Source: Trypanosoma brucei | Taxonomy: Eukaryota | Assembly (NCBI GenBank): GCA_000002445.1 | Contig: CM000208.1 | Location: 96,001 to 160,000 of the forward strand | Direction of reading: 5' to 3' | Length of the DNA stretch: 64,000 bases | Part shown: positions 1 through 64,000 of the stretch, in pieces | Layout: each line of letters starts with the position of its first letter | Numbering within the stretch: the first letter of the stretch is position 1 | Notes under the pieces: generated by a model | Told to the model about the DNA's origin: nothing | What the model saw: the letters and a program-made list of their open reading frames with translations, nothing else | Databases searched by the model: none | Program-made: the position numbers and the translations under genes

Positions 1-1
1 G

Positions 2-1057
2 GGGTTTGAGGAAGAGAAGGAACTACCGATTTCGGTTGACTCCATAGTTGCTGGTCGGTATCAAATGCTCCAATACCTCGACTCCGCTGCCTTTTCCCGC
101 ACTGTGCGCTGTATGGACTTACATGAGGATCGCGAAGTGTGCCTTAAAATCATACGGAACTCTAAGGACTTCTTTGATCAGAGTATAGACGAAATCAAGT
201 TGCTCAAGTTGATCAATTCTTCGGGTGATACAGAGGAGAATTGTGTAGTCAAAATGTATGATTTCTTCTACTACAAGGAACACATGTGTATAGTTACAGA
301 GCTTCTCCGCGATAACTTGTATCGGTTTAGCAAGTACAATCGTGACGAAGAGACGGAACTGTACTTTACACTACCCCGGCTTCAGGCCACCGCAAGACAG
401 GTTCTTACGGGGTTGCGATTCTTGCATAGTCTTGGTCTGATACACTCCGACCTCAAACCAGAGAATATTCTTATCCAGTCGTACAGTCGGTGTGCAGTGA
501 AAATAATTGATTTTGGGAGCAGTTGCTTTTTGACCGATAACCTCAGTTCCTACGTGCAGTCCCGTTGCTACCGGGCACCAGAGGTGATTCTTGGTTGTAA
601 GTACGATAGCGGCATTGATATTTGGTCTTTGGGTGCCATTCTTGCTGAACTGGCGACGGGTAATGTGTTATTCGAAAATAACTCGATTCCGCAGATGTTG
701 GCGTCTATTTGTAGCGTTTGCAACGAGTTGCCGTCGAAGCTTCTACACGAAGGTCGGAACACTCATCATTACGTTACCAAGTTTGGTGCGTTTTACGAGT
801 ATTGCGAAAATATGGATCTTATATTCCATTACCCTGTTCAAGGTACGCCGCTGCCGGAACTTTTTGGCTACGATGATCCCTTATATGTTGACTTCGTACG
901 CTCGTGCCTCACTTTAGACCACCGTCAGCGCCCTACGGCGGAAGAGCTTCTGAAACATCCCTTTATCCACAACGATTATGGAAGTGCATACAGTAAACCC
1001 CCACCTTTGAAGAAGCAGGTTGCCGATACAAATGGCATCAAAGACACGTCTATTTGA
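2..1057 (+). CDS. DYRK-family (CMGC) protein kinase; N-terminus runs off the window start
   Basis: The frame is open from nt 2 (GFEEEKELPISVDSIVAGRYQM...), upstream of the ORF-track Met at 65. Kinase motifs read directly are the VAIK-type Lys (CLKII), HSDLKPENIL catalytic loop, DFGSS, the DYRK-type activation loop SSYVQSRCYRAPEVILG, and DIWSLGAILAEL. The translation lines up closely with my recollection of DYRK2. Confidence 0.85.
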   Translation, partial: GFEEEKELPISVDSIVAGRYQMLQYLDSAAFSRTVRCMDLHEDREVCLKIIRNSKDFFDQSIDEIKLLKLINSSGDTEENCVVKMYDFFYYKEHMCIVTELLRDNLYRFSKYNRDEETELYFTLPRLQATARQVLTGLRFLHSLGLIHSDLKPENILIQSYSRCAVKIIDFGSSCFLTDNLSSYVQSRCYRAPEVILGCKYDSGIDIWSLGAILAELATGNVLFENNSIPQMLASICSVCNELPSKLLHEGRNTHHYVTKFGAFYEYCENMDLIFHYPVQGTPLPELFGYDDPLYVDFVRSCLTLDHRQRPTAEELLKHPFIHNDYGSAYSKPPPLKKQVADTNGIKDTSI

Positions 1058-1458
1058 GTCACAATCAGTTGAGGTGGTTTGGGTGCCTAATAAATTCCAT
1101 AGAATAGCGCAATGCTCTCTCTCTCTCTATCCTTTTCGTTTCATTTTCCTCTGGATTTACATATTGATCTTTTGTCCTTCACCCCCTTTTTAGTGTTGTC
1201 GACATCTGTATTTGTGAGTCGATGCGTCTGAATCGCTTGATGCAGAACAGCAGCAACAACGAAAAATTCTCATTTTTTATCTTTTACCCTTGTGTTGATT
1301 TTTGTTTTGTTTCGTTTTGAGTGTTTGTGTTTGTGTTGAAGTCATGAAAGGAAATTGTTATTGGTAGTCTGAAACGTCATGAAATGAGAGAAACATATGA
1401 GGAAAGACATGTGTGCACACTTGCACTTGCTTCCTCATTCTGTTGGTGCCTCTCTCCG

Positions 1459-1489
<31 letters not shown>

Positions 1490-1621
1490 GAGATGTTTTT
1501 ACGCATTCGCCCGTACATTTTTACAACTGCTGCCCGCCTGTGCACTCATTTCTGTAGTTGATGATGGGAAAAAGAGAGGACGTGCGTATATGTTTGTGTG
1601 TGTGCGTGTGTGTGTGTGTGT
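1459..1621. repeat. (TA)n at 1459-1489 and (TG)n at 1593-1621 microsatellites in the intergenic region
   Basis: Seen directly in the sequence; similar (TG)n and (TA)n tracts recur at 2058-2078, 8119-8149, 32869-32908, 43107-43126, 46317-46333, 47455-47477, 47972-47989, 62859-62875 and 62965-62984. Confidence 0.85.
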
Positions 1622-3382
1622 CGGGGAAAGGATGTGAAAGGAGTGAAGAGGGTTAAAACTGATGTTAGAGAGGAAGTGAAAAGTTTCGTATTTCTCCCTC
1701 TTCTTTTCTGGTGTTGGATGGGTGTTTTACCCTCCTTTTTTTCAGTTGATTAATTTCTTTTGATGCGCAAGCAAACGACTCAGTGGTGTGTTGTGTTTCT
1801 GTCCTTGACCCACTTTAGCCTTCACCCCCAAAAAAGTCGTGTGGCCCACTGGCGCCGCTCTCTCTTTTTTTTTTTTCGTCTTGTGGCGAGGTGAGACAAT
1901 ACCGGTCAAACGAGGCGGGAGTCATGAGGAGAATAAATAGGTTTTGATGTATTTTTGCGATGTGTTTTGGGAGTGTGACTAAAACCTGTTTTGACGGCAT
2001 TTGCTCGCGTGCCTTCTATTAATTTAATGTTTGTATACATATGTATCTGCGTATATGTTTGTGTGTGTGTGTGTGTGTTTGAGAAAACATGTAATGTGAA
2101 ATCTCGTCTTTTTCTTTACTTTTACCCTTTACTTGTTTTTTGTTTTCCTCCTTGTATACCTTTCATAATCATGGTATTTATCTATAAACTTGTGTTCCGC
2201 GGAAGTTTCTCCATTGGGTAAAGGGGTGGATGGAGATATTTTGCTTTTCTGTGTGAACTCATGACAGTATGGAAGGAATTTTCAACCATGCTTTTGTTTT
2301 GTTTTACAGAGAGGGATCAAACGAGAAGAGGGGTGGAAATAATTCAACATGTGACGAAGAGGAGAGGGAGGTGACAAAAAGCAAGAAAACAAAACGGGAA
2401 ATATCGACGGTATGGTGGATTCTGCTCTTTTGGTTTCGCATGCATTTGCTACAAGAAGGTTGCAATACACATCTCTCTTTATTTCTCTCTCTTTCTTTCG
2501 TTTTCTTTATTCTCCTTCTGTGGTGATGGCGCAACTGCACAATTTGTGACGGTATTGAAGTGGAGGAACGGGTGGAGTGATGTGACGTGATGGAATAGGA
2601 ACGGGAAGGAATGATGGGGAGCCCCAAATGATAATATTGGTAACAATTCAGTTAACCATCCTTTCCAAGCTGATTTGGATTACTTGATTTCTTCTTTTCC
2701 TTTTTTAAATGTCCCTCTTTCTCATTTCTTCTCTTTTTTTTTTCTTCTTTTACCCAACTGTTGATTGCTTGCTGAGCTTTCCTTTTCCCCAAATGTAAGG
2801 GCATTTGATCCTTTTGTAAGCTGATATTTTAAGTGTCGTTATGCTTGGACTTGCAGTGGCAGTGTTGTTGTTATTGTTGTTATTGTTGCTCATGAAAAGC
2901 AACGGATAGAAGGCAGTCGCGTGTACCCCCTGTTACTACTACCGCTGCAGTTACGTGTGGCCCCCTCCGAGTTTGACTTAATATTACAGTGTCAATGACT
3001 CAAAAAAAAAATAATAATATAAAAATTATATATATATGATAATGAAAATAATGCGGCGCTTCTAACCTGTTTCATCTTCCACATTTTCTTTCTGTCCCAT
3101 TTTTTTTCCTCTTCTCTTATTGTTGTAAACGTTACTTTCGAGGAATTTGTTTCGTTTGAGGTTATCGCCTATTTTGGCTAGTGGTAACCTCCATCGCAAC
3201 TGTGACTTAGTCATAACACTGCACTCAAGAAAGTAAAAGAGCATAAAGTAGAGAGCAGGAAAATAGACTGATTAGAAAAAGGTGGGCACAGGAGGAAGTA
3301 TCAAAATATTTGATTCCTCTACACTGTGTAGTTTCATATCTAATTTGCCATTTGAGTGTGGTGCCACACAACTTACTTTATT

Positions 3383-4294
3383 ATGTTTAGTCAGAAGCCG
3401 CCACCACCGCGTTACGTTCTCAACGTTGACACGGGTAAATGGAGCAAACAGGTTGTGGTACCTGAAACCAAACCCAAAGAGTCGATGCCAAATATTCAAA
3501 GCACACTTGACCTTCTGCTCTACCACGCCATGCACACCGCCAAAACCCAGTTGGAGGAAGAGGGAAAACGGACTCGAGTGGTGCCCGATGTTGCAGGTCA
3601 GATTGCAACTTTTGAGGCTCGTCACAACATTCACGCAAATGCACTGCGCTCCTTCTCTCTTTCCAGACGAGGTGGTTGCTGTTCAAATCCTGTTGTTGGA
3701 CTTCTTTGCGGTATTCCACTGTACGATGTCTATACTGCGCTCACTAAAAGAAAAGGGGAGGAATGGGATACGTATGGAGGGGAGCCCGACCCAAATAAAC
3801 TCCTGCGTTTAAGTTTAGATGAACTGTTTGATGTATGCACGAGCCTGGTAAAACCAATGGTAAACTATAGTTATGTTCGAGACATGTTTACCATGCTTCC
3901 ATCTGATGGTGAGGATGATGACAACAGCGTACCTCTATCGTGTTTTTTTTCGTTCCTCGTAGAAAACGCATTTCATCCAACGTTGAACCGAAACGTGGAA
4001 GCATTGTTCCGTGCATTTGACCCCGAGGGTACCGGAGTCATATCCGAGGCTACACTTGCTTCTCCTGTGCTCAACGCTTTTGCAGAACTGAATCTTTTTG
4101 GACATTTGCGCGGGGAATGGGAAAGGATGGCTTCAACGCTGGAGATTGTGGGAAATATTGATTACCGCATCGTAGACAATATTCGGCTTCTTACGCCGGA
4201 GGCCACTCGTGCGGTTTTGTGTAGTTCCCCCATTTTGTATGACGCGATGGAAAATGTCGATTTAGACGGCTCTAAGCTTAAGGTGTCTTCGTGA
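3383..4294 (+). CDS. hypothetical protein with a degenerate EF-hand-like loop
   Basis: The ORF-track start at 3356 is GTG, and the first ATG is at 3383 (MFSQKPPPP...). The 303-aa ORF contains FRAFDPEGTGVISEATL, which resembles an EF-hand loop but is non-canonical. It sits in the + strand gene array. Confidence 0.5.
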   Translation: MFSQKPPPPRYVLNVDTGKWSKQVVVPETKPKESMPNIQSTLDLLLYHAMHTAKTQLEEEGKRTRVVPDVAGQIATFEARHNIHANALRSFSLSRRGGCCSNPVVGLLCGIPLYDVYTALTKRKGEEWDTYGGEPDPNKLLRLSLDELFDVCTSLVKPMVNYSYVRDMFTMLPSDGEDDDNSVPLSCFFSFLVENAFHPTLNRNVEALFRAFDPEGTGVISEATLASPVLNAFAELNLFGHLRGEWERMASTLEIVGNIDYRIVDNIRLLTPEATRAVLCSSPILYDAMENVDLDGSKLKVSS

Positions 4295-4835
4295 GTTATT
4301 GCAAGTTACGCAGCCCTTGTGCATCAATATCTTGTGGTAAAAGAAAGGGGAGGGGAACTCGTGTAGCGATATCTCGCATTTCATTCACCTTTTGTTTCTT
4401 GCCAGTTATGCCTGTGCCGTGTTCTCGCTTCCTGTTGGATTTGTTGTGTTTGCACTTATATCCTACCCTTCTGGCGTCGTCTTTGTTCGTTAGTGGGTAC
4501 TGTTGGCAAGGGAATGTTTGCAGTTGTAATGTATGTGTTATGTCGTAATGTGAAATGTTTACTTCTCCCGCTCGTGGGGTAATAAAATTTCAAGTTCCCT
4601 CTATTTCAATTGCGTGATAGCCTCGTGCTTGCGAGCCGATGTTCGTTGAACTAAGGGAAAAAACATCCCCACAATGGCGTATCTTCTCTACCTCGTACTT
4701 TTCCCTTTTCCTCTATTCTTTGGGGTTGTATTACATGTCACTTTTCTCCCACGGGTGCATGTATGTGCATAATATAGAAAAAAAAACTGTATTTTAAAAA
4801 AAGAGAAAAAAATTGAGAGTGGCTGGAGGAGCGGG

Positions 4836-5375
4836 ATGGAAGTTGCTGCGGTTGCGAGTGCTCCCTCGGCTGAGGAAGTGAGCGAACTGAGGAAGCATAC
4901 GCGTCTGTCAGAGGCTCAAATCACTCGACTGCATGAGCGTTTCACGGCACTTGACCGGTGTGGAAAAGGTTTGATTTCCCCGAGTGATTTTCAGTCAATA
5001 GCATCCGTGGCGTCCAACCCTCTTCTTAGTCGAGTGCTTACTGTGGTTAGCAGTAGTGGTGATGGAAACATTAGTTTTGTTGATTTTGCGAAGGCATTCG
5101 CTGTTTTTCTCCCACAGACCGATAGGCAGGAAAAGCTGCGCTTTACGTATATGATGTATGATATCGACGGTGATGGCAAAATCAGTAACAGCGATCTCAT
5201 GGAGGCTCTCAAAATGATGGTAGGCCCGAACTTAACAGATGTGCAGCTGCAACAGATAGTAGACAAAACATTTATTGAGGTGGACTTCAACCGGGACGGT
5301 TTTATCACGTTTAGTGATTTTGAGAAGCTTTCACTTCCCATCAGTCTGGATAATGCCCATGTTCTGCAGTTTTAA
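4836..5375 (+). CDS. calcineurin B (PP2B regulatory subunit), EF-hand protein
   Basis: The 179-aa protein starts at an ATG. It carries the EF-hands YDIDGDGKISNSDLMEALKMMVG and VDFNRDGFITFSDFEK. The stretch NPLLSRVL...QEKLRFTYMMYD...LTDVQLQQIVDKT lines up closely with my recollection of calcineurin B (NPLVQRVI...KEQKLRFAFRIYD...LKDTQLQQIVDKT). Confidence 0.85.
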   Translation: MEVAAVASAPSAEEVSELRKHTRLSEAQITRLHERFTALDRCGKGLISPSDFQSIASVASNPLLSRVLTVVSSSGDGNISFVDFAKAFAVFLPQTDRQEKLRFTYMMYDIDGDGKISNSDLMEALKMMVGPNLTDVQLQQIVDKTFIEVDFNRDGFITFSDFEKLSLPISLDNAHVLQF

Positions 5376-5983
5376 ACAAATGGAAGCGTGTGGTATCACA
5401 TGAACCTGACATAACCTAATGCAAATAATTTACACGCATATGTAAAAGGCCGCGGTTTATGTGGTGTTTGTGCCTGCGGGTTCCATTATCCCCCCCGCGC
5501 TTCACACCCTTGGGGGGGGGGGGAATGAAAGTTTTGTGTTGCATTTGCTGCCCAGTAGCAGCTGTTGGTGCATTTCCTTAGCTCGCCTGTGCACCGTGGT
5601 CAGATATGCGCTGAAAGACCTGGAAAGTTTTTGCTGGGGAGGGGTGTTAGACGTGTGGAATATCTATGTGTCAAGGGCCGGATGAACGTTTCCTTTTACT
5701 TTTTCGTTTTCCTCCGTCGTTTATCATCCCTAATCCCATTTTGCTCGTTTTATTCGTCTTACCCCCCTCTCTCTATTTGCGTACCTTTGAAACTGTGTCG
5801 TCGCGCAGCATTTTTGTTTCTTCTGCTCCTCTTTTTTTTTTTCTTTTGGCCCGTTCCCCTTCTTTTTATGTAATTTACAACGGTTTGTTTTCTGTTTTCT
5901 TCTAATTTTGATTATTATTATTCACTTTGGTTATTTTGCATACGCACTGTGGCGAGAGGAGTCTTTGAAGTGGAAATACTACT

Positions 5984-7012
5984 ATGCTCCGCCGTAGTGA
6001 TTTACTGCTGAAAAAGGGTTGGACTCATAATCCCGGTCGTACACGCCGTGGTGGGAAAAATCTCGCGTGGCGCCCAAAAATGTCGGAACGTACGCTCGAG
6101 CAGTTTGTTCCACTTCACCTCGCATTCCCTCGAAGGCACCCAAACAGTTGGCAAGAGAGGCAGTTCCACCTCCTCGGTTACGTCAAATGGCCAAAAGAAA
6201 TTGGTTTCTACAATGCTGGTGATAACTTTGAGCTTACACCACAAGCAGCATATCGTATTTACAAACAAAACTGCGACGAGACCTTTTGGACGAGGTTGCA
6301 TAATGAAAAGACAATTATTCATTTACTTCCACTGGTCGAGCAGGATCCTGGGACCAACATGGTGCTCGTTGATGATATTTTTCGTCACCACCTTAAGCGT
6401 TTTGGTGCCGATCATTATATTTACAACGCGGTGATGCAAGCGGCTGCATTTGCAAAAGATTTCCCCCGCTGCGAGCAATTATTAGCAGAGATGCGCGGCC
6501 TTGGCCTTGAGCCAAACGCACAATCTTACGTCAACATGATGTTGGGTGCGCGCCTTACAGGAAAACCTCGGGATCAGGCGGAGGCTTTTTTCCGTGAAGG
6601 TATCAAAACAGGTGCCATTAGTGCTGTAATGCGTCTCGACACTGAATTTCAAATGTGGATGGACCAATTGGAGCGACTCGGTTCCTTCAAAGCGAAGGTC
6701 GGATACCTGTCAGTTAATGAGGAAGGCGCTTCTCCGATGCCTCGTGACATGTGGGCATTATGGGGTTGGCATCGTACCGAGGCGAAATTTATTAGTCGTA
6801 AGCAGATGATTTCTGAGCAGGTACAAAACCGTGTGAGGAGTGGCAAAGAGTTGGTGGGAACAGTTTATCAAAAAGCTCGTCGGCAGCCATGGGCAAAATA
6901 TAATGGGATGTTTCCGTATGATTACAACGGCCCTGCACAAAGACCCGCGGCTTCCTTCGTGGACGCTCCAACTCCAACACATAACGCAGAGGTTTGTGGA
7001 ACTGCATATTAG
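5984..7012 (+). CDS. PPR-like (pentatricopeptide-repeat) protein, probably mitochondrial
   Basis: The 342-aa ORF has a basic N-terminus (MLRRSDLLLKKGW...) consistent with a mitochondrial presequence. Two adjacent ~35-aa helical-hairpin motifs fit the PPR pattern: YNAVMQAAAFAKDFPRCEQLLAEMRGLGLEPN followed by AQSYVNMMLGARLTGKPRDQAEAFFREGIKTG. Confidence 0.5.
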   Translation: MLRRSDLLLKKGWTHNPGRTRRGGKNLAWRPKMSERTLEQFVPLHLAFPRRHPNSWQERQFHLLGYVKWPKEIGFYNAGDNFELTPQAAYRIYKQNCDETFWTRLHNEKTIIHLLPLVEQDPGTNMVLVDDIFRHHLKRFGADHYIYNAVMQAAAFAKDFPRCEQLLAEMRGLGLEPNAQSYVNMMLGARLTGKPRDQAEAFFREGIKTGAISAVMRLDTEFQMWMDQLERLGSFKAKVGYLSVNEEGASPMPRDMWALWGWHRTEAKFISRKQMISEQVQNRVRSGKELVGTVYQKARRQPWAKYNGMFPYDYNGPAQRPAASFVDAPTPTHNAEVCGTAY

Positions 7013-7548
7013 TGAGGTGTGTTTGCTCTCTTACGGAGGGAAGGGGGGGGGGGGTTTCATGGGACGTTTTAACCAGGCGGTAGCGTTTTAGTTTGGAAGG
7101 ATGCGAAATGGCAATGTGCTACAGCTCCTAAGGTTATATTTTGTGCATGGATGTGCAATCTTGTGCCGTGTTTGGTCCCTTGGATTTCTTCTCTTTTTGG
7201 TTGGTGGTATCGTTGCATGGACACATGCGCTTTTACTTTTTTTGTTACCTTCAGTGCACGTAATGTACGTGGTCGATTCGCTTAAGCCATCCGCATGCGA
7301 ATATGTATTATTGACTTACTGTTGTTTACCCTTCCTCTGGTTGCAAGATAATACTGTCAAAAGCTGCACGCTGCTGTACCGTAAGCAATAGTGCTTTAGG
7401 AGGGCCGGTAAAAAGCAAAAAAAACAAAAAAAAACAGTCCGTTATATATATAGAGAGAGGGAGAGGGGGAGAGAGAAATATAAAAAAGAAATATTGAAGC
7501 ACTCATTTACCTTACGGAGTTACACACATCAAAGTTCAAGGAAACGAC

Positions 7549-7998
7549 ATGTCCGTGCGCATTCGCTTTATTCTTACAGGCGCCTGTCCTCCGTCCTACT
7601 CTGGCAAGCAGGTTCAACTTAACTTCCCTCTTGAGGATGAAAATGGGGCACCCACAACAACAGCTCACCTAAAGCAATTGATTCGTACGCAGTGGCCAGA
7701 AAATATGTCAGAAATGAAAGAAGTTGTTGAGAAAACTGAAATGAGAGTCCTTAAAACTGGAAACCTCCTCTCAGATGATACCCAAATTCGCTCTGTCCTG
7801 ACGGCTACAGAATTAAGCGAGTGTAGCATTAACCCAAGTGCTGAAGGGAGCGGCCGAGCAGATGAGGATCAGAAATCAGTTCTGATGCATCTAGTTTTTC
7901 AGAGCAATCAAAGTCAAGGCAGACAAAGAGATGGCAGCGCAGGTGGAGGAAGGCGTGATAATGCTTCCCATGATAGTGGTTGTTGCACCATGCTGTAG
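7549..7998 (+). CDS. membrane-anchored ubiquitin-fold protein (MUB/UBL3-like) with C-terminal CaaX prenylation box
   Basis: The 149-aa protein starts at an ATG. Its ubiquitin-like core (IRFILTGA..GKQVQLNFPLED...LKQLIRTQWPEN...MRVLKTGNLLSDDTQIRSV...VLMHLVFQ) resembles the UBL3/MUB family (WP motif, MHLV). The protein ends in CCTML-stop, a CaaX box of the CC-aa-L type like UBL3's CCVIL. Confidence 0.7.
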   Translation: MSVRIRFILTGACPPSYSGKQVQLNFPLEDENGAPTTTAHLKQLIRTQWPENMSEMKEVVEKTEMRVLKTGNLLSDDTQIRSVLTATELSECSINPSAEGSGRADEDQKSVLMHLVFQSNQSQGRQRDGSAGGGRRDNASHDSGCCTML

Positions 7999-8118
7999 AA
8001 AATATGCTCAGATGGTTCATTGCTTTTTTTTTGTTTGTCCCCTCCTCTTCCATCGTCATCCGTCTCTTCTTTTCCTTTGCGCTTCTCTCCTTTTCTTCTC
8101 TTTACTTGCTTGTTTTTC

Positions 8119-8149
<31 letters not shown>

Positions 8150-9721
8150 CCATCTCTCCAAATATGTTACCATCACCATTACGTTTTAATGGGTTGTAAC
8201 AAACTTCCTGCACAGGTGATTAGGGTTTAACTCTATATTTCATAAGGTGTGCGGGAGTACTAAAGGAAAAAAAAAGTAACAATAGTGGAGAAATGGCGCC
8301 CTGTCACTCATGGATAATATTAAAGTGAGTGTTTCATTGTTTTGTCCCTCTTTCCTCTGTGTGTGTTTGTGAATGGGTGTCAGTAAAGAAAAGAAAAGGA
8401 AGAGGGAAAGGATGCGGAACAATTACAGAAATGAAAATGGGCACGTCCGCACTGGCACAGAAAAAAAAAGCGAGAGGAAATGTGTGAAGTGAAAATATCA
8501 AGAGGAAACACACATAAACAAAAGAAAAGAGCAGGGGGACGGGGGGGGAAGAAAAGAAGAACTGTTGAAGCTCAACGGAATCAGCTAAGGTGAAAAGAGT
8601 GCGTGAGGTGAAAGTGTGGAGAAAAAGTTTATTTCTGCATATGTGTGTACATATTCTGTAGAGAAGGGGATGTTACCATCACCTCCCGGCATTTCATTCC
8701 CCCCAAATATTGCATACAGCTTTACTGCTTTACTGCTTTCTTTCTTTTTTTTTTATATATTGTTGATTGTATCTTTTTCCACACCCGTGGTTTGTTTTGG
8801 CAGTATTTTACAATACCTGTGGGAGCTTCTTTTGCGCCACCACGGTGACATATTTCGCCTTTGTTCGTACTATTTTTGTTTCGTCCTTTTGTGATTAATA
8901 CTCTGCTGCTTCTGAATGTTGAGTGGGAGATGAAATTTGTACTCACCGTGTGGGTTTGTCTACGCATACGTGTTTATGTTTGTGTTTGTTTTAGAGAAAA
9001 GAAGGAGGAAAAAATACATTGAAGTTCTTATATGTGTATGAACGTGTTTGGGAACCTTTCGACACCGCCACTATTTCCCAGTTTCCTTCTTCCTTTTCTT
9101 TTCTTTCTTTTTTTTTTTTAAACCTCATCGAGCGAATTGGTGCACATGCGAATTCGTATATCTGTTTCTGCTGCCTCGTTATGCGATTTTACGTAGGGGA
9201 ATTATGTACGGTGAAAGTGTGATGAAGGGAAGGTCTATGGGGCTGAGGAGGAAAAGAAAAAGGAAGAGAAATCAAGATGACTACACAACACTCTTTTCCA
9301 ATGCTGTTTTTTTTTTTTGAAGTATGTGTATGTGTATGTGTAAGTGTGTGTGCGCGTATATCTTATTGTGACGAATTTGTATGCGCAGAAACCCTTCCAT
9401 ACGCAATATTTAATCCATTCTCTCTCATTGCTATGTTCTCGTGTTTAGTCGTGAACTTTAGGTACTTGTATTTCATATGTGTGTGCTTGCCTTTGTGCAT
9501 GTTTTATGCAGTGTGGTATATTTTGTAGCTGTGAACATACTTGTAGTTTCTTTCCTTCTCACTTTTATATATATATATATTTTTAGTTCTGTTGACAATA
9601 CCACTAAAAAGGGGAGTGTGGGAGTGTGAAGTAGGTTAAGGTAGTGAAAAAAGGAAGTAAAACATAAAAATCCCGCTGGCTCCCCTCTTTTCCCCCTCTT
9701 TTGCTCATCCGCTTCATTGAG

Positions 9722-10201
9722 ATGTTGGAGTCTTTTGAATTTGATCAGGAACGAAAGGAGGCGTTAAACACAGTGGCGGAGCTAATCGCTTCAACTATTG
9801 AGGGAGCTGAGTCACAAGATGTTCACGATGTACTTTCGTCATCCCTTCATTTGCCTCATAACTGGCAGGAAATTGTTCAGAAAAGGGCTGAGCAAAGGCG
9901 TAAACTCAGTGCTACTTTTACTTTATTTTGTGAAGAAACAATTGCCACCCCGTCAACGGATGGAAATGCCGCTCTGGATATTAGTGAAGCGCCCGCAACA
10001 TGTTTCTTACCGGAGTTACGACCCAAAACAATGCCACCCGTTACAACTTCAGCGACACGCGGGTTTGAGTGTCCCAGTTGTGGAAATCATTGGGATGTTG
10101 TTGACGCCCGTAAATCACTGCGCAATAGCAACACATCTTCTGCTGTGCGAGAGTTAAGTAATGCTGATGTTGGATTTTGCCCAGTGTGTGAAGATATTTA
10201 G
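9722..10201 (+). CDS. hypothetical protein with C-terminal CxxC...CxxC zinc-ribbon-like motif
   Basis: The ORF-track start at 9701 is TTG, and the first ATG is at 9722 (MLESFEFDQ...). The C-terminus carries CPSCGNHW...CPVCEDI, two CxxC pairs. The ORF sits on the same strand as the flanking genes. Confidence 0.4.
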   Translation: MLESFEFDQERKEALNTVAELIASTIEGAESQDVHDVLSSSLHLPHNWQEIVQKRAEQRRKLSATFTLFCEETIATPSTDGNAALDISEAPATCFLPELRPKTMPPVTTSATRGFECPSCGNHWDVVDARKSLRNSNTSSAVRELSNADVGFCPVCEDI

Positions 10202-11406
10202 TTAAGTGTAGTCATATCAGTTGGTTCCTTTCCCCCATTTCAATACATTCCTTTTCTTTTCTTTTTCACTTTTCCCCCTTTAAAGAGAGAAAGAGAGAGC
10301 GGGATGGAGGGAGCGAAATATTCTTTTTTTTTTTAAAAAAAAAGAAGATGATCAACAATTCTTGCTGAAGTGGGGGCAGTGAGAACATGTGTATGTATGT
10401 GTTTTGTCTGGGGAGAGTTTATCATATGAGAGCAGTTAATTATGTTAAGGCAACAATTTTCAATGCCAATATCAGATCATGAGTGAACGACAGCGGGCTC
10501 TACATAATTACTGCGTTACCAACATATGACATACACCTACAATGGCGTGTATGGTTATAAGTTTTTTTTTTTTCATGGAGCAATTGTGTGTATTATTATA
10601 GAACACAATGCAAAGAAGATATTATAAGATTCTCTGTGGTTCCTCCTTTTCTACCGTTTTTTTTAAATTGTTTTCTAACGCTAATGCCACGTCCAACAAT
10701 ATCATTCTTCAGACGATACGCCCTGATCGAAAAAGAGGAGTAAGAAGGTGGTGGAGTTTTTTTTTTTAAAAACTTGTTGGAAGCCAGTGGTGGATGCTGC
10801 GGTTTACAACTATGATTTGTTTTAGACGCATTGCCGCGTGATCCGTTTGTGCGTCTTTGACACTTGGTGTTGGAGTCCTTCAGCGCTTCATTGGCGGTTT
10901 CGCCTTCAAACATAAACGTACGAATATATTTATATTTATATATATGCACATATACGTTCACACATATAGATATGTAGAGATAAATATGTTTTAATGATCA
11001 AGTCACATGTGTGGGGAATGAAGGTGCACATATTTGACTTATATTATGCTTGCATGAAACTCCTCACGTTGAACCATCTCAGTGGTGCCGTGGTGAGGGA
11101 ATGCTGTGCATTGATCAATCAAAGTTTCTGATTGGTGCTTACCACCACTTTCTTGAGTAAACAACGTTTGGTATTCTTTTTTTTTAAATATTGTAATCCT
11201 CTTGGATATTTTCTCTTTTCTTTCCTGTTTTTTTTTCTTGTCCTCACTTTGTAGGTTAGTGGAAGATTTTCGTCCACTTTTCCACGTGTACGGCGATTCT
11301 TTGCTGTTATTGTTATTGTTGTTGCTTTCTTTCTTTTTTTCTTTCTTCTGCCAAAACCTTCTGGCCATTGTTGATTTGGACGCGGCCACGAGGTGGTGTC
11401 GGCCGC

Positions 11407-12840
11407 ATGACTTCCGTGGGGTTCCCTTGTGACATGAACACAAGTTCTTCACTCACCTTTTTGGCGAACTTTTATTTCCACACCAAAAATGGTGTGGATA
11501 AAAATGTAAGAACGACTGACCGCTCACGGATGGAGTTTTGGGTGCAGCGGCTGCCCACCGTAATTCTTCAAGAAATTTTCATGGAAGTTATTAGAAGTGA
11601 TGGATTTTGTTTTGCGTGGGTGGGTATACTTTCCAGCGTGTGTCGGTCGTGGTATTGTGCGTGTCAACATCCCGTCATGTGGGCATTTATGGCTAAAAAG
11701 GTGTTTGTGGCATATCCGCTTGTGCTGCGGGCGCAAGCCGTTCCCGAAGACAAAACAAACCTGCGAATGCGAAGTGTTTCGAATCCCATTATTGATGATG
11801 CTGATGATTTTGGCACTGTTTCAAATTCTCGCGATGCAATGGAACTGCCAACTCTAATGACCAACCAGTCTTTGCGTCGGGCCATAGAAGATGTGAGGCT
11901 TTTCGACGAGAGACGAAGTTATCATACTTATGTTAGACAAATACGTGTGCTTGTGCTGGGAATGATGCTGTCAGGCACACTTTTGCTCTTCTCCATGTTT
12001 CTATTCGTCACAGTTTGCGTCCTTGAGGGAATCAAATTGGGGGGAGTATTCACAACTTATGCCGCACTCTCTTTCTTGTGGGCAACGTACTGGGGTATTT
12101 TTACCATCATCATTGCAAACATTGTGATGGAAGCGCACTTTGAACCCACCCCACTCTTTCCGCGTCTGCGAAAGAATAAGCCGTTGATACTTACTTCAAC
12201 TGCTATACTGCTGATAGGCCTCTTCACTTTAGTTCTCCCAACCTTGTTGGTGCACATCAATTTAACCCGTGAGGAAAAGTTCAGTTGGATGTGGTGTGGG
12301 GCCACGCCGCTCCTTTTCCTCCTCAGTTGGCAATTGTACGTCGTTTTGTCTTGCTTCTCTCCTAGCAAATGGGGTGAATTGTTAAGATCACCGCATGTAG
12401 TTCTCAGACCTATGAAAGTGGTCATGTCGCTCATTTTGAATATCCCTCATGCGTTCCCATTTTGCTGCGCTGTGGCTTTATATTCTCTTCTGCAATACAT
12501 TCAATATGGCGGTCGTACATATTTGCTTGTTGCTGTATTTCCTCTGCTTGCTAGTCTTCCCATTCTTTCTACGTTATTGCTACTCGATTTCTACATGAAG
12601 CGCCAAATGCGAGATCTATTGACCGGAGTTTCTCTTCTCCTCGCATCAATTTTCCCCCTTTCGTTGTTTTGGACGGATTTTCGTGGATTTTCTCTTCTAC
12701 CACTGGCGGCTGCTTCTCTTCTTTTGTTTATCACACATTTCCGGCAGGTGGCGCAGCAGTCGATGTTGGAACTTGTAGAGGAGATCCAGCGAAACCGAAG
12801 GCCCGCGAGGTGGCGGCGCAGTCACTCTGTGCGAATGTAG
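11407..12840 (+). CDS. multi-pass transmembrane protein with N-terminal F-box-like motif
   Basis: The ORF-track start at 11368 is TTG. The first ATG is at 11407, with alternative ATGs at 11434 and 11530; 11530 (MEFWVQRLPTVILQEIF...) is immediately followed by the motif. LPTVILQEIFMEVIRSDGFCFAWVGILSSVCRSWY fits the F-box consensus (LPxEIL..IF..L.........VCK.W). Downstream there are at least 8 hydrophobic segments. Confidence 0.55.
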   Translation: MTSVGFPCDMNTSSSLTFLANFYFHTKNGVDKNVRTTDRSRMEFWVQRLPTVILQEIFMEVIRSDGFCFAWVGILSSVCRSWYCACQHPVMWAFMAKKVFVAYPLVLRAQAVPEDKTNLRMRSVSNPIIDDADDFGTVSNSRDAMELPTLMTNQSLRRAIEDVRLFDERRSYHTYVRQIRVLVLGMMLSGTLLLFSMFLFVTVCVLEGIKLGGVFTTYAALSFLWATYWGIFTIIIANIVMEAHFEPTPLFPRLRKNKPLILTSTAILLIGLFTLVLPTLLVHINLTREEKFSWMWCGATPLLFLLSWQLYVVLSCFSPSKWGELLRSPHVVLRPMKVVMSLILNIPHAFPFCCAVALYSLLQYIQYGGRTYLLVAVFPLLASLPILSTLLLLDFYMKRQMRDLLTGVSLLLASIFPLSLFWTDFRGFSLLPLAAASLLLFITHFRQVAQQSMLELVEEIQRNRRPARWRRSHSVRM

Positions 12841-14052
12841 TATTGAGTGTGTCAATCTTTTTTGTTTTTTTTTGTCTTTTTTTCTCCACTGTCTGTTGTT
12901 CTCCTTTTCTCTTTTCTCCTTTCTCTCTCTCTCTTTCTGTTGCGTTTCTTTCACAATTCGCCCACTTTATATCATCTGAACTCCCTTCACTTCACTGCTT
13001 TACGGTTTACCTTTGGAAAGACGAAAATGGATGTTTAGAGAAAAGGAACATGTGACCTTCATCGAATATTGGACTGGTATGGAAGCGAAGGAGCAAACAC
13101 AAAAACGTTTTTTTTCCAGTTGTTGAGCGGGTGATTTGAAGACGTAATTGGGTGTGCACACGTGTGCTTATTTTATAATTATTAATATTATTATGATTCG
13201 GGTGAAGTCGAAGGTGGGTAGTTTTGTAATATGGTGAGGAGATTTATTGCTGAGGTTATACCTATATCTTCTTTCCACTGTTTTTGGTATGGGTGGGTGG
13301 GAGGTTGTAATTTTATTTTAAATAAGTAGATATATATTTTTTATCTATTTGATTTCTTTTGTTCATGATATATTTATATTTTTTTCGTTTTATTCGTTTT
13401 ACTTTCAAATTCCCCCCTCCCCCCCAAAAAAAAATAATATGTTAAAAACAAGGGGGAAAAAGGAATATGACGGGAGGTAGTGGAGTGAGGTGATGTTTGG
13501 CTATCACGTGGCTAAAGTATGAGTTGGGCATCTCAGTTTGTAGATGCACAAACACACAAACACAAACATATATTTTGTTATAAAAAGAGGGGAGGGGAGG
13601 AAGAGAAAAACAGTGGGAGGGATGATAATAATGAATTACAAGTTTTTAAAGGCCAGTTGCCTCTTCAATTTTTTTGTTTGAAAAACTCAGCCACAACTTT
13701 CGTTCGGTTGTGGCGAGCGGTCTTTTTTTTTTATTTTTTAAATGTTGTTTGTTTTTCTTCAACCTTCCTTTTTTTATTTTTCTGGGGAATTGGTGACGTA
13801 TATTTGTTTCGAACAATTTTCAGAAGTGAAATGCCAGTGTATTAAAGGTTTTTGCATATACCATGCATCTTCTCGTAGTCCCTCTTTAACCCGACCTTTT
13901 TTGCTATGTTGTTGCCCTACTTTATCCTTTTTTTTGTTTTTGTGTTTCGTGTTACCTTTGCACTTTTTTTTCTTTTTGTTTTTTTTTCATTATTGTATTG
14001 CACTTGGGCTTGGTTTCCTTTTTAGTGCCTGTAGGAGAATTCTTGTTTCTCT

Positions 14053-16782
14053 ATGAACGAAAGTATTATTCAAGTGCCACTTTATGTATCCACATCAGCT
14101 TGGCGTAAGGAGGTACAACTGAGAGGCCTCTTGCGCAATCACCCGAGTATAATTGCACACAGTGATATTCTCCCACCTGCTACCACGGCCAAAGTTTTCA
14201 GCACAGCTCAGTTGGCAGCACACCACAGGGAAAATGTATTGGCTATTGGTTTAAATCCATTATCCACTTCAGGCGCTTGCGTTGGGCTCTTAACAATGGA
14301 AAGTGCGGAGGCAAAACTTAGTGGTATGTCAAAGATGCAGTGGTTGAATTTGCCATCAACCGAACCTTTGAGCAGCGTGGAATGGTGTGAGGGATCCCTT
14401 TTGGTTGGAACTAGTCGTGGTCGCATTGTTGTAGCAGATGTTAGTCCACAAACTGTTGAGGATTCTGATGGAGAATTGCAGCGTCGCACTTGCCTCGTAT
14501 GTAGTGAAGAGCAAACTCCTGTTGGAGACATAGTTGTGCCACCAAGCAAACATGCCGTGTCAACTCTTGTTCGGTGTGTGCGCAGTAACGCAGCCGTCTG
14601 TTCCTCAAGTGTGGTGGCGGTATGTGATAGTCGCGCAATGGTGTGGGATGTAAAGGGAGCTACACAACCTGTACATACGTGGGTTCCCAGTGTAGACAGC
14701 AGTAAAAATAGTCCAAATGAGCAGGAGCCTCTTTTGTTTGCACAATGGGTTCCAAACAGTGACTCTGTTGTACTCACTGGAAGCTACAGTGGTAGTCTTG
14801 TATTCACAGACATTCGCACCAAAGAGGGATCCACCTCCAAATTATCCCTTCCGGCCCGTCGAGGATGTATGGCTCGGTGTGCCGACTTTAACACATTGCT
14901 TCCATTTGCTCTTGCTACGGCATCTTCTGACGGTATCATTTCTGTATTTGATTGCCGGTATCCGAGCACTGCCGTCCGAACCATCCCCTCGTTGCACGGC
15001 GATATCATGTCTCTAAAGTATTTGAAGCTTCATTCAGACATTATTGCCACGGGTGGGGTTGACGGATCGGTGGTTTTGTGGAATCTTCGCTCTCTTCCAA
15101 CCTATCGCGTGGGTCGTGCGCAATACAAGTGCCCCGTTTTTGATCTTATTACAACTCCATGGTCTGTGGAGCAACATGTTATTGGTGTTACATGTGGTGG
15201 TGAATTGACTCTCACAGGTCTTGCGCAGGAGGCCATGGCAACGTTAGCCGTGCCAGTCACTGAGCGCCTTTCCAAACCATCTGGTCGTAGACAAGAGGAT
15301 AAAACCGCGGCAAATGAGGCGACAGAACTAATGGAACGTGAAAAATATGGTGTGGGTCTCCTGTATTCCCGTCGGTTACGTGAGGCATATGAAGTGATTG
15401 TCGATTGCGCTACAAAGCGCTTTGCGAGAAAGGAGATTACGATGGCAATGAGGTTAGCGGGTCTCCTGGACGTCAAAATGCTTCCGAAATTTGACTACAG
15501 GGCGAAGGTTGAGAGTTTTGAAGCGGAGGAGAAGTGCAAGCGTGAATTAGGTGTGGCGGCTTTGTCGCAGTCGCAAGTAATTGTAGCTTTTGAAGATGCA
15601 CTTGTCCGTTCGAGTCAGTGGCTCTTTCCATCACTTCTGTCTGAAAATATACGAGATCTTCAGAAGCCCGCCAAGCAAGATGTTACAAAACTGGAGGCGT
15701 TGCAATTGAATTTGCTTTTGCATAACAATATTGCTTCCGGGTGTATTGGAAGCGTCGTTGGTGGATTGCAGTATTTCATTGCTAATGGTGGGAATATTAG
15801 TCTTATAGATGCCAATACGGCATGCAGCATCGCAAAGAAATTGTTGGAAGTGAACGTTGCTGAAGGTCAAAAATTTGTGTCAACGTTGCTTTCGTTGGTG
15901 ATTGAACCTGATGGTACTGCTGTAGCCGATGCGCTTGCGAAACGTTTGCTCATAGTGGTTCAGGAGCCACTTGTTACGGCAGGGATGCCGGTACGCCAAG
16001 CAGGAAGACATGAGGAACTTTTTGTATCTGATTTGCTGAGCGCGAAGAGGGCAGTCGAAGTGCAAATGGAGATTCGAAGTTTAGGGATCGAAAACTACAA
16101 AGGAGTAATTGCTGCGGTGAACAAATATCAAGACCAATGTCTCAGAAATGGTGAGAGCGGCATATTTGGCTGGCTTGCTCAGGAACCGCTGATGCTATTT
16201 TTGAACTGCCTCACTGCAGACTCAAATTATGCTACATTTTTCTGGGCGTGTGTACAACTAATTGAGGCGCTGGCCGCGTGTCCGGGTATGCGAGAGGTTG
16301 AGGCTACACTCTTTGCTACAGTGAACAGCATCCACGTTGCTTCTAATCGCCTCCGAAGCCAACTGCAGGAGTTGGCTTCAAAACCGCGTTTTACCCCAGC
16401 GACAGTGCGAGAGGCGGGGAAAACTATAACAACAGTTCTCGACTTCTCTGTTGTCCTTCTTCGTGTTCAGTTGGAGTGCGAGAATGTTGCTCATGAAAGT
16501 GAAATGAGAACTGTACCACCCGTTATGTGTCGCATATTTGATATTTTGTCGTCAGCCTCATCAGACTTGCTGAAAGTGTGGGAAACAATTCTCGGTGTCT
16601 TGGTGGCGTGTCCCCTTCGCAGTCTTGTGCGAAAATGTTGCCTCACTGGAATGCGTAACTTTGCCCTGAAGGTGGAAGGCCTTCTTTCGCTTTCATCGAA
16701 GAAAGGCGGTGACGAAATGTTAAATGAAATACTCGACACATGTGACGAGTTCTTTGACAGAGTTGCTGAAGATGCTGATTGA
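14053..16782 (+). CDS. WD40-repeat protein (N-terminal beta-propeller plus C-terminal alpha-helical region)
   Basis: The 909-aa ORF starts at an ATG. WD-like repeats read directly include LTGSYSGSLVFTDIR, LATASSDGIISVFDCR and IATGGVDGSVVLWNLRSL. The C-terminal ~450 aa is predominantly helical and Leu/Ala-rich. The overall architecture is protocoatomer-like; a specific family cannot be assigned without a search. Confidence 0.7.
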   Translation: MNESIIQVPLYVSTSAWRKEVQLRGLLRNHPSIIAHSDILPPATTAKVFSTAQLAAHHRENVLAIGLNPLSTSGACVGLLTMESAEAKLSGMSKMQWLNLPSTEPLSSVEWCEGSLLVGTSRGRIVVADVSPQTVEDSDGELQRRTCLVCSEEQTPVGDIVVPPSKHAVSTLVRCVRSNAAVCSSSVVAVCDSRAMVWDVKGATQPVHTWVPSVDSSKNSPNEQEPLLFAQWVPNSDSVVLTGSYSGSLVFTDIRTKEGSTSKLSLPARRGCMARCADFNTLLPFALATASSDGIISVFDCRYPSTAVRTIPSLHGDIMSLKYLKLHSDIIATGGVDGSVVLWNLRSLPTYRVGRAQYKCPVFDLITTPWSVEQHVIGVTCGGELTLTGLAQEAMATLAVPVTERLSKPSGRRQEDKTAANEATELMEREKYGVGLLYSRRLREAYEVIVDCATKRFARKEITMAMRLAGLLDVKMLPKFDYRAKVESFEAEEKCKRELGVAALSQSQVIVAFEDALVRSSQWLFPSLLSENIRDLQKPAKQDVTKLEALQLNLLLHNNIASGCIGSVVGGLQYFIANGGNISLIDANTACSIAKKLLEVNVAEGQKFVSTLLSLVIEPDGTAVADALAKRLLIVVQEPLVTAGMPVRQAGRHEELFVSDLLSAKRAVEVQMEIRSLGIENYKGVIAAVNKYQDQCLRNGESGIFGWLAQEPLMLFLNCLTADSNYATFFWACVQLIEALAACPGMREVEATLFATVNSIHVASNRLRSQLQELASKPRFTPATVREAGKTITTVLDFSVVLLRVQLECENVAHESEMRTVPPVMCRIFDILSSASSDLLKVWETILGVLVACPLRSLVRKCCLTGMRNFALKVEGLLSLSSKKGGDEMLNEILDTCDEFFDRVAEDAD

Positions 16783-17158
16783 GTTCTAAAAGTTCATATT
16801 TGCCCTTCGTAGGTGTTCGGCGTCAAAGGCAGTTCCAATCCCACAGTGAGGGGAATGTTACCGTATTCGATTCCTTGATTCGATTTTTTTTTTTTGTGTG
16901 TGTGTGTGTCAGGGGAGGGGGGCGCTCTCTACGCTGTTCCTCATCCTTTACTGCCACTTTCTCCCCCGCATATTCCTCTTTTTTTTCTTTTTCCTCGTTT
17001 TCTTGGTTGGTGGAAACTGTTTCCTAATGTAAAGACTTACAGTAGCATTTGTAAATATAATTAATTAACGTGCTTTTTTTTGTGTGTGTGTGCGGTCACA
17101 CGCGTTGAGGCGTAAGGTGCATTCAGATTAGGGCGTTACGGACCATTAAACCGTCCAT

Positions 17159-18280
17159 ATGCGGGTAGCATCTTTTAGGGCATCTCTTGCTTCCTTCAGC
17201 TTTCACACCCGGTTTTACGCAGCCGGAAAGCCGGGGGTTCCGAGAGCTGGTTTTAAGGCACACGGGGATATTGGCGATGGCCGCAACGACCAACAGCAGT
17301 TGCAAAGTGCGAATCCATACAAATCACGGGAACACATGAACCACAAATGGTTAATTCTTATGTGCGTCGGCTGTTTAGCGGGGGGTTCAGCAGCGGGTCA
17401 CCTTACGGAGGTTGATGAAACTGCACTGAAACCACCTTTTAAGAAGTCGGATGTGCTTTCAAATATTTCCAAAACATTTGAATTCCGTCCTGACCTGGCA
17501 GCAATGGGTGTTCGTGTTGCGTTTCTTCTTGCTGCGCGCAGAGCAGGACTTACAACTGACTCCTTTGATGAGTCTTGCGCCGTTGCCCGTGGCCTTGAAG
17601 ACATCGCCGGAGTATTTCAGCAGCTTGGGACAATGTATCACATTTCAACTGAAGACGCCGCATCGCTGGTAGCTGTGGCTGCATTAAAGTTCTTAAAGGC
17701 CCCTTCTGAATCTATTGAAAATGCGTGGCGTTGGGGACGAAATGACACCGATGAGGCCCCACCGCGGAGGCGAAGAAATGATGAGAAATTCCCCGTAGAG
17801 GCCTCAGGTGTGCAGAGTTTACTTAAGGGGTTATGTGATCTCACTGATGCTGAGTGCGTAGCGTTGTTAGCATGCCACAGTGTTGGTGAATTTCACGAAC
17901 ACGTGAGTGGCTTGGACGGTGCCACACATATCGGGAGCCGTTACAAGCTAAGTAATGAGTATTATAAGTTTTTGTTGTCAAATGAGAAGCGTTTCTTCGA
18001 TCTTGAAGTTCCTAGGACGGAGGAAAATAAAGAAATACGTCGCCTACCGAAGAACTTTGTATGTGTTTATGCCAGCACTGGCAAGAGAGGAAAAAAAAAA
18101 CAGTGCGTTTTCAATAGGAGCGAGGTGGATGCCATTTTGAAGAATAGTACGTGGCGGAAACTTGCCGAGTACTACGCGGAGAACGAAGCGGCATGGGCCG
18201 AGGCATTCCAGTCGGGTTTCACAAAAATGATTGACAGTAATTTCAAGAGGTTGCGCCCATACGACGCATCAACAGATTAG
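17159..18280 (+). CDS. class I heme peroxidase-like protein (APX/CcP family) with degenerate distal site; probable true start at 17336
   Basis: The proximal-side region LLACHSVGEFHEHVSGLDGATHIGSRYKLSNEYYKFLLSNE resembles the ascorbate-peroxidase pattern ALSGAHTLG...ERSGFEGPWT...DNSYFKELLSGE. The distal motif RLAWH is replaced by RVAFL, so the distal His and Trp are absent. The in-frame Met at 17336 begins a signal/anchor-like segment (MNHKWLILMCVGCLAGGSAAG). The upstream 59 codons (ATG at 17159) look non-protein-like. Confidence 0.6.
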   Translation: MRVASFRASLASFSFHTRFYAAGKPGVPRAGFKAHGDIGDGRNDQQQLQSANPYKSREHMNHKWLILMCVGCLAGGSAAGHLTEVDETALKPPFKKSDVLSNISKTFEFRPDLAAMGVRVAFLLAARRAGLTTDSFDESCAVARGLEDIAGVFQQLGTMYHISTEDAASLVAVAALKFLKAPSESIENAWRWGRNDTDEAPPRRRRNDEKFPVEASGVQSLLKGLCDLTDAECVALLACHSVGEFHEHVSGLDGATHIGSRYKLSNEYYKFLLSNEKRFFDLEVPRTEENKEIRRLPKNFVCVYASTGKRGKKKQCVFNRSEVDAILKNSTWRKLAEYYAENEAAWAEAFQSGFTKMIDSNFKRLRPYDASTD

Positions 18281-18591
18281 TCTAGGATGCGTAGTCTTTA
18301 CTAATATTTTTTTGTTTTGTCTTTCACGGATCGAATAATTACACAACTCAGTTTCTCCACACTTGGTTTCCACGAAATTTCCTCATCCAGGGATTCCTCC
18401 ACGTGTGTTTGTGTTCGCACGGTATTATTATTATTATTAATGCTAATTGTTTGGCTTTGTCTCTCCCCCTTGTGACACTTCACCCGTCCATATTCTCGAC
18501 TACCGTTGTATTTTTTCGTTCTGCTTTTTTTTTTGTTGTTTATGCCAATTCCTTACTTTTTTTTAAAAAAAAACTCTTTAGAAAATTAGTC

Positions 18592-18996
18592 ATGTCCAAC
18601 CGAGGCTTTACCCCGCGTGCCATTATTCCACCAGCGGCACCTTCAAGCAGAGATAAGAGACCTGCAGGAGCACCATATGGAAAGAATTTAAACAACGCAA
18701 AGGCGACGGTGCCTGCACAGCAGCGGGTTCAGGGTTTAAAACAGAACCAACCGGCAAATAGTCATCCCCTTCCATGCGAGTCTTGCAGGGAACTTATGAA
18801 GTGCACACAAGACGCCCGACAGGCGTTAGAAAAAGTTTTACAAAATGCTCGAATGATATTTCTGGATGACACGCTGCACCATCAAATGGATGATGAGCGT
18901 TGGTTGCGGGTTCTACGAGCACTTGGTGGAAATAAGAGGGAATACTTTACGAGAATTCCTTCAAATTGCTTAACTGCTACGGATGCAACTCTTTGA
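18592..18996 (+). CDS. hypothetical small basic protein
   Basis: The ORF-track start at 18403 is GTG and its first 63 codons translate a polypyrimidine tract. The first ATG is at 18592 (MSNRGFTPRAIIPPAAP...), giving 134 aa on the + strand. No domain was recognised. Confidence 0.4.
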   Translation: MSNRGFTPRAIIPPAAPSSRDKRPAGAPYGKNLNNAKATVPAQQRVQGLKQNQPANSHPLPCESCRELMKCTQDARQALEKVLQNARMIFLDDTLHHQMDDERWLRVLRALGGNKREYFTRIPSNCLTATDATL

Positions 18997-19803
18997 GAGA
19001 GGGGCAGTGTGTTGTGAACAGCAGCGGTTAATATTTTGTGTTGGTGAATAAAGCGGTGCGCTGCCGCTCATTCGTATGTGGAGGGAACTGCCTGTGCGTA
19101 TATATATATATGTTTATTTTTTGTGTGTGTGTTGCTGTTGTTTGGTGTTTTTAGATCATTGTGTGGGAAACATTCTTTCGCATTCGCATTTTTACCACCG
19201 TCTTGCCTTTCTTAACGTTCTCTTTCCACTTGCAACTGTTGGTATCGGCCCTTTTATGCATTTTCCCCCATATGGAAATGCAGGGGCGGTTTGGGAGGAA
19301 ATAATCAACTATCTGCAGCGTTGTTATCTTTATTATAGTTGTTGTTACTGCAAACGAATTGTGTTGGTCCCTCTTAATTTGCACCTTTAACTGGCCTTGC
19401 TTCGATAACTCCTCCATTTCTTTTTTCTTTTTAAATGGTGACTGCGCATGTCATATTTATCTTTGTTGTTTCTTTTAATTCTGCTGTTCTGAATTGAACA
19501 AGTTAAGGCATTAGTCAAAACTCACAGCTCTGAAGGCGTGAATAAAAGTAGAAAAGAAAAGCAGCAGAGAAAAAAAAAAGAGGACGCCAGAGGCATTTAG
19601 GACCAAATAGGGGTGCCATTGATCAAAGGGAAGAGAAAAAAAACGAGAGGAAAGGAGGAGGGCGGGAGCAAAAAAGAAAAAGAAAAAAATTAATAATAAT
19701 TCATTGAAACTCTTGCATCTCTTTTTATTAGTATAGAGGGAATATTGCCGTTTCAAAAAAAAAAACTAGTAACAGAGAACCCTGTATAGGTCCATCACCT
19801 TAA

Positions 19804-21729
19804 ATGCCCGAGGCGTATATTGAGGAAACACAAAGTAAACTGGGGGCTGTTATTAGTTCCCCAAAGTTATCTGAGAAACTCCTTTTGAAACCTCCTTTCC
19901 GTTTTTTGCATGACATTGTCACCAGTTTTATTAAAGCAACTGGGTTCCCTGATGGTTTATATCCCGAAGATATGCTTGACAGTGCAAATGTATCCGATAA
20001 AGAAAAGAAGATACAATTCCTTAGTCTCCTTATTGCGGCCGTTGAGTCGGCAACGGGTTCAAAGGTGTCAGCCAATCCTTCTAAAATTGTCGCGGGACAT
20101 GAACCTGAGCAAACAAACGAATTACTTCAGTTACTTGCTTCTTGCGCTGCACTTCCGTCGGATAAAAAGGCAGCGGCCGTAAAGGCAGCAAAAAGTGCGG
20201 GAGACGCTACGAAATCATCAAGCAGCAAAGGCGGGGACGACGACGAGAAGCGCAAGCGACGCGAAGAAGAAAAGAAGAAACGAAAGGAAGAGGAAGGTGA
20301 TGGTGAAAAGAAGAAACATAAGGAAGAAGACGGCGAGAAAAAGAAGCACAAGGAGGAAGACGGCGAAAAGAAAAAACATAGGGAAGAGGATGGAGAAAGG
20401 AAGAAGCATAAAGAAGAGGACAGTGAGAAGAAGAAACGCAAGGAAGGAGAAGGGGAAGAAAAGAAGAAACATAAGGAAGAAGATGGTGAGAAAAAGAAAC
20501 GAAAAGAGGAGGAGGGAGACGGTGAAAAGAAAAAGCATAGAGACGAAGATGGAGAAAAGAAAAAGCATCGGGAGGATGATGGAGAAAGAAAGAAGCGAAA
20601 GGAAGAGGAAGGTGATGGTGAAAAGAAGAAACACAAGGAAGAAGATGGCGAGAAGAAGAAACGAAAAGAGGAGGAGGGAGACGAGAAGAAAAAACATAGG
20701 GAAGACGAAAGTGAGAGAAAGAAACGAAAGGAGGAAGATGGAGAGAAAAAGAAACGAAAAGAGGAAGAAGGAGAGAAAAAGAAACGGAAGGAGGAGGATG
20801 GTGATGGTGAAAAGAAGAAACGTAGGGACGAGGATGATGAGGAACGCCGTAGGAGACATGAAGAGAGGAAGCGACAAGAAAAGAAAGCTGCTGAGCAGGC
20901 GCAAGGTAGTGCCGGAGCTGAGCCATCTGAAGGTAAGGGTGCGGATGGTACTACAGAAGGTGCTACTGGCCAACAGCAATTACCAACACGTCAGCTTATC
21001 CGCAAATCGTCTGCGGGGAAAGCGCCACCACGTTCGAAGGCTTCGCACGAAGTTGTTGCTGATGATGGTAGTTCTGCAAATGTTGCTGAAGTGATCCGTG
21101 AGACGAAGCGTGGTGCTGCCGGGGAGGGTTCTAAAGAAGATGGAGAGGAAAATGATTGGATGCGTGTCGCTGAGCAACAGGCCGCACGACCAACGAAAGA
21201 CAGTGACGGCACTTTACAAGATGGTGAGGCAAAGGGATATCTCGGCCAGCAGGCTTTGCGAGCGAAGCGGGAGCAAGAAGAAGAGACCGCGCGTCTGGCG
21301 CAGGATGGTGGTGCACGAGGTCCTCGAGAGGGCGGTATTATTATTCACAGCAACAGGGCTGGTAAGAGCGGTGGCACCATGGCGGAGGGCGAACTCAGCA
21401 AACTTCGGCAACAACTTCAACTGTTGACGAAAGCTTCTAATCCTCTTGGAAAACTTTTGGAGTCGATTCACGATGACATCGACACAATGGGGCGGGAATT
21501 GGAAATGTGGAGATCGGAGGCACGCAGCCAGGCGCTTGCTGCTGCTGATGCACGCCGGCAAACAACAGAAAGTCTTCAGGAGGTACACGCCCAACTGCAG
21601 GCTCTAGAAGACGCTATAAGTGATCAAATATTGAAAAACCATAACATACGGCGCAATATCATCAGTAACGACAATGCCATTGCTGGAATGGTCCGCATGT
21701 TTGTTAATCCCGATGCCCTTACCCGTTAG
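19804..21729 (+). CDS. IFT54: intraflagellar transport protein IFT54 (MIP-T3/TRAF3IP1/DYF-11 family)
   Basis: The N-terminal domain ...LLLKPPFRFLHDIVTSFIKATGFPDGLY...KKIQFLSLLIAAV...PSKIVAGHEPEQTNELLQLLASCA matches the conserved MIP-T3 N-terminal (CH-like) domain (KPPFRYLHDI..., IVAGHEPERTNELLQ). The middle of the protein is a long Lys/Glu-rich low-complexity region, and the C-terminus is a coiled-coil (LRQQLQLLTKA...LQEVHAQLQALEDAI). This is the canonical IFT54 architecture. Confidence 0.85.
   Translation: MPEAYIEETQSKLGAVISSPKLSEKLLLKPPFRFLHDIVTSFIKATGFPDGLYPEDMLDSANVSDKEKKIQFLSLLIAAVESATGSKVSANPSKIVAGHEPEQTNELLQLLASCAALPSDKKAAAVKAAKSAGDATKSSSSKGGDDDEKRKRREEEKKKRKEEEGDGEKKKHKEEDGEKKKHKEEDGEKKKHREEDGERKKHKEEDSEKKKRKEGEGEEKKKHKEEDGEKKKRKEEEGDGEKKKHRDEDGEKKKHREDDGERKKRKEEEGDGEKKKHKEEDGEKKKRKEEEGDEKKKHREDESERKKRKEEDGEKKKRKEEEGEKKKRKEEDGDGEKKKRRDEDDEERRRRHEERKRQEKKAAEQAQGSAGAEPSEGKGADGTTEGATGQQQLPTRQLIRKSSAGKAPPRSKASHEVVADDGSSANVAEVIRETKRGAAGEGSKEDGEENDWMRVAEQQAARPTKDSDGTLQDGEAKGYLGQQALRAKREQEEETARLAQDGGARGPREGGIIIHSNRAGKSGGTMAEGELSKLRQQLQLLTKASNPLGKLLESIHDDIDTMGRELEMWRSEARSQALAAADARRQTTESLQEVHAQLQALEDAISDQILKNHNIRRNIISNDNAIAGMVRMFVNPDALTR
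20221..20896 (+). repeat. in-frame tandem decapeptide-coding repeat (about 20 copies of KKKHKEEDGE, 30-nt period) within IFT54
   Basis: Degenerate repeats ...GEKKKHKEEDGEKKKHKEEDGEKKKHREEDGERKKHKEEDSEKKKRKEGEGEEKKK... are visible in both the nucleotide sequence (gaaaagaagaaacataaggaagaagacggcgag...) and the translation. The repeat generates mirrored antisense ORFs at 20127..20979, which are artefacts. Confidence 0.9.
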
Positions 21730-22671
21730 AATAGATGTTTTTTCGCGCTTTTCCCTAATATTAACCGTCGGCGTTTTCGACTGAAAAGTTACCTAGGTGG
21801 AGAATAGCACTGTGTGGATGCCATGCCGTGGAAGGGACTGCTTCTTGCGAGTGCGCTTGTATATGCGTTGGTCCCATGTCTCCAGCAGTTGCGTTATACC
21901 TTACATGTGGAGTAGATTACTCACTGTTACACACGCCAAAACGCGTGGCATACTTCTTGTTCTTTTTTTCTTTCATTTGTGTTGGTTGCTTGCATACCGT
22001 GGGCCGGTTGTGGGTAATGACAAGAGGTTTGGTTGCTTTCTCATATGCGATTGTACGCGAATCAGTATATACATATATATTTATATATATCTACATATGT
22101 GTGATTTGAATTATCATATTCACTTTATTTTCTGTTTGTACACACCAGTGCTGTTGGGATATTATAATGGGTAGAGTTACATTCGAGACTTTTAATCCAC
22201 GCTCTTCGCTCCACCCTAACAAGCAAACACACAAACATACATACACAAAAAGGAAACAGAAAGGGGCATACGTACTGGTTATTCAAGGGCTCCATTAGGC
22301 TTGTAGGTATTTTACTACACTGGTGTCACGGATTTACGCCTCCTGTTAACTGGTGTGAGTGAAGAGGTTGGGGTCTCACCAAAGGAGAGGAAGGGTTTTG
22401 TATTCGTTAGGACGGTGGAATATTACAGTCGGAAATTAGAGGAAGGAACTACTGCCCACACGGGCATCGTAGCGTATACATCCCCTCCATATTTTCGTCC
22501 CCCGGTTTCTTTTAGTGAGTCCATTTACGGATTGTAGCACAAGGCGGGGTTATTGAGGGTTTATTATTTTTGGTTTATTCATTCACTCATTCACTCACTT
22601 ACTAGTGTATATATAAATAAATATACATACGTACGCACTTACATTTCGCATCTCACACTTAGTGTCAGTGA

Positions 22672-24966
22672 ATGGAGAATTACACCCAACTTCGTGTGTT
22701 GGGGAAAGGTAGCTTTGGCTCCGCATGGTTAGTGCAACGTCGAAGCGACCGCGTGAAGTTTGTAGCTAAAGAGGTGAGATTAGCCGGTTTACGGCCTGCC
22801 GAACGGGACAGTGCCAAACGCGAGATTGACCTTCTTCGTACTCTTCACCATCCAAATATTACGCGATATGTGGACCATTTTGAACACCGTGGTGCGTTGT
22901 ATATTGTAATGGAGTATGCAGACGGTGGGGATCTGTATTCAGCAATTAGAAATCGCAGAGGCACGCGTTTCTCTGAAAAAGAGATTTTACACTATTTTTC
23001 ACAGCTGTGTTTGGCTATGCTGCATTTGCATGAAAAGCACATTTTGCACCGTGACCTGAAAACGCAAAACGTTTTTCTGACGAGTGATGGGGTTGTTAAA
23101 TTGGGTGACTTTGGTATTAGTACCGTGTTACGCAACACATTCGAACTGAAGCGGACAGTGTGCGGAACTCCGTATTATTTTTCGCCGGAGCTGTGCCTTA
23201 ATAAACCGTACAACAATAAGAGTGATGTATGGGCCCTTGGCTGCATTTTATATGAACTGACGACCCTGACGCATGCTTTCGACGGAAACAATATGAAGGC
23301 CCTCGTACAGAAAATTCTAAAGGGTAGCTACCCGCCTATCCATAGTAGTTATTCGACTAGTTTGTCTAAGCTCATATCGTCAATGCTTCAGATTGATCCC
23401 CAACGGCGTCCAAGTGTTAGCGAAATTATTTCATCTCCATACATACGTGAGTCACTCTCATTACTGCAACGAGTGGTCAAAGATGCCCACAATAATAAAG
23501 GGCCATGCCAACTAGCAGGTGACAAGGAGCGGGCAGCAGCTGGATTTAAACAGCAGGAAAAGGCCCAGGAGGCCCCCATGCGGGCTGAAGAACGCCGTAA
23601 AGAAGAACACGCAAAGGCAATGCATGCTGCAAAGGAGCGATTACAACTCCGCATGCAAGGTGAAGCTCGAAATCGTGAAAATGAAGAGAAGTTGCGGCAA
23701 CTGAAGCTGGACCAACGCCAAGCGGAAGTGGAGCAGAAGATAAGAAAACAAGAATTGGAAGCCCGTGTGCGGGAGCAGCGAAAACTACTTGAAAAGCGAG
23801 CCAAAGCGCACGCACTGTTGGAGAAACAAAGGGAAGAGGAATGGGAGCGCAACATGAGGGAGCATGCAGAGGAAGTTAGGCGAGGCCAAGGAGAGGAGGG
23901 TTGTGCACGTGACAACAGAGAAACAAACGCTCCTAACGATAGACCGTGTAATCGATACGGTGATGGTGGACGGCGGTCTCCATTGAAAGTCCCACCTTCT
24001 CCAACAGCAGCAGCAGAGTTGTACCGTGAGATGCGCCGCCAGGCAGCCCTGAATAAGCAGCGCTTTATGGAAGAGATGAAAGTAGAGCAACCACCTCCTG
24101 CCGTTAGCGGGCAACCCAACGGGAATGGGAAATTACCACCGAATAGGGGAGGGAACGCGTTGGGTAACCCTCTGGGGAATGGCCAGCAGCCGCAACCGAT
24201 ATCACCACTAGACGATATGGAAGCACGCCGCAAGGCTTATTGGGATATGCGGCGGGAGGCAGAAGAGAACAGGCGACGAGCACTGGCTTTAGAGGCAGGT
24301 CCAAGCGCTGTGCAGGTGGAACAACCCGAAGCGGCACCCCCTAAGGAATCGGCAATGCCACACATAGTGAAAAAGCCTGCACCACAGCAACGGCCGCAAG
24401 CCAATGATAACAAACCAAAGGATGTTTGCCCTTTGCTCTATGCAAAGCGCACCGCCAACAATGAGGGCCCGCCGTCGCCACAACTGGAGCCGAACACTCC
24501 CGCCAATAGGGTTGGAGTCTACCCTGAAGTTAGTCGCGCAGATTCTCCAGATAGTGGGACGGAGGTGAAGAGAGACGAGGATTATAACGCACTCCAGACT
24601 CTTATAGACAGGGCGCTGACAAAGAAGGGCGATCGTGAGAGTGATGAAGACTTCAATGATGAAGCGTTCGTGGACTCTGATATATCACGTTTTGTGCTGG
24701 ATGGACGGACACTCGTGCTTCCGAAAGTGCAAGCCACAGATCCATTGATGCACCGTATCGAGTCTCTTCGCCTTTTCCTTGAGGGCGAACTTGGCGAGTC
24801 CAAACTCTTGGGAGCTTACCGGCAGATGAATGATATTAGTGCGGACGACGACGAAGCAATGCAGCGTGTTCGGGATGAACTTCCAGAAGCCCACCATAAA
24901 TACATCCCAATCATTGCCCAACTGATTGTGTGCGAAGATGCATTTAATCGTCAAATGCTGCGGTAG
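22672..24966 (+). CDS. NEK-family (NIMA-related) serine/threonine protein kinase with C-terminal coiled-coil/charged region
   Basis: The N-terminal kinase domain carries LGKGSFGSAWLV, VAKEV, HRDLKTQNVFL, DFGIS and the NEK-typical GTPYYFSPELC. It is followed by an Arg/Glu/Lys-rich coiled-coil (EERRKEEHAKAMHAAKERLQLRMQGEARNRENEEKLRQLKLDQRQAEVEQKIRKQELEARVREQRKLLEKRAK). Confidence 0.9.
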   Translation: MENYTQLRVLGKGSFGSAWLVQRRSDRVKFVAKEVRLAGLRPAERDSAKREIDLLRTLHHPNITRYVDHFEHRGALYIVMEYADGGDLYSAIRNRRGTRFSEKEILHYFSQLCLAMLHLHEKHILHRDLKTQNVFLTSDGVVKLGDFGISTVLRNTFELKRTVCGTPYYFSPELCLNKPYNNKSDVWALGCILYELTTLTHAFDGNNMKALVQKILKGSYPPIHSSYSTSLSKLISSMLQIDPQRRPSVSEIISSPYIRESLSLLQRVVKDAHNNKGPCQLAGDKERAAAGFKQQEKAQEAPMRAEERRKEEHAKAMHAAKERLQLRMQGEARNRENEEKLRQLKLDQRQAEVEQKIRKQELEARVREQRKLLEKRAKAHALLEKQREEEWERNMREHAEEVRRGQGEEGCARDNRETNAPNDRPCNRYGDGGRRSPLKVPPSPTAAAELYREMRRQAALNKQRFMEEMKVEQPPPAVSGQPNGNGKLPPNRGGNALGNPLGNGQQPQPISPLDDMEARRKAYWDMRREAEENRRRALALEAGPSAVQVEQPEAAPPKESAMPHIVKKPAPQQRPQANDNKPKDVCPLLYAKRTANNEGPPSPQLEPNTPANRVGVYPEVSRADSPDSGTEVKRDEDYNALQTLIDRALTKKGDRESDEDFNDEAFVDSDISRFVLDGRTLVLPKVQATDPLMHRIESLRLFLEGELGESKLLGAYRQMNDISADDDEAMQRVRDELPEAHHKYIPIIAQLIVCEDAFNRQMLR

Positions 24967-26437
24967 GGCTGGCACCGGTACATGTTTTTCTTTAGGGTGC
25001 GATTCCCATGAGTGGAGTGTAGCTTTAGATTTGTTGCTGAAAGAATATATCGGACTGTCAACTTCGTTTAGTTACTGTTTCCTCTTTTGGTATTTTTTTG
25101 TTTCTTTCAATTTGCTAGCGCCTAGTTGATTCACGTGGTTGTTTCTTTGTTTGTAGGCTGTTATGTGGGCTCTGAGGGTTCTAGAACCATCTTCGTGTCA
25201 TTTTGTTTTTTCTTTACTAATTCACCTCCCTTCTGATTTTTTCTTGTGGAAGAAGGGCCAACTAGGAGGAGGATTATAAAGGAAGAGGAGAAAGGTGCTG
25301 TTCTTTTCTTTTCAATCGGCATGCCACAGGAAGTGTTGTTTTCATTAACCAGCGCTCTCCTTTTACTTTACTCGTGATCTGCTGAATGTATATATTTCAC
25401 TTTTTGTTTACTTCAGTCGTAGTGTTGAGTCTTTTTTATTCCTCCCTTTTCTCTTTTTTCCAGAGAGGGATGCGGGGATGCCCTTTCTTGTATTCTGTTA
25501 TTTTTCGTCTGCCTCCCCACGACGGAGAGGATTGTTTCTTTCCTTTGTTTTTCATTTACCTCACTTCGCTTCCATCAGCGAAAACTGCACTTGGAAATGA
25601 TTACTTGGAATACAGAACGAGTCATATCAGAAGGAGTTGCGAACCACCAACAGTCCGGTTGCGGGTTTTATTCTCTCTTTCTTTTTTTTCGCAATCGCGT
25701 TTCAAGGAGATAAAGATCCCCCTTTTCGCAGTATTTTGTCTGTTGGGTTGGTGGTATTGTACATTTTAAAGAAAACTAAATTTGGTTCGTTGTGTTGCTC
25801 GCATGTTGGTAGTGGGAAAAGGGGGGGGTGGTTTGTTTCGTCTATTTTTCCTTCCCAACACCACCACACATCACGGAGACCCAAACGCCCACCCCTGTTG
25901 TGGTGTGCTTCATGTCTTTTTCATTAATATTTTTGGACTTTCTTCTACCTACCGGAACCTAGGAATTATTCACCAAAATGAGTGAATGTATACACAAATA
26001 TGTTGTCTCCCGATACCCATCCGTTTGTTTATAAACGAGGTTGCTCTTAAGCGAGCCGCCACCTGAAGAAAAGTTATGCGTGAGGTGAAACCATGTAACC
26101 TGCAAACATACAAGGATGTTTTATTCTTTTTTGTTATGTGGGGTCAAATTTGACATGCTGCCTCTGTTGCTATTACGGATAACTTGTTTTTATTCATTTC
26201 TTACGTCTCCATGTTTGACCTCATTCTTATGTTTGTGGGCAAGTACGTGGCACTAAATCAGAAGGTGGTCGCTGCACTCGTAGGTGGACGCACAGACAAA
26301 ACATACTCACAACTAACAGTTGACCCCTCAACGCCATCGCAGTTACCGTTGTACCCTTCGCCTTCATCAAGGGACTGTCCGTTTTTTTTTGCCCTGTTAT
26401 TAACCTCAAACTACCCTAACATCATTGGCATCAAATA

Positions 26438-28015
26438 ATGCGGTGCAACAAAGCATTACATCGGTATGATGCTGTTGTGGTGGGTGGGGGTCTTGCGGGG
26501 TGCCTTGTCGCCGGCCGTCTTGCGATGGACAACCGGCGGATTGCCGTTATTGAAGAGGGTGAAGATATTCGGCGACAGCCCCGGTGGCATCGTAACTTGG
26601 CATGTAGCCTCCTGTCGCATAGATGCGGGGGCCGTGGTTACGAGAGCCATACCAACGTTACAACTCCTCAGCTTTCGCATGAAAAGGAAAATGCCCCTGC
26701 ACCCGTCATGATTCCAACACCGAAAGTGCTTGGCGGTGGCGGAGTCATGGGAGGCCGGTCATGGCTTATTGGTGATGAGGCGGATTGGACTGCAACTCCA
26801 TGGGACTTCCGTGGTGATCTTTTACCTCGTGTGCAACGCTTGGAAAATGTGGAAGGCGCAGGCCCACACCGCGGTCGTCGGGGGAGGTTTACCGTTGGTC
26901 GCTCGCACGCCCAATCTCCACTTTTTAGGGTATTTTGCGAAGCAATGTCAAAAGACACGTCAATAACAAGTGATTTCAACAAGAAGGCGTTTGCTGTGCG
27001 GACGGGTTGCGGGCGTACTGAGTCTTTTGTAGACCCAAATACAGGTGTGGCGCATACCACACTGCAGAGTTACTTGATGGACGCCATCGAACTTAGGCGA
27101 CCGCTAGACGTGATATGCAACGCGAGAGTCTTTGGTATCAGCAGCGGTAAGGACGACCCGGCTATTGCAACTGGTGTCTCCTACACCCAAAAGGGTGAAA
27201 CGGTGCATGTTGAAGCAGATGATGTTATTCTTTGCGCTGGAGGGATCGGTACACCATTACTCTTAGCTGCATCCCGCGGTCCACTTCCCATCGACCAGTC
27301 GGTTGGCACAAATTTTTGGGATGCACCGCAGGTGAAGCTCCAATTTCGTACCCCATCGTCGCTCAGTCACAATTGCTTCATGGACCCGTTGGTGCAGGCA
27401 TTTTTGTGGCCCAATGTAACGTACGGCACCCCTATTAGTTCCCTGCGTTCTGCATATGACGACATGATTTGTTTCTGGTCGAGCACAGGAGGACAAACCC
27501 CTGATGTAAAATTCATTTTTCAGCCGTTCACGCTCAACAATGACGGCTCACAACCGAAAAATGTGACTCATGGAGTGCAGATTATTGCTCAGCTGCTGAA
27601 GCCCAAAAGTCGCGGGTCCATATGCGCTGATGGCACCATTAACCCGCAGTATTTTTCCCATACGGATGATGCAGCAGTTCTCAGCAAAGCCGTGGCGCGA
27701 GTGAAGGAGCTGTCGAAGGTATTGCCTTTTTCTAACCTTTTTTCTGAACTTATTGCTGAGCATTTTGAGTCAGCAGGCGTCTACGGCGGGGCAACGTACC
27801 CGGCGGTCGCACCTGAGACATTTCTCGTGAAAGGTACGCGAAACGTGTATGCATGTGACGAAAGTATTTTGCCCTCCCCATTGTTAGGTGGATCTCTGCC
27901 TTTTATATTGGCTTTAGGGGAAAAATTTAGTGATCATTATTTGCAGAAACTGGAGACTACCGGTAAAGCAGCTGCATCGGAAGGTATCGATGCGAAGGCG
28001 CGTATAATTTATTGA
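26438..28015 (+). CDS. GMC-family FAD oxidoreductase (choline dehydrogenase-like)
   Basis: The N-terminal FAD-binding Rossmann motif is YDAVVVGGGLAGCLVAGRLAMD. The 525-aa length and internal GMC-like segments (GGGGVMGGRSWLIGDEADW; ...ILCAGGIGTPLLL...) fit glucose-methanol-choline oxidoreductases. Confidence 0.8.
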   Translation: MRCNKALHRYDAVVVGGGLAGCLVAGRLAMDNRRIAVIEEGEDIRRQPRWHRNLACSLLSHRCGGRGYESHTNVTTPQLSHEKENAPAPVMIPTPKVLGGGGVMGGRSWLIGDEADWTATPWDFRGDLLPRVQRLENVEGAGPHRGRRGRFTVGRSHAQSPLFRVFCEAMSKDTSITSDFNKKAFAVRTGCGRTESFVDPNTGVAHTTLQSYLMDAIELRRPLDVICNARVFGISSGKDDPAIATGVSYTQKGETVHVEADDVILCAGGIGTPLLLAASRGPLPIDQSVGTNFWDAPQVKLQFRTPSSLSHNCFMDPLVQAFLWPNVTYGTPISSLRSAYDDMICFWSSTGGQTPDVKFIFQPFTLNNDGSQPKNVTHGVQIIAQLLKPKSRGSICADGTINPQYFSHTDDAAVLSKAVARVKELSKVLPFSNLFSELIAEHFESAGVYGGATYPAVAPETFLVKGTRNVYACDESILPSPLLGGSLPFILALGEKFSDHYLQKLETTGKAAASEGIDAKARIIY

Positions 28016-28043
28016 TTACTGTGGATACACATGTACATGTACA

Positions 28044-28044
<1 letters not shown>

Positions 28045-28080
<36 letters not shown>

Positions 28081-28106
28081 TTATTTATTTATTTATTTAT
28101 TTATAT
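28045..28106. repeat. (TA)n followed by (TTTA)n microsatellite
   Basis: The run catatatatatatatatatatatatatatatatatttatttatttatttatttatttatttata lies immediately 3' of the GMC oxidoreductase stop. Confidence 0.9.
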
Positions 28107-29500
28107 GTGCACGCCACATTCCAAAAGTTGTCTATTGTTTCTCCAGTTAATTGTCTCCATCTTCTTTTGGCAGTGGAGCGGCCTGTTGCGTTGTTGTTTT
28201 GAATGCAGGCTCATGCGAAGGGGGCGGAGAGAATAAAACATAAGCAAGGTAGTTTTTTCATTTTATTTTTTTCCTTTTGTTGATGGAAACAAAGGTAGAG
28301 AAGATGAAGAAGGTGGAAACCTTGGGTTTGAGTCATTATTTTATTTATTTTGTGTGTATGTGTCTGCGCGGCCTCGTTTCGTTTTTTCAATAATTTATCA
28401 CTTATCGTATTCTCTGTTGTTTCCCTCCCTTTGTTTTGTTTAGGTCTCACATATCGATGTTGAGCGGATGCATGCTGTGCTAATGCGTTACCGGGTTATA
28501 TGAAGTGTTGTGTTCATCCATGTAAATGTGTGAGGGAAATGGATTGCAAGGTCTTTCATGTGGAGCAGCTCTCAACAGTGTTTTACCTTTCAATGCATTA
28601 CAGTGTGTTTATATCAGTTGTATTGATATGGTGCCAATTGATGCCTTACTGTTTTATTGCACTCAACTCAACTCTCTTTCAATCCCATCTTTTTTTTTCT
28701 TTTTAATTTCTCTCTGCTTGTCACCACGTATTAAACTACCTAAGCTATAGCACCAGGAGTCCATTCAAGCAAAAAGCCAGTCACAAGCATAAACAAATCG
28801 TTTATTTTGTTAAACGTGTAAAAGGCAAGAAAAAAAAGCGGGGGAAAAAAAAGGAAACAAAAAGGTGTATAAAAGGGGAGAGGAACCGAAAGATTGAGGT
28901 TGGTTTGAAGGCTCACCAAAAATACGTCTCTTTCTTTATCTGTTCCTTTATTATTTTGTTTACTTCAGTCAGGTGTTGTGAAGGGTAAAGAAGCAAAGCA
29001 AAAAAAGTAATAAATAAATAAAGTGTAAATAAGAAACAGTGGACACGATTGACAAACAAGGGAGATAGAGAAGTCCGCACGATAGACAGGTGAGGAAGAG
29101 CGTAAAGTGAATTCCAACAAAAGAGAAAAGACACAGAAGAAGAGCTTAAGAGAAAAGAGGAAAGCGCCTGAAATTTGAAAAAAAAAAAGGTGATTGTATC
29201 TGGGGAATTTTGTTGCATATAGAAGAAGGGAAGAAAACAAAGAAGAGGCAAAGATAACACAAAATTGGAACCGAGGCTCTGTCTGCGTGTGTGTGTGTGT
29301 TTGTGCCGAGTTCGCTTGCTGCTATTTCGGGATATTTTCTCTGCTTTTCTTTATTCGTGAAGAAGTACTCATACGCGTGACACAGTCGGACTAATCATTA
29401 GTGCTACAAAATAGCAGTCTTTTCCTAACTCAGGAATTGTCTGTTTTCTTTTTTTCTTTTTTTCGTATTTGTCGGCCGCTGGTACTTTGTAACAACCACC

Positions 29501-30802
29501 ATGGTTGATGTTAATGGAACGACAATTTTGACCTCTACGGTAGGGGGGTCCTCGCAGTCCAAATGTATTAAAAACACCAATGATTTCAACAATTCGCTAA
29601 CGAGGGCACGAAAACCACTTGGAATGCCTCAACTGGATGAGAAGCAACTGGAAGTGGGCGCCCCGGAGTCCACAGCACTTAACGCTCCTTTTGTAATGCA
29701 TGATGGTCTCGCAGCTCCGGCACCACCCGCCACGATGGAAAATGCGGCGCCGCCTATCGGTTTGGGTGGTCCTGTGCTTCTTGTGGGACCCGGAAGCCCA
29801 TACAATGCGGGAAATCTCTTCACCATTGACAATTCACAGGGAAATGCGGCATTTGTGACACTCTGCCAGCAGCCTTCCTTCCACTATCAACAACCAGCAC
29901 CACAACCTACTGTAGTGGATCAGGAAGTCGCACTTACACATAAATGTCTCCAAGAGTGCCCGCGGGCCGTGCTGGTGGCGGCTCTTACTTCCCTACTAGA
30001 GGAGTTCCCACTATTATGTCCAATCATTCGTCAACGCTGTGAAAAGGCCACAATGGTCTTACCGAAACAACAACAACATCAACAACAGCAACAACAGCAG
30101 CAGCAGCAACAACATCAACTTCAACATCAACAACAGGGAATAACGGGGCGGTTCGCTGGACTTACTCAATCTGCTGTCCCATGGGCTGCTCATCCTCCAA
30201 CTGCCAGTTATGACACCCAACGAACCACTCTTATTTCCACTGGTGGCAACTCACCGCAAACGGGGGGCTCTCGCAAGGGCCGTGGCAACAAATCCCGTGA
30301 GGAAGGCATTTGTAGCCTACACAATAATGTACGCTCCATGAACCATCTGCAACTCAATAAACAAAAAGGCGTGTATGAATGTGTCAGTGGCTTTCATTGC
30401 CTTGAAGACGGTTGCTCTGGCTCAGCCTCTCCTGCAAGTACAAAAGTGGCTCGCACTCCCTTAGCGCCAGTTGGGGTTTCACAAGTGCGCGGAGGAGACG
30501 GTCGCGGTGTTGCCTCCTTTGCTGCTATGAGTGGAGGAAATCTTATGGCAAGTTCGAAACTATCAGCACCTGTGGGATCAATTCAAGCTCCTAAAGATCA
30601 ATTCAGTGATTTCATGGCTAACAGTTTGGATAGCGGACTCACTCCATTCCGTGGAGACGTAAGCCTTGGAAACAGCGGTATTGTACCGTGTGATGATCCT
30701 CAAACCGCAGAGGGAAGTGAAACTATTGATCTCGATAGCAGCGTCGTGACATTAAAAAGTATCCTGCACAGCGTCCGAATGGTGGCTGAAATGGAAGAGT
30801 AA
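29501..30802 (+). CDS. hypothetical protein with polyglutamine tract
   Basis: The 433-aa ORF starts at an ATG. An internal Q-run (KQQQHQQQQQQQQQQQHQLQHQQQ) is encoded by a mixed CAA/CAG repeat at about 30067-30136. The protein is followed by a ~4.5 kb gene-free T-rich region. No conserved domain was recognised. Confidence 0.5.
   Translation: MVDVNGTTILTSTVGGSSQSKCIKNTNDFNNSLTRARKPLGMPQLDEKQLEVGAPESTALNAPFVMHDGLAAPAPPATMENAAPPIGLGGPVLLVGPGSPYNAGNLFTIDNSQGNAAFVTLCQQPSFHYQQPAPQPTVVDQEVALTHKCLQECPRAVLVAALTSLLEEFPLLCPIIRQRCEKATMVLPKQQQHQQQQQQQQQQQHQLQHQQQGITGRFAGLTQSAVPWAAHPPTASYDTQRTTLISTGGNSPQTGGSRKGRGNKSREEGICSLHNNVRSMNHLQLNKQKGVYECVSGFHCLEDGCSGSASPASTKVARTPLAPVGVSQVRGGDGRGVASFAAMSGGNLMASSKLSAPVGSIQAPKDQFSDFMANSLDSGLTPFRGDVSLGNSGIVPCDDPQTAEGSETIDLDSSVVTLKSILHSVRMVAEMEE
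30067..30136 (+). repeat. (CAA/CAG)n trinucleotide repeat encoding polyQ
   Basis: The run aacaacaacatcaacaacagcaacaacagcagcagcagcaacaacatcaacttcaacatcaacaacag is seen directly in the sequence. Confidence 0.9.
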
Positions 30803-33800
30803 CATTTGTTTTTGTGAAAGTGGCGTGCATGCGGATGAAAAAATGAAGCGCAAAGCAGTAAAAAGAAAAACAAAAAATAAAATAAAATAAGAAACAAAAA
30901 GGAAGAAAGGAAACCTTCTCCTTCACATTCCTTCCCTCTCCCCCGTTGACCAGCCTGGTCAGAAAAAAAAAAAGGAAAGATCATGAAGATGTGCAAATAT
31001 GCCGGTTTGGGGTTTCGTTAGAAATCAGATTGAAAAGTGAGTTATCCCCTTTTTATTTTTTATTTTATGCATTTTTATCCGTTGATTTGTACTTTATTTA
31101 TTGCCCACATGAGTTAGCGGTTGTGATTTAGAAGGAGAAATGTCTTCTCCCTTTCTCTTTTCTTCTGGTTTTATCATATTTATTTTTTTTTCTCTCTCTC
31201 TTTTACTACCGTTATTGTATTTGTCTTTCTTTTTTTTTATTTTTTATCTGGTTACGCGTCGAAAGGAGTGTGGTCCAAGCGCTGGGAACATTTGCTCAGG
31301 TGCGCGTCTGCCTCCATATGGGGCCCTTTAAGAAACTAATGAGAAAAAAAAAGGAAAAAAAAATGAAACAAATGTTTTATTGCAGCAAAGGAAACAGTCG
31401 CTGCTTTTCTCTTTTTTTGTTTCCCTTTGATCCCATCAGAGTGCATCCTGTAAAGTTTCTCTTTTTTTTTCCCCCTTTTCCACGTGCATTTGTATATATT
31501 TTCTATCGGGTTTTATTTTTTTTTTGTGTGTTTGTTTTTTTCTTCCGTTGTGTGACAGCATCCGTATATATAAATATATATATTATTTATTTTCCTTTTT
31601 ACGTATTTTATTTAATTACAACCTCGAGAAATCATCATTACCACACGTGCGCAGTCGTAACTGCCTCTTTTTTTTTCTTTTTCTTTTTAACATTTCTTCA
31701 CTCAAATATGTACTTTTGTTTCCATGTGAGTGAATGAATGTGCGACATTCCGTGACAATTCTTCCGTCACCCATAGTAATCCTCATCGTATCTCTGATTT
31801 ATTTTCATTAATGTTATTCGCATTATTTTTTTCTTCATTTTTTATTATTATTTTTAAATTTAATCTTTCCTTCCTTATATTTATTACTGTTACCTTCCAC
31901 TTTTACAGTTATTTTATTTTTCTTTGTTTGGGGTAATTTAATTTAATTTAATTCGTGTCGTCGTCGTTGTTGTTGTTTTGTTATTATTTTCCTTTTATTG
32001 AAAGAAAAGGGGATTGAAAAAAAAAAGAAAAAAAGAAAAAAAGTGGAAATGAGAGTTGCGTTAACTGACGCAACTCCGTCGCTATGTTTTAATGAGTGAC
32101 ACGCGTGTCTTTTTTTTTAAAAAAAAAACCTCTCTTTCTTTCTTTTACTATTTTATTATTTTATTTCTCTCTTAAACACACGTACAAATTGCAAAAGCAA
32201 ATACACCAAAGAAAAACACATTTCATCATTCTCATTATTATTATTATTGTTGTTGGTGGTGGTGCTGTTTTTTTTTCCCCCCTCCTCCTCTTCCTTCTTC
32301 TGATTTATGTTATCGGCAATCTTATGTTTGCTCTCTGATGCATTTATGTTTTTCCTTTCTTTCTTTCTTATTTATTTATTTCTACTCCCTAACATCACTC
32401 ATGTCTTCGATATTTTACTACCTTTTTATGAGCTATTTATTTATGTTTGTGTTTATGTTTATGTGTGTGCCGGCAGCGACTTCCTGTCCTTATTATTCTT
32501 CATTATTATTTGTATTTATTTTCTGTTTGATCCGTTTTTTCCCCCCCTTTTACTCTGCCTTGTTATGTCATGTCTGTCCTTCTTTTTCTTTTTTTTTTTG
32601 GTTTTTACTGTTTTTTTTTTTACTTTTTGTATATCTTCATGGTAATTTATTTCCCCCTTTTGTTTTTTTCTTTCTATTATATATACGCAATGTGTAACAA
32701 ATATCCCTTTAAATATAATATCACTGTGTATGTGTGTGTGTCGCGCACCATTTGGCTCATAAATGTCATGTACCTCATTTCCCTTTCTTTCTTTCTGTTT
32801 AATTCATTCCTTCCTTTTATTCATTTATTTACTTATTTACTTAATCTGCTTTTTATTTTATAAAAAAAATATATATATATATATATATCCATCCATCCAT
32901 TCATCCATATATATATTAATATATTAATATATTTAATTATATTTATTTATATAAAAGAGTGCTGATATCAAATCGTTTCGAATTTTAACTCGTGTTTGCT
33001 TCGGGTTTTTTTTTACCCCTCCTCCTCTGCTGAATTGACAGGCGATTATCCAATGGAGATGGTTGATATTATTGTTATTATTAGTTTAACATATGCGTGT
33101 GTTATTTTTTATTCTAACGCAAAAGTGATGAAGAAAAAATAAAAAGAGATTATCTGCAACGTTTTATAAAAATAAAATAAAATAATTACTGTTGTTATTG
33201 TTGTTGTTGTTGTTGCTACTGCTATTATTATTATTATTTTTAAAAATATTATGAATATTTATTTCCTTTCTTTGATGTGTGATCGCATCTACTCCTCATT
33301 TTTCTCGAGTACATGTACCGAAAATGCCATAAATTCCGCTATTTTTTTTTTTTGCGTTTGTGTGGTGACAGAATTGTGAAGAAATTATTCAAAAAAAAAT
33401 AATAATTAAAAATGAACGAAAAAAAAAAGACGAAATAAAATAAATAATTATATATATATAAACAAATATTGATAAATTCAAGACGGTTATCTGACATGAG
33501 TGTTGTACAAAAAAAAAAAGAAGCAAAGAGTCGAGAAATTATAAAAGTGGTGGAAAAGTGCCTGAGAAAGAGTGACGGAGGGAGAAAATATGTTAAAATA
33601 TATAAATATATGTATTGTATTTTGTTTTTTTTTCTACCTCCCATTCCTTCTATGTTTTTCTATAGATTTATAAATAAATTAATAAAAATATACGCAAGAA
33701 AGCGTGTCTGAGTTTACATGTGGTCACTGCATCAATTTCATTACGAGAAGGACCGGCAAGTGACGAACCGCAATGTATAATAAATATATATATTTTTTTC

Positions 33801-35330
33801 TTTTTTTTTTTTTAGCATATTTATATTTATATCTATCGGCATGTTCATATTCGTTTCTTTTTTTTTTTAATTTGGTAGAATTCTTTTTGTTTAACTCTTT
33901 GGCATTCCATTTCCCATTCGTCCTCTTTTGCACGCAAACGTGTGGCTGAGTGGTGGAATCTGCCGGTAATGAAGAAATAAAACAATAAATGACAATTAAA
34001 AAAGAAGAAAAGAGAAACAATAATGATAAAACAAACTCACATTTCTTTTTTTTTTTTAAAGAAAAAGGTGCGAAATTATTAACGTAATGAATTAAACAGG
34101 TGACTATTTGACAGAAAGATGTGAATAACTACAGAAATTTGAGAGAAAGAGAAAAGAAACGAAAAAAAAAAGGACAAAAAAAAGAAGGAATAAATCAACA
34201 AAGTAATATGAAAAAAAAATGTGATTCACGTATGTATTAATGTATGAAACACATTTATGTCTCAATGGATTTTGCTGCTTTTTCTCATTATATTTATGTT
34301 TGTCTCTCGATGTATTTATTTCTTTATTTATTTTTTAAATATGTGAAAGGAATTTATTTGTGACGCGTCAGGAACTCCTCGCGCCTGTTATCATTTCACG
34401 TAATGGAGAATAAATAAATAAATATTTATATTTACGCGCTCGTTTTGTTGAATTCTTATCCTTCATCATATCCATTGTACCATTTTTATATTTATAATTC
34501 ATCTATTCAATTTTATTCTGTTTCTTGTTTTACCTATTTATTTTTCATCTGTACACGAATTAACAGATTGCGTTTAGCAGTTATCAATTCAGTTCCAAAA
34601 AAAAAAAAGAGAGAAGGCATATTCTTTCTGTGTATGAGTTCACAAAAAAAAAAGAAAATGTTATTAAATGTATTCACGTGTCGTTTTGCTTTCTTTTTTT
34701 TTTGTTTCCCCTTCACTCTGCTCAGACACTCTACAAGGAGAAAAAAGATGTTTTCTTGTTGTTGTTATTATTATTATTATTTCGTTCATGTTGTTTTGTT
34801 CTATTCTGTTTTTTTTCCTTTTCCTTTTGCTACCCGGTGCGAAAACGGTATCTTCTTTAATATGGTGAAGTGAGCGAGTAATAGCTATTTTTAAAAAAAA
34901 TAATCAAACGATAAAAGTTAAAAATGAAAAAGGAAATGATGACGATGACGATGGCGATGGAGAATAAAATAGGGAGAAATGTACGATTGACTCCCACTTA
35001 TTTCATTCCATTCTTCCCTCTGTTTATTGTTTCTTAAATATGTGTTCTTATTCTCATTTTTGTTTCGGTCATTTCTTAATACATTACTGCCTGCTCTTCT
35101 TTTTCTCTTTTTTTTTATTTCAACACGTTGCGTATCAAATAGTAATACACAACAGGTGACGAGGAGCTTCCTTCCCCTCCTTCCCTTTTTTCTCCTTTTA
35201 AAAGATAAAAAGAAAACATTAATCACAAACATATCTGTACGTTTGGGAGGAATAACGACGGAGGGAAGGTACACATATTTTCATTGAAAGAATCAAAAAT
35301 AAAAAATCTTTTAAAAAAATATTACATCAC
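30803..35330 (+). other. ~4.5 kb gene-free, extremely T-rich low-complexity region (probable long UTR or intergenic)
   Basis: No ORF with protein-like composition is present; all ORF-track entries there are F/L/S-rich translations of T-runs. The + strand carries many T-runs, (ATT)n/(GTT)n tracts and (AT)n. Small islands of normal-complexity sequence at about 32040-32110, 33700-33760 and 34360-34420 contain short palindromes. Confidence 0.7.
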
Positions 35331-36335
35331 ATGCCTCTCATGTCTGCAGATGGAAGTGGTGAATTGCCACCCGTAATGCTCCATCGCTATCCGGTAACAC
35401 TTGGACTTCCCACGGCGGATCCATATGCACTTGCTATCGAGTGTATGTTACGAATTGTTGGGGCACATTACAAAAAAAGAGATGGAGGACTACCCGTTAC
35501 ACTCGAAGTGCCAGTTGATGGTAGGAATAAACCTGCGATGAAGCGACATGAGGGTCTCACGTCATGTTTACAATTAATTGAGTCCGCCACACATCAGGAC
35601 GCGGAAGTAATCACATCGGCACTTGAACCGGAGGCGTTGTGTGTGCGACTTACGGCTGAGGTGGTGTTAATACCCGCGTTTGTGTATATAACGCATAGTG
35701 ATGCCGGAATTTTACGTAATGCCATTCAAAAGGCGGTAGAACCAAAAGTGGCGAGCATGTGGCAACGGTTCCGCGGTTCATATTCCCGTCACGTGGTGCA
35801 ACAAACGTCTTTTTGTCGGTCGTATAAAAATATGGGTGAAGCCATCGAGAATGTGGAGCGCTGCCTTCGGGCGATTGAAGCAATTTGTTCGATTAACACG
35901 GCTGGTAATGGGATGTTCATTCTTGGTACTGAGAGACCATGCAGTGCTGACGCGTTAATATACGCGGCAGCTTCTTCTTTTTTTCATGCTGATTTTGCTT
36001 CCCGCCAGGCATCAGGCGATATTATTGCAATGCAGCAGCGGTTAAGGGAAGGATGCCCCACATTACTGACTTACGTGGAGCGACTCCGTGGGTTATATTT
36101 CGAAGATTACAGTGCCTTCTACCACCTGCGTGCCCCAACCTGTGGAATGGAGGGTGAAGCTACGCAGAAGGCTGCAGAAGAAACTTTTGTTAGGGGACGG
36201 TGGAAAGTTTTGGCATTCACCGGCGTTTTCTCTATCACATATTTTCTTGTTGCAAATATAGATGTCTTTTCGGCAGTTCTGCTGCATTATCTGGAGGATG
36301 ACGGGGAAGAAGAGTTTTTAGAAGATGAAGAGTGA
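35331..36335 (+). CDS. hypothetical tail-anchored protein, possibly metaxin/GST-like fold
   Basis: The 334-aa ORF starts at an ATG. The C-terminus has a single hydrophobic segment (WKVLAFTGVFSITYFLVANIDVFSAVLL) followed by an acidic tail (EDDGEEEFLEDEE). The internal segment FILGTERPCSADALIYAAASSFFHADFA resembles the GST-C/metaxin motif. The family assignment is tentative. Confidence 0.45.
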   Translation: MPLMSADGSGELPPVMLHRYPVTLGLPTADPYALAIECMLRIVGAHYKKRDGGLPVTLEVPVDGRNKPAMKRHEGLTSCLQLIESATHQDAEVITSALEPEALCVRLTAEVVLIPAFVYITHSDAGILRNAIQKAVEPKVASMWQRFRGSYSRHVVQQTSFCRSYKNMGEAIENVERCLRAIEAICSINTAGNGMFILGTERPCSADALIYAAASSFFHADFASRQASGDIIAMQQRLREGCPTLLTYVERLRGLYFEDYSAFYHLRAPTCGMEGEATQKAAEETFVRGRWKVLAFTGVFSITYFLVANIDVFSAVLLHYLEDDGEEEFLEDEE

Positions 36336-37296
36336 AGAATCTCCAACAGATCACTCAAGTGAGTGATACATGAGGTAAAACAACAAAGGGGAGGAAGAAG
36401 CACCAGAAGGGAGTTGAATGGAGGAGCGAATGGAGTCCAACATTCATGAATGCGGGACGATATATATATATATATTAATGCATATAAACATGTACGCGTG
36501 AGAGCAGCGCTTGAAGGGAACGAAAGAAATTAAAAAAATTACGGATGTTTGAATGACAGATCCCTTTACTCTGAGAAGGTTCATCATTCAGCAACGCCGT
36601 TTCTTTTCCTTTATCTTCTCTATTCTATGGATTCTCCTGTGCCATGTGGGTTCGCGTTATAGTTGTATGTGTTGTCCCATTCTATTCTCCCTTTTTTTTA
36701 GTCTTAACGGGCACTAAAAGTGAGGGCAGTTAAAAATGTAGGCACGAGCAGGGTGCGGGCGAGGGACTTCCACTAACAAATCGTCACATTTCTCGTTTGT
36801 CTGCATATCTTTCTTTTTCTTGTTTTTTTTGTATTTCACAGGTTGTCACAACAGAAAGCGTTTCGTTGGTGTGTGTGTGTGTGTTTGTGTGTGTGCACGT
36901 TAGCGGTGTTGTTTACTTAGTCCCTATTTCGCTACCATCTATCAGTTTTGGTTCTGTTTTTTTTCTTTTAGTTTTCGTGCAAAAGTCTTTGTTATTGCCT
37001 TTTATTGAAATGTTGCTTTACTGTCAATGTTCCCCGTTCTTCTGCCTTTGTGCTTATCCTATTCTATCGCCGTTGATATGCGGCATGCAGTAGGTTTTCC
37101 TCCTTGAAGAAGGTGAAGGCAAGGGACCATTATTATTTTTTTTTTGTATTGCGGCAGAAGGTTGCGGAAGCTACTGTCAGTTCAACGATACTCAAGCGGT
37201 TACGTGTAAGCAAACAAAGGAGGGTGTTCAGGACACTATAAATTACTTCACAGTTTATTTACCTTTAAATCGTAATTGTCTTCACGTTTGGGTAAA

Positions 37297-38487
37297 ATGC
37301 AGGGCAGTTGGTCGGTTTTGAAGAAGAACTGTTCTAACTTCTTCCCTGGTTTACTCGCCTTTGCCCAACAGACGCAAGAGGCATACGGCATTTGGCTCCG
37401 AATTTATAACCGTCAACAAAAATATGGCCCAACAGACTTCGTTGAGCAGAGCGAAACATTTTCACCCGACTACCATAAACGCTTCCACTCACAAGACAAG
37501 AACATGTGGGTTGACAAGGAGCTCTGCACGGAAGTCTCCCAGAAGGAAGTGGCGCGTCTGATGACGTACAAACTTGACATGTGGCGTATGGCTCATTGCG
37601 CTGGTGCGTTATTGGCCACGGGTGGTTATGCCATTCCCTTCGGACTCTTTTGGCTCGCAAATGATACGTGGGTTCCATCATCTTTTAACCTTACTGGAGA
37701 GGAACTCCGGGCGTGGCGTGAAGCTCAGGACCTTTACCGTTACCGCAGTGCGCCGTCATATCTTACGGATACGAAATGGCACTTCGATTTTCATGCGTAT
37801 CCATGGAATGAAACACAGGAACGTGCCTGGGATGACTTGTTTGAGAAGAATGATGTTCGACGTGACCCTAAAGTGGTACGCCCCGCCGCTGAGATGTATG
37901 ACGGCTTCATCAAGTTTGAGTTGATTCGTCGCAAGTCTCTTCGTCATCTTTGCAGGAGCATGAACATTCCCACCTTTCCCATGCTCGCCCGCCTTTGCAA
38001 TGGTACACGGGTGCGTGACTACTGGAATTTGGCATGGTGTGAAGATTACATGGTCATAACGCAGCGACTGCACGAGTCCATGACGGATGAGGAACTATAT
38101 GACTATGCGTGGCGTCGGTATCTTGCCCCTTATGATAAGAACCTCAATCGAGAACAGCTTATGGAGCGTGTAGAGGATTATTTTGAGTTCCTTGGCCCTG
38201 ACTTCGTTGCCCATGGAAAGGCACCGAATCTTGTCATTTTAACCAATTATGTCCTTGGTTATTATAACGACCCCGCTTATCTGGAGGGAGACATATCGGA
38301 ACTGGACAAAAATGATTACGACCACTTAGCGAGTTGGGGGAAAGATGCGTTTCTGCGCCGACTCGAATTTGAAAACGGGCCTCTAAGAGATCAGGTGGAG
38401 GCGCACACACAACGTTTGTTGGCGGAGCGTGCAGCGATTGCAAAGGGTGATAATGCAGCCGCAGTGGAGGGCCGACACACAGCTTAG
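37297..38487 (+). CDS. hypothetical protein with one internal hydrophobic segment
   Basis: The ORF-track start at 37276 is TTG, and the first ATG is at 37297 (MQGSWSVLKKN...). The ORF is about 396 aa. A TM-like segment is MAHCAGALLATGGYAIPFGLFWLA. There is weak LETM1-like resemblance around LRHLCRSMNIPTFPMLARL, too weak to call. Confidence 0.55.
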   Translation: MQGSWSVLKKNCSNFFPGLLAFAQQTQEAYGIWLRIYNRQQKYGPTDFVEQSETFSPDYHKRFHSQDKNMWVDKELCTEVSQKEVARLMTYKLDMWRMAHCAGALLATGGYAIPFGLFWLANDTWVPSSFNLTGEELRAWREAQDLYRYRSAPSYLTDTKWHFDFHAYPWNETQERAWDDLFEKNDVRRDPKVVRPAAEMYDGFIKFELIRRKSLRHLCRSMNIPTFPMLARLCNGTRVRDYWNLAWCEDYMVITQRLHESMTDEELYDYAWRRYLAPYDKNLNREQLMERVEDYFEFLGPDFVAHGKAPNLVILTNYVLGYYNDPAYLEGDISELDKNDYDHLASWGKDAFLRRLEFENGPLRDQVEAHTQRLLAERAAIAKGDNAAAVEGRHTA

Positions 38488-39496
38488 TTACTGCGATATC
38501 AGCACGTTTTTGTATTGTGTTGTGTTGTTGTGAATTTGAGTGTGGAGTGGACTGTGTAGGAAGAAATAGTAGTAGGTGGTTTCACGCGCACATCAGATTA
38601 GGGAACGTAAAAAAAAAAAAGGAGAGACAGATCTGGGAATGAAAGAAAGGAGGGGGATGTTAGGACGCTTGTGTACCTTTCTCGTATATGAAGTCATGTG
38701 CAAGCTACGCTGATAGAGCAATAACATGGTGACAGAGTGAAAGGCAAAAGGCACTTGCAGAAGGGGGAATTTTTGTTTTCGTATTTGATATTAACTCTCC
38801 ATGTGTTGTCGCAGCGACTGTTTTCGCATATGACATAATTGCGCACATGACAGCATGCATCAGCAGTTTTGGTAGCATCTGCCTCATGTCAATGTTTGAC
38901 AGTCAAAGGTTGAAATCATGTCATGATGGAGGTGGTTCAACACCTCAAGGGGACTTTTTTTTTTTGAATATTTTGGCGATGCCTTCATGACGTTTATGCG
39001 GTGCAAGAAGCAGGTTCCCTTTATTCTTTTTACTTTCCAGATCTTCATCGGAATGTCCAATCGAAGTTTAGTGTGAATGAATGACTTTATATTTGTCTGT
39101 GTCCTTTTTGTTGTTTTGTGGTCTCCCATCTGAAACTCATTTTATTTTACTCTTTCTTTTATCTCATTATGATTTTACTCCCTCTGGAGGACAAAATCAC
39201 GTTTATCACCTCTTTTTTCTTTGCCCATTTAGGTAGTAGAGGTCACTAGGTCCTAGTTTTCTTTTTTAATTCCACTTCGCCACGTTACTCCAATCAAGCA
39301 AAGAGAAAAGGTAAAAAGAAGGGGAGTGAGTTGAGTCAGACAAGAAAAGAATACGTGGGTCGACGCAGTGTGATAATATAAAGGCGTGAAGCAGGGGGAT
39401 AAAAGTAAAGGAAAAGAGAAGTGGGAACGGTATCCTATTTTCACGCACCGTATACCATAGTGAGTTGCTAACACCGTATTTGATTACTTACGGAAT

Positions 39497-41563
39497 ATGG
39501 GCAATGAACCTGATGAAGCCCGAGTGGGCGGGGTGCCTGAAATGCCAAAGGTATATGAAAAGAAGCGCACCTGCACAGATATTGTGTTCCTGTGCCTTTT
39601 CTTCGTTATGTTGTTGGCTTTCGCTGCTTTAGGCATCATTGCTTTTGTGGACGGCGAAGCGAAGGATTCCCTGAATGGTCGTGACAGAACTGGGCGTTAT
39701 TGTGGTAGCGGCTCTCCTCCAGAGGGTTTCGCTGAAAGTATACCTCAGGGTGCACCTTTTCAAAGTAAAGTCTGGGGTGAGAACAAATATCTGTGGTATC
39801 CGTTCCCATTGAAGCAAACGGCAATGTCGTTGAACCCACTGCTGTACCTCAGTTTGGGTCTGTGCGTGCAGCAGTGCCCAATGGCAAATGAGAGGTTATT
39901 GGAGCGTCTTTTGAAAAACCCCTCTTCTGTAACTGAAGAGGAGAAGAATACCATGAAGGTGTACTCGTATGGAGGCAGTTCAGTTGTGGAGAGTGGCATG
40001 CAACCGGTCAATCATGCGTTTCCGGTTTACCACACGGGGCCCATTTTGCGGCGGTGTCTTCCCACCATCACTCAGCCACCCTCCGTGCGCGATCTATTGA
40101 TGACTTCAGAGTATAGTCAGAGGGTTTACGCATTTGTGTTGAAGGGTGTACTGGAGGTGAAGGCAAGTTGGAAGGTTTTTCTGTGCGCCGCCGCTGCATG
40201 TACGCTCCTGTGCTTCATTTTCTTGTTTTTGGTGCGTTTCCTAATCAGCTTCGTCGTGTGGGCGTCCATTATTGCATGCTTCCTTTTGCTGTTAAGCGGT
40301 GGGTGCATATGCATTCAGCTTTACCTTAACGACGGTCACTTTATGAACCTCCATTTAGACGTCACGAAGTACTCTGTTCTTTTGCTGTGCGTTGCTATTG
40401 GGCTTTGGATCGGGGCGCTGGTGTATGTTTTTGTCATTATTGGAGCATGCCCGAGGATCCGCCTGGTATGCGCCTTAGCGAAAATCGCATCGCGTGTTGT
40501 TGATAATGCGCCATCAACTGTGCTGTTACCGATTCTAATGAACGTGGCGATTTTGTGTCTGCTGGTGTGGAGTATTCTCGTTGCTCTTGGCTTGTACAAT
40601 GCTCGGAGAAAAACTGGGAAGATTTCGTTCGTGCCCGTAACCGACGCTATTGGCATTAATGACGGTTCATTCAAGGGAATCGGTGAGACAAAATTCTACC
40701 AGGGGGTTGTGGAAGGCGTGGAGCACCGCTACGCATTGGTTTACCTCTTATTTGGAGAGTTGTTTGCCTTCCTGTGGTGCGTATCATTCCTCAACGCCGT
40801 GTCCTTTACATCAATTTCTTTCGTCTCGACATTTTGGTATTTTTCGAACCTTAATGGTGGTAAGAAGAGGGTACCATTTTTCGGGGTGCTGAGAGCGTTT
40901 GTATGGACAGTGTTTTATCATGCAGGAACGCTGGCGCTGGGTTCTCTTCTAATTGCTATTCTTCAGATCGTTCGCATATTACTTGTTTATGCGGCAGAAA
41001 AGGCAGAAGAGGCAGTGGACAGACATGACTTAATCCAATGCTTGCACTGTTACTTGCAGTATGCTCTCCTCTGTTTCGAGAACTTTGTGAGTAGTATCAA
41101 TAAGAACATTTACGTCGTTGTTTGTCTGACCTCCGGGAGCTTTTGCACATCAGCCTGCACCGGCCTCTCAGTGCTTAAGGGTCATTCCTCTGATTTGTTC
41201 CTCATCTCGTGGATGGTGTTATGCGTAAAGATTTTGGGAAAACTGTTTGTTACTGTCGGAACTGTCGTGACTTCATATTTACTTTTTAAGCACACAACTT
41301 TGGCACCGGGTGTGGATTCGATGGTAATGCCTCTCATTTTAATTGGTATCGGCGCATATTTCCTCAGCGGTCCCTTTTTTGATGTTTTCGATTCCTCCAC
41401 ACTCGCCCTATTGATTTGTTACTGCTACGATCACCACATCAACCAATCGGTTGGAATATTTTACGTTCCTGCGGAACTTGAGCACCAACTGAGTGACTAC
41501 TCTCAGAAGAAAAAGTTGCGCCGCCTGAAGAACCAACAAGCGGCCGCACATAGGAGAGGTTAA
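39497..41563 (+). CDS. choline transporter-like protein (CTL/SLC44 family, PF04515-type)
   Basis: The 688-aa multi-pass membrane protein has a CTL-type N-terminus (KKRTCTDIVFLCLFFVMLLAFAALGIIAF) and large extracellular Cys-containing loops. The conserved C-terminal CTL block reads ...FYHAGTLALGSLLIAILQIVRILLVYAAEKAEE...LHCYLQYALLCFENFVSSINKNIYVVVCLTSGSFCTSA. Confidence 0.85.
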   Translation: MGNEPDEARVGGVPEMPKVYEKKRTCTDIVFLCLFFVMLLAFAALGIIAFVDGEAKDSLNGRDRTGRYCGSGSPPEGFAESIPQGAPFQSKVWGENKYLWYPFPLKQTAMSLNPLLYLSLGLCVQQCPMANERLLERLLKNPSSVTEEEKNTMKVYSYGGSSVVESGMQPVNHAFPVYHTGPILRRCLPTITQPPSVRDLLMTSEYSQRVYAFVLKGVLEVKASWKVFLCAAAACTLLCFIFLFLVRFLISFVVWASIIACFLLLLSGGCICIQLYLNDGHFMNLHLDVTKYSVLLLCVAIGLWIGALVYVFVIIGACPRIRLVCALAKIASRVVDNAPSTVLLPILMNVAILCLLVWSILVALGLYNARRKTGKISFVPVTDAIGINDGSFKGIGETKFYQGVVEGVEHRYALVYLLFGELFAFLWCVSFLNAVSFTSISFVSTFWYFSNLNGGKKRVPFFGVLRAFVWTVFYHAGTLALGSLLIAILQIVRILLVYAAEKAEEAVDRHDLIQCLHCYLQYALLCFENFVSSINKNIYVVVCLTSGSFCTSACTGLSVLKGHSSDLFLISWMVLCVKILGKLFVTVGTVVTSYLLFKHTTLAPGVDSMVMPLILIGIGAYFLSGPFFDVFDSSTLALLICYCYDHHINQSVGIFYVPAELEHQLSDYSQKKKLRRLKNQQAAAHRRG

Positions 41564-43384
41564 AATGAAAAAAAAATGAGAGGGTTGTGTGAGTATATTG
41601 ATATGAATTTAATCGTTAAGGCATGTTATGTTGTGTTATATTATTTGCATGCATACTTTGCTCTGCATCATATAAAGGGGTCACGTATTTTGCTGGCTGT
41701 TTTCCATTTTTTTTTTTCCATTTCCATTTCCCTTTTCTTTTTCGCTTTTTTTTCTTCTTCCATTTGGGCGTGCCACTTAATATTTGTTTCCTCTGTTCCT
41801 CCCCTACTGTTTTTCATAATGCTTTTTTTTTGTTGTTTACTCGACCGAATTTTCTTGTATTCCTTCCTTCTGTCCCATCTGTTGCTGCACAATATACTGT
41901 CTCTTTGCTATTTAAAAAAAAAAATCGGTGAGGTGGGGAACCTCCTTTAAAAACGTTTTCGAGCAGATGCGGATTTCTTCTTTTTTTTTTCTTTTGTTAC
42001 AATGTGTTTAATAATTTTTTGAAAAACAAACAAACAAACAAACAAAACTTACCCTTTTATAACTTCTTCATAACCGCTGCGGTGCTTCTCGGGCTCATAA
42101 GCCATTACTTTCTTTCTCTTTCAGAGTTGATGCTTTCTCTTTCTTTCTTTCTCTTTACCGCATGTAAAGGGAGGGTTAATGCATCCCAATAAGAAAAGTA
42201 AATTTTTTTAGGCTTATGTTTTATGTTTTGTGTTTTCGAAAAATATTTGTATGTTTTATTGGTGTATCAAATAGAGATGACTTTTGTGAAATAGTCGATA
42301 ACGGCAGTGATAACGATAAACGGAATTTTTTTTCTTTTTGACTTGAGGAGTGGTCTCATCCTTTTGGTTGTTATTGACGCTTGTTTTTTTTTCTTTCTTC
42401 CATTTCTTCATTCTTTTTTTTCTTCTTTGTTTTTCATATCCTTTTTTTTGTTTTGCAATTATTTACATTTATTCCTCCCTTCCGTATCTGTGGGGGAACA
42501 TTTTTGTTGTTGCCTAATTTCTTTTTTTTTGTTCCTTTTTCTTAAGTCGTTTCATTTCATAATGTTTTTTTTGCTTTTTTTTTGTGTGTTTGTGTTTGCA
42601 GTACCATATGGTGCTGCATTTATATTTTTATGTGAGTGAGTGTGTGTGTGTGTGTGCCATCAGTGTGTTTTTTTTTTTTTGGGGGGAGGTATTCTGCACA
42701 AAATCGAAAGAAAGGAAGAAAAAACGAAAAGGAAAGAAAAAAAAAAGAATGAAAAAAAATTAAGAAAAAAAACATCTCCAGATATTTTGCAAGCATATGC
42801 GGTGGCTTGCTGAAACGCATCTCTTCAGCATAATAAAGATGAGTTGTGTTGTACCTCACTTTTGTTTCTGTTTTTAAGTTCCTTAAGGCCGCTTACTTTT
42901 TTTGTTTTTGTTTTTGTTTTTGTTTTTTTTGTGGCGGCTTCTTGTCGTCTGCTGATGTTGAATTGTCTTCCGTTTTTTTTTGTTGTTGTATTTTTACTGT
43001 ACCTACATTTGTTGTGTTCACAAATATCAGGTGTTATTTTGTCCCACATTACTATGAAACTCGCTTCTTTATTATTGTTGTTTTTACCATTCAGTTGCTT
43101 CTCTTAAATATATATATATATATATAATTAAAAGAAATATGCGCTGCGTCTCATCTTTTCAATACGTTTTTCCCTCTTTTTTTTCCCCTCTTCCTCTACT
43201 CTCATTTTCCTCCTTCATAGTTTTAATTGTTTCATAGTTTTAAAAGGTGTAGTTTAAGGAAAAGATGTGCACATGTAACAAATGTTAGCGCTTCTGGTGT
43301 CTTTTTTTTTTTAAATTGCCATCATCACTATTATTGTTATAGTCATTATTAATCCTATTATTGCTTACATATTCCCCCCCCCCC

Positions 43385-43525
43385 CCACAAACACACACAC
43401 ACACTTTTTCTGCTACATTCTTTTTTTTTAAAAAAATTCGAGGGTGCGGTTGTACGTGCCACTGGAGGAGGAGGAAAAACAAAAAAAGAATGTAGCAGAA
43501 AAAGTGTGTGTGTGTGTTTGTGGAA
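43385..43525. repeat. perfect inverted repeat (hairpin): ~45-nt arms at 43385-43429 and 43481-43525 with a ~51-nt loop, preceded by a C16 tract (43374-43389)
   Basis: Arm 1 is ccacaaacacacacacacactttttctgctacattcttttttttt. Arm 2 is aaaaaaagaatgtagcagaaaaagtgtgtgtgtgtgtttgtgg, its exact reverse complement. This was checked base by base. It lies about 410 nt upstream of the SUB2 ATG. Confidence 0.9.
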
Positions 43526-43932
43526 AAGAAAGGATACTGATGAGTGCAAGAAAAAAAAGAGAGAGTTGGTTAAGTGTATTAAATTTTAATTAGTTTTGTT
43601 AATGATCGTGACTGCCTTTATTTTCTTCTTTTTCTTTCTTACACCTAATTTAATGGTGAGTTGTGCTTTACTCTTTTTTTTTTTTGTGAATTTATTCTTA
43701 CCATTTAATGTTTATATGGCATCAGCATTTTATGTGCCTTCAACATAAAAAATGTGATTTTACTCGCTTTATTGTTATCCATTACACCTTTCCCTCACTT
43801 TCTCCAATACTTTATTTTAAAAATTTTTGACAAATAATATATATTTTAAAATTTTTTCTAGTCATTGACAACAGGTTAGCAACAAGATTTCAAAAAAAAA
43901 AGAAAAGAAAAAGAAGTTAAAGATAAATTAAC

Positions 43933-45243
43933 ATGAGTAGTGGTCTCGCTGACTTTGACGGAGATGATGTGCGGGCGCCAGTTGTGGCTGCGCAACCGCA
44001 TATTGGTGTTGGTCTCGGAACCCACAGTGCCGTTGCTCTCGGCGGTTTCCAAGATTTTTGTCTCAAAAGTGAACTCGCCAACGCCATTCGAGAAAACGGC
44101 TTCGAACATCCCAGTGAAGTGCAGCATCAGGCCCTTCCACAAGCCATGCTCGGTGCAGATATCCTTGCACAGGCAAAGTCTGGTATGGGTAAAACAGCCG
44201 TGTTTGTGTTTGCTTTATTGGAGCAAGTGGAAAAACCAACGGATGGGCAGCGGCCCTTCTGTCAAGCCATCGTCATTGCCCATGCACGCGAGTTGGCATA
44301 TCAAATTGAGCAGGAGTTCAAGCGTTTCAACAAATACTTGCCGCATTGTACCACTGGTGTCTTCTTTGGGGGCGTCCCTGAAGACGAGAACATAAAACAA
44401 CTCAAGAAGGAGGTTCCCGCAATAGTGGTGGCCACACCAGGTCGAATTTGTTCCCTCATTGAGCGAAAAGCTCTCGACGTGTCGCGTGTTAAGTGGTTTG
44501 TTGTTGATGAATTCGATCGCTGCCTAGAGGATGTGAAAATGCGTCGCGATGTGCAGACGGCATTCCTTAAGACACCGAAGGAAAAACAGGTGATGATGTT
44601 CTCAGCCACCATGACGGAGGAGCTGCGGAATGTGGCGAAGAAATTTATGTCGAACCCCACTGAAATCTACGTTGACCAGCGTTCCAAGCTTACACTTCAC
44701 GGGTTGGCGCAATATTACATCAATGTGACGGAGGCACAGAAACTTCGTAAGTTGTGCGACATCCTCGACGCTGTTGAGTTCAATCAAGTCATTATATTCA
44801 CTTCCACTGTTGAGCGCTGTGAGGCTCTCAGCCGTCAGCTGCAGGCTCTTAAGTTTCCCTCCAAGGCGATTCACTCTCGCATGGAGCAGGCGGAGCGGTT
44901 GGTTGTGTATGAGAGCTGCAAAACAAACCAAGCTCGTATCATCGTCGCCACAGACATCTTTGGCCGTGGTGTGGATATTGACCGTATTAATCTTGTTGTA
45001 CAGTTTGATATGGCGTCTGATGCTGACTCGTACCTTCATCGTGTTGGTCGTGCTGGTCGCTTTGGTACGAAGGGACTTACGGTGGCATTCCTCACTGAAG
45101 AGGAAAAGGAAATTAAGCGTGAGAACCGTAAATATACTGACCAGGGTATCATGAAGGAAGTGCAGGAGCGATTTGAGATGCAGGTCCAGGAACTTACTGA
45201 CATCGCCACACAACTGAACCAGAGCCAGTATATGAACCAATAG
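43933..45243 (+). CDS. SUB2: DEAD-box ATP-dependent RNA helicase Sub2/UAP56 (mRNA export/TREX)
   Basis: Helicase motifs read directly are Q-motif/motif I AQAKSGMGKTAVFV and motif II VVDEFDRCLE..., which matches the UAP56 DECD-type sequence [20 protein letters not shown]. Further motifs are SAT (MMFSATM), motif V/VI (IVATDIFGRGVDI; HRVGRAGRFGTKG) and the UAP56-like C-terminus. The length is 436 aa. Confidence 0.92.
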   Translation: MSSGLADFDGDDVRAPVVAAQPHIGVGLGTHSAVALGGFQDFCLKSELANAIRENGFEHPSEVQHQALPQAMLGADILAQAKSGMGKTAVFVFALLEQVEKPTDGQRPFCQAIVIAHARELAYQIEQEFKRFNKYLPHCTTGVFFGGVPEDENIKQLKKEVPAIVVATPGRICSLIERKALDVSRVKWFVVDEFDRCLEDVKMRRDVQTAFLKTPKEKQVMMFSATMTEELRNVAKKFMSNPTEIYVDQRSKLTLHGLAQYYINVTEAQKLRKLCDILDAVEFNQVIIFTSTVERCEALSRQLQALKFPSKAIHSRMEQAERLVVYESCKTNQARIIVATDIFGRGVDIDRINLVVQFDMASDADSYLHRVGRAGRFGTKGLTVAFLTEEEKEIKRENRKYTDQGIMKEVQERFEMQVQELTDIATQLNQSQYMNQ

Positions 45244-46176
45244 AAAGGCGTAGTGAGTGATGGTAGCGTAAATTGGATTTACTGGTTTGGGTAGTGTGGT
45301 GAATTAAACGTGTGGAGAAAATGCGGGATGCGGGTGTTGCGAGGGACGGCATTATGAAAGGAAAATCAAGGAGAGACCAAATGAACAAAGGTGGTGAAAG
45401 TATAGTCACGCTCTGTGGAGGTGAAACTCTACTAATGATGCCGTGTTGAGGAGGAGGAGGGAAGTGGGGAATCATGTGCGCACACGTGTCTTTGCACTCC
45501 GTGCCCCGAAATAGACAAGACAACATGGGACAGCGGTAGTGCGGTGCGTTTCTTCCTCGTTTCACATGGTGGTGCAGAATTTTGTACTTTTTTTTTTTTT
45601 TCAAATATGCTGTCTCGGTCCACACATTTGTTGTTTTCCCCTCCCTTCTCTCCCCCTCTCAGCTCTTCTAACAGTTTGTGACGCTTCCACTTGTGGAGTC
45701 CGATCGCCGTATTTTCTGTTTGCTTGACCGTATTGTTTGGAATCCACTGCGTGGGGAGTTTTTCTTTGCGCGGAAATCCAACCAGTTGCGGTTCCCTCCT
45801 CTGCTTGTGTGGAGCGCAGGAAATGTGTGGGGGGGAAAGGTGAAATTGTGAGGATATAAACGTCGGCAAGACACGTAGCGGCCATCATCTGATGTAAAAT
45901 GGTTGGCGTGTGTTGTGTGATTTCCCACTCGCCCACCAACACATGGGAAAAGAGTGAGTGGATGAATAAATGGAATTTTTCGCAAACTACAAAAAGGTGA
46001 CGAGAGACGGATATATGAAGCAGGAGGGGATAAAAGGGTTTGTAGAGAGAAATTCACTTCACTTTCGGTGACCTCAGTGACGAGAAAGGGAGTAAAAAGG
46101 CATTAGATAGACTGCGCCGCTGACCTTTACACACACCCTTGCTCATGTTCTTCTCACATTCTCTGTCCTGCCCTTT

Positions 46177-46210
46177 TTGTTGTTGTTGTTGTTGTTGTTG
46201 TTGCTGCTGC
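46177..46210. repeat. (TTG)n/(CTG)n trinucleotide repeat in the intergenic region
   Basis: The run tttttgttgttgttgttgttgttgttgttgctgctgc is seen directly in the sequence. Confidence 0.85.
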
Positions 46211-48155
46211 TTCCTTTCGCCTGTTGCTCTTATCCAATCGGTGCGCACCAACATTAACGGATATGAGGCGAGTTGCAACATGCCCTAACGGTCGTGTGTG
46301 TGCATAGATATGCATGTATATATATATATATACACATTTATACATATACGTATATAAACACAACGAAGGAAGGGCTTCAGCTTCAATTTAATCCTTTTTG
46401 TGGGGTTGAGGAGTACCGGCCTTTCAATAAAACATGAAGGAATGTACCGAAAAGGCAAAACGGAATACAAAACGGTAACTCGGAGCTGAGAGGGACGGAG
46501 GAAAGATATAAAACACCTAACTCAGAAAGGAAACTAAACGCCAACAATGAAACGAAGCAAGGACAAGTGAACGAAAGGAGAAAAGAAAAAGGGAGCTGAA
46601 CTAAAATAAAAAAGAAAGTGATAATAATAATAAGGCATTAATAAAAAATGTGAGGGAGTAAATGCTACCTATTGTAGCATCTTGGTGAATGAATCTATGA
46701 AGGGAATGAAATGAGAAAGGGGGAAGAAAAGAAAAAAAAGGTGAAGGGTAATAGCTTGCATGTGCTGTTTGTGATTTAAACGTTTGCGGGGGATAGGAGA
46801 GGAAAAAGAAGAGCTAGGGACTGTTGGAGTATACGGAAGAAAATACATTCAGCGGGGTGCGGGGGAAGAAATAAGACACATTTGATAAAAGCAGTAGCGC
46901 ACGTTTATGGGTTTGCATATGTGTTATATGGAGGCAAGAAGTCTTGGCGAAGAAGCATACGTTTACTCATTAGAACGAAAACTGCTTTGATGTTTCTTCT
47001 TCTTTTTTCCTATTTCCTCACATTCCCACCCAGGTCCTTAAGCATCACGGCATGTATCACCACGTGTCCTTCAACTCGTTTAAATCCTGAGGGATTACTG
47101 CAGCGAGGAGCGGAAGAACTGCGGAATGCACGCAACCGGTGAAAGTAAATAAAGAAAAGGGGCAAAGGGGCAAAATATATGTGAACTTCGACGTAGCTTG
47201 TGACCCCATTACAGGACCTACGTATGTATGTCGCCATACTGGTTACTTAAATGAGGCTTTTTTTTTTTGAGTCGTTCATGCTTTATTTTTATTCATTCCA
47301 TTTTCGCGCCCTTGTTATTGTTATTGTTAACTTCCCACTGGTGCTCTCCTCCCGTCGTACGCCAGATTTCTCTCCATCATTTATGCTTTGGTTTTGGCAT
47401 CCCTCGCCTCATTTCATCCCCCTTTTCTTTCCTTCCTTCCACTTAAATAAATAAATATAAATATATATATATATATGTTTAGGTTAGAGGTTTTGTTTGG
47501 TGCTAATGATCAGCATTTTAACAAGTAATTCCGTGGCAGGAACTAGAGAACATAGGAAAAAAAGGAAAGAAAAATAATGAAGTGGTGTGGGTGTGGAACC
47601 GCTCTGTTCCCCCCTCTTTTTGTTTTTTTATTTTACTCCTCCTCTTCCCAATGCCGGCTGAAGTTTGTGGGAATTTGCGCAACGGAAGGAGGAGGATGAG
47701 GAAGAATGACATATAAGCAGAGGAACTGAAGGGGATGACGTGGGAGGCCGTCACGCCTTGAAGGGATTGGAAGTACCGCCCCTTTTATTATTGGAATTAT
47801 CTGCACAACAAAGAGGATTTTTTTTTAAATTGTTTCCCTCTCTTTTTTCTTGAAGTTCACTCGGAGGGAAGGAGAGTTAGTGAAAAAAAAGGTAATGAAA
47901 ATAATAATAATATAAAATATAACCTTGAGGACAGGTGAGAGAGATGGCTTCTCCCTCCCCACACTACTGCCATATATATATATATATATTTTTTTTTTTG
48001 CATTTTTCGTGCATTTTTCTTTTTTTTCTCAGTTATCTTATCTTTTTTTTTAATATTTGGTTCTCATTTTTATATAAATACGTTAGGATTTGTTACAGTC
48101 CGTTTCGAATTGTTCACGAACATCTGTTAGTTTGCAGGGGGCACACTCGGGCGCC

Positions 48156-49250
48156 ATGAACGTTTACGGCAAGGACCAGCGAATTCATAATGGCTCCCGC
48201 ACCAAAGCGGAAAGTTGGGTAATGCATTCCTTCACCGCCATTACGGGTTTGCAAGCGTCTTGCATTGCAGTTTGTTTGTTTCGTATGCGAGGTAGGTTGG
48301 ATAATGTACTGCAAAACAGTTACTTCATTACTTCTCCATTGCAACTTAACCCGGTGTATCACTCGCAATCGTGTGCCCTGGAGGTAAATGAAGACATCGC
48401 AATGTTTCGTAATGTTACATACACCATCACAGGCGAGAATGTGGAGTACTTTTTCTCGAGAGGTGCCTTTAATACTCGGATACTGTTTTTCCTCGTTGCG
48501 ATGACTACCTTCATTGCGCTTGTTAATCACACGCTGTTGTGGTTGGATATTTCTAAGATCCGCTACCATTTTGTCGTGATACGAAAGGATCCATTGGCGG
48601 TGTTCCAAGTATCGGCTGCAGTTGCTGGAATTTTTCAGAATTACATAGTAAGTCGGGAACATAAATATATGAACGACTACTTGAACACGTGTAACGCCCC
48701 AGATCGCCCGTCCTTGCATTCCGTCACGCCGTTTATTGAGCTTTACCTGCTATTTGGAGGAACACTTGTCACTTTTTTAATAAATTTCCTAATTGCCGTT
48801 ATTCTGCGATGCCAGAAAAATCCTAAGGAGGAGCTTATTCGGGAGAATGAACTGATGCAAATGGAGAAAAGTATGACTGGAGAGCTCCCATTTTCTGGGG
48901 ATCAGTTAATGCTGTCGCAGCGTTCGCGGGGTGACGCAAATGTGAGTAACTCATCCATTCCTAATCAACGGCTGGCCCACAGCAGAGGTCCTTCAGAGGG
49001 AAAAGAATTCCGACATGTTGACCCACTCGCATCACCCACCTCCCAATTATCATTTGCCCGTCGTGACTCGGTACCAGCGAGTCGCGTATCAGTTGCGCGG
49101 GAGGGTCGACTTTCACGAGGTGAAAGTGCGAGACGGGCTCTTCCTTCTCAAGCGTCTGCATGGCCTCCGGTTAGTGGTAGAAGGAGTTTTACCGGACCCG
49201 TGTCAGCACCAGCATTTGATGATATTATTGGAGACTCGACGCATAGATAG
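48156..49250 (+). CDS. hypothetical multi-pass membrane protein with Ser/Arg-rich C-terminal tail
   Basis: The ORF-track start at 48090 is TTG, and the first ATG is at 48156 (MNVYGKDQRIH...). There are at least 4 hydrophobic segments (FTAITGLQASCIAVCLF; ILFFLVAMTTFIALV; LAVFQVSAAVAGIF; LYLLFGGTLVTFLINFLIAVIL). The C-terminal region is hydrophilic with RGES/SR repeats. Confidence 0.5.
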   Translation: MNVYGKDQRIHNGSRTKAESWVMHSFTAITGLQASCIAVCLFRMRGRLDNVLQNSYFITSPLQLNPVYHSQSCALEVNEDIAMFRNVTYTITGENVEYFFSRGAFNTRILFFLVAMTTFIALVNHTLLWLDISKIRYHFVVIRKDPLAVFQVSAAVAGIFQNYIVSREHKYMNDYLNTCNAPDRPSLHSVTPFIELYLLFGGTLVTFLINFLIAVILRCQKNPKEELIRENELMQMEKSMTGELPFSGDQLMLSQRSRGDANVSNSSIPNQRLAHSRGPSEGKEFRHVDPLASPTSQLSFARRDSVPASRVSVAREGRLSRGESARRALPSQASAWPPVSGRRSFTGPVSAPAFDDIIGDSTHR

Positions 49251-50229
49251 CGAATATAGAAATGTTGAACGTGTGAATTAACTTCTCACACACCCCTTCC
49301 TTACCCCACCATTTTGCATGTTAAACCCTACATGTGTGGTCGTCCCCCTACTCTCCACCCCCCCCCCCATGCGTTCCCGCATGTCTTTTGTGGTGCATTT
49401 TTCTGCCATCTTTTATCAATTCCAAGAAATCCATTGTCCGATATATGTTGAAACATCAATCTTTTATTATTATTATTATGCTGATGATTCGGTGGGGTGG
49501 GGGACAGTTGTTGCCACTGTCATTGTTTTAACTACGGGCACTTTTCATACTCTTTTCTTTTTCGTTTGTTTAATTGTTTGCTCGTTTGTTTCGGGGGTGG
49601 GAGAGGTTAGGACTTATAATACAAAAAGAAAGCAGGAAGCTGTGGGAAATCGAGAAGGACGTCCGAAAGAAAAAAAGGGGGGTTGTAGTCATGTTGTCAC
49701 GAGGCGCAAATGTTCGATGGGAAAGCATGATATTATCGTTTATTGAGTTTTACCTGCACATCCCTATACTTGTGTGCATGTGTTTTATTACCTGTTGCCT
49801 TTACCTTTCCTACCAGTGTTCTTTTCTTTAGTGATGTACTGTATTGTTATTATTATCATTATTTATAATAGAGGCGTGATCTTTTGTGTGTTTGCTCTTC
49901 CTCCGCCCCGGCTGTTTTGTAAGGGGCGACGCTTTTCATCATTTTTTTTTTGCAAATGATTTCGTGTCGTGTAAGGAAAAAGTATCACTTCCGCAAACCA
50001 GTCGAGCAGGTGGTCTGGAGCACATGGCGACAAGTAGTAATTATTCGATGCAAATGTTTTTTTTTCTTGTGGCTTTGTGCGCTGGAAAGCGGTTGTTTCC
50101 TCTTCCGCAAACACTGTTATGTGTACTTATATATAAATAAATACATATTTATGTGTTGCGCTTTGTTTTGTCTATATATGTATGTGTGCGCGTATGCCAC
50201 GTAAAAAAAAAAAATAGGGATAAGAGCAA

Positions 50230-50754
50230 ATGACGAGCAAGCAGGAGAACTATGCGCGCACGCCCACCGTCGATCTGACGGTGCAGCACGAAAAGGCCTA
50301 TCAGCGCCAGACGGCCGTCAATGAAAACATTCGCACGGCCTCCAAGAAGCACGTGAACCGCAGTGGGCACATTCGTTACTCCAAGAAGATCGGTCTCGGT
50401 TTCGCCACGCCCAAAGCTGCCATCAACGGAAAGTACATTGACCGCAAATGTCCCTTCACAAGCAATGTGTCCATTCGTGGCCGTATCCTCCGTGGCGTAG
50501 TGCACTCCACAAAGATGCGCCGTTCCATTGTCATCCGCCGTAACTACCTGCACTTCATCCGTAAGTACCAGCGTTACCAGAAGCGCCACCGCAATATTAC
50601 CGTCCACTGCAGTCCCTGCTTCGACCCGAAGCCTGGTGATGAGGTGGTGGTTGGACAGTGCCGCCCGTTGAGCAAAACAATCCGCTACAATGTGCTGCAG
50701 GTCGTCTCCAAGTCCGCCGCCGATAAAATGGGGAAGAAATTCTCCAAGAATTAG
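50230..50754 (+). CDS. RPS11: 40S ribosomal protein S11 (uS17)
   Basis: The 174-aa protein carries the eS11/uS17 signature ...[74 protein letters not shown]...[23 protein letters not shown]. Codon usage is strongly GC3-biased, as expected for a highly expressed gene. Confidence 0.93.
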
Positions 50755-51357
50755 GTGCTGGTGCTCTTTTGTGTGTTAGGGGAGTGAGTGATGGGGCGTA
50801 AACTGGCATCCCACACTGGCATTTCTCTCTACCTTTTTCCTCTTTTCTTCTTCTTTAGTCACACTCCTTTCCTTTCCATGTTGGTATGGATTATGTTTGA
50901 ATTTTTTTTTGGGGAGGGGGGAAACGGTGATGGAGGAGACAAGACGGGTGAGAGGGAAGGGGGACGAGCTGGCGGTGTCATTGACTCTTTTTCCCTTTGT
51001 TTTCTTTTTCCTCATTACTTTTACTTTCTTCGTAAATGGAGTTAATAGAATTTTACCTCATTATTACTATCCCTTTTTTTTTTGTGATCCGTTAGCACAT
51101 TTCCATCCTTGGTTATCTGTTTTGGTATCAATATTCTTTTCGATTTCCTCTTGCTGTTTCTTCTCTCTCTCCCTCCTCTTTTTCGTTGAAATGTAATGGC
51201 GGTGTTAATTCCATTGCCTTACTTACACATTGTTGATGGGTGCATGACTTCACAGGTGTACAAAAACGGTTTTGTTGTTATTTTGGAAAAGTGAAAGGAT
51301 AACCGCAGACGAAACGGCTTCTCTCCGTCAAGGCGTGGTGTGCTTTTGACGGTGAGA

Positions 51358-54300
51358 ATGGCATGGCGGTACAATAGCAATAGCCCTCCGAGGGGAAACG
51401 TAAGTGCGAACGCCTCACTTGTGTCACTCTCTTCAGCTAATAACAACAATAGAAACTTCACCGACAGTGCGGATGATAACGCGGACACATCGGCCTTGGG
51501 AAATAACAATACATTTAGAAGGGACCGAAGTGCCATGGATGGAGCAGGGGCATTTCTGCGGAGTAACGCCAAAGGCAAAATGTGGTCAAGGCAGGAAGGT
51601 CGGGATGAGACACCAGATGATGACGTGTCGAGCCGAGACGGTACATCGCCTTGCTCCATTTCCTTTGCGCGACCCAAATTAGCCCCCACCGAGAGCACAA
51701 CGAGACCCCATCGCTCGCTTATTTTCAGCAGGAATCCCAATCGAGGCGTGAGTGGTGCTGCAACGAGAAGTGGAATGGGTAGCATGAGTAGGTTAAGTGT
51801 TGACTCGGCTTTAAACACGCCACATCGCGTTGCAAGTACTCGGTGCGTGGAAGGGAGGGTTACGTCGAGTAGCATTGCAAACTGGAGGCTTCCTCGACAT
51901 TCGGGTTCTCCTCCCATCAACACCGGTGAATGCAATGGGGAAATGACTATCATTAGTGAAAGTGGGGATTTCGATGAAGATGCTACCGGGGGAGACCCAT
52001 TATTAGGTTGTGCGGATCGCAATCTCCACCGTGCAACAGAAGCCTTACTGGCAGAGGCGGATCCTGACCTCCGCGCAACTGATTTCACTCCTACGAAGCA
52101 CGTACTACAAATTGTTGTGAAGGAGGATGGAACGGAGTGCTCCGGTGCGCAAATAGATGAGCGGATCGCACCTCTGTGTGGATTACAAAATCGACTGGAC
52201 GATATGCTGGGGTTGCACATTCAGTCGCACAAGGATGTGTTCAATAAGGCTATTGGCCGATTTTCTGATATCGTATTGGCAGTTTCGGATAGTAACGAAG
52301 TGCTTGGGTTATTGAAGCAGAGACTAGGCATGGCGACAAGTTCCCTCGAGAACCGCGCCGAGCAGTTGCAAGTTCTTCGCATGCGCGCAGCGAAGGCACT
52401 TCTTATGGAGGAGTCACTAAAGCGCATGGAGGCCGCACTCGCTTCTGAGAGGGAGATAAAACAACTCGTGGCGTCACGCCATTACCTTGCTGCGGTGCGG
52501 TTGCTGCGTCAGCAAAAGGCAAGGTTGGAGTCACCCGACATGGTGAACATACGCGCCACACAGAGTATGCGGGATTTTGCCAATCACACGCTCGAAACAT
52601 TGCACAAGAATGTTTTAGATGGTTTGATGGGGTGCGTGTTTGACAAGGACCGCTTTAGCGAAGCAGACAAGCAGCTAATGGGCCGCATGGTGGCAGACGG
52701 AGCGCTAGAAAATGTCGCAGGGACTCTTAGTTTTATGGGTGATACATGTGGGGCCCTGTCCTCGCAGTGTTTCACTGGCGGTGGCGGCAAGAATGGCGAT
52801 AGTGACTTTGTTTCCCTAGACGGTATTGTAGACGATCCGTGCGATGAGGGTATGGTGAAAAACCACTTGCATTTCATTCCGTTGTGTGTTAAGACGCTGA
52901 AGGAGCTTGGGAAACTCGATCAGTGTTGCGAGGCTTTTCGTTCTGGTGCCACGCGTAGTATTGAGCAATGCGTGGCAAATTTTCTTTCACTTTACGACAC
53001 ATGGAGGCGAGACGCTGAGTCATCAAAATGTGTTGGCAACAATGACGATATGGGCTCCACCGTTCGGATTTTAGAACTTCAAGGACGAGATGTTGCGTCG
53101 TGTACTGTTTCACATGATGAAGCGGTCGCCCTTATTCAACAGCGGGACCTCTGCCCCTTACTCAACGCTCTTTTTACGGAACTTGAGAGGGTCGTGCGTA
53201 ATGCAGACTACCTTGTTAGGGTCGTACTCTTGGCCTATTTTCCGTTCCTTACCGACGTACCGCCACGATCTGAGGTTTTTGACGATAACTTTTCTTGTCA
53301 TGAGTGGGACGTCACTCAATCGCCGCTGCGCACAAAGAATGAACTGCGTGATATAGTAGTACGTACCCTTGCTGAAGCCATTTCACGGCATAGTGAGGAT
53401 TCAGTTAGCAGCGAAACCCCAGAGAGCCGGAGGTTAGCGGCTCTAAAGCGACTTATGGCCAAGTTTGACGTCGACAAGGCGCTGAAGGGTTCATCATCGC
53501 ACGACGCACCAACGTCAAAAAAAGGCTCTCTAAGGCAAGGAAGTGTAGATGATGGATCCATCAGGTGTGAGAGTAACAATGCCGTTTGCTTGGGCGACGT
53601 GCTGACTTCACTAAATGCGGCAGCCTTCTTGGCCGTGGAGGAATTTCCAGATGGCAGTGAAGAAGTGCCAGCGTGTTGTGAGCGTCTGAGCAAGGCCATA
53701 AGCAGTGCAGTGCAAGACTCATTTCGTTCGTATATGAGGGAAATCTACCTCGATTGGGACTTGTGTGCCTTATCATCCCAACTAAGTTATACTGTTGAGC
53801 TCGTCTTCAAACTTATTTGTTCCAATGATGCGGCCACCAGCAGTAAGAGCGACGCGACCGCCGTGAATTTATCTAAACAAAACCTGAAGCATCGGAGGAC
53901 AACCTCCCGCAGCTGGTGGCAAATTGATAGCATTGGCGGCAGTCACACTAACGAAACATTTACCTCTCTAGACAAAATGCTATCATCTCATGGCTCCTCG
54001 GGCCTGCTTTCTGCAATAGAGCAAATTGGTGGCGTGTCCTTCAGCATCGTCTCCACGGTAAATGCCTCTTCAGTTGAGCAAGTTCGTGCAAAAGACAAGA
54101 AACATTTGCACTCAGGGGCTGGTACGAGGATTATTTCATCATTTGGCGAGGTGCAGGGAGCTGCCGCACCTCTCAAGTCGGCAGCGAGACTACGAAATTG
54201 GTTCATGTTTACACCAATGAATATTTTGGCGTGCTATGACTGTACGGGTCACTTTTTCAAGCGGTGGAAGTCCTACAAACTCTATTTTGCTACTGTTCCT

Positions 54301-56415
54301 GTCGTTGAGATGACAAATTTTTTCCAGGATTTTTTAGAACGAACGTATTCACCGTGCCTTCGTGCCTTTCACATGATGCAACTGGGGAAGTTCTTAGCAG
54401 AAATGCCAGAACCACAAGGCGTGCATGATGGAACAGAATCAATGGGAGGCCCAGGGGATGCAGGCGGAACTAGGGCGAATTCGTCTTTTGCAACGTCTAC
54501 AAGACAATATATGCACCACTTGAAGACTCAGCAAGAGTATATGAGGTGGCCAACAGTTACTCCCGGAGACAACGGTTGTAATGGTAATGCGATTCATCCC
54601 GTGCTGACGTGTGTGCACTATGTGGGTCAGGTGGTGCAGAAGTTGTCACGCATCTGCCGTGTACTACCCAGTGTATTAGTGGATAAGATACAGCAGTTTC
54701 TTGTACAACCTTTATTGATTGAACTCAATTCGTTTCTGAAAAGGAAAGTGCAACTCATTACGCGCGGTTCCTTATCTCACTGCCTGCTAAACTCTGATTT
54801 TGACGACGCTTTCCATGGCACCCACACAGCTCGTTGGGATGCGCTCTGTGATGAAACGAGGCGGGGGGATTCGTACGAAGCGATTGATATGGGTCTCTTC
54901 CGGTTCTATCGGTACATCAACGCGAGGCGCACACGTGCCGGTGCGGACGGTGACGTTGAAGTTGTTGTGCCAGAGGAAATGCAGGAACTTTTTAACCATG
55001 TGAGGGTCAAAAGGGAGAAACAACATGAGAGGAGTGAGAGGAGGAATGAGGTTTTTCGCAGTAACGGAAGTCTCGTCAGTCCGATTTCTCCTAGAGGAGC
55101 AGCAAATGGGATACAGTGCGAAGATGTGACCGCTGCAGATTTGGCGCTGCAGGGTGACGGCATTGTTGTGGCGCTTGCACTTTTTTGTCACTCCACAGAA
55201 TGGCTATGCGGGCTGCTACTTCGTGCTTTCGGGCCAGAGGGTTGGTGTCAGCACAGTGATGGAGATAAGTTAGTACCTGGTGCTGCGTTTCGGGAGCGCC
55301 GGCGACCACCACGCAAGGGTGTAACGCCAATGCAAGAGGGTACGGAAGGTTGGCAGCACCTCGGGAATTTTGTGGATCAGCTGTATACAATTTCGCAGGC
55401 GTGTTTGTTTCATTTGCTCGTGGAGGCCCGATTTACTGCCTTTCAGTTTATTCCACAGTTGAGTGAGCATTCGTACAACATCGTGGCTGGTGCAGGGACT
55501 CCCGATACCTTTGTTCAAGCATACAATAGGCGGATGACGAACTTTTTTGCTCTACTCAAACCCTATCTCCCTTCAAAGAGGGTGAAATTTGTGTGTCTAA
55601 CTGTGGCAAAGCCGCTGAGCGATCTCTTCATGTTGGAGATTAGTCAACTGAGAGACAAGGTTATCTCAACCACTGGCGTTTCCCGTCTGCAAGTGAACCT
55701 GCTCGCGATGGAGGCTGCCCTGCAGTTAGTACTTCCCACAGATGATGACGTTCGCGAATCCGTAAAGTTTCATTTTGCGCGGCCAGCCACATTTGTGCGT
55801 TACCTTTCAAATGGGGATGTGACGGATGACCTCATAGCCAGTGGCGATTACAAGATATTTGAGGTACGAGAGATGGAGGAGCTTGTGCGGCTTGTTTTGA
55901 AAGGTGATGCGACTGCTAGCAGCGTGGCTGAAAAGATAAAATTATTACATGCTGGACTGGAGCGGGAACAGTATGATATGATTTCACCACTCACGACTTC
56001 TCCCGCCATTACGCCGAATAGAAAGTTGCCCCCGGTCGCCAGGGGTTCATCAACAGGGTGTAAAGGTCACTTTCCCGTATCAGGCTCAGACGCTGCCGCG
56101 CATGAGGAACCGGGGGAGTTGGATAACGCAAAATCCCCGTCATCGCCACAACGAAGATCTGCTAACAATAAGGGCACGTTGAAGCATGTCGACCCCAACT
56201 CTGGTGGTATAATAGATCCCAGTTTAGTAAACTCTGATCTCAAGATGCCAAGCTCTCCAGGCGACGCAAGGGAAGTGACGGAATCGCACAGTAGCGGGTC
56301 GGAAGAGGGGGATGAAGAAGAGGAATATGAAGAGGAATACGAAGAATATGAAGAGAGCGATGAGTATGAAGAGTCGGATGATGCCGATAATGACGATGAT
56401 GATAGTAGTTTGTAA
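51358..56415 (+). CDS. large CATCHR-family tethering-complex subunit, Sec8-like (exocyst) N-terminal domain; acidic C-terminal tail
   Basis: The ORF-track start at 51340 is GTG, and the first ATG is at 51358. The ORF is 1685 aa. The segment FNKAIGRFSDIVLAVSDSNEVLGLLKQRLGMATSSLENRAEQLQVLRMRAAKALLMEESLKRMEAALASEREIKQLVASRHYLAAVRLLRQQKARLESPDMVNIRATQSMRDFANHTLETLHKNVLDGL follows the conserved Sec8/CATCHR N-terminal pattern. The C-terminus is EEGDEEEEYEEEYEEYEESDEYEESDDADNDDDDSSL. The gene call is robust, but the family assignment needs an HMM search. Confidence 0.6.
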   Translation: MAWRYNSNSPPRGNVSANASLVSLSSANNNNRNFTDSADDNADTSALGNNNTFRRDRSAMDGAGAFLRSNAKGKMWSRQEGRDETPDDDVSSRDGTSPCSISFARPKLAPTESTTRPHRSLIFSRNPNRGVSGAATRSGMGSMSRLSVDSALNTPHRVASTRCVEGRVTSSSIANWRLPRHSGSPPINTGECNGEMTIISESGDFDEDATGGDPLLGCADRNLHRATEALLAEADPDLRATDFTPTKHVLQIVVKEDGTECSGAQIDERIAPLCGLQNRLDDMLGLHIQSHKDVFNKAIGRFSDIVLAVSDSNEVLGLLKQRLGMATSSLENRAEQLQVLRMRAAKALLMEESLKRMEAALASEREIKQLVASRHYLAAVRLLRQQKARLESPDMVNIRATQSMRDFANHTLETLHKNVLDGLMGCVFDKDRFSEADKQLMGRMVADGALENVAGTLSFMGDTCGALSSQCFTGGGGKNGDSDFVSLDGIVDDPCDEGMVKNHLHFIPLCVKTLKELGKLDQCCEAFRSGATRSIEQCVANFLSLYDTWRRDAESSKCVGNNDDMGSTVRILELQGRDVASCTVSHDEAVALIQQRDLCPLLNALFTELERVVRNADYLVRVVLLAYFPFLTDVPPRSEVFDDNFSCHEWDVTQSPLRTKNELRDIVVRTLAEAISRHSEDSVSSETPESRRLAALKRLMAKFDVDKALKGSSSHDAPTSKKGSLRQGSVDDGSIRCESNNAVCLGDVLTSLNAAAFLAVEEFPDGSEEVPACCERLSKAISSAVQDSFRSYMREIYLDWDLCALSSQLSYTVELVFKLICSNDAATSSKSDATAVNLSKQNLKHRRTTSRSWWQIDSIGGSHTNETFTSLDKMLSSHGSSGLLSAIEQIGGVSFSIVSTVNASSVEQVRAKDKKHLHSGAGTRIISSFGEVQGAAAPLKSAARLRNWFMFTPMNILACYDCTGHFFKRWKSYKLYFATVPVVEMTNFFQDFLERTYSPCLRAFHMMQLGKFLAEMPEPQGVHDGTESMGGPGDAGGTRANSSFATSTRQYMHHLKTQQEYMRWPTVTPGDNGCNGNAIHPVLTCVHYVGQVVQKLSRICRVLPSVLVDKIQQFLVQPLLIELNSFLKRKVQLITRGSLSHCLLNSDFDDAFHGTHTARWDALCDETRRGDSYEAIDMGLFRFYRYINARRTRAGADGDVEVVVPEEMQELFNHVRVKREKQHERSERRNEVFRSNGSLVSPISPRGAANGIQCEDVTAADLALQGDGIVVALALFCHSTEWLCGLLLRAFGPEGWCQHSDGDKLVPGAAFRERRRPPRKGVTPMQEGTEGWQHLGNFVDQLYTISQACLFHLLVEARFTAFQFIPQLSEHSYNIVAGAGTPDTFVQAYNRRMTNFFALLKPYLPSKRVKFVCLTVAKPLSDLFMLEISQLRDKVISTTGVSRLQVNLLAMEAALQLVLPTDDDVRESVKFHFARPATFVRYLSNGDVTDDLIASGDYKIFEVREMEELVRLVLKGDATASSVAEKIKLLHAGLEREQYDMISPLTTSPAITPNRKLPPVARGSSTGCKGHFPVSGSDAAAHEEPGELDNAKSPSSPQRRSANNKGTLKHVDPNSGGIIDPSLVNSDLKMPSSPGDAREVTESHSSGSEEGDEEEEYEEEYEEYEESDEYEESDDADNDDDDSSL

Positions 56416-56752
56416 AGTTTCTTAGCGTAACAAAGAAAAAAAAATAAATCTTTTCCCACACGTATATTGCTTCTGTACAAATAAATGTGCGTTTTGTTTT
56501 GACTTGCTTCGCTTACCCCTTTCTCAATTGCAGGTTCATTTTCTTCGTTGCACCACCATTTAAACTTCTATTTGTATTTGCTCTTACTCGTGATCGTTCG
56601 TTTCAGGTAACCGTTGCAACATTCGTGACGCTGTTTTTATCGTGTATATCTTTTTTTTTTTTTAATCCTTCGATGCATTGATATATTTTCTTCGTTTCCT
56701 GCATTATAGCATTCGAAGGAGGCCACAGGAGGAAATTTACCACGAGCTTGTG

Positions 56753-57469
56753 ATGCTTCTACAGTGTGGTTCTTGTAGTCAACGAATCGCATGTTGTCCA
56801 GGGTGTGGTGGCAGGTGCTTCACCTTCACAGATGGGCGTGTCGCACCAATTACGGGAGTTGCACCCATCACTGCCACAAGTGTTTCCGTAGCGGTAACCG
56901 AATCGCCCACACCGACAACAGCTTTTGAACTTTTCTGTCAAGATACCGCAGTACAAGAAGAAGCATTAGCGGCTAATCGCATTGAGGGAGAAACTGACAT
57001 CACGTGGGCTGCAGGCGGAAGAAAGCGGGTCCTTGCTGAGATGTGGCTTTCAGCAGACACGCCGGTCCGCCGTCGATATGAAGAGGCCGCCAGGGAAGGT
57101 AGAAAAGGGGTTGACCTTCAGGCTGCTAGTGGTGGGGATTTGAGTATAGCTCGCCAAAAGCACGCTGGTAACCCTACGCAGGTGAACAACAGTAACCATT
57201 CATCTAGCAGTGGTTCTTCAAAAGGGAAAATTCAACCCCCCGGTGCCCCGGTGGGCGCAGTCCCTGACGGGAAAGCAAATAAAGCATCTAAAAAGTCCAA
57301 ACAACGCGCAAATACCCCAACTGCATATCAGCTATTTTGTAAGCGGAATAATGAACTACACAAAAGTAACAGAGCCGCCGTTTTTAATGCTTGGAAGGCA
57401 ATGGGCGCTGCGGAGAAGGAACCGTTCGACATTGAGGCGGCACAGCTTCGCGTGTCGCTGCAGAAATGA
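56753..57469 (+). CDS. hypothetical protein with two HMG-box-like segments and Cys-rich N-terminus
   Basis: The ORF-track start at 56678 is TTG, and the first ATG is at 56753 (MLLQCGSCSQRIACCPGCGGRCF...). Two segments resemble HMG-box helix 1/3: PTTAFELFCQDTAV...RKRVLAEMWLSADTPVRRRYEEAAREG, and ANTPTAYQLFCKRNNELHKSNRAAVFNAWKAMGAAEKEPFDIEAAQLR. Confidence 0.45.
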   Translation: MLLQCGSCSQRIACCPGCGGRCFTFTDGRVAPITGVAPITATSVSVAVTESPTPTTAFELFCQDTAVQEEALAANRIEGETDITWAAGGRKRVLAEMWLSADTPVRRRYEEAAREGRKGVDLQAASGGDLSIARQKHAGNPTQVNNSNHSSSSGSSKGKIQPPGAPVGAVPDGKANKASKKSKQRANTPTAYQLFCKRNNELHKSNRAAVFNAWKAMGAAEKEPFDIEAAQLRVSLQK

Positions 57470-57990
57470 TTTTACCTTCACTTGCGTACGTTTGTTTGCT
57501 CATTAGTGCCAGAATTACAGAAACAGATGCAGAGCCCATATTGAAGTTGTGCAGATTTACTTGTTACTTTGTTTTAACATTTCTTTTCATTGTTTATTTT
57601 TGTCGCTTCCCCCCTCTATCAACTTATTCAAATTTGTCATATTCTACTTCAGACATTTAGCACCGCCGTTGACAGCGTATCGCCTTTATTTTCTTCTGTT
57701 GCTGCCGCGGTGCGGTGAATGGTATGAAACTTCTTATAATGTGTTGTCCACGTCCGAGTTTGTTTGCTTGGTTTCTACTTGTATTTATTATTATTATTAT
57801 TATTATTTTTGACTGTTACCGAGTTTCTCGGTTGACTGCGTGCAGATTGGGAATCACGACCCCAACTGCAACCGTATTGTCACTTAACTTTTCAATTATT
57901 ATAATTATTTTGCTCCCCCTGCTTGTGTAGCGTTCCATTCCAGTGTAGTTTACTATTGGATGAAGGGTGGCGTGCACCTGACGACTTTAG

Positions 57991-60132
57991 ATGTCCAGAA
58001 ACCCCCCTGATAGCGTCTGTGTGACACCCACGCGCCATATTGTCACGGATGCGCTAGCGGAATCTACCGTCACTATGTACTTTAGTGTGTTTCCATGCAA
58101 CTGCGAACCGATATTTTGCTCTAATCGCATACCGCTGCTTCGAGAAGCCCCACCGTACTGTGATGGTAATGTAGTTTATATTGGACCCGCAAGAGAAGTA
58201 GCGCAACAAAAGCTTCAACAACTTGCGTTTCCGCGTGGTTTCGGTTGTAAAAACATGGAGGTTCGAAGTGGGCCGTCATATAGCGCACGGTTCGAGCAGG
58301 TGCGTAAGCGCGGTGTGCTGCGGTACCACCGCATTAAAATCGCTTCCACCTTTGTCGCCCTCGTGGTTTCGGAAAATGGGGAACTACGAACAATTCAGGC
58401 GAAGCATACCGCTGTTGCGGTAGTAATCACTTGTCCACCCAACACACCTCATTATGATACGTTGCTACAAAACTTCGATAGCGTTCTGCGTTACGCCTTG
58501 CATGTCTCTCTTGATTTTGCCATGTGGGCCACACAAAGGTTTTTCTTAAAGTTGTCACGTACGGCAGCGTTTAAGGAACTGGTGGCTGAGCTTGAGCAGC
58601 ATGACAGGGCGCTGGAGACGTACAGCGTCGTTGGGGCTATTCTGGCCAACGCTTTAACGTACACTTCACCAATTCCGCGGCTCTACAGCGGTGCATCCGT
58701 GACGGTAGCTTCAAGCGCCTCCGAGCGTCTGCAATCTTCCTCTCATGATCCTGCGGTTTCTCCAGTGCGCAACTCGGGAGTTTTCTCAAGTAATCCAAAT
58801 GTGCTTGTGTACGAAGCTCTCCGCAAACTTCGTGGGATTAATGAACGGTTCACGAGCCGGGTCGTGGCAGGTTTTCTATCCGTGTCATGTTGGGAGGGTT
58901 ACGGTCTTTCTTATCGAAATGGTACCGGCATATGTGTTTGTAACGGTATCGCTGAGGCGCAACAACAGAAAGGGCAACAACTGAATCTTTCTGACGGAAG
59001 ATCTGTTGGGAAGGCAGCGGGTTTCAAATGTGACGCCGACGACATTTACGCTGACTACTGGCGGTTTATGGAGGAGGAAGAACGGCAACGGGAAAAGGAA
59101 GCGCACGAGAGTTTGCGTAACGTTAGTGGGGGGACCAATTCGGATGAACATGAGCCAGGTGGAGGTGAATCAGATGTCTGGAAGTCCGAGCCGAACGCTG
59201 ATATTCCCGAATCGCAAGCGGCTGTTACGGAAGAGCGGAATTCATCTCCCCATGCCACGGAGTCTGCTACGAGCGGTACATCAGCGCTGTCGTGCCCTCT
59301 TTCGCTATCTCGCGTGGGTCGTGTTGTAATTTTCTGCACAGACCCTGAAATAGCAAAATGCCTTATGATATTGGCCGCTTTTTTCATGCGTGATCGCCGC
59401 GTCATCGCATCAACTACGACACCTGACATGACACCATTTGCGGGTCGTGTAGAGTCATGTGCTCACTCTTCGTTACCTGTGCAGTGGCTGATGGAAGATT
59501 ACAACCCGCGGCGGTTCGAACGGCTTCTTTGTTCACCTTTTACTGTTGAAAACATCGTTTTGGTCATTGATCCCCGCTCTCTGGTTTGCCAACGTCTAAG
59601 AGTTCACAAGACATTCAGTGTTAGCCCTATTCTTGTGGAACGTTTCGGTGAGAGGCATCCGGTTGTTCGGCCCTTCCAGAAGTTGCTACTCGGCAATGTG
59701 AGGGTGGCTTCAGATGCTGTAATTACCTCTGCGTTGCGTTTGGCGTGCAAGCTACACAAATTAGGTGACCCTTCGTCCAGCTGCACAAAGTTCCTCGAGT
59801 GGTTCGTAGTGTGCTTGGTAGGGCGTTGCCATGCCATACGCTTTGAAAAGGGGCTGAACAGTCAACTCATTAAAGAGGTATCACCGTCTCCATCACAGTT
59901 CCCTCATTCTGTTGATGAACGAAGTCGTATAGGGAAGGTTGAGTCGCCTTCACGAATAAATGACGGGGATGTCAGTTTCCTGGACCTAATAAGTAATGTT
60001 TTCGGTAATGACGGGGCCACGAGTGCTGGGGGACCTCTGCCACACCGCTCGACTCATGAAATGATCGAATCCATTTTTAGTGGACCTAAAGAAGGGTCAC
60101 AGTTACTGCAGTATTTACCTTATGATGAGTAA
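57991..60132 (+). CDS. hypothetical protein
   Basis: The 713-aa ORF starts at an ATG on the + strand between flanking genes. Its composition is coding-like and no confident domain was recognised. Confidence 0.6.
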   Translation: MSRNPPDSVCVTPTRHIVTDALAESTVTMYFSVFPCNCEPIFCSNRIPLLREAPPYCDGNVVYIGPAREVAQQKLQQLAFPRGFGCKNMEVRSGPSYSARFEQVRKRGVLRYHRIKIASTFVALVVSENGELRTIQAKHTAVAVVITCPPNTPHYDTLLQNFDSVLRYALHVSLDFAMWATQRFFLKLSRTAAFKELVAELEQHDRALETYSVVGAILANALTYTSPIPRLYSGASVTVASSASERLQSSSHDPAVSPVRNSGVFSSNPNVLVYEALRKLRGINERFTSRVVAGFLSVSCWEGYGLSYRNGTGICVCNGIAEAQQQKGQQLNLSDGRSVGKAAGFKCDADDIYADYWRFMEEEERQREKEAHESLRNVSGGTNSDEHEPGGGESDVWKSEPNADIPESQAAVTEERNSSPHATESATSGTSALSCPLSLSRVGRVVIFCTDPEIAKCLMILAAFFMRDRRVIASTTTPDMTPFAGRVESCAHSSLPVQWLMEDYNPRRFERLLCSPFTVENIVLVIDPRSLVCQRLRVHKTFSVSPILVERFGERHPVVRPFQKLLLGNVRVASDAVITSALRLACKLHKLGDPSSSCTKFLEWFVVCLVGRCHAIRFEKGLNSQLIKEVSPSPSQFPHSVDERSRIGKVESPSRINDGDVSFLDLISNVFGNDGATSAGGPLPHRSTHEMIESIFSGPKEGSQLLQYLPYDE

Positions 60133-60996
60133 GGATCCTTGTGTCGGTTGTTAGCAAGAGCTGGTAATTTGAGGGTGAGCTGTGGGTCACTTAAGCGATA
60201 ATATGAACAAGTAGGCGGCGCTGTGCGTAAGAAGGGATAAAACATTGGGCACTTAGAGGGTATGCATTACGTTGAGTCGAACTGCCAAAACCAGTGTGGG
60301 TTAATACAATAGGAGGTAGCATACGTGTTCGAATATTGTCCGCTTCATTACCCCGCGGTGGTGGTGACCGGGAAGCGCTTCCTGCCACATTTAAATAGAA
60401 TATTTTACTCTCGCCGTTTCCGTTTCGTCGAAGGTGCGAAAACAATGTGGTATTATGATGCGTCACCTTTCACCAAGATGTAGGCGTGGATTGCACGAAT
60501 GTGTATCGTATGCATATAGACGATCGTGTTATCTCGTTGGTCCTTAGGGGCTGTGCGTTAACCTTCCTTATGTGGTGACTGGCAGGCCGGTGCCCGGTTT
60601 GTAGTGTCCATTTGTTATTTGTTGCGCATGCGCAGACCGGTCGTCATGCTATTTTTGTCTCTGTGTGAATTCCAAATCTATGAAACTATGTGATCTCGGC
60701 TACAGTTCAGTTATTGTAGTATGACTGCCGCTGTTGCCGCTCATTACAACGGTGAACAAAGGGAGTGGCATAATGTTTTGTACACGCTCGTGTGTTGGTT
60801 TGCATCTGGGACTTCATACATGTGGTAATAACAGCGTAAGTGTCAAAACCATGTTTTTACTAATAAACTATTATTATCGCCACGATTTGGTATCGTTATT
60901 GTTATCTTCACCTTTCCCCTTGTCGTATTTACTCCTCATCAATCTCCATTGCAGTCACCCCAAAAACAATAATCCCCCCCTGAGCACAGGGTTTCC

Positions 60997-62622
60997 ATGT
61001 TGTACACTAGGCGGTTGATGACGACTGGCGGCTCAGCGACTGCCGACGGTGCTGTGTCTTACAGCAAAGGAAGTTATCACATCGTGCCAAAGAAGTACAC
61101 CGTGGGAAAACGAATTGCGGTTCGCTCATATCTTGACCGAAATCGAACAGAGCTGTCAGATCGCACATACATGCCCCAGAAAGCGTGGTTCGAACCTTAT
61201 ACACCGAAGAAGTTTGATATGGAGCACCAAAGGATTAGTCACAACTTCTACAACCTCGAAACGAAACTTATATGGACTGCATTCGATACGCCTGAACTCA
61301 TAGGTATTCTTCTGCATGATGAAACAATCAAAGGAGCTCCGCACCTGTATGATGCGGAATTTTTGGAGTCTGCCGTTCACTGGACTAGGGAGAGCCGGTA
61401 CTGGCGGTGCATTGGGATTACAAAACCTTTTTACAACAAAACAACGCTTCGCGCGCAGTGCTGGCATGACCGCGGCCTTCAGGTAGGGACACTTGTATTT
61501 TCTCAGGCTATGCGTGATGCGCTTATGGACCTGGAACGGGCGGTACGCCGTAAGGAACTTGGCCTTGAACCCAATTATGTGTGGGACCGTTGGGGTCCTG
61601 TTGGGTTTATTGACGGCGCCAGAACCGACCACTTACCTCGATTCGCTCATAACCCCTACGTGGACCCGGACGGCGTGGAGGTGACGGAAGTTGATATAGC
61701 GCCCTTCAACACACACGAGCAAATAAAGGAGCGGTACGGTGCTTTTATCGACCCCGACCTGAGACCCTTCGAGGGCGTCTTCCGAGCCCCATCCCATGGT
61801 GCCTTGACACTTGATGATGTTCCACACCAGGAGGCGGTGCGGTTATATCGCGATTTAATGGAAAAGGCTGATATGCCTGTTATGTTGGGCAACGGAGCCG
61901 AGATCCCACCTATGGATCTGAGGGCCCTGTTTCATCTGAGCGCTAACCCCGAACGAATGAAGGCGGCATCGGAGTTGAGTTCATGGCGAGAAGTGCGAGG
62001 GATGCTAGCGCCCGTGCAGGAGGTTTGCGATGAGAAAGTGGAGGCCTTGCGGTTGATGGAAAACACACGCCATGACGTCGCCCGTGTGCGGACCTTTTAC
62101 GAGGAAAAGTGTGGCTTTTCAGATTTTATGCGTACCCCAGACAAGGTAATTACGGCGGCGGTGTTGTGTTACCTTCAAGAACTGCAGCGAATTTGCACAG
62201 AAAGAGATTGGGGTAAGCCTCTCGCACGATGCTTGACGGACTTGGAGCGAGTAAATGTTATGGGTAAGGATGCCTTTCTTGTGTATCGTCACATAGAAGA
62301 TGCTATACTGGATAAGAAGCGCCGCGTGTGGGCCACACGCTTCGCCGGAGAGGCCAACGAGGAAAGCACGCTGGATTACCTTCTGGAGAACTTCGGCCGT
62401 CGCACAGAGCAAACGCGTAATGTCGGTACCACTGGCACGGAGTTTGATCGTGAGCAGGAGCCTATTGGTCGGCAGGTACAACGCCGCGTTCTCGACTCCG
62501 ACAAGGCCAGTAAACTGGCGGAAGTGCGGCAGAAGAGAGGGAAAATGTGGTCTAACAAGAAAAGCGTCTTTGATTCACTCCACCAAAAGCAGCTGCAGAA
62601 CGTGACGTATGGTGTTCATTAG
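60997..62622 (+). CDS. hypothetical protein, possible mitochondrial presequence
   Basis: The 541-aa ORF starts at an ATG. Its N-terminus (MLYTRRLMTTGGSATADG) is presequence-like. No domain was recognised. Confidence 0.6.
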   Translation: MLYTRRLMTTGGSATADGAVSYSKGSYHIVPKKYTVGKRIAVRSYLDRNRTELSDRTYMPQKAWFEPYTPKKFDMEHQRISHNFYNLETKLIWTAFDTPELIGILLHDETIKGAPHLYDAEFLESAVHWTRESRYWRCIGITKPFYNKTTLRAQCWHDRGLQVGTLVFSQAMRDALMDLERAVRRKELGLEPNYVWDRWGPVGFIDGARTDHLPRFAHNPYVDPDGVEVTEVDIAPFNTHEQIKERYGAFIDPDLRPFEGVFRAPSHGALTLDDVPHQEAVRLYRDLMEKADMPVMLGNGAEIPPMDLRALFHLSANPERMKAASELSSWREVRGMLAPVQEVCDEKVEALRLMENTRHDVARVRTFYEEKCGFSDFMRTPDKVITAAVLCYLQELQRICTERDWGKPLARCLTDLERVNVMGKDAFLVYRHIEDAILDKKRRVWATRFAGEANEESTLDYLLENFGRRTEQTRNVGTTGTEFDREQEPIGRQVQRRVLDSDKASKLAEVRQKRGKMWSNKKSVFDSLHQKQLQNVTYGVH

Positions 62623-63531
62623 CGAATATGTCCACCATGTTTTGGACGGTTTCATTCATTTTGATTTCATCGCTGCTATGTGGATAAGCAGCCTTTCCGC
62701 TAGGGTTCACTGGATTTTTTTTGAAGGTGGTTTCTTCCTGTTTTCGTTGGGGCGTTTGTGCCTATGAGGGCGGGGTGTTACCCGGAAGTTTATGACCACT
62801 CGACCGCAAGTTCTGTCCACGCACCGTTACGAAGGTTTGTCACATCGCAGACACACGTACATATATATATATATATGTTATTTATCGTCTGTGAGAAAGT
62901 TTGGAGGAAGTAACCCTCAATCTCCTCCGTTATTTATATCCAACCCGTGAGGGTGCGCCTGAGCATATATATATATATATATATGTCCCTTCCACTATTT
63001 TTTTTTTTAAAGGGGTCAAATCTTCACTTCTCTTAACATATTGTCTGAACAGAATCCTATAGAAGGGTGCTTGGGCACCTCAAGGTAGTTTTTGTTGAGA
63101 AAAGAAAAAAGTAGTAGAGGATTTTTGGCTCGCCGAACCTGTGTGCAAGTTGTCGTTTGACTTGAGTGATACTTAGTTGGTGAGGTTGCTTGTCTTCTGT
63201 TGAGGAAACCCGGTCCGACTTGGTTTCAGCTAGTTAAGGGTGGAGGGGAGTAAAGCAACAACAACGGGAGGAGCAAAAGGTGAAGGCACAAGAAGAGCAT
63301 CCACCGAGGTAAGTTGACACTGTCTACACAATTACATATAACTTTATTTGTGTGTCAGCGAGCGAAAGTTGACGTATTTGAGGTGAACTGCTCAGCAAGC
63401 AAGGAGGTGGGTTTCCAGAAAACTTATTCAGTGTGGCTGGTAACTTTGACAAATATAAAGGGACGCCATATCTCCACATAGCGGAGAGGAAGGACGGTTA
63501 TCCGCTGAAGTTCAGGTTAAAAAGGTAGAGA

Positions 63532-64000
63532 ATGGTAGTGAATACACGCGTGTCTCCAAATGCGCGCGCGCGTCCGCCCCCACGTCGCCCGGTTAACCAA
63601 CATCACTTGCCGCCACTACAACCCACCACTTCCCTCCAGCCGCTGCATTCTCCACACGTTAGAAAAACGTCGGAGCCGGCGTATCGCCGCGGTTCTACGC
63701 GTAATTGCTGTAGTGTAAGCGCCACGCCGGTAGGTGCTGACGTAGTTCATTACCGCGCAGGTAATGTTGAGAAGGATGACCCAGTCTCTTATGCTGCAAA
63801 ACACCAGCTTCCGCTGTTGCTGAACAGCATGATAAGAGATTTACTGCGGGAGCGGCCTGAGGTTGATGTAGATGGCTGGATTATGCGTTGGTTTGAACGT
63901 GAGTATGAAGAGCAGAAGCGGGTAAATAAGCAGCGTTTGGAAGCGTCCACAGTAGTAAATACAGCAGAGCCGACAAAACCGGAACCGCAGCAGGGACATC
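63532..64000 (+). CDS. RIIa (PKA regulatory-subunit dimerisation/docking)-like domain protein; C-terminus runs off the window end
   Basis: The ATG at 63532 directly follows an in-frame TAG at 63526-28. The frame stays open to the window end, so it is absent from the ORF track. The segment LPLLLNSMIRDLLRERPEVDVDGWIMRWFEREYEEQ fits the RIIa pattern (LP.GL..LL.....L...P.D......YF) found in flagellar and radial-spoke proteins. Confidence 0.5.
   Translation, partial: MVVNTRVSPNARARPPPRRPVNQHHLPPLQPTTSLQPLHSPHVRKTSEPAYRRGSTRNCCSVSATPVGADVVHYRAGNVEKDDPVSYAAKHQLPLLLNSMIRDLLRERPEVDVDGWIMRWFEREYEEQKRVNKQRLEASTVVNTAEPTKPEPQQGH

What the first reader, a model, noticed from the sequence alone, without database searches (positions are those of the whole stretch)
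17159..18280. Heme peroxidase-like protein with the distal catalytic His/Trp replaced (candidate pseudoperoxidase) and an N-terminal signal-anchor
The proximal-His region and downstream class I peroxidase motifs are well conserved (CHSVGEFHEHVSGLDGATH..., NEYYKFLLSNE). The distal RLAWH motif reads RVAFL, removing the His and Trp needed for compound I formation. The likely start at 17336 gives a hydrophobic signal/anchor. Such a protein might bind heme without classical peroxidase activity, for example as a sensor or peroxynitrite scavenger. This is notable in a lineage that is a heme auxotroph.
Basis: partly seen in the sequence, partly recalled or inferred. Interest (0 to 1): 0.55.

Follow-up and report, generated by a model that had tools for sequence, protein, structure and literature searches.

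The report
Trypanosoma brucei orthologue of Leishmania pseudoperoxidase
This gene is the Trypanosoma brucei copy (Tb927.10.430) of a known haem protein, the Leishmania "pseudoperoxidase", which has a peroxidase shape but lacks the peroxidase catalytic residues; it is a mitochondrial protein and an ordinary, uncharacterised member of a known family.

Summary
The 373-aa ORF at 17159-18280 (+) has a class I haem-peroxidase fold. The proximal His is kept (H240) and the distal R-L-A-W-H reads R-V-A-F-L (R119/F122/L123). It is not a new kind of protein. It is identical to T. brucei TREU927 Q38CJ5 (Tb927.10.430) and is the syntenic orthologue of Leishmania major pseudoperoxidase (PDB 5VIA; E 1.7e-99, about 55% identity, TM 0.91). 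The proposed start at 17336 is very probably wrong. Residues 1-59 are conserved in orthologues and look like a mitochondrial presequence followed by a stop-transfer helix. Published proteomics place the protein in the procyclic mitochondrion, and its level falls when ATOM40 is knocked down. The most likely function is a non-peroxidatic haem protein anchored in the inner membrane, facing the intermembrane space, that handles peroxynitrite or NO-derived oxidants. A redox or haem-sensing role is not excluded, because the family also occurs in insect-only trypanosomatids and environmental samples. Novelty: new member of a known kind. Interest is low to moderate.

The parts
16957..17034 (+). Polypyrimidine tracts (16957-16967, 16973-16996) and the first downstream AG (17033-17034): putative spliced-leader acceptor for this gene's mRNA (inferred)
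   Evidence: Pattern scan. The only ATG between the tract and 17159 (at 17027) lies upstream of the AG, so 17159 would be the first AUG of the mRNA. No transcript data were examined.
17159..18280 (+). Complete coding sequence (373 aa plus stop) of the T. brucei pseudoperoxidase orthologue Tb927.10.430 / Q38CJ5
   Evidence: ORF. The protein is identical to P0185 (T. b. brucei TREU927 XP_822303.1). The gene ID comes from the Peikert 2017 supplement.
17159..17248 (+). N-terminal presequence-like segment (aa 1-30; MRVASFRASLASFSFHTRFYAAGKP...)
   Evidence: The first 25 aa have 4 K+R, 0 D+E and 5 S+T. Named orthologues have 2-5 K+R and no acidic residue. The protein is scored TargetP-positive in the Peikert 2017 reference set. 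AF2 pLDDT is below 50, i.e. disordered.
17252..17347 (+).
   Evidence: F32, N52, P53 and H62 are nearly invariant in 27 family members. Conservation at the protein level argues that translation starts at 17159.
17336..17338 (+).
   Evidence: plus the published mitochondrial data.
17348..17407 (+). Single transmembrane / stop-transfer helix (aa 64-83, WLILMCVGCLAGGSAAGHLT) with a nearly invariant C-x-G-C
   Evidence: Best 19-residue Kyte-Doolittle window is 65-83, mean 1.57. AF2 predicts a helix at 57-82. The 15-residue flanks have net charge +2 (N side) and -1 (C side). C69, G71 and C72 are nearly invariant. The 5VIA crystallisation construct begins just after this helix.
17408..18265 (+). Class I peroxidase-fold haem domain (aa 84-369)
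   Evidence: phmmer aligns query 83-369 with 5VIA 3-289, E 1.7e-99. Foldseek of the AF2 model gives 5VIA TMt 0.91, rmsd 2.7, and LmP / T. cruzi APX / CcP TMt 0.6-0.75. hhalign against class I gives probability 99.9%.
17513..17527 (+). Distal-helix motif R119-V-A-F122-L123 in place of R-L-A-W-H (distal Arg kept; Trp to Phe; His to Leu)
   Evidence: MAFFT and hhalign agree. L123 aligns with LmPP Val90.
17576..17578 (+). Cys140 codon: predicted distal axial haem ligand (matches LmPP Cys107)
   Evidence: Invariant in all 27 aligned family members. It matches 5VIA index 60 = LmPP C107 with the offset of 47. The local AF2 pLDDT is below 50 at 139-141, as expected for a loop that is ordered by haem.
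17876..17878 (+). His240 codon: proximal axial haem ligand (matches CcP His175, LmPP His206)
   Evidence: Invariant in the family and in class I peroxidases. The HMMER alignment to LmP 'GAHTCGECH' agrees.
18122..18124 (+). Glu322 codon: invariant acidic residue, probable counterpart of the proximal Asp (CcP Asp235)
   Evidence: MAFFT places E322 under CcP D235, directly after the beta-hairpin, and it is invariant. hhalign instead puts N299 there, so the assignment is provisional.

Best explanation
The ORF encodes the Trypanosoma brucei orthologue (Tb927.10.430) of Leishmania major pseudoperoxidase (LmPP). It is translated from the ATG at 17159. A positively charged, acid-free N-terminal presequence takes it into the mitochondrion through the ATOM40 translocase. 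A moderately hydrophobic Gly/Ala/Cys-rich helix (aa 64-83) stops transfer in the inner membrane. This leaves a short conserved tail on the matrix side and the peroxidase-fold domain of about 290 residues in the intermembrane space, as for Leishmania peroxidase and yeast CcP. The topology is inferred. The domain binds one b-type haem through His240 on the proximal side and Cys140 on the distal side. With the sixth coordination site occupied, and the distal His, distal Trp and proximal radical Trp all absent, it cannot make compound I from H2O2 and is not an ascorbate or cytochrome c peroxidase. By analogy with LmPP, its most likely chemistry is reaction of the ferric Cys/His haem with peroxynitrite or other NO-derived oxidants, that is, protection of the mitochondrion against nitrosative stress. 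Shown here: identity, orthology, fold, residue replacements and conserved N-terminal architecture. Taken from published proteomics: mitochondrial location and protein expression. Inferred: haem ligation in the T. brucei protein, membrane orientation and substrate.
For: - Identity: the protein is 100% identical to T. b. brucei TREU927 XP_822303.1 / Q38CJ5, which is Tb927.10.430.
- Orthology to LmPP: 5VIA is the top PDB hit, E 1.7e-99 over 287 aa, and 3.9e-151 with the family profile. The Leishmania martiniquensis orthologue is 84% identical to 5VIA. It sits in the same gene order as the window: WD40, this gene, a small ORF, MIP-T3, a kinase, a GMC oxidoreductase.
- Fold: AF2 pLDDT 76.5; Foldseek TMt 0.91 to 5VIA and about 0.7 to LmP, T. 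cruzi APX and CcP.
- Residues: R119/F122/L123 replace R/W/H. H240 matches the proximal His. C140 and H240 are invariant in 27 members. No alternative His or Trp lies in the distal region. The LmPP literature numbering (Val90, Cys107, His206; recalled from memory) maps onto V, C and H of the 5VIA sequence with one offset of 47.
- Start and targeting: residues 32-63 are conserved. The first 25 aa have 4 K+R and 0 D+E. Splice signals lie upstream of 17159.
- Published proteomics (Peikert et al. 2017, PMC5436138): the protein is in the mitochondrial reference set (mitochondrial proteome studies; TargetP-positive). In procyclic cells it was seen with 18 peptides and 43% coverage. It fell to 0.68-fold (p 0.0075) and 0.66-fold (p 0.019) on ATOM40 RNAi.
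- LmPP function: it decomposes peroxynitrite and favours infection, as summarised in PMC12398798 and PMC12285341.
Against: - No biochemical data exist for the T. brucei protein, and haem binding itself is inferred.
- The ATOM40 effect (log2 -0.55 to -0.60) is just short of the -0.62 importome threshold, which was set on another dataset. MitoFates did not predict a presequence.
- The family is present in insect-only trypanosomatids (Leptomonas, Angomonas, Strigomonas, Novymonas), in environmental metagenome contigs and in a ciliate transcriptome. The protein is abundant in the insect (procyclic) stage. Defence against host macrophage peroxynitrite therefore cannot be the ancestral or only role.
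- T. brucei is extracellular.
- Within T. brucei the few differences are mostly non-synonymous (6 against 2). The TREU927 allele has R57, where W is nearly invariant in the family. This is compatible with relaxed constraint.
- Intermembrane-space orientation rests only on flanking charge and on analogy.
Confidence: 0.72

Rival explanations
1. It is a haem-based sensor or haem-handling protein rather than a detoxifying enzyme. The redox-labile Cys/His ligation would let the intermembrane-space domain report or buffer haem, NO/CO or redox state. The signal would pass through the membrane anchor and the conserved matrix-side tail, or the protein would hand haem to mitochondrial cytochromes in an organism that must import all its haem.
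For: - C140 and H240 are invariant across the whole family, including insect-only trypanosomatids and members from environmental samples.
- The juxtamembrane tail and the C-x-G-C in the helix are conserved, which is not needed for a simple scavenger.
- The protein is readily detected in procyclic forms, which do not meet macrophages.
- The summary of LmPP in PMC12398798 describes only 'moderate rates' of peroxynitrite decomposition.
- From general knowledge: Cys/His haems are typical of sensors (CBS, Rev-erb, HRI and others), and yeast CcP has been reported to act as an H2O2 sensor and haem donor.
Against: - There is no direct evidence for a partner or a signalling output, and no output domain.
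- The only experimental phenotype in the family (the LmPP knockout, recalled from the cited Bose 2012 work) concerns peroxynitrite sensitivity and virulence.
- The conserved tail may simply be part of a bipartite sorting or cleavage signal.
Confidence: 0.2
2. It is a decaying remnant of the ascorbate/cytochrome c peroxidase that T. brucei lost: an expressed but functionless pseudo-enzyme drifting neutrally.
For: - T. brucei lacks APX activity (PMC7237987), and a review states that haem peroxidases are absent from T. brucei (PMC10955670).
- Within T. brucei, 6 of 8 nucleotide differences are non-synonymous. P is about 0.04 if omega were 0.2.
- TREU927 carries R57 and N342 at positions that are nearly invariant in the family.
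- The Pfam score is only at threshold.
Against: - The catalytic-residue replacements are not T. brucei-specific. They are shared with every family member, including species that also keep a true APX-CcP, so this is an old paralogue and not a recent decay product.
- There are 48 invariant and 39 nearly invariant columns across 27 sequences and no frameshifts or stops.
- Synteny is conserved.
- The protein is detected with 18 peptides.
Confidence: 0.05
3. One reading: translation starts at 17336, giving a type II signal-anchor protein of the secretory pathway or cell surface.
For: - The ATG at 17336 is in frame and is immediately followed by the hydrophobic helix.
- The related T. cruzi APX-CcP is described in PMC12398798 only as having a 'distinct subcellular localization'. 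From my own recollection it is found at more than one location, including the ER and plasma membrane; this was not checked here.
Against: - Residues 32-59 are conserved at protein level across genera, and every Trypanosoma orthologue has an upstream Met followed by a presequence-like stretch.
- No good polypyrimidine/AG signal lies between 17159 and 17336.
- Mitochondrial proteomics and the drop on ATOM40 knockdown argue against it.
- The theoretical mass listed in the proteomics tables, 41.6 kDa, is that of the 373-aa gene model. It shows which model was used and does not test the start.
Confidence: 0.03

Closest known systems
Leishmania major pseudoperoxidase, LmPP (PDB 5VIA)
   Same: Positional orthologue: same gene neighbourhood in Leishmania. 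About 55% identity over the whole haem domain. Same fold, TM 0.91. Same distal Arg and Phe, same Cys (C107 = C140) and His (H206 = H240), same invariant Glu. The same juxtamembrane motif and helix occur in full-length Leishmaniinae gene models.
   Different: The distal-His position is Leu in T. brucei (Leu or Ile in other Trypanosoma) and Val in Leishmaniinae. The 'APPNVGPGR' part of the tail has degenerated in T. brucei and T. congolense. The host organism is extracellular. No biochemical, structural or genetic data exist for the T. brucei protein.
Kinetoplastid APX-CcP hybrid peroxidases (L. major peroxidase 3RIV; T. cruzi APX-CcP 7OQR)
   Same: Class I peroxidase fold (TMt about 0.72-0.76), proximal His, and N-terminal targeting region plus membrane anchor. 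The Leishmania enzyme is in the mitochondrial intermembrane space (general knowledge).
   Different: Only about 20% identity. These enzymes keep R-L-A-W-H, the proximal Trp and the Asp, and are true peroxidases. T. brucei has no such gene or activity (PMC7237987).
Yeast cytochrome c peroxidase (Ccp1)
   Same: Same fold. A bipartite N-terminal signal (presequence plus hydrophobic sorting segment) delivers the haem domain to the intermembrane space (general knowledge).
   Different: CcP has His52, Trp51, Trp191 and Asp235 and a five-coordinate haem. In the window protein these positions are Leu123, Phe122, no Trp, and Glu322 (or Asn299), and Cys140 is predicted to fill the sixth site.
Prokinetoplastid 'cytochrome c peroxidase' homologues (Apiculatamorpha spiralis P0048, Papus ankaliazontas P0049)
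   Same: They share the FxFRP[DE]LA...R distal-helix signature without a distal His, the N-terminal NP...H motif and the anchor.
   Different: They keep the proximal Trp (NWT/KWT) and a shorter C-terminal half. Papus lacks the Cys. They score only E 1e-39 to 1e-40 against the family profile.

Membership tests
LmPP-type pseudoperoxidase | Class I peroxidase fold closest to 5VIA | tested here: met
   Sequence E 1.7e-99. Foldseek TMt 0.91, rmsd 2.7 Å, 54% identity.
LmPP-type pseudoperoxidase | Distal His replaced by an aliphatic residue (LmPP Val90) and distal Trp by Phe, with the distal Arg kept | tested here: met
   R119/F122/L123 in MAFFT and hhalign. No His at 82-160 and no Trp at 65-189.
LmPP-type pseudoperoxidase | Conserved Cys that supplies the distal axial ligand (LmPP Cys107) | tested here: met
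   C140 aligns with 5VIA C60 (= C107) and is invariant in 27 sequences. That it actually ligates haem in T. brucei is inferred.
LmPP-type pseudoperoxidase | Proximal His ligand (LmPP His206) | tested here: met
   H240 is invariant.
LmPP-type pseudoperoxidase | Positional orthology (conserved gene neighbourhood with the Leishmania gene) | tested here: met
   The same six-gene order is seen in the window and in L. martiniquensis locus L002. The L. martiniquensis protein is 84% identical to 5VIA.
LmPP-type pseudoperoxidase | Six-coordinate low-spin ferric haem, negligible H2O2 peroxidase activity, reaction with peroxynitrite | not testable with these tools
   This needs recombinant protein, spectroscopy and stopped-flow kinetics.
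Catalytic class I haem peroxidase (APX / CcP; Pfam PF00141) | Distal catalytic His (CcP His52 / APX His42) | tested here: not met
   Leu123 occupies this position.
Catalytic class I haem peroxidase (APX / CcP; Pfam PF00141) | Distal Trp (Trp51/41) and proximal Trp (Trp191/179) | tested here: not met
   Phe122 replaces the distal Trp. At the proximal site 'GPW' is replaced by G254-A255-T256-H257, and the residue under the Trp is T256 or H257 depending on the alignment.
Catalytic class I haem peroxidase (APX / CcP; Pfam PF00141) | Proximal His-Asp pair | tested here: inconclusive
   The His is present. The Asp position is E322 (invariant) in MAFFT but N299 in hhalign.
Catalytic class I haem peroxidase (APX / CcP; Pfam PF00141) | Pfam gathering score | tested here: inconclusive
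   27.0 bits against a cut-off of 27, covering only profile positions 57-211 of 237.
Mitochondrial proteins with a bipartite (presequence plus stop-transfer) signal | Basic, acid-free N-terminus followed by a moderately hydrophobic sorting helix | tested here: met
   Composition and hydropathy in the window protein and 11 other family members. TargetP-positive but MitoFates-negative in Peikert 2017.
Mitochondrial proteins with a bipartite (presequence plus stop-transfer) signal | Experimentally mitochondrial and dependent on the import pore | tested here: met
   [quoted passage not shown] No new experiment was done.
Mitochondrial proteins with a bipartite (presequence plus stop-transfer) signal | Haem domain exposed to the intermembrane space | not testable with these tools
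   Only flank charges (+2 and -1) and analogy are available.

The most novel reading that the evidence does not exclude
The pseudoperoxidase may be an ancient mitochondrial inner-membrane protein found throughout the kinetoplastids. Its Cys/His haem domain in the intermembrane space would work as a haem, redox or NO sensor, or as a haem-transfer station for a haem-auxotrophic mitochondrion, coupled through a conserved C-x-G-C helix to a conserved matrix-side tail. The peroxynitrite 'detoxification' reported for Leishmania would then be a side reaction. The published LmPP work would also have used a gene model lacking the N-terminal targeting region of about 67 residues.
Probability: 0.2. Interest if true: 0.6.

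Novelty: new member of a known kind. Interest (0 to 1): 0.3.

Why it matters
T. brucei is usually described as lacking haem peroxidases (PMC10955670; no APX activity, PMC7237987). This gene shows that it keeps, and expresses in its mitochondrion, the one non-catalytic member of that superfamily. No paper in the searchable library mentions Tb927.10.430 in its main text. The practical value is modest. It allows a correct annotation ('pseudoperoxidase, mitochondrial' instead of 'hypothetical protein' or 'peroxidase'). It also provides a genetically tractable organism, with no true APX-CcP in the background, in which to ask what a Cys/His peroxidase-fold haem protein does. The family's presence in insect-only trypanosomatids and environmental samples argues that its core role is not defence against macrophages.

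Tried and rejected
- **LmPP primary papers.** I tried to read Chreifi 2017 by PubMed id and DOI and searched by title and PDB code. None is held. Details of LmPP spectroscopy, ligand numbering and knockout phenotype therefore rest on my memory plus the short summaries. The recalled numbering was checked for self-consistency against the 5VIA sequence.
- **Exact look-up of the window protein** in the contig index returned nothing, although the identical TREU927 protein is a cluster member.
- **Gene ID through the neighbouring IFT54 gene** failed. The ID was obtained through the UniProt accession in the Peikert 2017 supplements.
- **Other papers.** Pyrih 2023 (sub-mitochondrial map) is not held. 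The diplonemid mitoproteome supplement gave no link. The Urbaniak 2012 stage-proteome supplement does not contain the gene in the stored text, so stage regulation was not established.
- **Alternative distal His after gap adjustment:** rejected, because no His or Trp exists in the relevant stretch.
- **Pseudogene reading:** rejected on family-wide conservation and protein detection.
- **Bacterial-style features** (promoters, terminators, repeats, RNA families) were not pursued, because the window is a trypanosomatid polycistronic unit.
Full report
**What is in the sequence**

The window is a trypanosomatid-type polycistronic unit. Almost all long ORFs are on the + strand, and GC is about 0.28-0.50. 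The ORF at 17159-18280 (+) encodes 373 aa. An in-frame ATG at 17336 (M60) precedes a hydrophobic stretch. Pfam PF00141 (peroxidase) matches only at its threshold, 27.0 bits against a cut-off of 27. This probably explains why the gene is annotated 'hypothetical protein'.

**Identity**

A sequence search of the PDB gives one outstanding hit: 5VIA, 'Pseudoperoxidase' of Leishmania major, at E 1.7e-99 over residues 83-369. T. cruzi APX and yeast CcP follow at about 1e-5. The homology search found 37 relatives:
- 98% identity to an unnamed Logan contig;
- 73% to T. congolense;
- 64-66% to T. grayi, T. theileri, T. vivax and T. cruzi;
- 54-57% to Leishmaniinae and Angomonas;
- 39-48% to unnamed environmental or transcriptome sequences.

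The 98% cluster contains T. b. gambiense, T. equiperdum ('peroxidase, putative') and T. b. brucei TREU927 XP_822303.1 / UniProt Q38CJ5 ('hypothetical protein, conserved'). The TREU927 sequence is identical to the window protein. The supplements of Peikert et al. 2017 (PMC5436138) tie Q38CJ5 to Tb927.10.430 / Tb10.70.7900. No paper in the searchable library mentions this gene ID in its main text.

**Orthology with LmPP**

In Leishmania martiniquensis the homologue is 84% identical to 5VIA. It lies in the order WD40 protein, peroxidase-like gene, 145-aa ORF, MIP-T3 (IFT54), protein kinase, GMC oxidoreductase. The window has the same six genes in the same order and orientation: 14053-16782, 17159-18280, 18589-18996, 19804-21729, 22672-24966 and 26438-28015. 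The window gene is therefore the positional orthologue of LmPP.

**Fold and haem pocket**

An AlphaFold2 model built on a 27-sequence alignment has mean pLDDT 76.5. The first 52 residues are disordered, a long helix spans 57-82, and the rest is a mainly helical domain. Foldseek places it on 5VIA (TMt 0.91, rmsd 2.7 Å) and then on Leishmania peroxidase, T. cruzi peroxidase, CcP and APX (TMt 0.6-0.75).

MAFFT with bridging sequences and an independent profile-profile alignment (hhalign, probability 99.9%, E 4.9e-31) agree on these points:
- CcP Arg48, Trp51 and His52 correspond to R119, F122 and L123.
- CcP His175 corresponds to H240.
- The 'GPW' that carries Trp191 is replaced by G-A-T-H, so there is no Trp.

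No His lies between residues 82 and 160 and no Trp between 65 and 189.

The counterpart of the proximal Asp235 is ambiguous. MAFFT gives the invariant E322, which follows the beta-hairpin as Asp235 does in CcP. hhalign gives the variable N299.

Cys140, in the motif D-E-S-C-A-V, is invariant in all 27 aligned family members, as is H240. From my recollection of the LmPP literature (Saha et al. 2013, cited; the 5VIA structure paper), LmPP is a six-coordinate low-spin haem protein. Its axial ligands are His206 and Cys107, and Val90 sits at the distal-His position. I could not read those papers. However, the three recalled numbers map onto V, C and H of the 5VIA sequence with a single offset of 47, which supports the recollection. 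In the window protein these positions are L123, C140 and H240. The AF2 model has very low confidence exactly at 139-141, as expected for a loop that is ordered by a ligand the predictor does not see.

**Start codon and targeting**

1. Residues upstream of M60 are conserved at protein level across genera, with F32, N52, P53 and H62 nearly invariant. The consensus is F-x-A-P-P-N-V-G-P-G-R...A-N-P-Y-K-S-W-E-H-x-N-H-K-W.
2. All named orthologues begin with a basic, acid-free stretch: 2-5 K+R and 0 D+E in the first 25 residues, and 4 and 0 in the window protein. A 19-residue segment of moderate hydrophobicity follows (Kyte-Doolittle 1.5-2.1). In the window protein the 15-residue N-side flank has net charge +2 and the C-side flank -1. 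In the other family members the C-side flank is usually the more negative of the two.
3. The longest polypyrimidine tracts (16957-16996) and the first AG after them (17033) lie upstream of 17159. The only other nearby ATG (17027) is upstream of that AG.
4. Peikert et al. 2017 list Tb927.10.430 in their mitochondrial reference set. It appears in earlier mitochondrial proteomes, has a 'mitochondri' annotation in TriTrypDB, and is TargetP-positive but MitoFates-negative. They detected it in procyclic cells with 18 peptides and 43% coverage. It fell to 0.68-fold (p 0.0075) in organelle fractions and to 0.66-fold (p 0.019) in whole cells after ATOM40 knockdown. This is slightly short of the -0.62 log2 importome threshold, which was defined on a different dataset.

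The architecture is that of a bipartite mitochondrial signal, as in yeast CcP and Leishmania peroxidase (general knowledge). I infer an inner-membrane anchor with the haem domain in the intermembrane space. That orientation was not tested.

**Mechanism**

The sixth coordination site is occupied by Cys. The acid-base His, the distal Trp and the proximal radical Trp are all missing. The protein should therefore not form compound I with H2O2, and it is not an APX or CcP. [quoted passage not shown] I take the same chemistry as the most likely activity of the T. brucei protein.

The distribution argues that anti-macrophage defence cannot be the ancestral role:
- The family is present in insect-only trypanosomatids.
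- It is present in contigs from environmental metagenomes and in a ciliate transcriptome.
- More distant His-less relatives occur in free-living prokinetoplastids.
- The T. brucei protein is well expressed in the insect stage.

A sensor or haem-handling role is therefore kept as the main rival.

**Is it decaying in T. brucei?**

Comparison with a 98%-identical contig shows 8 nucleotide differences, of which 6 are non-synonymous. The TREU927 allele has R57, where W is nearly invariant in the family, and H16 instead of Y. N342 replaces a nearly invariant D, and this change is shared with T. equiperdum. If omega were 0.2, six or more non-synonymous changes out of 8 would have P of about 0.04. This hints at relaxed constraint, but it rests on eight sites. 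The catalytic-residue replacements are family-wide and old, the ORF is intact and the protein is detected, so a pseudogene reading is rejected.

**Comparison with what is known, and novelty**

The gene meets every sequence-level defining feature of the LmPP family and fails the defining features of catalytic class I peroxidases (see the membership table). It is a new, uncharacterised member of a known kind. It qualifies the statement that haem peroxidases are absent from T. brucei (PMC10955670). T. brucei lacks APX activity (PMC7237987) but retains the pseudoperoxidase.

**Verdict**

Interest is low to moderate (0.3). The most novel reading still open is an ancient mitochondrial Cys/His haem sensor or haem-transfer protein, whose Leishmania orthologue may have been studied from an N-terminally truncated gene model. 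I give it about 0.2 probability.

Noticed in passing
window 17363-17374 (C69-V-G-C72 within the helix, aa 64-83): The membrane helix carries a nearly invariant C-x-G-C plus several conserved Gly/Ala residues across the family. This could be a metal, haem or disulphide site, a dimerisation surface, or a rhomboid/IMP-type cleavage region.
   Followed up: partly
window 17204-17206 (H16), 17327-17329 (R57), 18182-18184 (N342): The TREU927 allele differs from the other T. brucei-group alleles at H16 (others Y) and R57 (others W). W57 and D342 are nearly invariant in the family. Compared with a 98%-identical contig, 6 of 8 differences are non-synonymous.
   Followed up: partly
L002:10001-10201 (L. 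martiniquensis) and proteins P0011, P0019, P0020: Leishmaniinae gene models carry a conserved N-terminal extension of about 67 aa (MLRxSCxAWGxG...) upstream of 'MF[KR]APP'. The recalled LmPP residue numbering (5VIA index + 47) implies that published LmPP work used the shorter model starting at MFKAPP, so LmPP targeting may deserve another look.
   Followed up: partly
window 18589-18996 (+): A small ORF (135 aa from its ATG) immediately downstream is conserved and syntenic with a 145-aa Leishmania gene: 49% identity over 41 aa, E 2e-13. It has no Pfam match.
   Followed up: partly
proteins P0054 (2198 aa), P0057 (2731 aa), P0059 (2298 aa): The family profile also hits giant proteins of unknown origin with 4-6 peroxidase-like stretches each.
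   Followed up: no
proteins P0048 (Apiculatamorpha spiralis), P0049 (Papus ankaliazontas): Free-living prokinetoplastids have 'cytochrome c peroxidase' homologues that already lack the distal His (…IRMCFIY…, …LRLTFLY…) but keep the proximal Trp. The Cys is present in one of them only. They may be an intermediate grade between CcP and the pseudoperoxidase.
   Followed up: partly
window 32001-34000 and 42001-44000; 20001-22000: Two strongly AT-rich stretches (GC 0.28 and 0.32) lie between genes. A stretch with unusually high GC skew (0.28) and AT skew (0.34) lies inside the MIP-T3/IFT54 gene.
   Followed up: no
window 16884-16910 and 17073-17095: The intergenic region upstream of the gene contains T-runs followed by (GT)n microsatellites. 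These are typical trypanosomatid intergenic sequence.
   Followed up: no

What the first reader, a model, noticed from the sequence alone, without database searches (positions are those of the whole stretch)
30803..35330. Unusually long (~4.5 kb) gene-free T-rich desert downstream of the polyQ-protein gene
Other intergenic spacers in this window are 0.3-2.9 kb; this one is about 4.5 kb of T-runs, (ATT)n/(GTT)n and AT microsatellites with no credible ORF. In trypanosomatids, very long 3'UTRs are characteristic of post-transcriptionally regulated genes, so the upstream polyQ protein (29501-30802) may be a regulated factor. Alternatively the desert hides a non-coding RNA. Normal-complexity islands with palindromes occur at 32054-32075 (8-bp stem agttgcgt/acgcaact), 32097-32108 (12-nt palindrome gacacgcgtgtc followed by T9) and 34360-34371 (gacgcgtc).
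Basis: partly seen in the sequence, partly recalled or inferred. Interest (0 to 1): 0.5.

Follow-up and report, generated by a model that had tools for sequence, protein, structure and literature searches.

The report
Known 4.2-kb trypanosome 3′UTR

Summary
The window is T. brucei TREU927 chromosome 10 (window position = chromosome position − 96,883). Region 30803-35330 is the longest spacer in the window (4,528 nt; the others are 67-2,912 nt). It is 29% GC, full of homopolymer runs and microsatellites, and has no credible ORF, tRNA, Rfam family or C/D-box candidate.

Published data explain it:
- The current genome annotation gives Tb927.10.480 (the polyQ gene) a 3′UTR at chr10:127,686-131,887, which is window 30803-35004 (4,202 nt, about 11 times the genome median of 388 nt).
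- Mugo & Clayton 2017 mapped the same UTR by hand (~4,120 nt, "includes two other ORFs"). They found the mRNA 9-fold enriched on RBP10 and counted nine UA(U)6 motifs, the maximum among bound mRNAs. I recount exactly nine.
- The mRNA rises about 4.5-fold when DRBD18 is depleted in procyclic forms.
- It shows no bloodstream/procyclic difference and no response to RBP10 RNAi.

The last 326 nt hold the polypyrimidine tract, the AG acceptors and the 5′UTR of POMP19 (Tb927.10.510).

This spacer is also the longest in the syntenic block in T. vivax (6.7 kb), T. theileri (3.9 kb) and T. melophagium (3.7 kb), but without sequence or motif conservation.

Verdict: real, long-3′UTR reading supported, hidden-ncRNA reading unsupported, already known.

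The parts
29501..30802 (+). CDS of Tb927.10.480, a kinetoplastid-specific poly(Q) protein of 433 aa. This is the gene that owns the 3′UTR.
   Evidence: Identical to EAN77480/XP_822308 of T. b. brucei TREU927. The gene ID follows from Tb927.10.470 being the choline dehydrogenase/GMC gene immediately upstream and from the UTR coordinates. Family alignment and AlphaFold model: a helical module, a Cys/His β-module (C271, H274, C294, H299, C300) and a C-terminal helix; the rest is disordered.
30803..35004 (+). Annotated 3′UTR of Tb927.10.480 (4,202 nt). The 5′ half is U-rich; the 3′ half is mixed A-rich and U-rich.
   Evidence: PMC11405848 Supplementary Data 1 gives UTR_Start 127686 and UTR_End 131887 on the + strand. 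The offset of 96,883 was verified with the UTR starts of Tb927.10.390.400.520 and .540, each falling 1 nt after an ORF stop in the window. An independent manual estimate is ~4,120 nt. Composition.
31054..34336 (+). Nine UA(U)6 (TATTTTTT) RBP10 recognition motifs, starting at 31054, 31181, 31238, 31514, 31824, 33103, 33340, 33791 and 34329.
   Evidence: My count is 9, against a first-order Markov expectation of 3.3 ± 1.9 (P ≈ 0.007). It equals the 'UAUUUUU count' of 9 in Mugo & Clayton S2 Table. Six of the nine are at the same positions in T. b. gambiense, which has 7 in total.
31318..31737 (+). Spurious 139-aa ORF. It is the equivalent of a 137-aa 'hypothetical protein' annotated in T. b. gambiense, and is one of the 'two other ORFs' that lie inside the UTR.
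   Evidence: Maps to L002 5939-6352. The translation is F/K-rich low complexity. Not in the protein collection; no Pfam hit.
32324..32697 (+). Spurious ORF (119 aa from the ATG at 32338). It is the equivalent of the 129-aa hypothetical ORF annotated in T. b. gambiense.
   Evidence: Maps to L002 6942-7331. The translation is an F/L-rich string. Not in the collection; no Pfam hit.
32053..32109 (+). Normal-complexity island with a 9-bp-stem hairpin (32053-32076) and the 12-nt palindrome GACACGCGTGTC (32098-32109), followed by T9 and A10.
   Evidence: fold z = -2.5. The hairpin is identical in T. b. gambiense; the last base of the palindrome is changed there. No Rfam match. Function not shown.
32475..32956 (+). 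481-nt stretch without any AG dinucleotide, the longest in the 64-kb window. It overlaps the densest block of polypyrimidine tracts.
   Evidence: GA is equally depleted, so selection against splice acceptors is only one possible cause.
35005..35155 (+). Inter-mRNA processing region: downstream of the poly(A) site of Tb927.10.480, with polypyrimidine tracts (35045-35066 and 35094-35121) and AG acceptors (35141, 35154).
   Evidence: The annotated UTR ends at window 35004. PolyY/AG map. The site lies about 90 nt upstream of the main polyY tract, as expected when polyadenylation is coupled to downstream trans-splicing. The coupling rule itself is stated in the abstract of PMC9380746.
35156..35330 (+). 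Probable 5′UTR of the downstream gene (35331-36335, metaxin-like GST_C_6 protein, inferred to be POMP19/Tb927.10.510).
   Evidence: Three independent Logan contigs carrying this gene start at window 35160, 35162 and 35169. GST_C_6 domain. POMP19 = Tb927.10.510 in PMC10432679. The assignment to this ORF rests on gene order and is an inference.

Best explanation
The 'desert' is not an empty intergenic region. From 30803 to 35004 it is the 4.2-kb 3′UTR of the poly(Q)-protein gene Tb927.10.480. This is followed by about 150 nt of processing signals (polypyrimidine tract plus AG) and the ~175-nt 5′UTR of the next gene, POMP19.

Shown:
- The RNA polymerase II polycistron is cut into mRNAs. The Tb927.10.480 mRNA is polyadenylated about 90-150 nt upstream of the POMP19 polypyrimidine tract and AG acceptors, so about three quarters of the mRNA is 3′UTR.
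- The UTR is a low-complexity platform of U-rich and A-rich tracts with nine UA(U)6 motifs.
- In bloodstream forms the mRNA is strongly associated with RBP10. It is rare, at about 0.4 copies per cell.
- In procyclic forms its level depends on DRBD18, the factor that promotes use of distal poly(A) sites.

Inferred:
- The UTR keeps the mRNA scarce or translationally restrained through RBP10 and other U-tract/A-tract binders.
- DRBD18 prevents use of cryptic internal processing sites at the many internal polypyrimidine tracts.
For: Identity of the window and genes.

Published UTR coordinates with four independent anchors for the offset.

My recount of 9 TATTTTTT versus 3.3 expected.

DRBD18 RNAi in procyclic forms gives logFC +2.18, FDR 2e-11. 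DRBD18 typically promotes distal poly(A) sites for more than 1,500 transcripts.

PolyY/AG architecture just after the annotated poly(A) site, and contig 5′ ends at 35160-35169.

No ORF, tRNA, Rfam family or C/D pattern.

Divergence between T. b. brucei and T. b. gambiense is 1.8% in the UTR. This compares with 0.4-0.6% in the flanking CDSs and 0.45-1.8% in other spacers, so the region behaves like UTR/spacer.

The orthologous spacer is the longest of its syntenic block in T. vivax (6,691 nt), T. theileri (3,937) and T. melophagium (3,669), and is at least 3.7 kb in T. rangeli.

Long (>2 kb) 3′UTRs dense in both polypurine and polypyrimidine tracts are a described class; the genome median 3′UTR is 388 nt.
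Against: I could not look at RNA-seq, spliced-leader or poly(A) reads directly. The UTR rests on two published annotations.

Annotation shows the distal site only. Shorter isoforms or internally processed transcripts may coexist.

The mRNA shows no bloodstream/procyclic difference (log2 -0.014, padj 0.96), no regulated translation efficiency (PF/BF 0.9), and no significant change on RBP10 RNAi or RBP10 expression. A regulatory output of RBP10 binding is therefore not demonstrated.

The one MPRA fragment from the UTR (window 31427-32568) gave essentially no reads in the positive screen, and the negative-screen sheets were not readable.

UA(U)6 enrichment is not conserved outside T. brucei: one motif each in the T. 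vivax, T. theileri and T. melophagium spacers.

The assignment of the DRBD18 row to Table S5 is inferred from the position of sheet headers in the stored file.
Confidence: 0.87

Rival explanations
1. Part of the region is expressed as one or more independent long non-coding RNAs, or as alternative short mRNA isoforms. These would be made by trans-splicing and polyadenylation at internal polypyrimidine tracts. They could exist in addition to the full-length UTR or, in some stages, instead of it.
For: There are 32 polypyrimidine tracts of at least 15 nt inside the region, many followed by an AG within 120 nt. T. brucei has 1,491 annotated lncRNAs, many embedded in UTRs. DRBD18 depletion, which shifts processing to proximal sites, raises this mRNA's read count about 4.5-fold. 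The T. b. gambiense annotators placed two gene models here.
Against: Two independent annotations treat the stretch as one UTR. The strongest polyY block lies in a 481-nt AG-free stretch that could not supply an acceptor.
Confidence: 0.25
2. The long spacer is functionally neutral. Microsatellite expansion and the lack of a usable splice or poly(A) signal simply made the UTR long, and RBP10 binding is a by-product of U-richness with no consequence.
For: No sequence conservation beyond microsatellites with other trypanosomes. Divergence is spacer-like. There is no expression response to RBP10 RNAi and no stage regulation. UA(U)6 enrichment is not conserved in other species.
Against: This spacer is the longest of its syntenic block in four separately assembled species, representing three lineages (brucei, vivax, theileri/melophagium), and is at least 3.7 kb in T. 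rangeli. The motif count exceeds the composition-based expectation (P ≈ 0.007). The mRNA is 9-fold enriched on RBP10, against the 3-fold threshold used to define targets. Its level depends on DRBD18.
Confidence: 0.2
3. The normal-complexity islands (32053-32109, 34361-34370) encode a small structured RNA such as a snoRNA or another ncRNA.
For: A 9-bp GC-containing hairpin and a 12-nt palindrome followed by T9 lie within 60 nt of each other. The fold z-score is -2.5.
Against: No Rfam family reaches gathering score in the whole window. The best sub-threshold hits are 16-23 bits against cut-offs of 45-229. There is no TGATGA…CTGA C/D pattern anywhere in the region and no tRNA. The palindrome is not intact in T. 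b. gambiense. Five of 200 shuffles fold as well. ACGCGT-type palindromes are not enriched under a second-order model (P = 0.06).
Confidence: 0.03
4. The region hides real protein-coding genes, namely the two ORFs annotated in T. b. gambiense.
For: T. b. gambiense DAL972 carries gene models of 137 and 129 aa here.
Against: The translations are F/L/K-rich low complexity. They are absent from a 15-billion-protein collection and have no Pfam hit. tblastx finds no conservation in other trypanosomes. Mugo & Clayton put the word ORFs in quotation marks and fold them into the UTR.
Confidence: 0.02

Closest known systems
RBP10-target 3′UTRs of T. brucei (e.g. the EP procyclin 26-mer and PGKB regulatory elements; Mugo & Clayton 2017, PMC5568443)
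   Same: It contains UA(U)6 motifs. The mRNA is enriched at least 3-fold (here 9-fold) with TAP-RBP10 in bloodstream forms, and it is listed in that paper's table of 260 bound mRNAs.
   Different: It has the highest motif count in the set (9) in an unusually long UTR. Unlike the typical targets, the mRNA is not procyclic-specific and did not rise after RBP10 RNAi.
Long (>2 kb) 3′UTRs rich in both polypurine and polypyrimidine tracts (RBP10's own >7-kb UTR, RDK2, CFB2; Trenaman et al. 2024, PMC11405848)
   Same: It is 4.2 kb long with dense U-rich and A-rich tracts, and the encoded protein is a low-abundance, possibly regulatory factor.
   Different: That class was defined by more than 3-fold higher translation in bloodstream forms. 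For Tb927.10.480 the translation-efficiency ratio PF/BF is 0.9 and is flagged 'No'. Its one assayed fragment was not a positive hit.
DRBD18-controlled alternative polyadenylation targets (Bard et al. 2024, PMC11260167; Bishola Tshitenge & Clayton 2022, PMC9380746)
   Same: It has a long UTR with many internal polypyrimidine tracts, and its abundance rises on DRBD18 depletion in procyclic forms.
   Different: A shift of the poly(A) site for this particular gene was not seen by me; only the abundance change is documented.
UTR-embedded lncRNAs of T. brucei (Guegan et al. 2022; Ceballos-Pérez et al. 2025)
   Same: It is non-coding, low-complexity sequence in a same-strand position between two genes.
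   Different: I found no evidence that a separate transcript is made here. The catalogue could not be consulted.

Membership tests
Trypanosome mRNA 3′UTR | Lies on the coding strand between the stop codon and a mapped poly(A) site of the upstream gene | tested here: met
   Published annotation 127,686-131,887 (+) equals window 30803-35004. The offset was verified with four other genes. An independent manual mapping gives ~4,120 nt. I did not inspect the reads themselves.
Trypanosome mRNA 3′UTR | The poly(A) site lies a short distance upstream of the polypyrimidine tract and AG used to trans-splice the next gene | tested here: met
   The UTR ends at 35004. PolyY tracts are at 35045-35066 and 35094-35121, and AGs at 35141 and 35154. 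Contigs of the downstream gene start at 35160-35169.
Trypanosome mRNA 3′UTR | No independent gene (protein, tRNA or known ncRNA) inside | tested here: met
RBP10 target mRNA | UA(U)6 motif(s) in the 3′UTR | tested here: met
   Nine copies on the + strand versus 3.3 expected. The same number is given in S2 Table.
RBP10 target mRNA | At least 3-fold enrichment in both RBP10 pull-downs | tested here: met
   Ratios of 9.11 and 9.06 in PMC5568443 S2 Table sheet 2. This is a literature value, not recomputed.
RBP10 target mRNA | Repressed by RBP10: procyclic-specific and/or increased after RBP10 RNAi. This is typical of the class but not universal (73 of 260 bound mRNAs are procyclic-specific). | tested here: not met
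   log2 PC/BS is -0.014 (padj 0.96). log2 RNAi/WT is 0.33 (padj 0.60). TE is flagged 'No', 0.9.
DRBD18-dependent alternative polyadenylation target | Change of poly(A) site usage on DRBD18 depletion | not testable with these tools
   Only the abundance change (logFC +2.18) is available. The supplements of the APA papers are not held.
Known structured ncRNA (Rfam; C/D snoRNA) | Covariance-model score at or above the family gathering threshold; C and D boxes at snoRNA spacing | tested here: not met
   Zero hits at gathering score. The best sub-threshold hit is 23 bits against a threshold of 45 or more. No TGATGA-N45-75-CTGA match in the region.
Independent lncRNA gene (T. brucei catalogue) | Own spliced-leader acceptor and poly(A) site, listed as KS17gene/NT transcript | not testable with these tools
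   The catalogue supplements are not held. The nanopore paper's stored supplement (which, per the paper, includes Table S5, the genomic locations of novel lncRNAs) was searched only for the four neighbouring gene IDs, not by coordinate.
Protein-coding gene | ORF with normal composition and homologues in related species | tested here: not met

The most novel reading that the evidence does not exclude
The exceptional length of this UTR is an ancient, selected property of the Tb927.10.480 orthologue in Trypanosoma (3.7-6.7 kb in four species, despite complete sequence turnover). In T. brucei it has been co-opted as the most motif-dense RBP10-binding RNA. It would then act as more than a passive UTR: for example, it could host an independently processed lncRNA, or switch between long and short isoforms under DRBD18 during stumpy or metacyclic development to release a dosage-sensitive Cys/His-module protein.
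Probability: 0.1. Interest if true: 0.45.

Novelty: already known. Interest (0 to 1): 0.15.

Why it matters
It matters little beyond annotation. The finding shows that a sequence-only reader can recognise a long trypanosome 3′UTR. It also gives a worked example where the 'desert' maps exactly onto a published UTR with the highest RBP10-motif count among bound mRNAs.

Two modest points may interest specialists:
- Spacer (UTR) length at this locus is conserved across Trypanosoma while the sequence and the UA(U)6 motifs are not.
- The mRNA is strongly RBP10-bound yet shows no RBP10-dependent or stage-dependent change. That makes it a candidate for regulation in stages not yet assayed (stumpy, metacyclic), or for DRBD18-controlled isoform switching.

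Tried and rejected
- Rfam at gathering score on the whole window, and at E ≤ 10 on 30700-35400: nothing credible.
- ARAGORN: no tRNA.
- C/D-box pattern: no match in the region.
- Exact look-up of 10 desert ORFs in the protein collection, hoping to find transcript-derived contigs: none present.
- Pfam on desert ORFs and on ORFs in the T. vivax and T. theileri spacers: nothing.
- blastn and tblastx of the desert against orthologous spacers of T. vivax, T. theileri, T. melophagium, T. grayi and L. infantum: only microsatellite matches, so no conserved island or relic gene.
- ACGCGT enrichment (three copies, all inside the flagged palindromes or near them): P = 0.004 under a first-order model but 0.06 under a second-order model, with 15 copies window-wide. 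Rejected as a signal.
- AG-free stretch as proof of selection against splice acceptors: GA is equally depleted, and the feature is not seen in other species. Kept only as a note.
- T. congolense synteny: its proteins are not on record in the contig index.
- Look-ups for Tb927.10.480 by exact protein in the contig index: not on record for TREU927.
- Supplements of Guegan 2022, the polysome paper, the PNAS 2024 and RNA 2022 DRBD18 papers: not held.
- Full-text searches for Tb927.10.480 and Tb927.10.490: no paper mentions them in the main text.
- A structure model of the polyQ protein is mostly low confidence (mean pLDDT 57), so no fold search was run.


Full report
**Where we are.** The 433-aa polyQ ORF (29501-30802), the 334-aa ORF after the desert (35331-36335) and the 764-aa kinase ORF (22672-24966) are identical to proteins EAN77480, EAN77481 and EAN77478 (NRKC) of Trypanosoma brucei brucei TREU927 chromosome 10. 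The GMC oxidoreductase ORF just upstream (26438-28015) is Tb927.10.470, 'choline dehydrogenase, putative'. That makes the polyQ gene Tb927.10.480. All genes in the window are on the + strand, as expected inside one polycistronic unit.

**The observation.**
- Length. The gap from the polyQ stop to the next ATG is 4,528 nt, the largest of the 23 spacers in the window; the rest are 67-2,912 nt.
- Composition. It is the most AT-rich long stretch (GC 0.29). Only the first ~2.2 kb is strongly T-skewed; the second half is A/T-balanced with many A-rich polypurine tracts.
- Repeats. Tandem Repeats Finder and the repeat finder return only homopolymer runs, 2-12-nt microsatellites and low-complexity 'families'.
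- ORFs. The ORFs inside are translations of T-rich DNA, such as FFFPPFPRAFVYIF. None exists in the 15-billion-protein collection, none hits Pfam, and tblastx against orthologous spacers finds nothing collinear.
- Palindromes. They are present, two of them one base off the stated coordinates. The first is a 9-bp stem at 32053-32076. They are mildly rarer than chance in this composition, but the 86-nt island folds only at z = -2.5. The palindrome's last base differs in T. b. gambiense.

**What it is.** Supplementary Data 1 of Trenaman et al. 2024 (PMC11405848) lists 3′UTR coordinates from the re-curated TriTrypDB annotation. For Tb927.10.480 they are Tb927_10_v5.1:127,686-131,887, + strand. Subtracting 96,883 puts the UTR start at window 30803, the base after the stop codon. 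The same offset puts the UTR starts of Tb927.10.390.400.520 and .540 exactly one base after the stops of ORFs 7549-7998, 9722-10201, 37297-38487 and 43933-45243. The annotated 3′UTR is therefore window 30803-35004, 4,202 nt. The genome-wide mean is 622 nt and the median 388 nt.

Those two ORFs correspond to the gene models annotated in T. b. gambiense at L002 5939-6352 and 6942-7331. They map to window 31318-31737 and 32324-32697.

**The 3′ boundary.**
- After 35004 come polypyrimidine tracts (35045-35066 and 35094-35121) and AGs at 35141 and 35154.
- Three independent Logan contigs carrying the downstream gene all begin at 35160-35169. This is what transcript-derived contigs starting near a trans-splice site would look like. 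I could not verify the nature of those runs.
- The downstream gene has a metaxin-type GST_C_6 domain. By gene order it is POMP19, Tb927.10.510, a mitochondrial outer-membrane protein. The next gene is Tb927.10.520.

**How it probably works.** In the Mugo & Clayton data the Tb927.10.480 mRNA has these properties:
- It is 9.1-fold enriched in both TAP-RBP10 pull-downs.
- It is rare, at 0.4 mRNAs per bloodstream cell.
- It carries nine UA(U)6 motifs.

The Fig 2B legend says only one bound mRNA had nine motifs, the maximum. I count nine TATTTTTT on the + strand of 30803-35004. A first-order Markov model expects 3.3 ± 1.9 (P ≈ 0.007), and the other spacers of the window hold 0-3. RBP10 is reported to repress translation and destabilise its targets.

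However, the same row shows no bloodstream/procyclic difference, no regulated translation efficiency and no significant change on RBP10 RNAi or ectopic RBP10. Binding is shown; a regulatory output is not.

In Ceballos-Pérez et al. 2025 (PMC12592628), the re-analysis of DRBD18 RNAi in procyclic forms lists Tb927.10.480 with logFC +2.18 and FDR 2e-11. The sheet assignment is inferred from header positions. DRBD18 typically promotes distal poly(A) sites and so the inclusion of 3′UTR elements. With 32 internal polypyrimidine tracts, this UTR is a plausible substrate, but a poly(A) shift at this gene was not seen by me. The only MPRA fragment from the UTR (window 31427-32568) had essentially no reads in the positive-selection arm.

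**Comparative evidence.** The gene order NRKC, GMC, polyQ, POMP19, Tb1, choline transporter, DEAD helicase is kept in T. b. gambiense, T. equiperdum, T. vivax, T. theileri and T. melophagium.
- Spacer length. The polyQ→POMP19 spacer is 4,588 nt in T. b. gambiense, about the same in T. equiperdum, 6,691 nt in T. vivax, 3,937 nt in T. theileri and 3,669 nt in T. melophagium. In each species it is the longest of the block. In T. rangeli at least 3.7 kb upstream of POMP19 is gene-free. The T. grayi, T. conorhini and T. rangeli assemblies all break inside this spacer.
- Neighbouring spacers. Their lengths are also broadly kept, so length conservation looks like a general property of UTRs here, not a peculiarity of this one.
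- Sequence. Only microsatellites match between species, and UA(U)6 motifs are not enriched outside T. brucei.
- Divergence. Between T. b. brucei and T. b. gambiense the UTR differs by 1.8%, against 0.4-0.6% in the flanking CDSs and 0.45-1.8% in other spacers. No low-divergence island coincides with the palindromes.

**Rivals.**
- Hidden small ncRNA: disfavoured by Rfam, ARAGORN, the C/D pattern and the lack of constraint.
- Hidden coding gene: excluded as far as sequence can tell.
- Separately processed lncRNAs or short isoforms: cannot be excluded without read-level data, and this is the main open alternative. It could also coexist with the full-length UTR.
- Purely neutral 'junk UTR': argued against by the length conservation and by strong RBP10 association, but favoured by the absence of any measured expression response.

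**Verdict.** The feature is already annotated and partly characterised in the literature. It is a large but otherwise ordinary member of the known class of long, low-complexity, RBP-bound trypanosome 3′UTRs.

Noticed in passing
window 32475-32956 (and 32210-32956): This is the longest AG-free stretch of the whole 64-kb window: 481 nt, against 255 nt for the next longest. Only two AGs occur in 746 nt. It sits on the densest polypyrimidine block of the UTR. GA is equally depleted (2 observed vs 10.7 expected). It could reflect avoidance of cryptic trans-splice acceptors, or it could just be composition.
   Followed up: partly
window 29501-30802 (protein Tb927.10.480): The polyQ protein belongs to a family with 43 representative hits at E ≤ 0.001 and no Pfam domain. 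It has three conserved modules. (1) A helical region at aa ~138-209 that includes the Q-run. (2) A small β-module with invariant or near-invariant C271, H274, C294, H299 and C300 (pLDDT ~90), which looks like a zinc-binding knuckle. (3) A C-terminal helix, LxxLLxSVR. The rest is predicted disordered.
   Followed up: partly
protein P0070: This 1,613-aa gene model from an unidentified organism combines an NRKC-like segment (aa 370-499), the polyQ-family Cys/His motif (aa 687-757) and a POMP19/metaxin-like GST_C_6 region (aa 1205-1537). It is most likely a merged prediction across neighbouring genes. If so, the same gene order exists in that organism too, which from the low identities (24-28% over the POMP19 part) looks more distant.
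   Followed up: partly
L010, L012, L013 (T. grayi, T. conorhini, T. rangeli): Three draft assemblies all end inside the spacer upstream of POMP19, at 1,755, 306 and 3,703 nt from the ATG. This is consistent with a long low-complexity spacer there as well.
   Followed up: partly
L011 1-10000 (L. infantum chr 21): No gene is called in the 10 kb upstream of the POMP19 orthologue, and no polyQ-family match is found there by tblastn. Synteny with the polyQ gene is either broken or stretched beyond 10 kb in Leishmania.
   Followed up: no
L003 1-24: The first 24 nt of one Logan contig (GAGCACAGGGCATCTGTGATGCGG) match neither the window nor the spliced leader. The rest aligns from window 35169 onward. 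It is possibly a chimeric contig end or an adapter.
   Followed up: no
window 31823-31855 vs 33395-33427, and other pairs: U-rich tracts in the 5′ half of the UTR are complementary to A-rich tracts in the 3′ half; for example, one pair is 33 nt long and 88% complementary. One arm covers the UA(U)6 motif at 31824. Long-range pairing could mask motifs, but such matches are expected between low-complexity A and T tracts.
   Followed up: no
window spacers 36336-37296, 38488-39496, 41564-43932 and orthologues: Spacer lengths across the syntenic block are broadly kept between trypanosome species. For example, the choline transporter→DEAD helicase spacer is 2,369, 2,139, 2,171, 2,121 and 2,004 nt in T. 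brucei, T. vivax, T. theileri, T. melophagium and T. conorhini, although the sequences do not align.
   Followed up: partly
window 30070-30135 (CAA/CAG run): The polyQ tract is length-polymorphic among Trypanozoon strains. The T. b. equiperdum protein P0005 is 428 aa, against 433 aa in TREU927, T. b. gambiense DAL972 and T. equiperdum OVI.
   Followed up: no
window 35331-35339: The T. b. gambiense POMP19 model is 331 aa, against 334 aa in TREU927. In the Logan contig from a related strain, the first ATG of the TREU927 model reads ACG (cacatgcct becomes cacacgcct). The real start codon may therefore be the second ATG at 35340.
   Followed up: no

What the first reader, a model, noticed from the sequence alone, without database searches (positions are those of the whole stretch)
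43374..43525. Perfect 45-bp inverted repeat (long hairpin) with C16 tract upstream of SUB2
Two ~45-nt arms (43385-43429 and 43481-43525) are exact reverse complements across (CA)7 and a unique 16-mer (tttttctgctacattc) plus T/A runs. They are separated by a ~51-nt loop and immediately preceded by 16 consecutive C. A perfect palindrome this long is unlikely by chance in 64 kb and is not a simple microsatellite. In a kinetoplastid pre-mRNA it would form a very stable stem-loop in the SUB2 upstream UTR or intergenic region. It could be a cis-regulatory RNA structure, a Dicer substrate (T. brucei has RNAi), or a replication/recombination-fragile palindrome.
Basis: seen in the sequence. Interest (0 to 1): 0.6.

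Follow-up and report, generated by a model that had tools for sequence, protein, structure and literature searches.

The report
Young hairpin ending a trypanosome 3'UTR
A real, perfect 43-bp inverted repeat in Trypanosoma brucei sits at the very end of the upstream gene's 3'UTR, not in the SUB2 leader; it is found only in the T. brucei group and is most likely a recent copying accident with no shown function.

Summary
The arms are 43385-43427 and 43481-43523: 43 nt rather than 45, 100% complementary, with a 53-nt spacer. The C run is 13, not 16. It is far beyond chance. Markov simulations give arms of 17 nt at most, and it is the most stable 171-nt fold in the 64 kb (-84 kcal/mol, z = -12.5).

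The window is T. brucei TREU927 chromosome 10, at v4 coordinate minus 96000. Published poly(A) mapping puts the predominant poly(A) site of the upstream choline-transporter-like gene (Tb10.70.7750) at window 43550. That is 27 nt past the hairpin. So the hairpin closes that gene's roughly 2-kb 3'UTR and lies outside the SUB2 mRNA.

It is present in T. b. gambiense and two T. equiperdum assemblies. There the CA/GT, C and T/A tracts change length independently in the two arms, leaving stems of 37-40 bp. It is absent from the syntenic spacer of T. vivax, T. conorhini, T. grayi and T. theileri.

It is single-copy with no target-site duplication. It has no Rfam match at threshold and is not among published T. 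brucei siRNA loci.

Best reading: a young local inverted duplication of the template-switch type, carried passively in a 3'UTR. A role in 3'-end formation or dicing is not excluded but has no support.

The parts
39497..41563 (+). ORF of the upstream choline-transporter-like gene (Tb10.70.7750; 688 aa, PF04515). Its mRNA carries the hairpin.
   Evidence: One search lists the ORF. One search gives Pfam PF04515 for the orthologues. One search shows 100% identity to T. b. brucei TREU927 EAN77483.1. Searches give poly(A) site minus 3'UTR length = 137563, which is window 41563.
41564..43550 (+). 3'UTR of Tb10.70.7750: 1987 nt to the predominant poly(A) site, 31% GC, pyrimidine-rich and low in complexity.
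   Evidence: Kolev 2010 Table S13. The offset of 96000 was checked on three genes. No separate novel transcript is listed there.
43374..43386 (+). C13 homopolymer abutting the left arm and overlapping it by 2 nt. Its length varies from 8 to 13 among assemblies.
43385..43427 (+). Left arm, 43 nt: CCACAAAC(AC)6 TTTTT CTGCTACATTC T7. It is pyrimidine-rich and resembles a polypyrimidine tract.
43428..43480 (+). 53-nt spacer (the loop), with its own small predicted hairpin at about 43437-43467. The central block 43438-43480 is unique in the window and invariant in all four assemblies; the T/A run at its 5' edge varies in length.
43481..43523 (+). Right arm, 43 nt, the exact reverse complement of the left arm: A7 GAATGTAGCAG AAAAA (GT)7 TTGTGG.
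43550..43558 (+). Predominant poly(A) addition site of Tb10.70.7750 (43550), followed by a genomic A8 run.
   Evidence: Kolev 2010 Table S13: predominant site 139550, averaged site 139413, dispersion 143.6. Sequence.
43612..43725 (+). Polypyrimidine tracts at 43612-43646 and 43661-43687, with the first AG after them at 43724-43725. This is the predicted trans-splice acceptor region of SUB2. It is an inference and was not mapped here.
   Evidence: The 176-nt distance from the poly(A) site fits the median splice-site-to-upstream-poly(A) distance of 142 nt in Kolev 2010.
43933..45243 (+). SUB2/UAP56 DEAD-box helicase ORF (Tb927.10.540, also Tb10.70.7730).

Best explanation
The feature is a 139-bp local inverted duplication: two 43-nt arms around a 53-nt unique spacer. 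It lies in the low-complexity spacer between the choline-transporter-like gene Tb10.70.7750 and SUB2 on T. brucei chromosome 10.

Origin (inferred). One arm was copied as the reverse complement of the other in a single replication template-switch or fold-back repair event. This happened in the lineage leading to Trypanozoon, after its split from T. vivax; T. congolense could not be tested. Since then the arms have drifted apart by ordinary microsatellite and homopolymer slippage.

Expression. The region is transcribed on the + strand as part of the Pol II polycistron. After coupled polyadenylation and trans-splicing, the hairpin stays in the upstream gene's mRNA as the last 3'UTR element, 27 nt before the predominant poly(A) site. 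This placement is shown by published mapping. That the hairpin is left out of the SUB2 mRNA is inferred.

Structure and effect. As RNA it should fold into a 37-43-bp perfect or near-perfect stem. The most likely functional status is a passenger structure with no dedicated role. Any effect would fall on 3'-end processing or stability of the transporter mRNA, not on SUB2.
For: - Real and non-random.
- Locus identity: the window proteins equal TREU927 EAN77483.1 and EAN77484.1.
- Position: subtracting the 3'UTR length from the poly(A) coordinate in Kolev 2010 Table S13 gives the stop codons of three consecutive window ORFs (38487, 41563, 45243) with a single offset of 96000. This places the predominant poly(A) site of Tb10.70.7750 at 43550.
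- No other transcript: no novel transcript is listed in the spacer, and neither gene is in the alternative-processing table.
- Lineage-restricted: the repeat is present in T. b. gambiense DAL972, T. b. equiperdum and T. equiperdum OVI. No comparable repeat or outlier fold exists in the syntenic CTL-SUB2 spacer of T. vivax, T. conorhini, T. grayi or T. theileri.
- No sign that perfect pairing is maintained: the C run, CA/GT and T/A tracts differ independently between arms. Two assemblies have lost the ACAAAC that pairs with the GTTTGT kept in every right arm. Stems there are 37-40 bp at 97-98% and folds are -63 to -73 kcal/mol.
- Not a general poly(A)-site feature: the 3' ends of seven other genes in the window fold at -24 to -47 kcal/mol.
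- Mechanistic precedent: template switching creates perfect stems of 30-55 bases in one event (PMC8794818, PMC10710096).
- Copying signature: (AC)n of 6 or more units occurs once on the + strand, in the left arm, against eight (GT)n. That is the pattern expected if one arm is an inverted copy.
Against: - No outgroup spacer can be aligned, so the state before duplication and the switch points cannot be reconstructed. The template-switch origin rests on analogy.
- The polarity of copying is ambiguous. The GT/AC asymmetry makes the right arm look native, while pyrimidine richness makes the left arm look native.
- The Trypanozoon genomes are too similar for neutrality to be tested. The unique 16-mer and the loop are invariant, as is most flanking sequence.
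- The hairpin ends 27 nt before the main poly(A) site, and all four assemblies keep a stem of at least 37 bp. Both facts are also compatible with a function.
- The poly(A) data come from procyclic cells of another strain mapped onto TREU927. The site abuts a genomic A8, so its exact position could be off by a few nt or affected by A-run mapping.
- The averaged poly(A) site lies 137 nt upstream of the predominant one, so isoforms lacking part or all of the hairpin also exist.
Confidence: 0.6

Rival explanations
1. The hairpin is a functional cis-element of the transporter mRNA's 3' end. A stable terminal stem-loop just upstream of the poly(A) site would fix the position of cleavage and polyadenylation, or protect or expose the 3'UTR end to decay factors or dsRNA-binding proteins.
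For: It ends 27 nt before the predominant poly(A) site. It is by far the strongest local structure in 64 kb. A stem of at least 37 bp is kept in all four Trypanozoon assemblies despite slippage. The averaged poly(A) site is 137 nt upstream of the predominant one, so sites on both sides of or inside the hairpin may be in use.
Against: It is absent from the same spacer in four other Trypanosoma species. The 3' ends of the other seven genes in the window have no such structure. Poly(A) position in trypanosomes is already explained by distance to the downstream polypyrimidine tract, and here the 176-nt spacing is ordinary. The outer stem shows uncompensated decay in two assemblies.
Confidence: 0.18
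2. The hairpin is an endogenous short-hairpin Dicer substrate. TbDCL1 or TbDCL2 would cut the 43-bp perfect duplex, yielding about 24-nt siRNAs and removing the poly(A) tail. That would down-regulate the transporter mRNA.
For: The stem is a perfect 43-bp duplex, long enough for one Dicer product. T. brucei has active RNAi, and its known inverted repeats all give siRNAs. Generic miRNA-precursor models score 30-51 bits on structure alone.
Against: The AGO1-IP small-RNA survey lists only inverted repeats of 422 bp or more, and nothing at chr10 139.4 kb in the files held. Two studies found no miRNAs in T. brucei. All Rfam hits are far below the gathering score and occur on both strands. The mRNA carrying the hairpin is the predominant isoform, with its poly(A) site downstream of the stem. 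This argues against efficient dicing.
Confidence: 0.07
3. The right arm acts as an antisense mask. It would sequester the left arm, which looks like a strong polypyrimidine tract followed by AG at 43441-43442. That would suppress a cryptic trans-splice acceptor and the premature polyadenylation coupled to it.
For: By the Kolev definition, 43392-43429 is a 38-nt polypyrimidine tract with an AG 12 nt downstream (definition). The whole tract lies inside the duplex.
Against: The same 3'UTR holds about 25 other polypyrimidine-like tracts of 18 nt or more, each followed by an AG and none masked by a hairpin. Neither gene is listed as alternatively processed. The left arm emerges about 96 nt before its partner during transcription.
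Confidence: 0.06
4. The feature matters at the DNA level, as a cruciform or hairpin-forming palindrome that stalls replication or promotes recombination.
For: The single-stranded DNA fold is -51.6 kcal/mol, z = -12. Length changes cluster in and beside the arms.
Against: The 53-nt spacer strongly disfavours cruciform extrusion (established knowledge on palindrome instability). Four assemblies keep the repeat, and every difference is ordinary microsatellite or homopolymer slippage. There is no deletion or rearrangement centred on it.
Confidence: 0.04
5. It is a miniature inverted-repeat (foldback) transposable element.
For: It has the general architecture: terminal inverted repeats of 43 bp around a short unique core, 139 bp in total.
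Against: The flanks (CCCCC and AAAAG) show no target-site duplication. The arm core and the loop are single-copy in the 64 kb. Fourteen metagenome matches to the 20-mer are isolated chance hits with no inverted partner. DNA transposons are not known in trypanosomatids (own knowledge).
Confidence: 0.01

Closest known systems
Hairpins created by replication template-switch mutations (Monttinen & Loytynoja 2022, PMC8794818; Monttinen et al. 2023, PMC10710096)
   Same: A lineage-specific, perfect reverse-complement copy of adjacent sequence. The stem length of 43 falls within the 30-55-base range those studies use. It sits inside a host transcript and arises in one step rather than by gradual compensatory change.
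   Different: The ancestral state could not be reconstructed here, so the switch points are not shown. The arms are partly low-complexity (CA/GT and T/A runs), a class those studies filtered out. No small-RNA product is known.
Long inverted-repeat siRNA loci of T. brucei, IR1-IR7 (Tschudi et al. 2012, PMC3447711)
   Same: Near-identical inverted repeats in the same genome, transcribed by Pol II and able to form fold-back dsRNA.
   Different: Those repeats are 422 bp to 10 kb per arm, and all yield AGO1-bound siRNAs. This one is 43 bp, was below that survey's size range and is not among its listed loci.
miRNA or short-hairpin RNA precursors (Rfam MIR530, MIR6445, mir-3149 and others)
   Same: A single stem-loop of miRNA-precursor size embedded in a Pol II transcript. 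Rfam models align end to end.
   Different: Scores are 30-51 bits against gathering thresholds of 62-200. Unrelated plant and animal families hit equally, on both strands, so the match reflects structure only. The stem is perfect with no bulges. No miRNAs are known in T. brucei.
Stem-loop regulatory elements in trypanosome 3'UTRs, such as the 16-mer stem-loop of procyclin mRNAs (own knowledge, not tested here)
   Same: An RNA stem-loop located in a 3'UTR of a post-transcriptionally regulated organism.
   Different: The procyclin element is short, conserved among paralogues and experimentally shown to act on expression. This hairpin is about three times longer, single-copy, clade-specific and untested.

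Membership tests
Template-switch (TSM) generated hairpin | One arm is an exact reverse-complement copy of nearby sequence | tested here: met
   43/43 complementary, 53 nt apart. The length is within the 30-55-base range used for TSM hairpins.
Template-switch (TSM) generated hairpin | The ancestral or outgroup sequence has the source arm but lacks the copy, so that the switch points can be reconstructed | tested here: inconclusive
   Four outgroup spacers lack any such hairpin, but they cannot be aligned with the T. brucei spacer. T. congolense was not obtainable.
T. brucei inverted-repeat siRNA locus (Tschudi 2012) | Long inverted repeat, 422 bp to 10 kb per arm | tested here: not met
   The arm is 43 nt. 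The listed loci are IR1-IR7, and the chr10 one lies at 467-478 kb, not 139 kb.
T. brucei inverted-repeat siRNA locus (Tschudi 2012) | 22-25-nt AGO1-bound small RNAs map to the arms and depend on DCL1 or DCL2 | not testable with these tools
   No read data are available. The locus is absent from the supplementary lists held.
miRNA precursor families (Rfam) | Covariance-model score at or above the family gathering threshold | tested here: not met
   The best score is 50.8 bits against a threshold of 85 (MIR530), and all ten miRNA-model hits are sub-threshold. There are no hits at gathering thresholds in the whole window.
MITE / foldback transposon | Target-site duplication flanking the terminal inverted repeats | tested here: not met
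   The flanks are ...CCCCCCCCCCC and AAAAGAAAGG..., with no direct repeat.
MITE / foldback transposon | Multiple dispersed copies | tested here: inconclusive
   It is single-copy in the 64-kb window. Metagenome matches are chance 20-mers with no partner arm. The rest of the T. brucei genome could not be scanned.
Trypanosome trans-splice acceptor signal (polypyrimidine tract plus AG) | Polypyrimidine tract of 7-79 nt followed by AG | tested here: met
   The left arm at 43392-43429 is a 38-nt tract by the Kolev definition, with an AG at 43441-43442.
Trypanosome trans-splice acceptor signal (polypyrimidine tract plus AG) | Mapped spliced-leader addition at that AG | tested here: inconclusive
   The splice-site tables held were cut before chr10. 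Neither gene is in the alternative-processing table. About 25 similar unused tracts lie in the same 3'UTR.
3'UTR element of Tb10.70.7750 mRNA | Lies between the stop codon and the mapped predominant poly(A) site | tested here: met
   Stop codon at 41563, hairpin at 43385-43523, poly(A) site at 43550.

The most novel reading that the evidence does not exclude
The hairpin is the first short-hairpin (miRNA-like or hpRNA-like) Dicer substrate in a trypanosome. It would be born recently by template switching inside a 3'UTR. Dicing of the 43-bp stem, 27 nt from the poly(A) site, would remove the tail from the transporter mRNA. It would also release siRNAs containing (GU)n or (CA)n that could act on other transcripts.
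Probability: 0.07. Interest if true: 0.7.

Novelty: new member of a known kind. Interest (0 to 1): 0.3.

Why it matters
If the passenger reading holds, this is a clean example in a kinetoplastid of how one mutational event creates a perfect, very stable RNA hairpin inside an expressed 3'UTR. It is also a caution that a perfect palindrome near a gene need not belong to that gene's mRNA in a polycistronic genome.

The case is easy to test experimentally. An RNAi-competent cell appears to tolerate a 43-bp perfect duplex 27 nt from the poly(A) tail of the predominant mRNA isoform. That bears on the minimal substrate length of the T. brucei Dicers, and on whether structure near the cleavage site affects the polyadenylation that is coupled to trans-splicing.

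Tried and rejected
1. T. congolense, the nearest outgroup. Its SUB2 (P0122) and transporter (P0143) are known only as protein records with no contig, so the orthologous spacer could not be read.
2. More T. brucei strains through the transporter protein. Exact look-ups of the TREU927 protein returned nothing.
3. Direct spliced-leader site for SUB2. The Kolev splice-site tables were cut before chr10. The Nilsson 2010 supplements lack both genes. The Siegel 2010 and Michaeli 2012 supplements are not held. The Logan contigs L004-L006 stop at an A-run 37-40 nt before the ATG and carry no spliced leader.
4. Rfam. Only sub-threshold generic miRNA hairpin hits were found, and nothing at gathering score in the window. 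No tRNAs were found.
5. Dispersed-repeat or MITE reading. Rejected for lack of a target-site duplication and of other copies.
6. Chance juxtaposition of CA/GT and T/A tracts. Rejected because of the unique 11-16-mer in register and the Markov simulations.
7. A general hairpin-before-poly(A)-site rule. Rejected on the seven other mapped 3' ends in the window.
8. Polypyrimidine-tract masking. Kept only as a weak rival, because the 3'UTR is full of unmasked tracts.
9. Polarity of copying. The evidence conflicts and the question was left open.
10. Literature search for Tb927.10.530. No paper was found, so the upstream gene is named here by its v4 identifier, Tb10.70.7750.
Full report
**The observation**

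Reading 43200-43700 and running the repeat finder confirm a perfect inverted repeat. The arms are 43385-43427 and 43481-43523, 43 nt each and 100% complementary, separated by 53 nt. A base-by-base check shows that pairing stops immediately outside and inside these limits. The C tract is 13 C (43374-43386), not 16, and its last two C are part of the left arm. The arm reads CCACAAAC(AC)6-TTTTT-CTGCTACATTC-T7. The 16-mer TTTTTCTGCTACATTC occurs only at these two places in the window, where 0.05 matches are expected. The central block of the loop is also unique.

**Is it more than chance?**

Yes.
- It is the only perfect inverted repeat longer than 18 nt with a loop of 200 nt or less in the 64 kb. 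The runners-up are (AT)n and A/T runs.
- Sequences simulated from the window with Markov chains of order 1, 3 and 5, which keep the local low complexity, never gave arms longer than 14, 16 and 17 nt.
- As RNA, the + strand 43370-43540 folds at -84.4 kcal/mol against -36.9 +/- 3.8 for dinucleotide shuffles, z = -12.5. The - strand gives -86.1 and single-stranded DNA gives -51.6.
- Sliding a 171-nt window over the whole 64 kb, this is the most stable fold, against a mean of -37.9 and sd of 11.2. The next unrelated window is -67.3, at the start of an ORF.

**Where it is**

The flanking ORFs are a 688-aa choline-transporter-like protein (39497-41563, +) and the SUB2/UAP56 DEAD-box helicase (43933-45243, +). 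Both proteins are 100% identical to T. b. brucei TREU927 entries: EAN77483.1, and EAN77484.1 which is Tb927.10.540.

Kolev et al. 2010 (PMC2936537, Table S13) list averaged and predominant poly(A) sites with 3'UTR lengths in TREU927 v4 coordinates. Subtracting the 3'UTR length from the poly(A) coordinate gives stop codons at:
- 134487 for Tb10.70.7760
- 137563 for Tb10.70.7750
- 141243 for Tb10.70.7730

These equal window stop codons 38487, 41563 and 45243 plus exactly 96000. So the predominant poly(A) site of the transporter gene (139550, 3'UTR 1987 nt) is window 43550. That is 27 nt after the last base of the hairpin and just before a genomic A8.

No novel transcript is listed between 118.5 and 188.7 kb, and neither gene appears in the alternative-processing table. 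The averaged poly(A) site is 137 nt upstream of the predominant one with dispersion 143.6. Minor sites therefore lie upstream, possibly inside or before the hairpin.

Downstream of 43550 come two polypyrimidine tracts (43612-43646 and 43661-43687). The first AG after them is at 43724-43725. That is 176 nt from the poly(A) site, in line with the published median of 142 nt between a splice site and the upstream poly(A) site.

I could not retrieve a mapped spliced-leader site for SUB2. The statement that the hairpin is outside the SUB2 mRNA is therefore an inference from the poly(A) site and the coupling rule. It is strong but not direct.

**Comparison with other genomes**

The exact SUB2 protein led to three further assemblies: T. 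b. equiperdum (L001), T. b. gambiense DAL972 (L002) and T. equiperdum OVI (L003). All carry the repeat at the same place. In the alignment, the unique 16-mer of both arms and the central block of the spacer are invariant. The homopolymer and microsatellite tracts vary, and they do so independently in the two arms:
- C run: 8-13
- (AC)n of the left arm
- (GT)n of the right arm: 7 or 9
- T/A runs

The GTTTGTGG end of the right arm is present in all four assemblies. Its partner CCACAAAC is present only in TREU927 and OVI. The 43-bp perfection is therefore specific to TREU927. The other assemblies have 37-40-bp stems at 97-98% and folds of -63 to -73 kcal/mol. These genomes are too close for conservation of the unique parts to mean anything.

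The syntenic transporter-SUB2 spacers of T. vivax, T. conorhini, T. grayi (which contains an N gap) and T. theileri have no perfect inverted repeat of 12 nt or more other than (TA)n, and no outlier fold. T. cruzi lacks the transporter gene at this locus. T. congolense could not be obtained.

**What it is not**

- Known RNA family: Rfam gives only sub-threshold hits to unrelated plant and animal miRNA-precursor models, on both strands. That is what any perfect hairpin produces. Nothing in the window reaches a gathering score.
- Reported siRNA source: the T. brucei AGO1-IP survey searched the genome for inverted repeats and reports seven, 422 bp to 10 kb long. The chr10 one is at 467-478 kb, and the supplementary lists held do not include this locus. 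Two small-RNA studies found no miRNAs in this organism.
- Transposon: there is no target-site duplication and the element is single-copy in the window. The 14 metagenome contigs that contain the 20-mer have it once, with no inverted partner.
- General poly(A)-site feature: the 170 nt before the predominant poly(A) sites of the seven other mapped genes in the window fold at only -24 to -47 kcal/mol.

**Most likely explanation (confidence 0.6)**

The repeat is a young local inverted duplication. Replication template switching, or fold-back repair, is known to create perfect stems of 30-55 bases in a single event inside host transcripts (PMC8794818, PMC10710096).

One trace of copying survives. 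(GT)n of six or more units occurs eight times on the + strand of the window, while (AC)n occurs once, in the left arm. However, the pyrimidine richness of the left arm fits the sense strand better than the purine-rich right arm does. The polarity of copying is therefore left open.

After its birth the repeat has been eroding by slippage without compensation. It is transcribed with the polycistron and retained at the end of the transporter mRNA's 3'UTR. I find no evidence that it has a dedicated role.

**Rival explanations**

- A 3'-end cis-element for the transporter mRNA (0.18). The 27-nt spacing to the poly(A) site and retention of a stem of at least 37 bp are suggestive. But the spacing of the poly(A) site from the downstream polypyrimidine tract is already ordinary, and nothing similar exists in other species or at other 3' ends.
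- A short-hairpin Dicer substrate (0.07). This is physically plausible but not listed in surveys. It is also hard to reconcile with the hairpin-containing isoform being predominant.
- A mask for the polypyrimidine-like left arm and the AG at 43441-43442 (0.06). This is weakened by about 25 unmasked tracts in the same 3'UTR.
- A DNA-level fragile palindrome (0.04). The 53-nt spacer and its stable presence in four assemblies argue against it.
- A MITE (0.01).

**Verdict**

It is best filed as a new instance of a known kind, a lineage-specific hairpin made by inverted duplication and riding in a UTR. Interest is modest. It would rise sharply only if small-RNA or mutational data showed processing or an effect on 3'-end formation.

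Noticed in passing
L010 (T. cruzi, GCA_003719455.1) 3105-7311, compared with window 37276-45243: In T. cruzi the choline-transporter-like gene is missing between the 395-aa LETM1-like gene and SUB2. T. brucei, T. vivax, T. conorhini, T. grayi and T. theileri all have it there. This is a synteny difference, either a gain or a loss of the gene.
   Followed up: no
window 39497-41563: The transporter protein is only 97% identical between TREU927 and T. b. equiperdum (P0137). The neighbouring SUB2 is 100% identical across Trypanozoon. This membrane protein is unusually polymorphic within the clade.
   Followed up: no
window, + strand: 1606, 2060, 16895, 17081, 29287, 36869, 42640, 43504 versus 43391: There is a strong strand asymmetry of dinucleotide repeats. 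Eight (GT)n tracts of 6 or more units lie on the coding strand against a single (AC)n, which is the left arm of the hairpin.
   Followed up: partly
window 43425-43575: A roughly 150-nt purine-rich island (pyrimidine fraction 0.2-0.38) sits in an otherwise pyrimidine-rich spacer. It contains the right arm and the predominant poly(A) site.
   Followed up: partly
window 42536-42583 / 42722-42769: A second, imperfect low-complexity inverted repeat lies in the same 3'UTR: 48 nt at 71% complementarity in the window, 40 nt at 80% in T. b. gambiense. It is built from T-runs and A-runs.
   Followed up: no
window 5512-5523, 7043-7054, 49358-49368: Long G/C homopolymers besides the C13: two G12 runs and one C11 run.
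   Followed up: no
window 43214-43226 and 43231-43243: A perfect 13-nt direct repeat, TTCATAGTTTTAA, with 17-nt spacing, lies about 150 nt upstream of the hairpin.
   Followed up: no
window 62859-62986 and 28047-28076: (AT)n-based inverted repeats and a (TA)n palindrome. These are the next-longest perfect inverted repeats in the window.
   Followed up: no
window 43661-43685 versus 43408-43429: The SUB2 polypyrimidine tract TTGTGCTTTACTCTTTTTTTTT resembles the inner part of the left arm, TTCTGCTACATTCTTTTTTTTT (82% over 22 nt). This could be chance in T-rich sequence or a trace of an older direct duplication.
   Followed up: no
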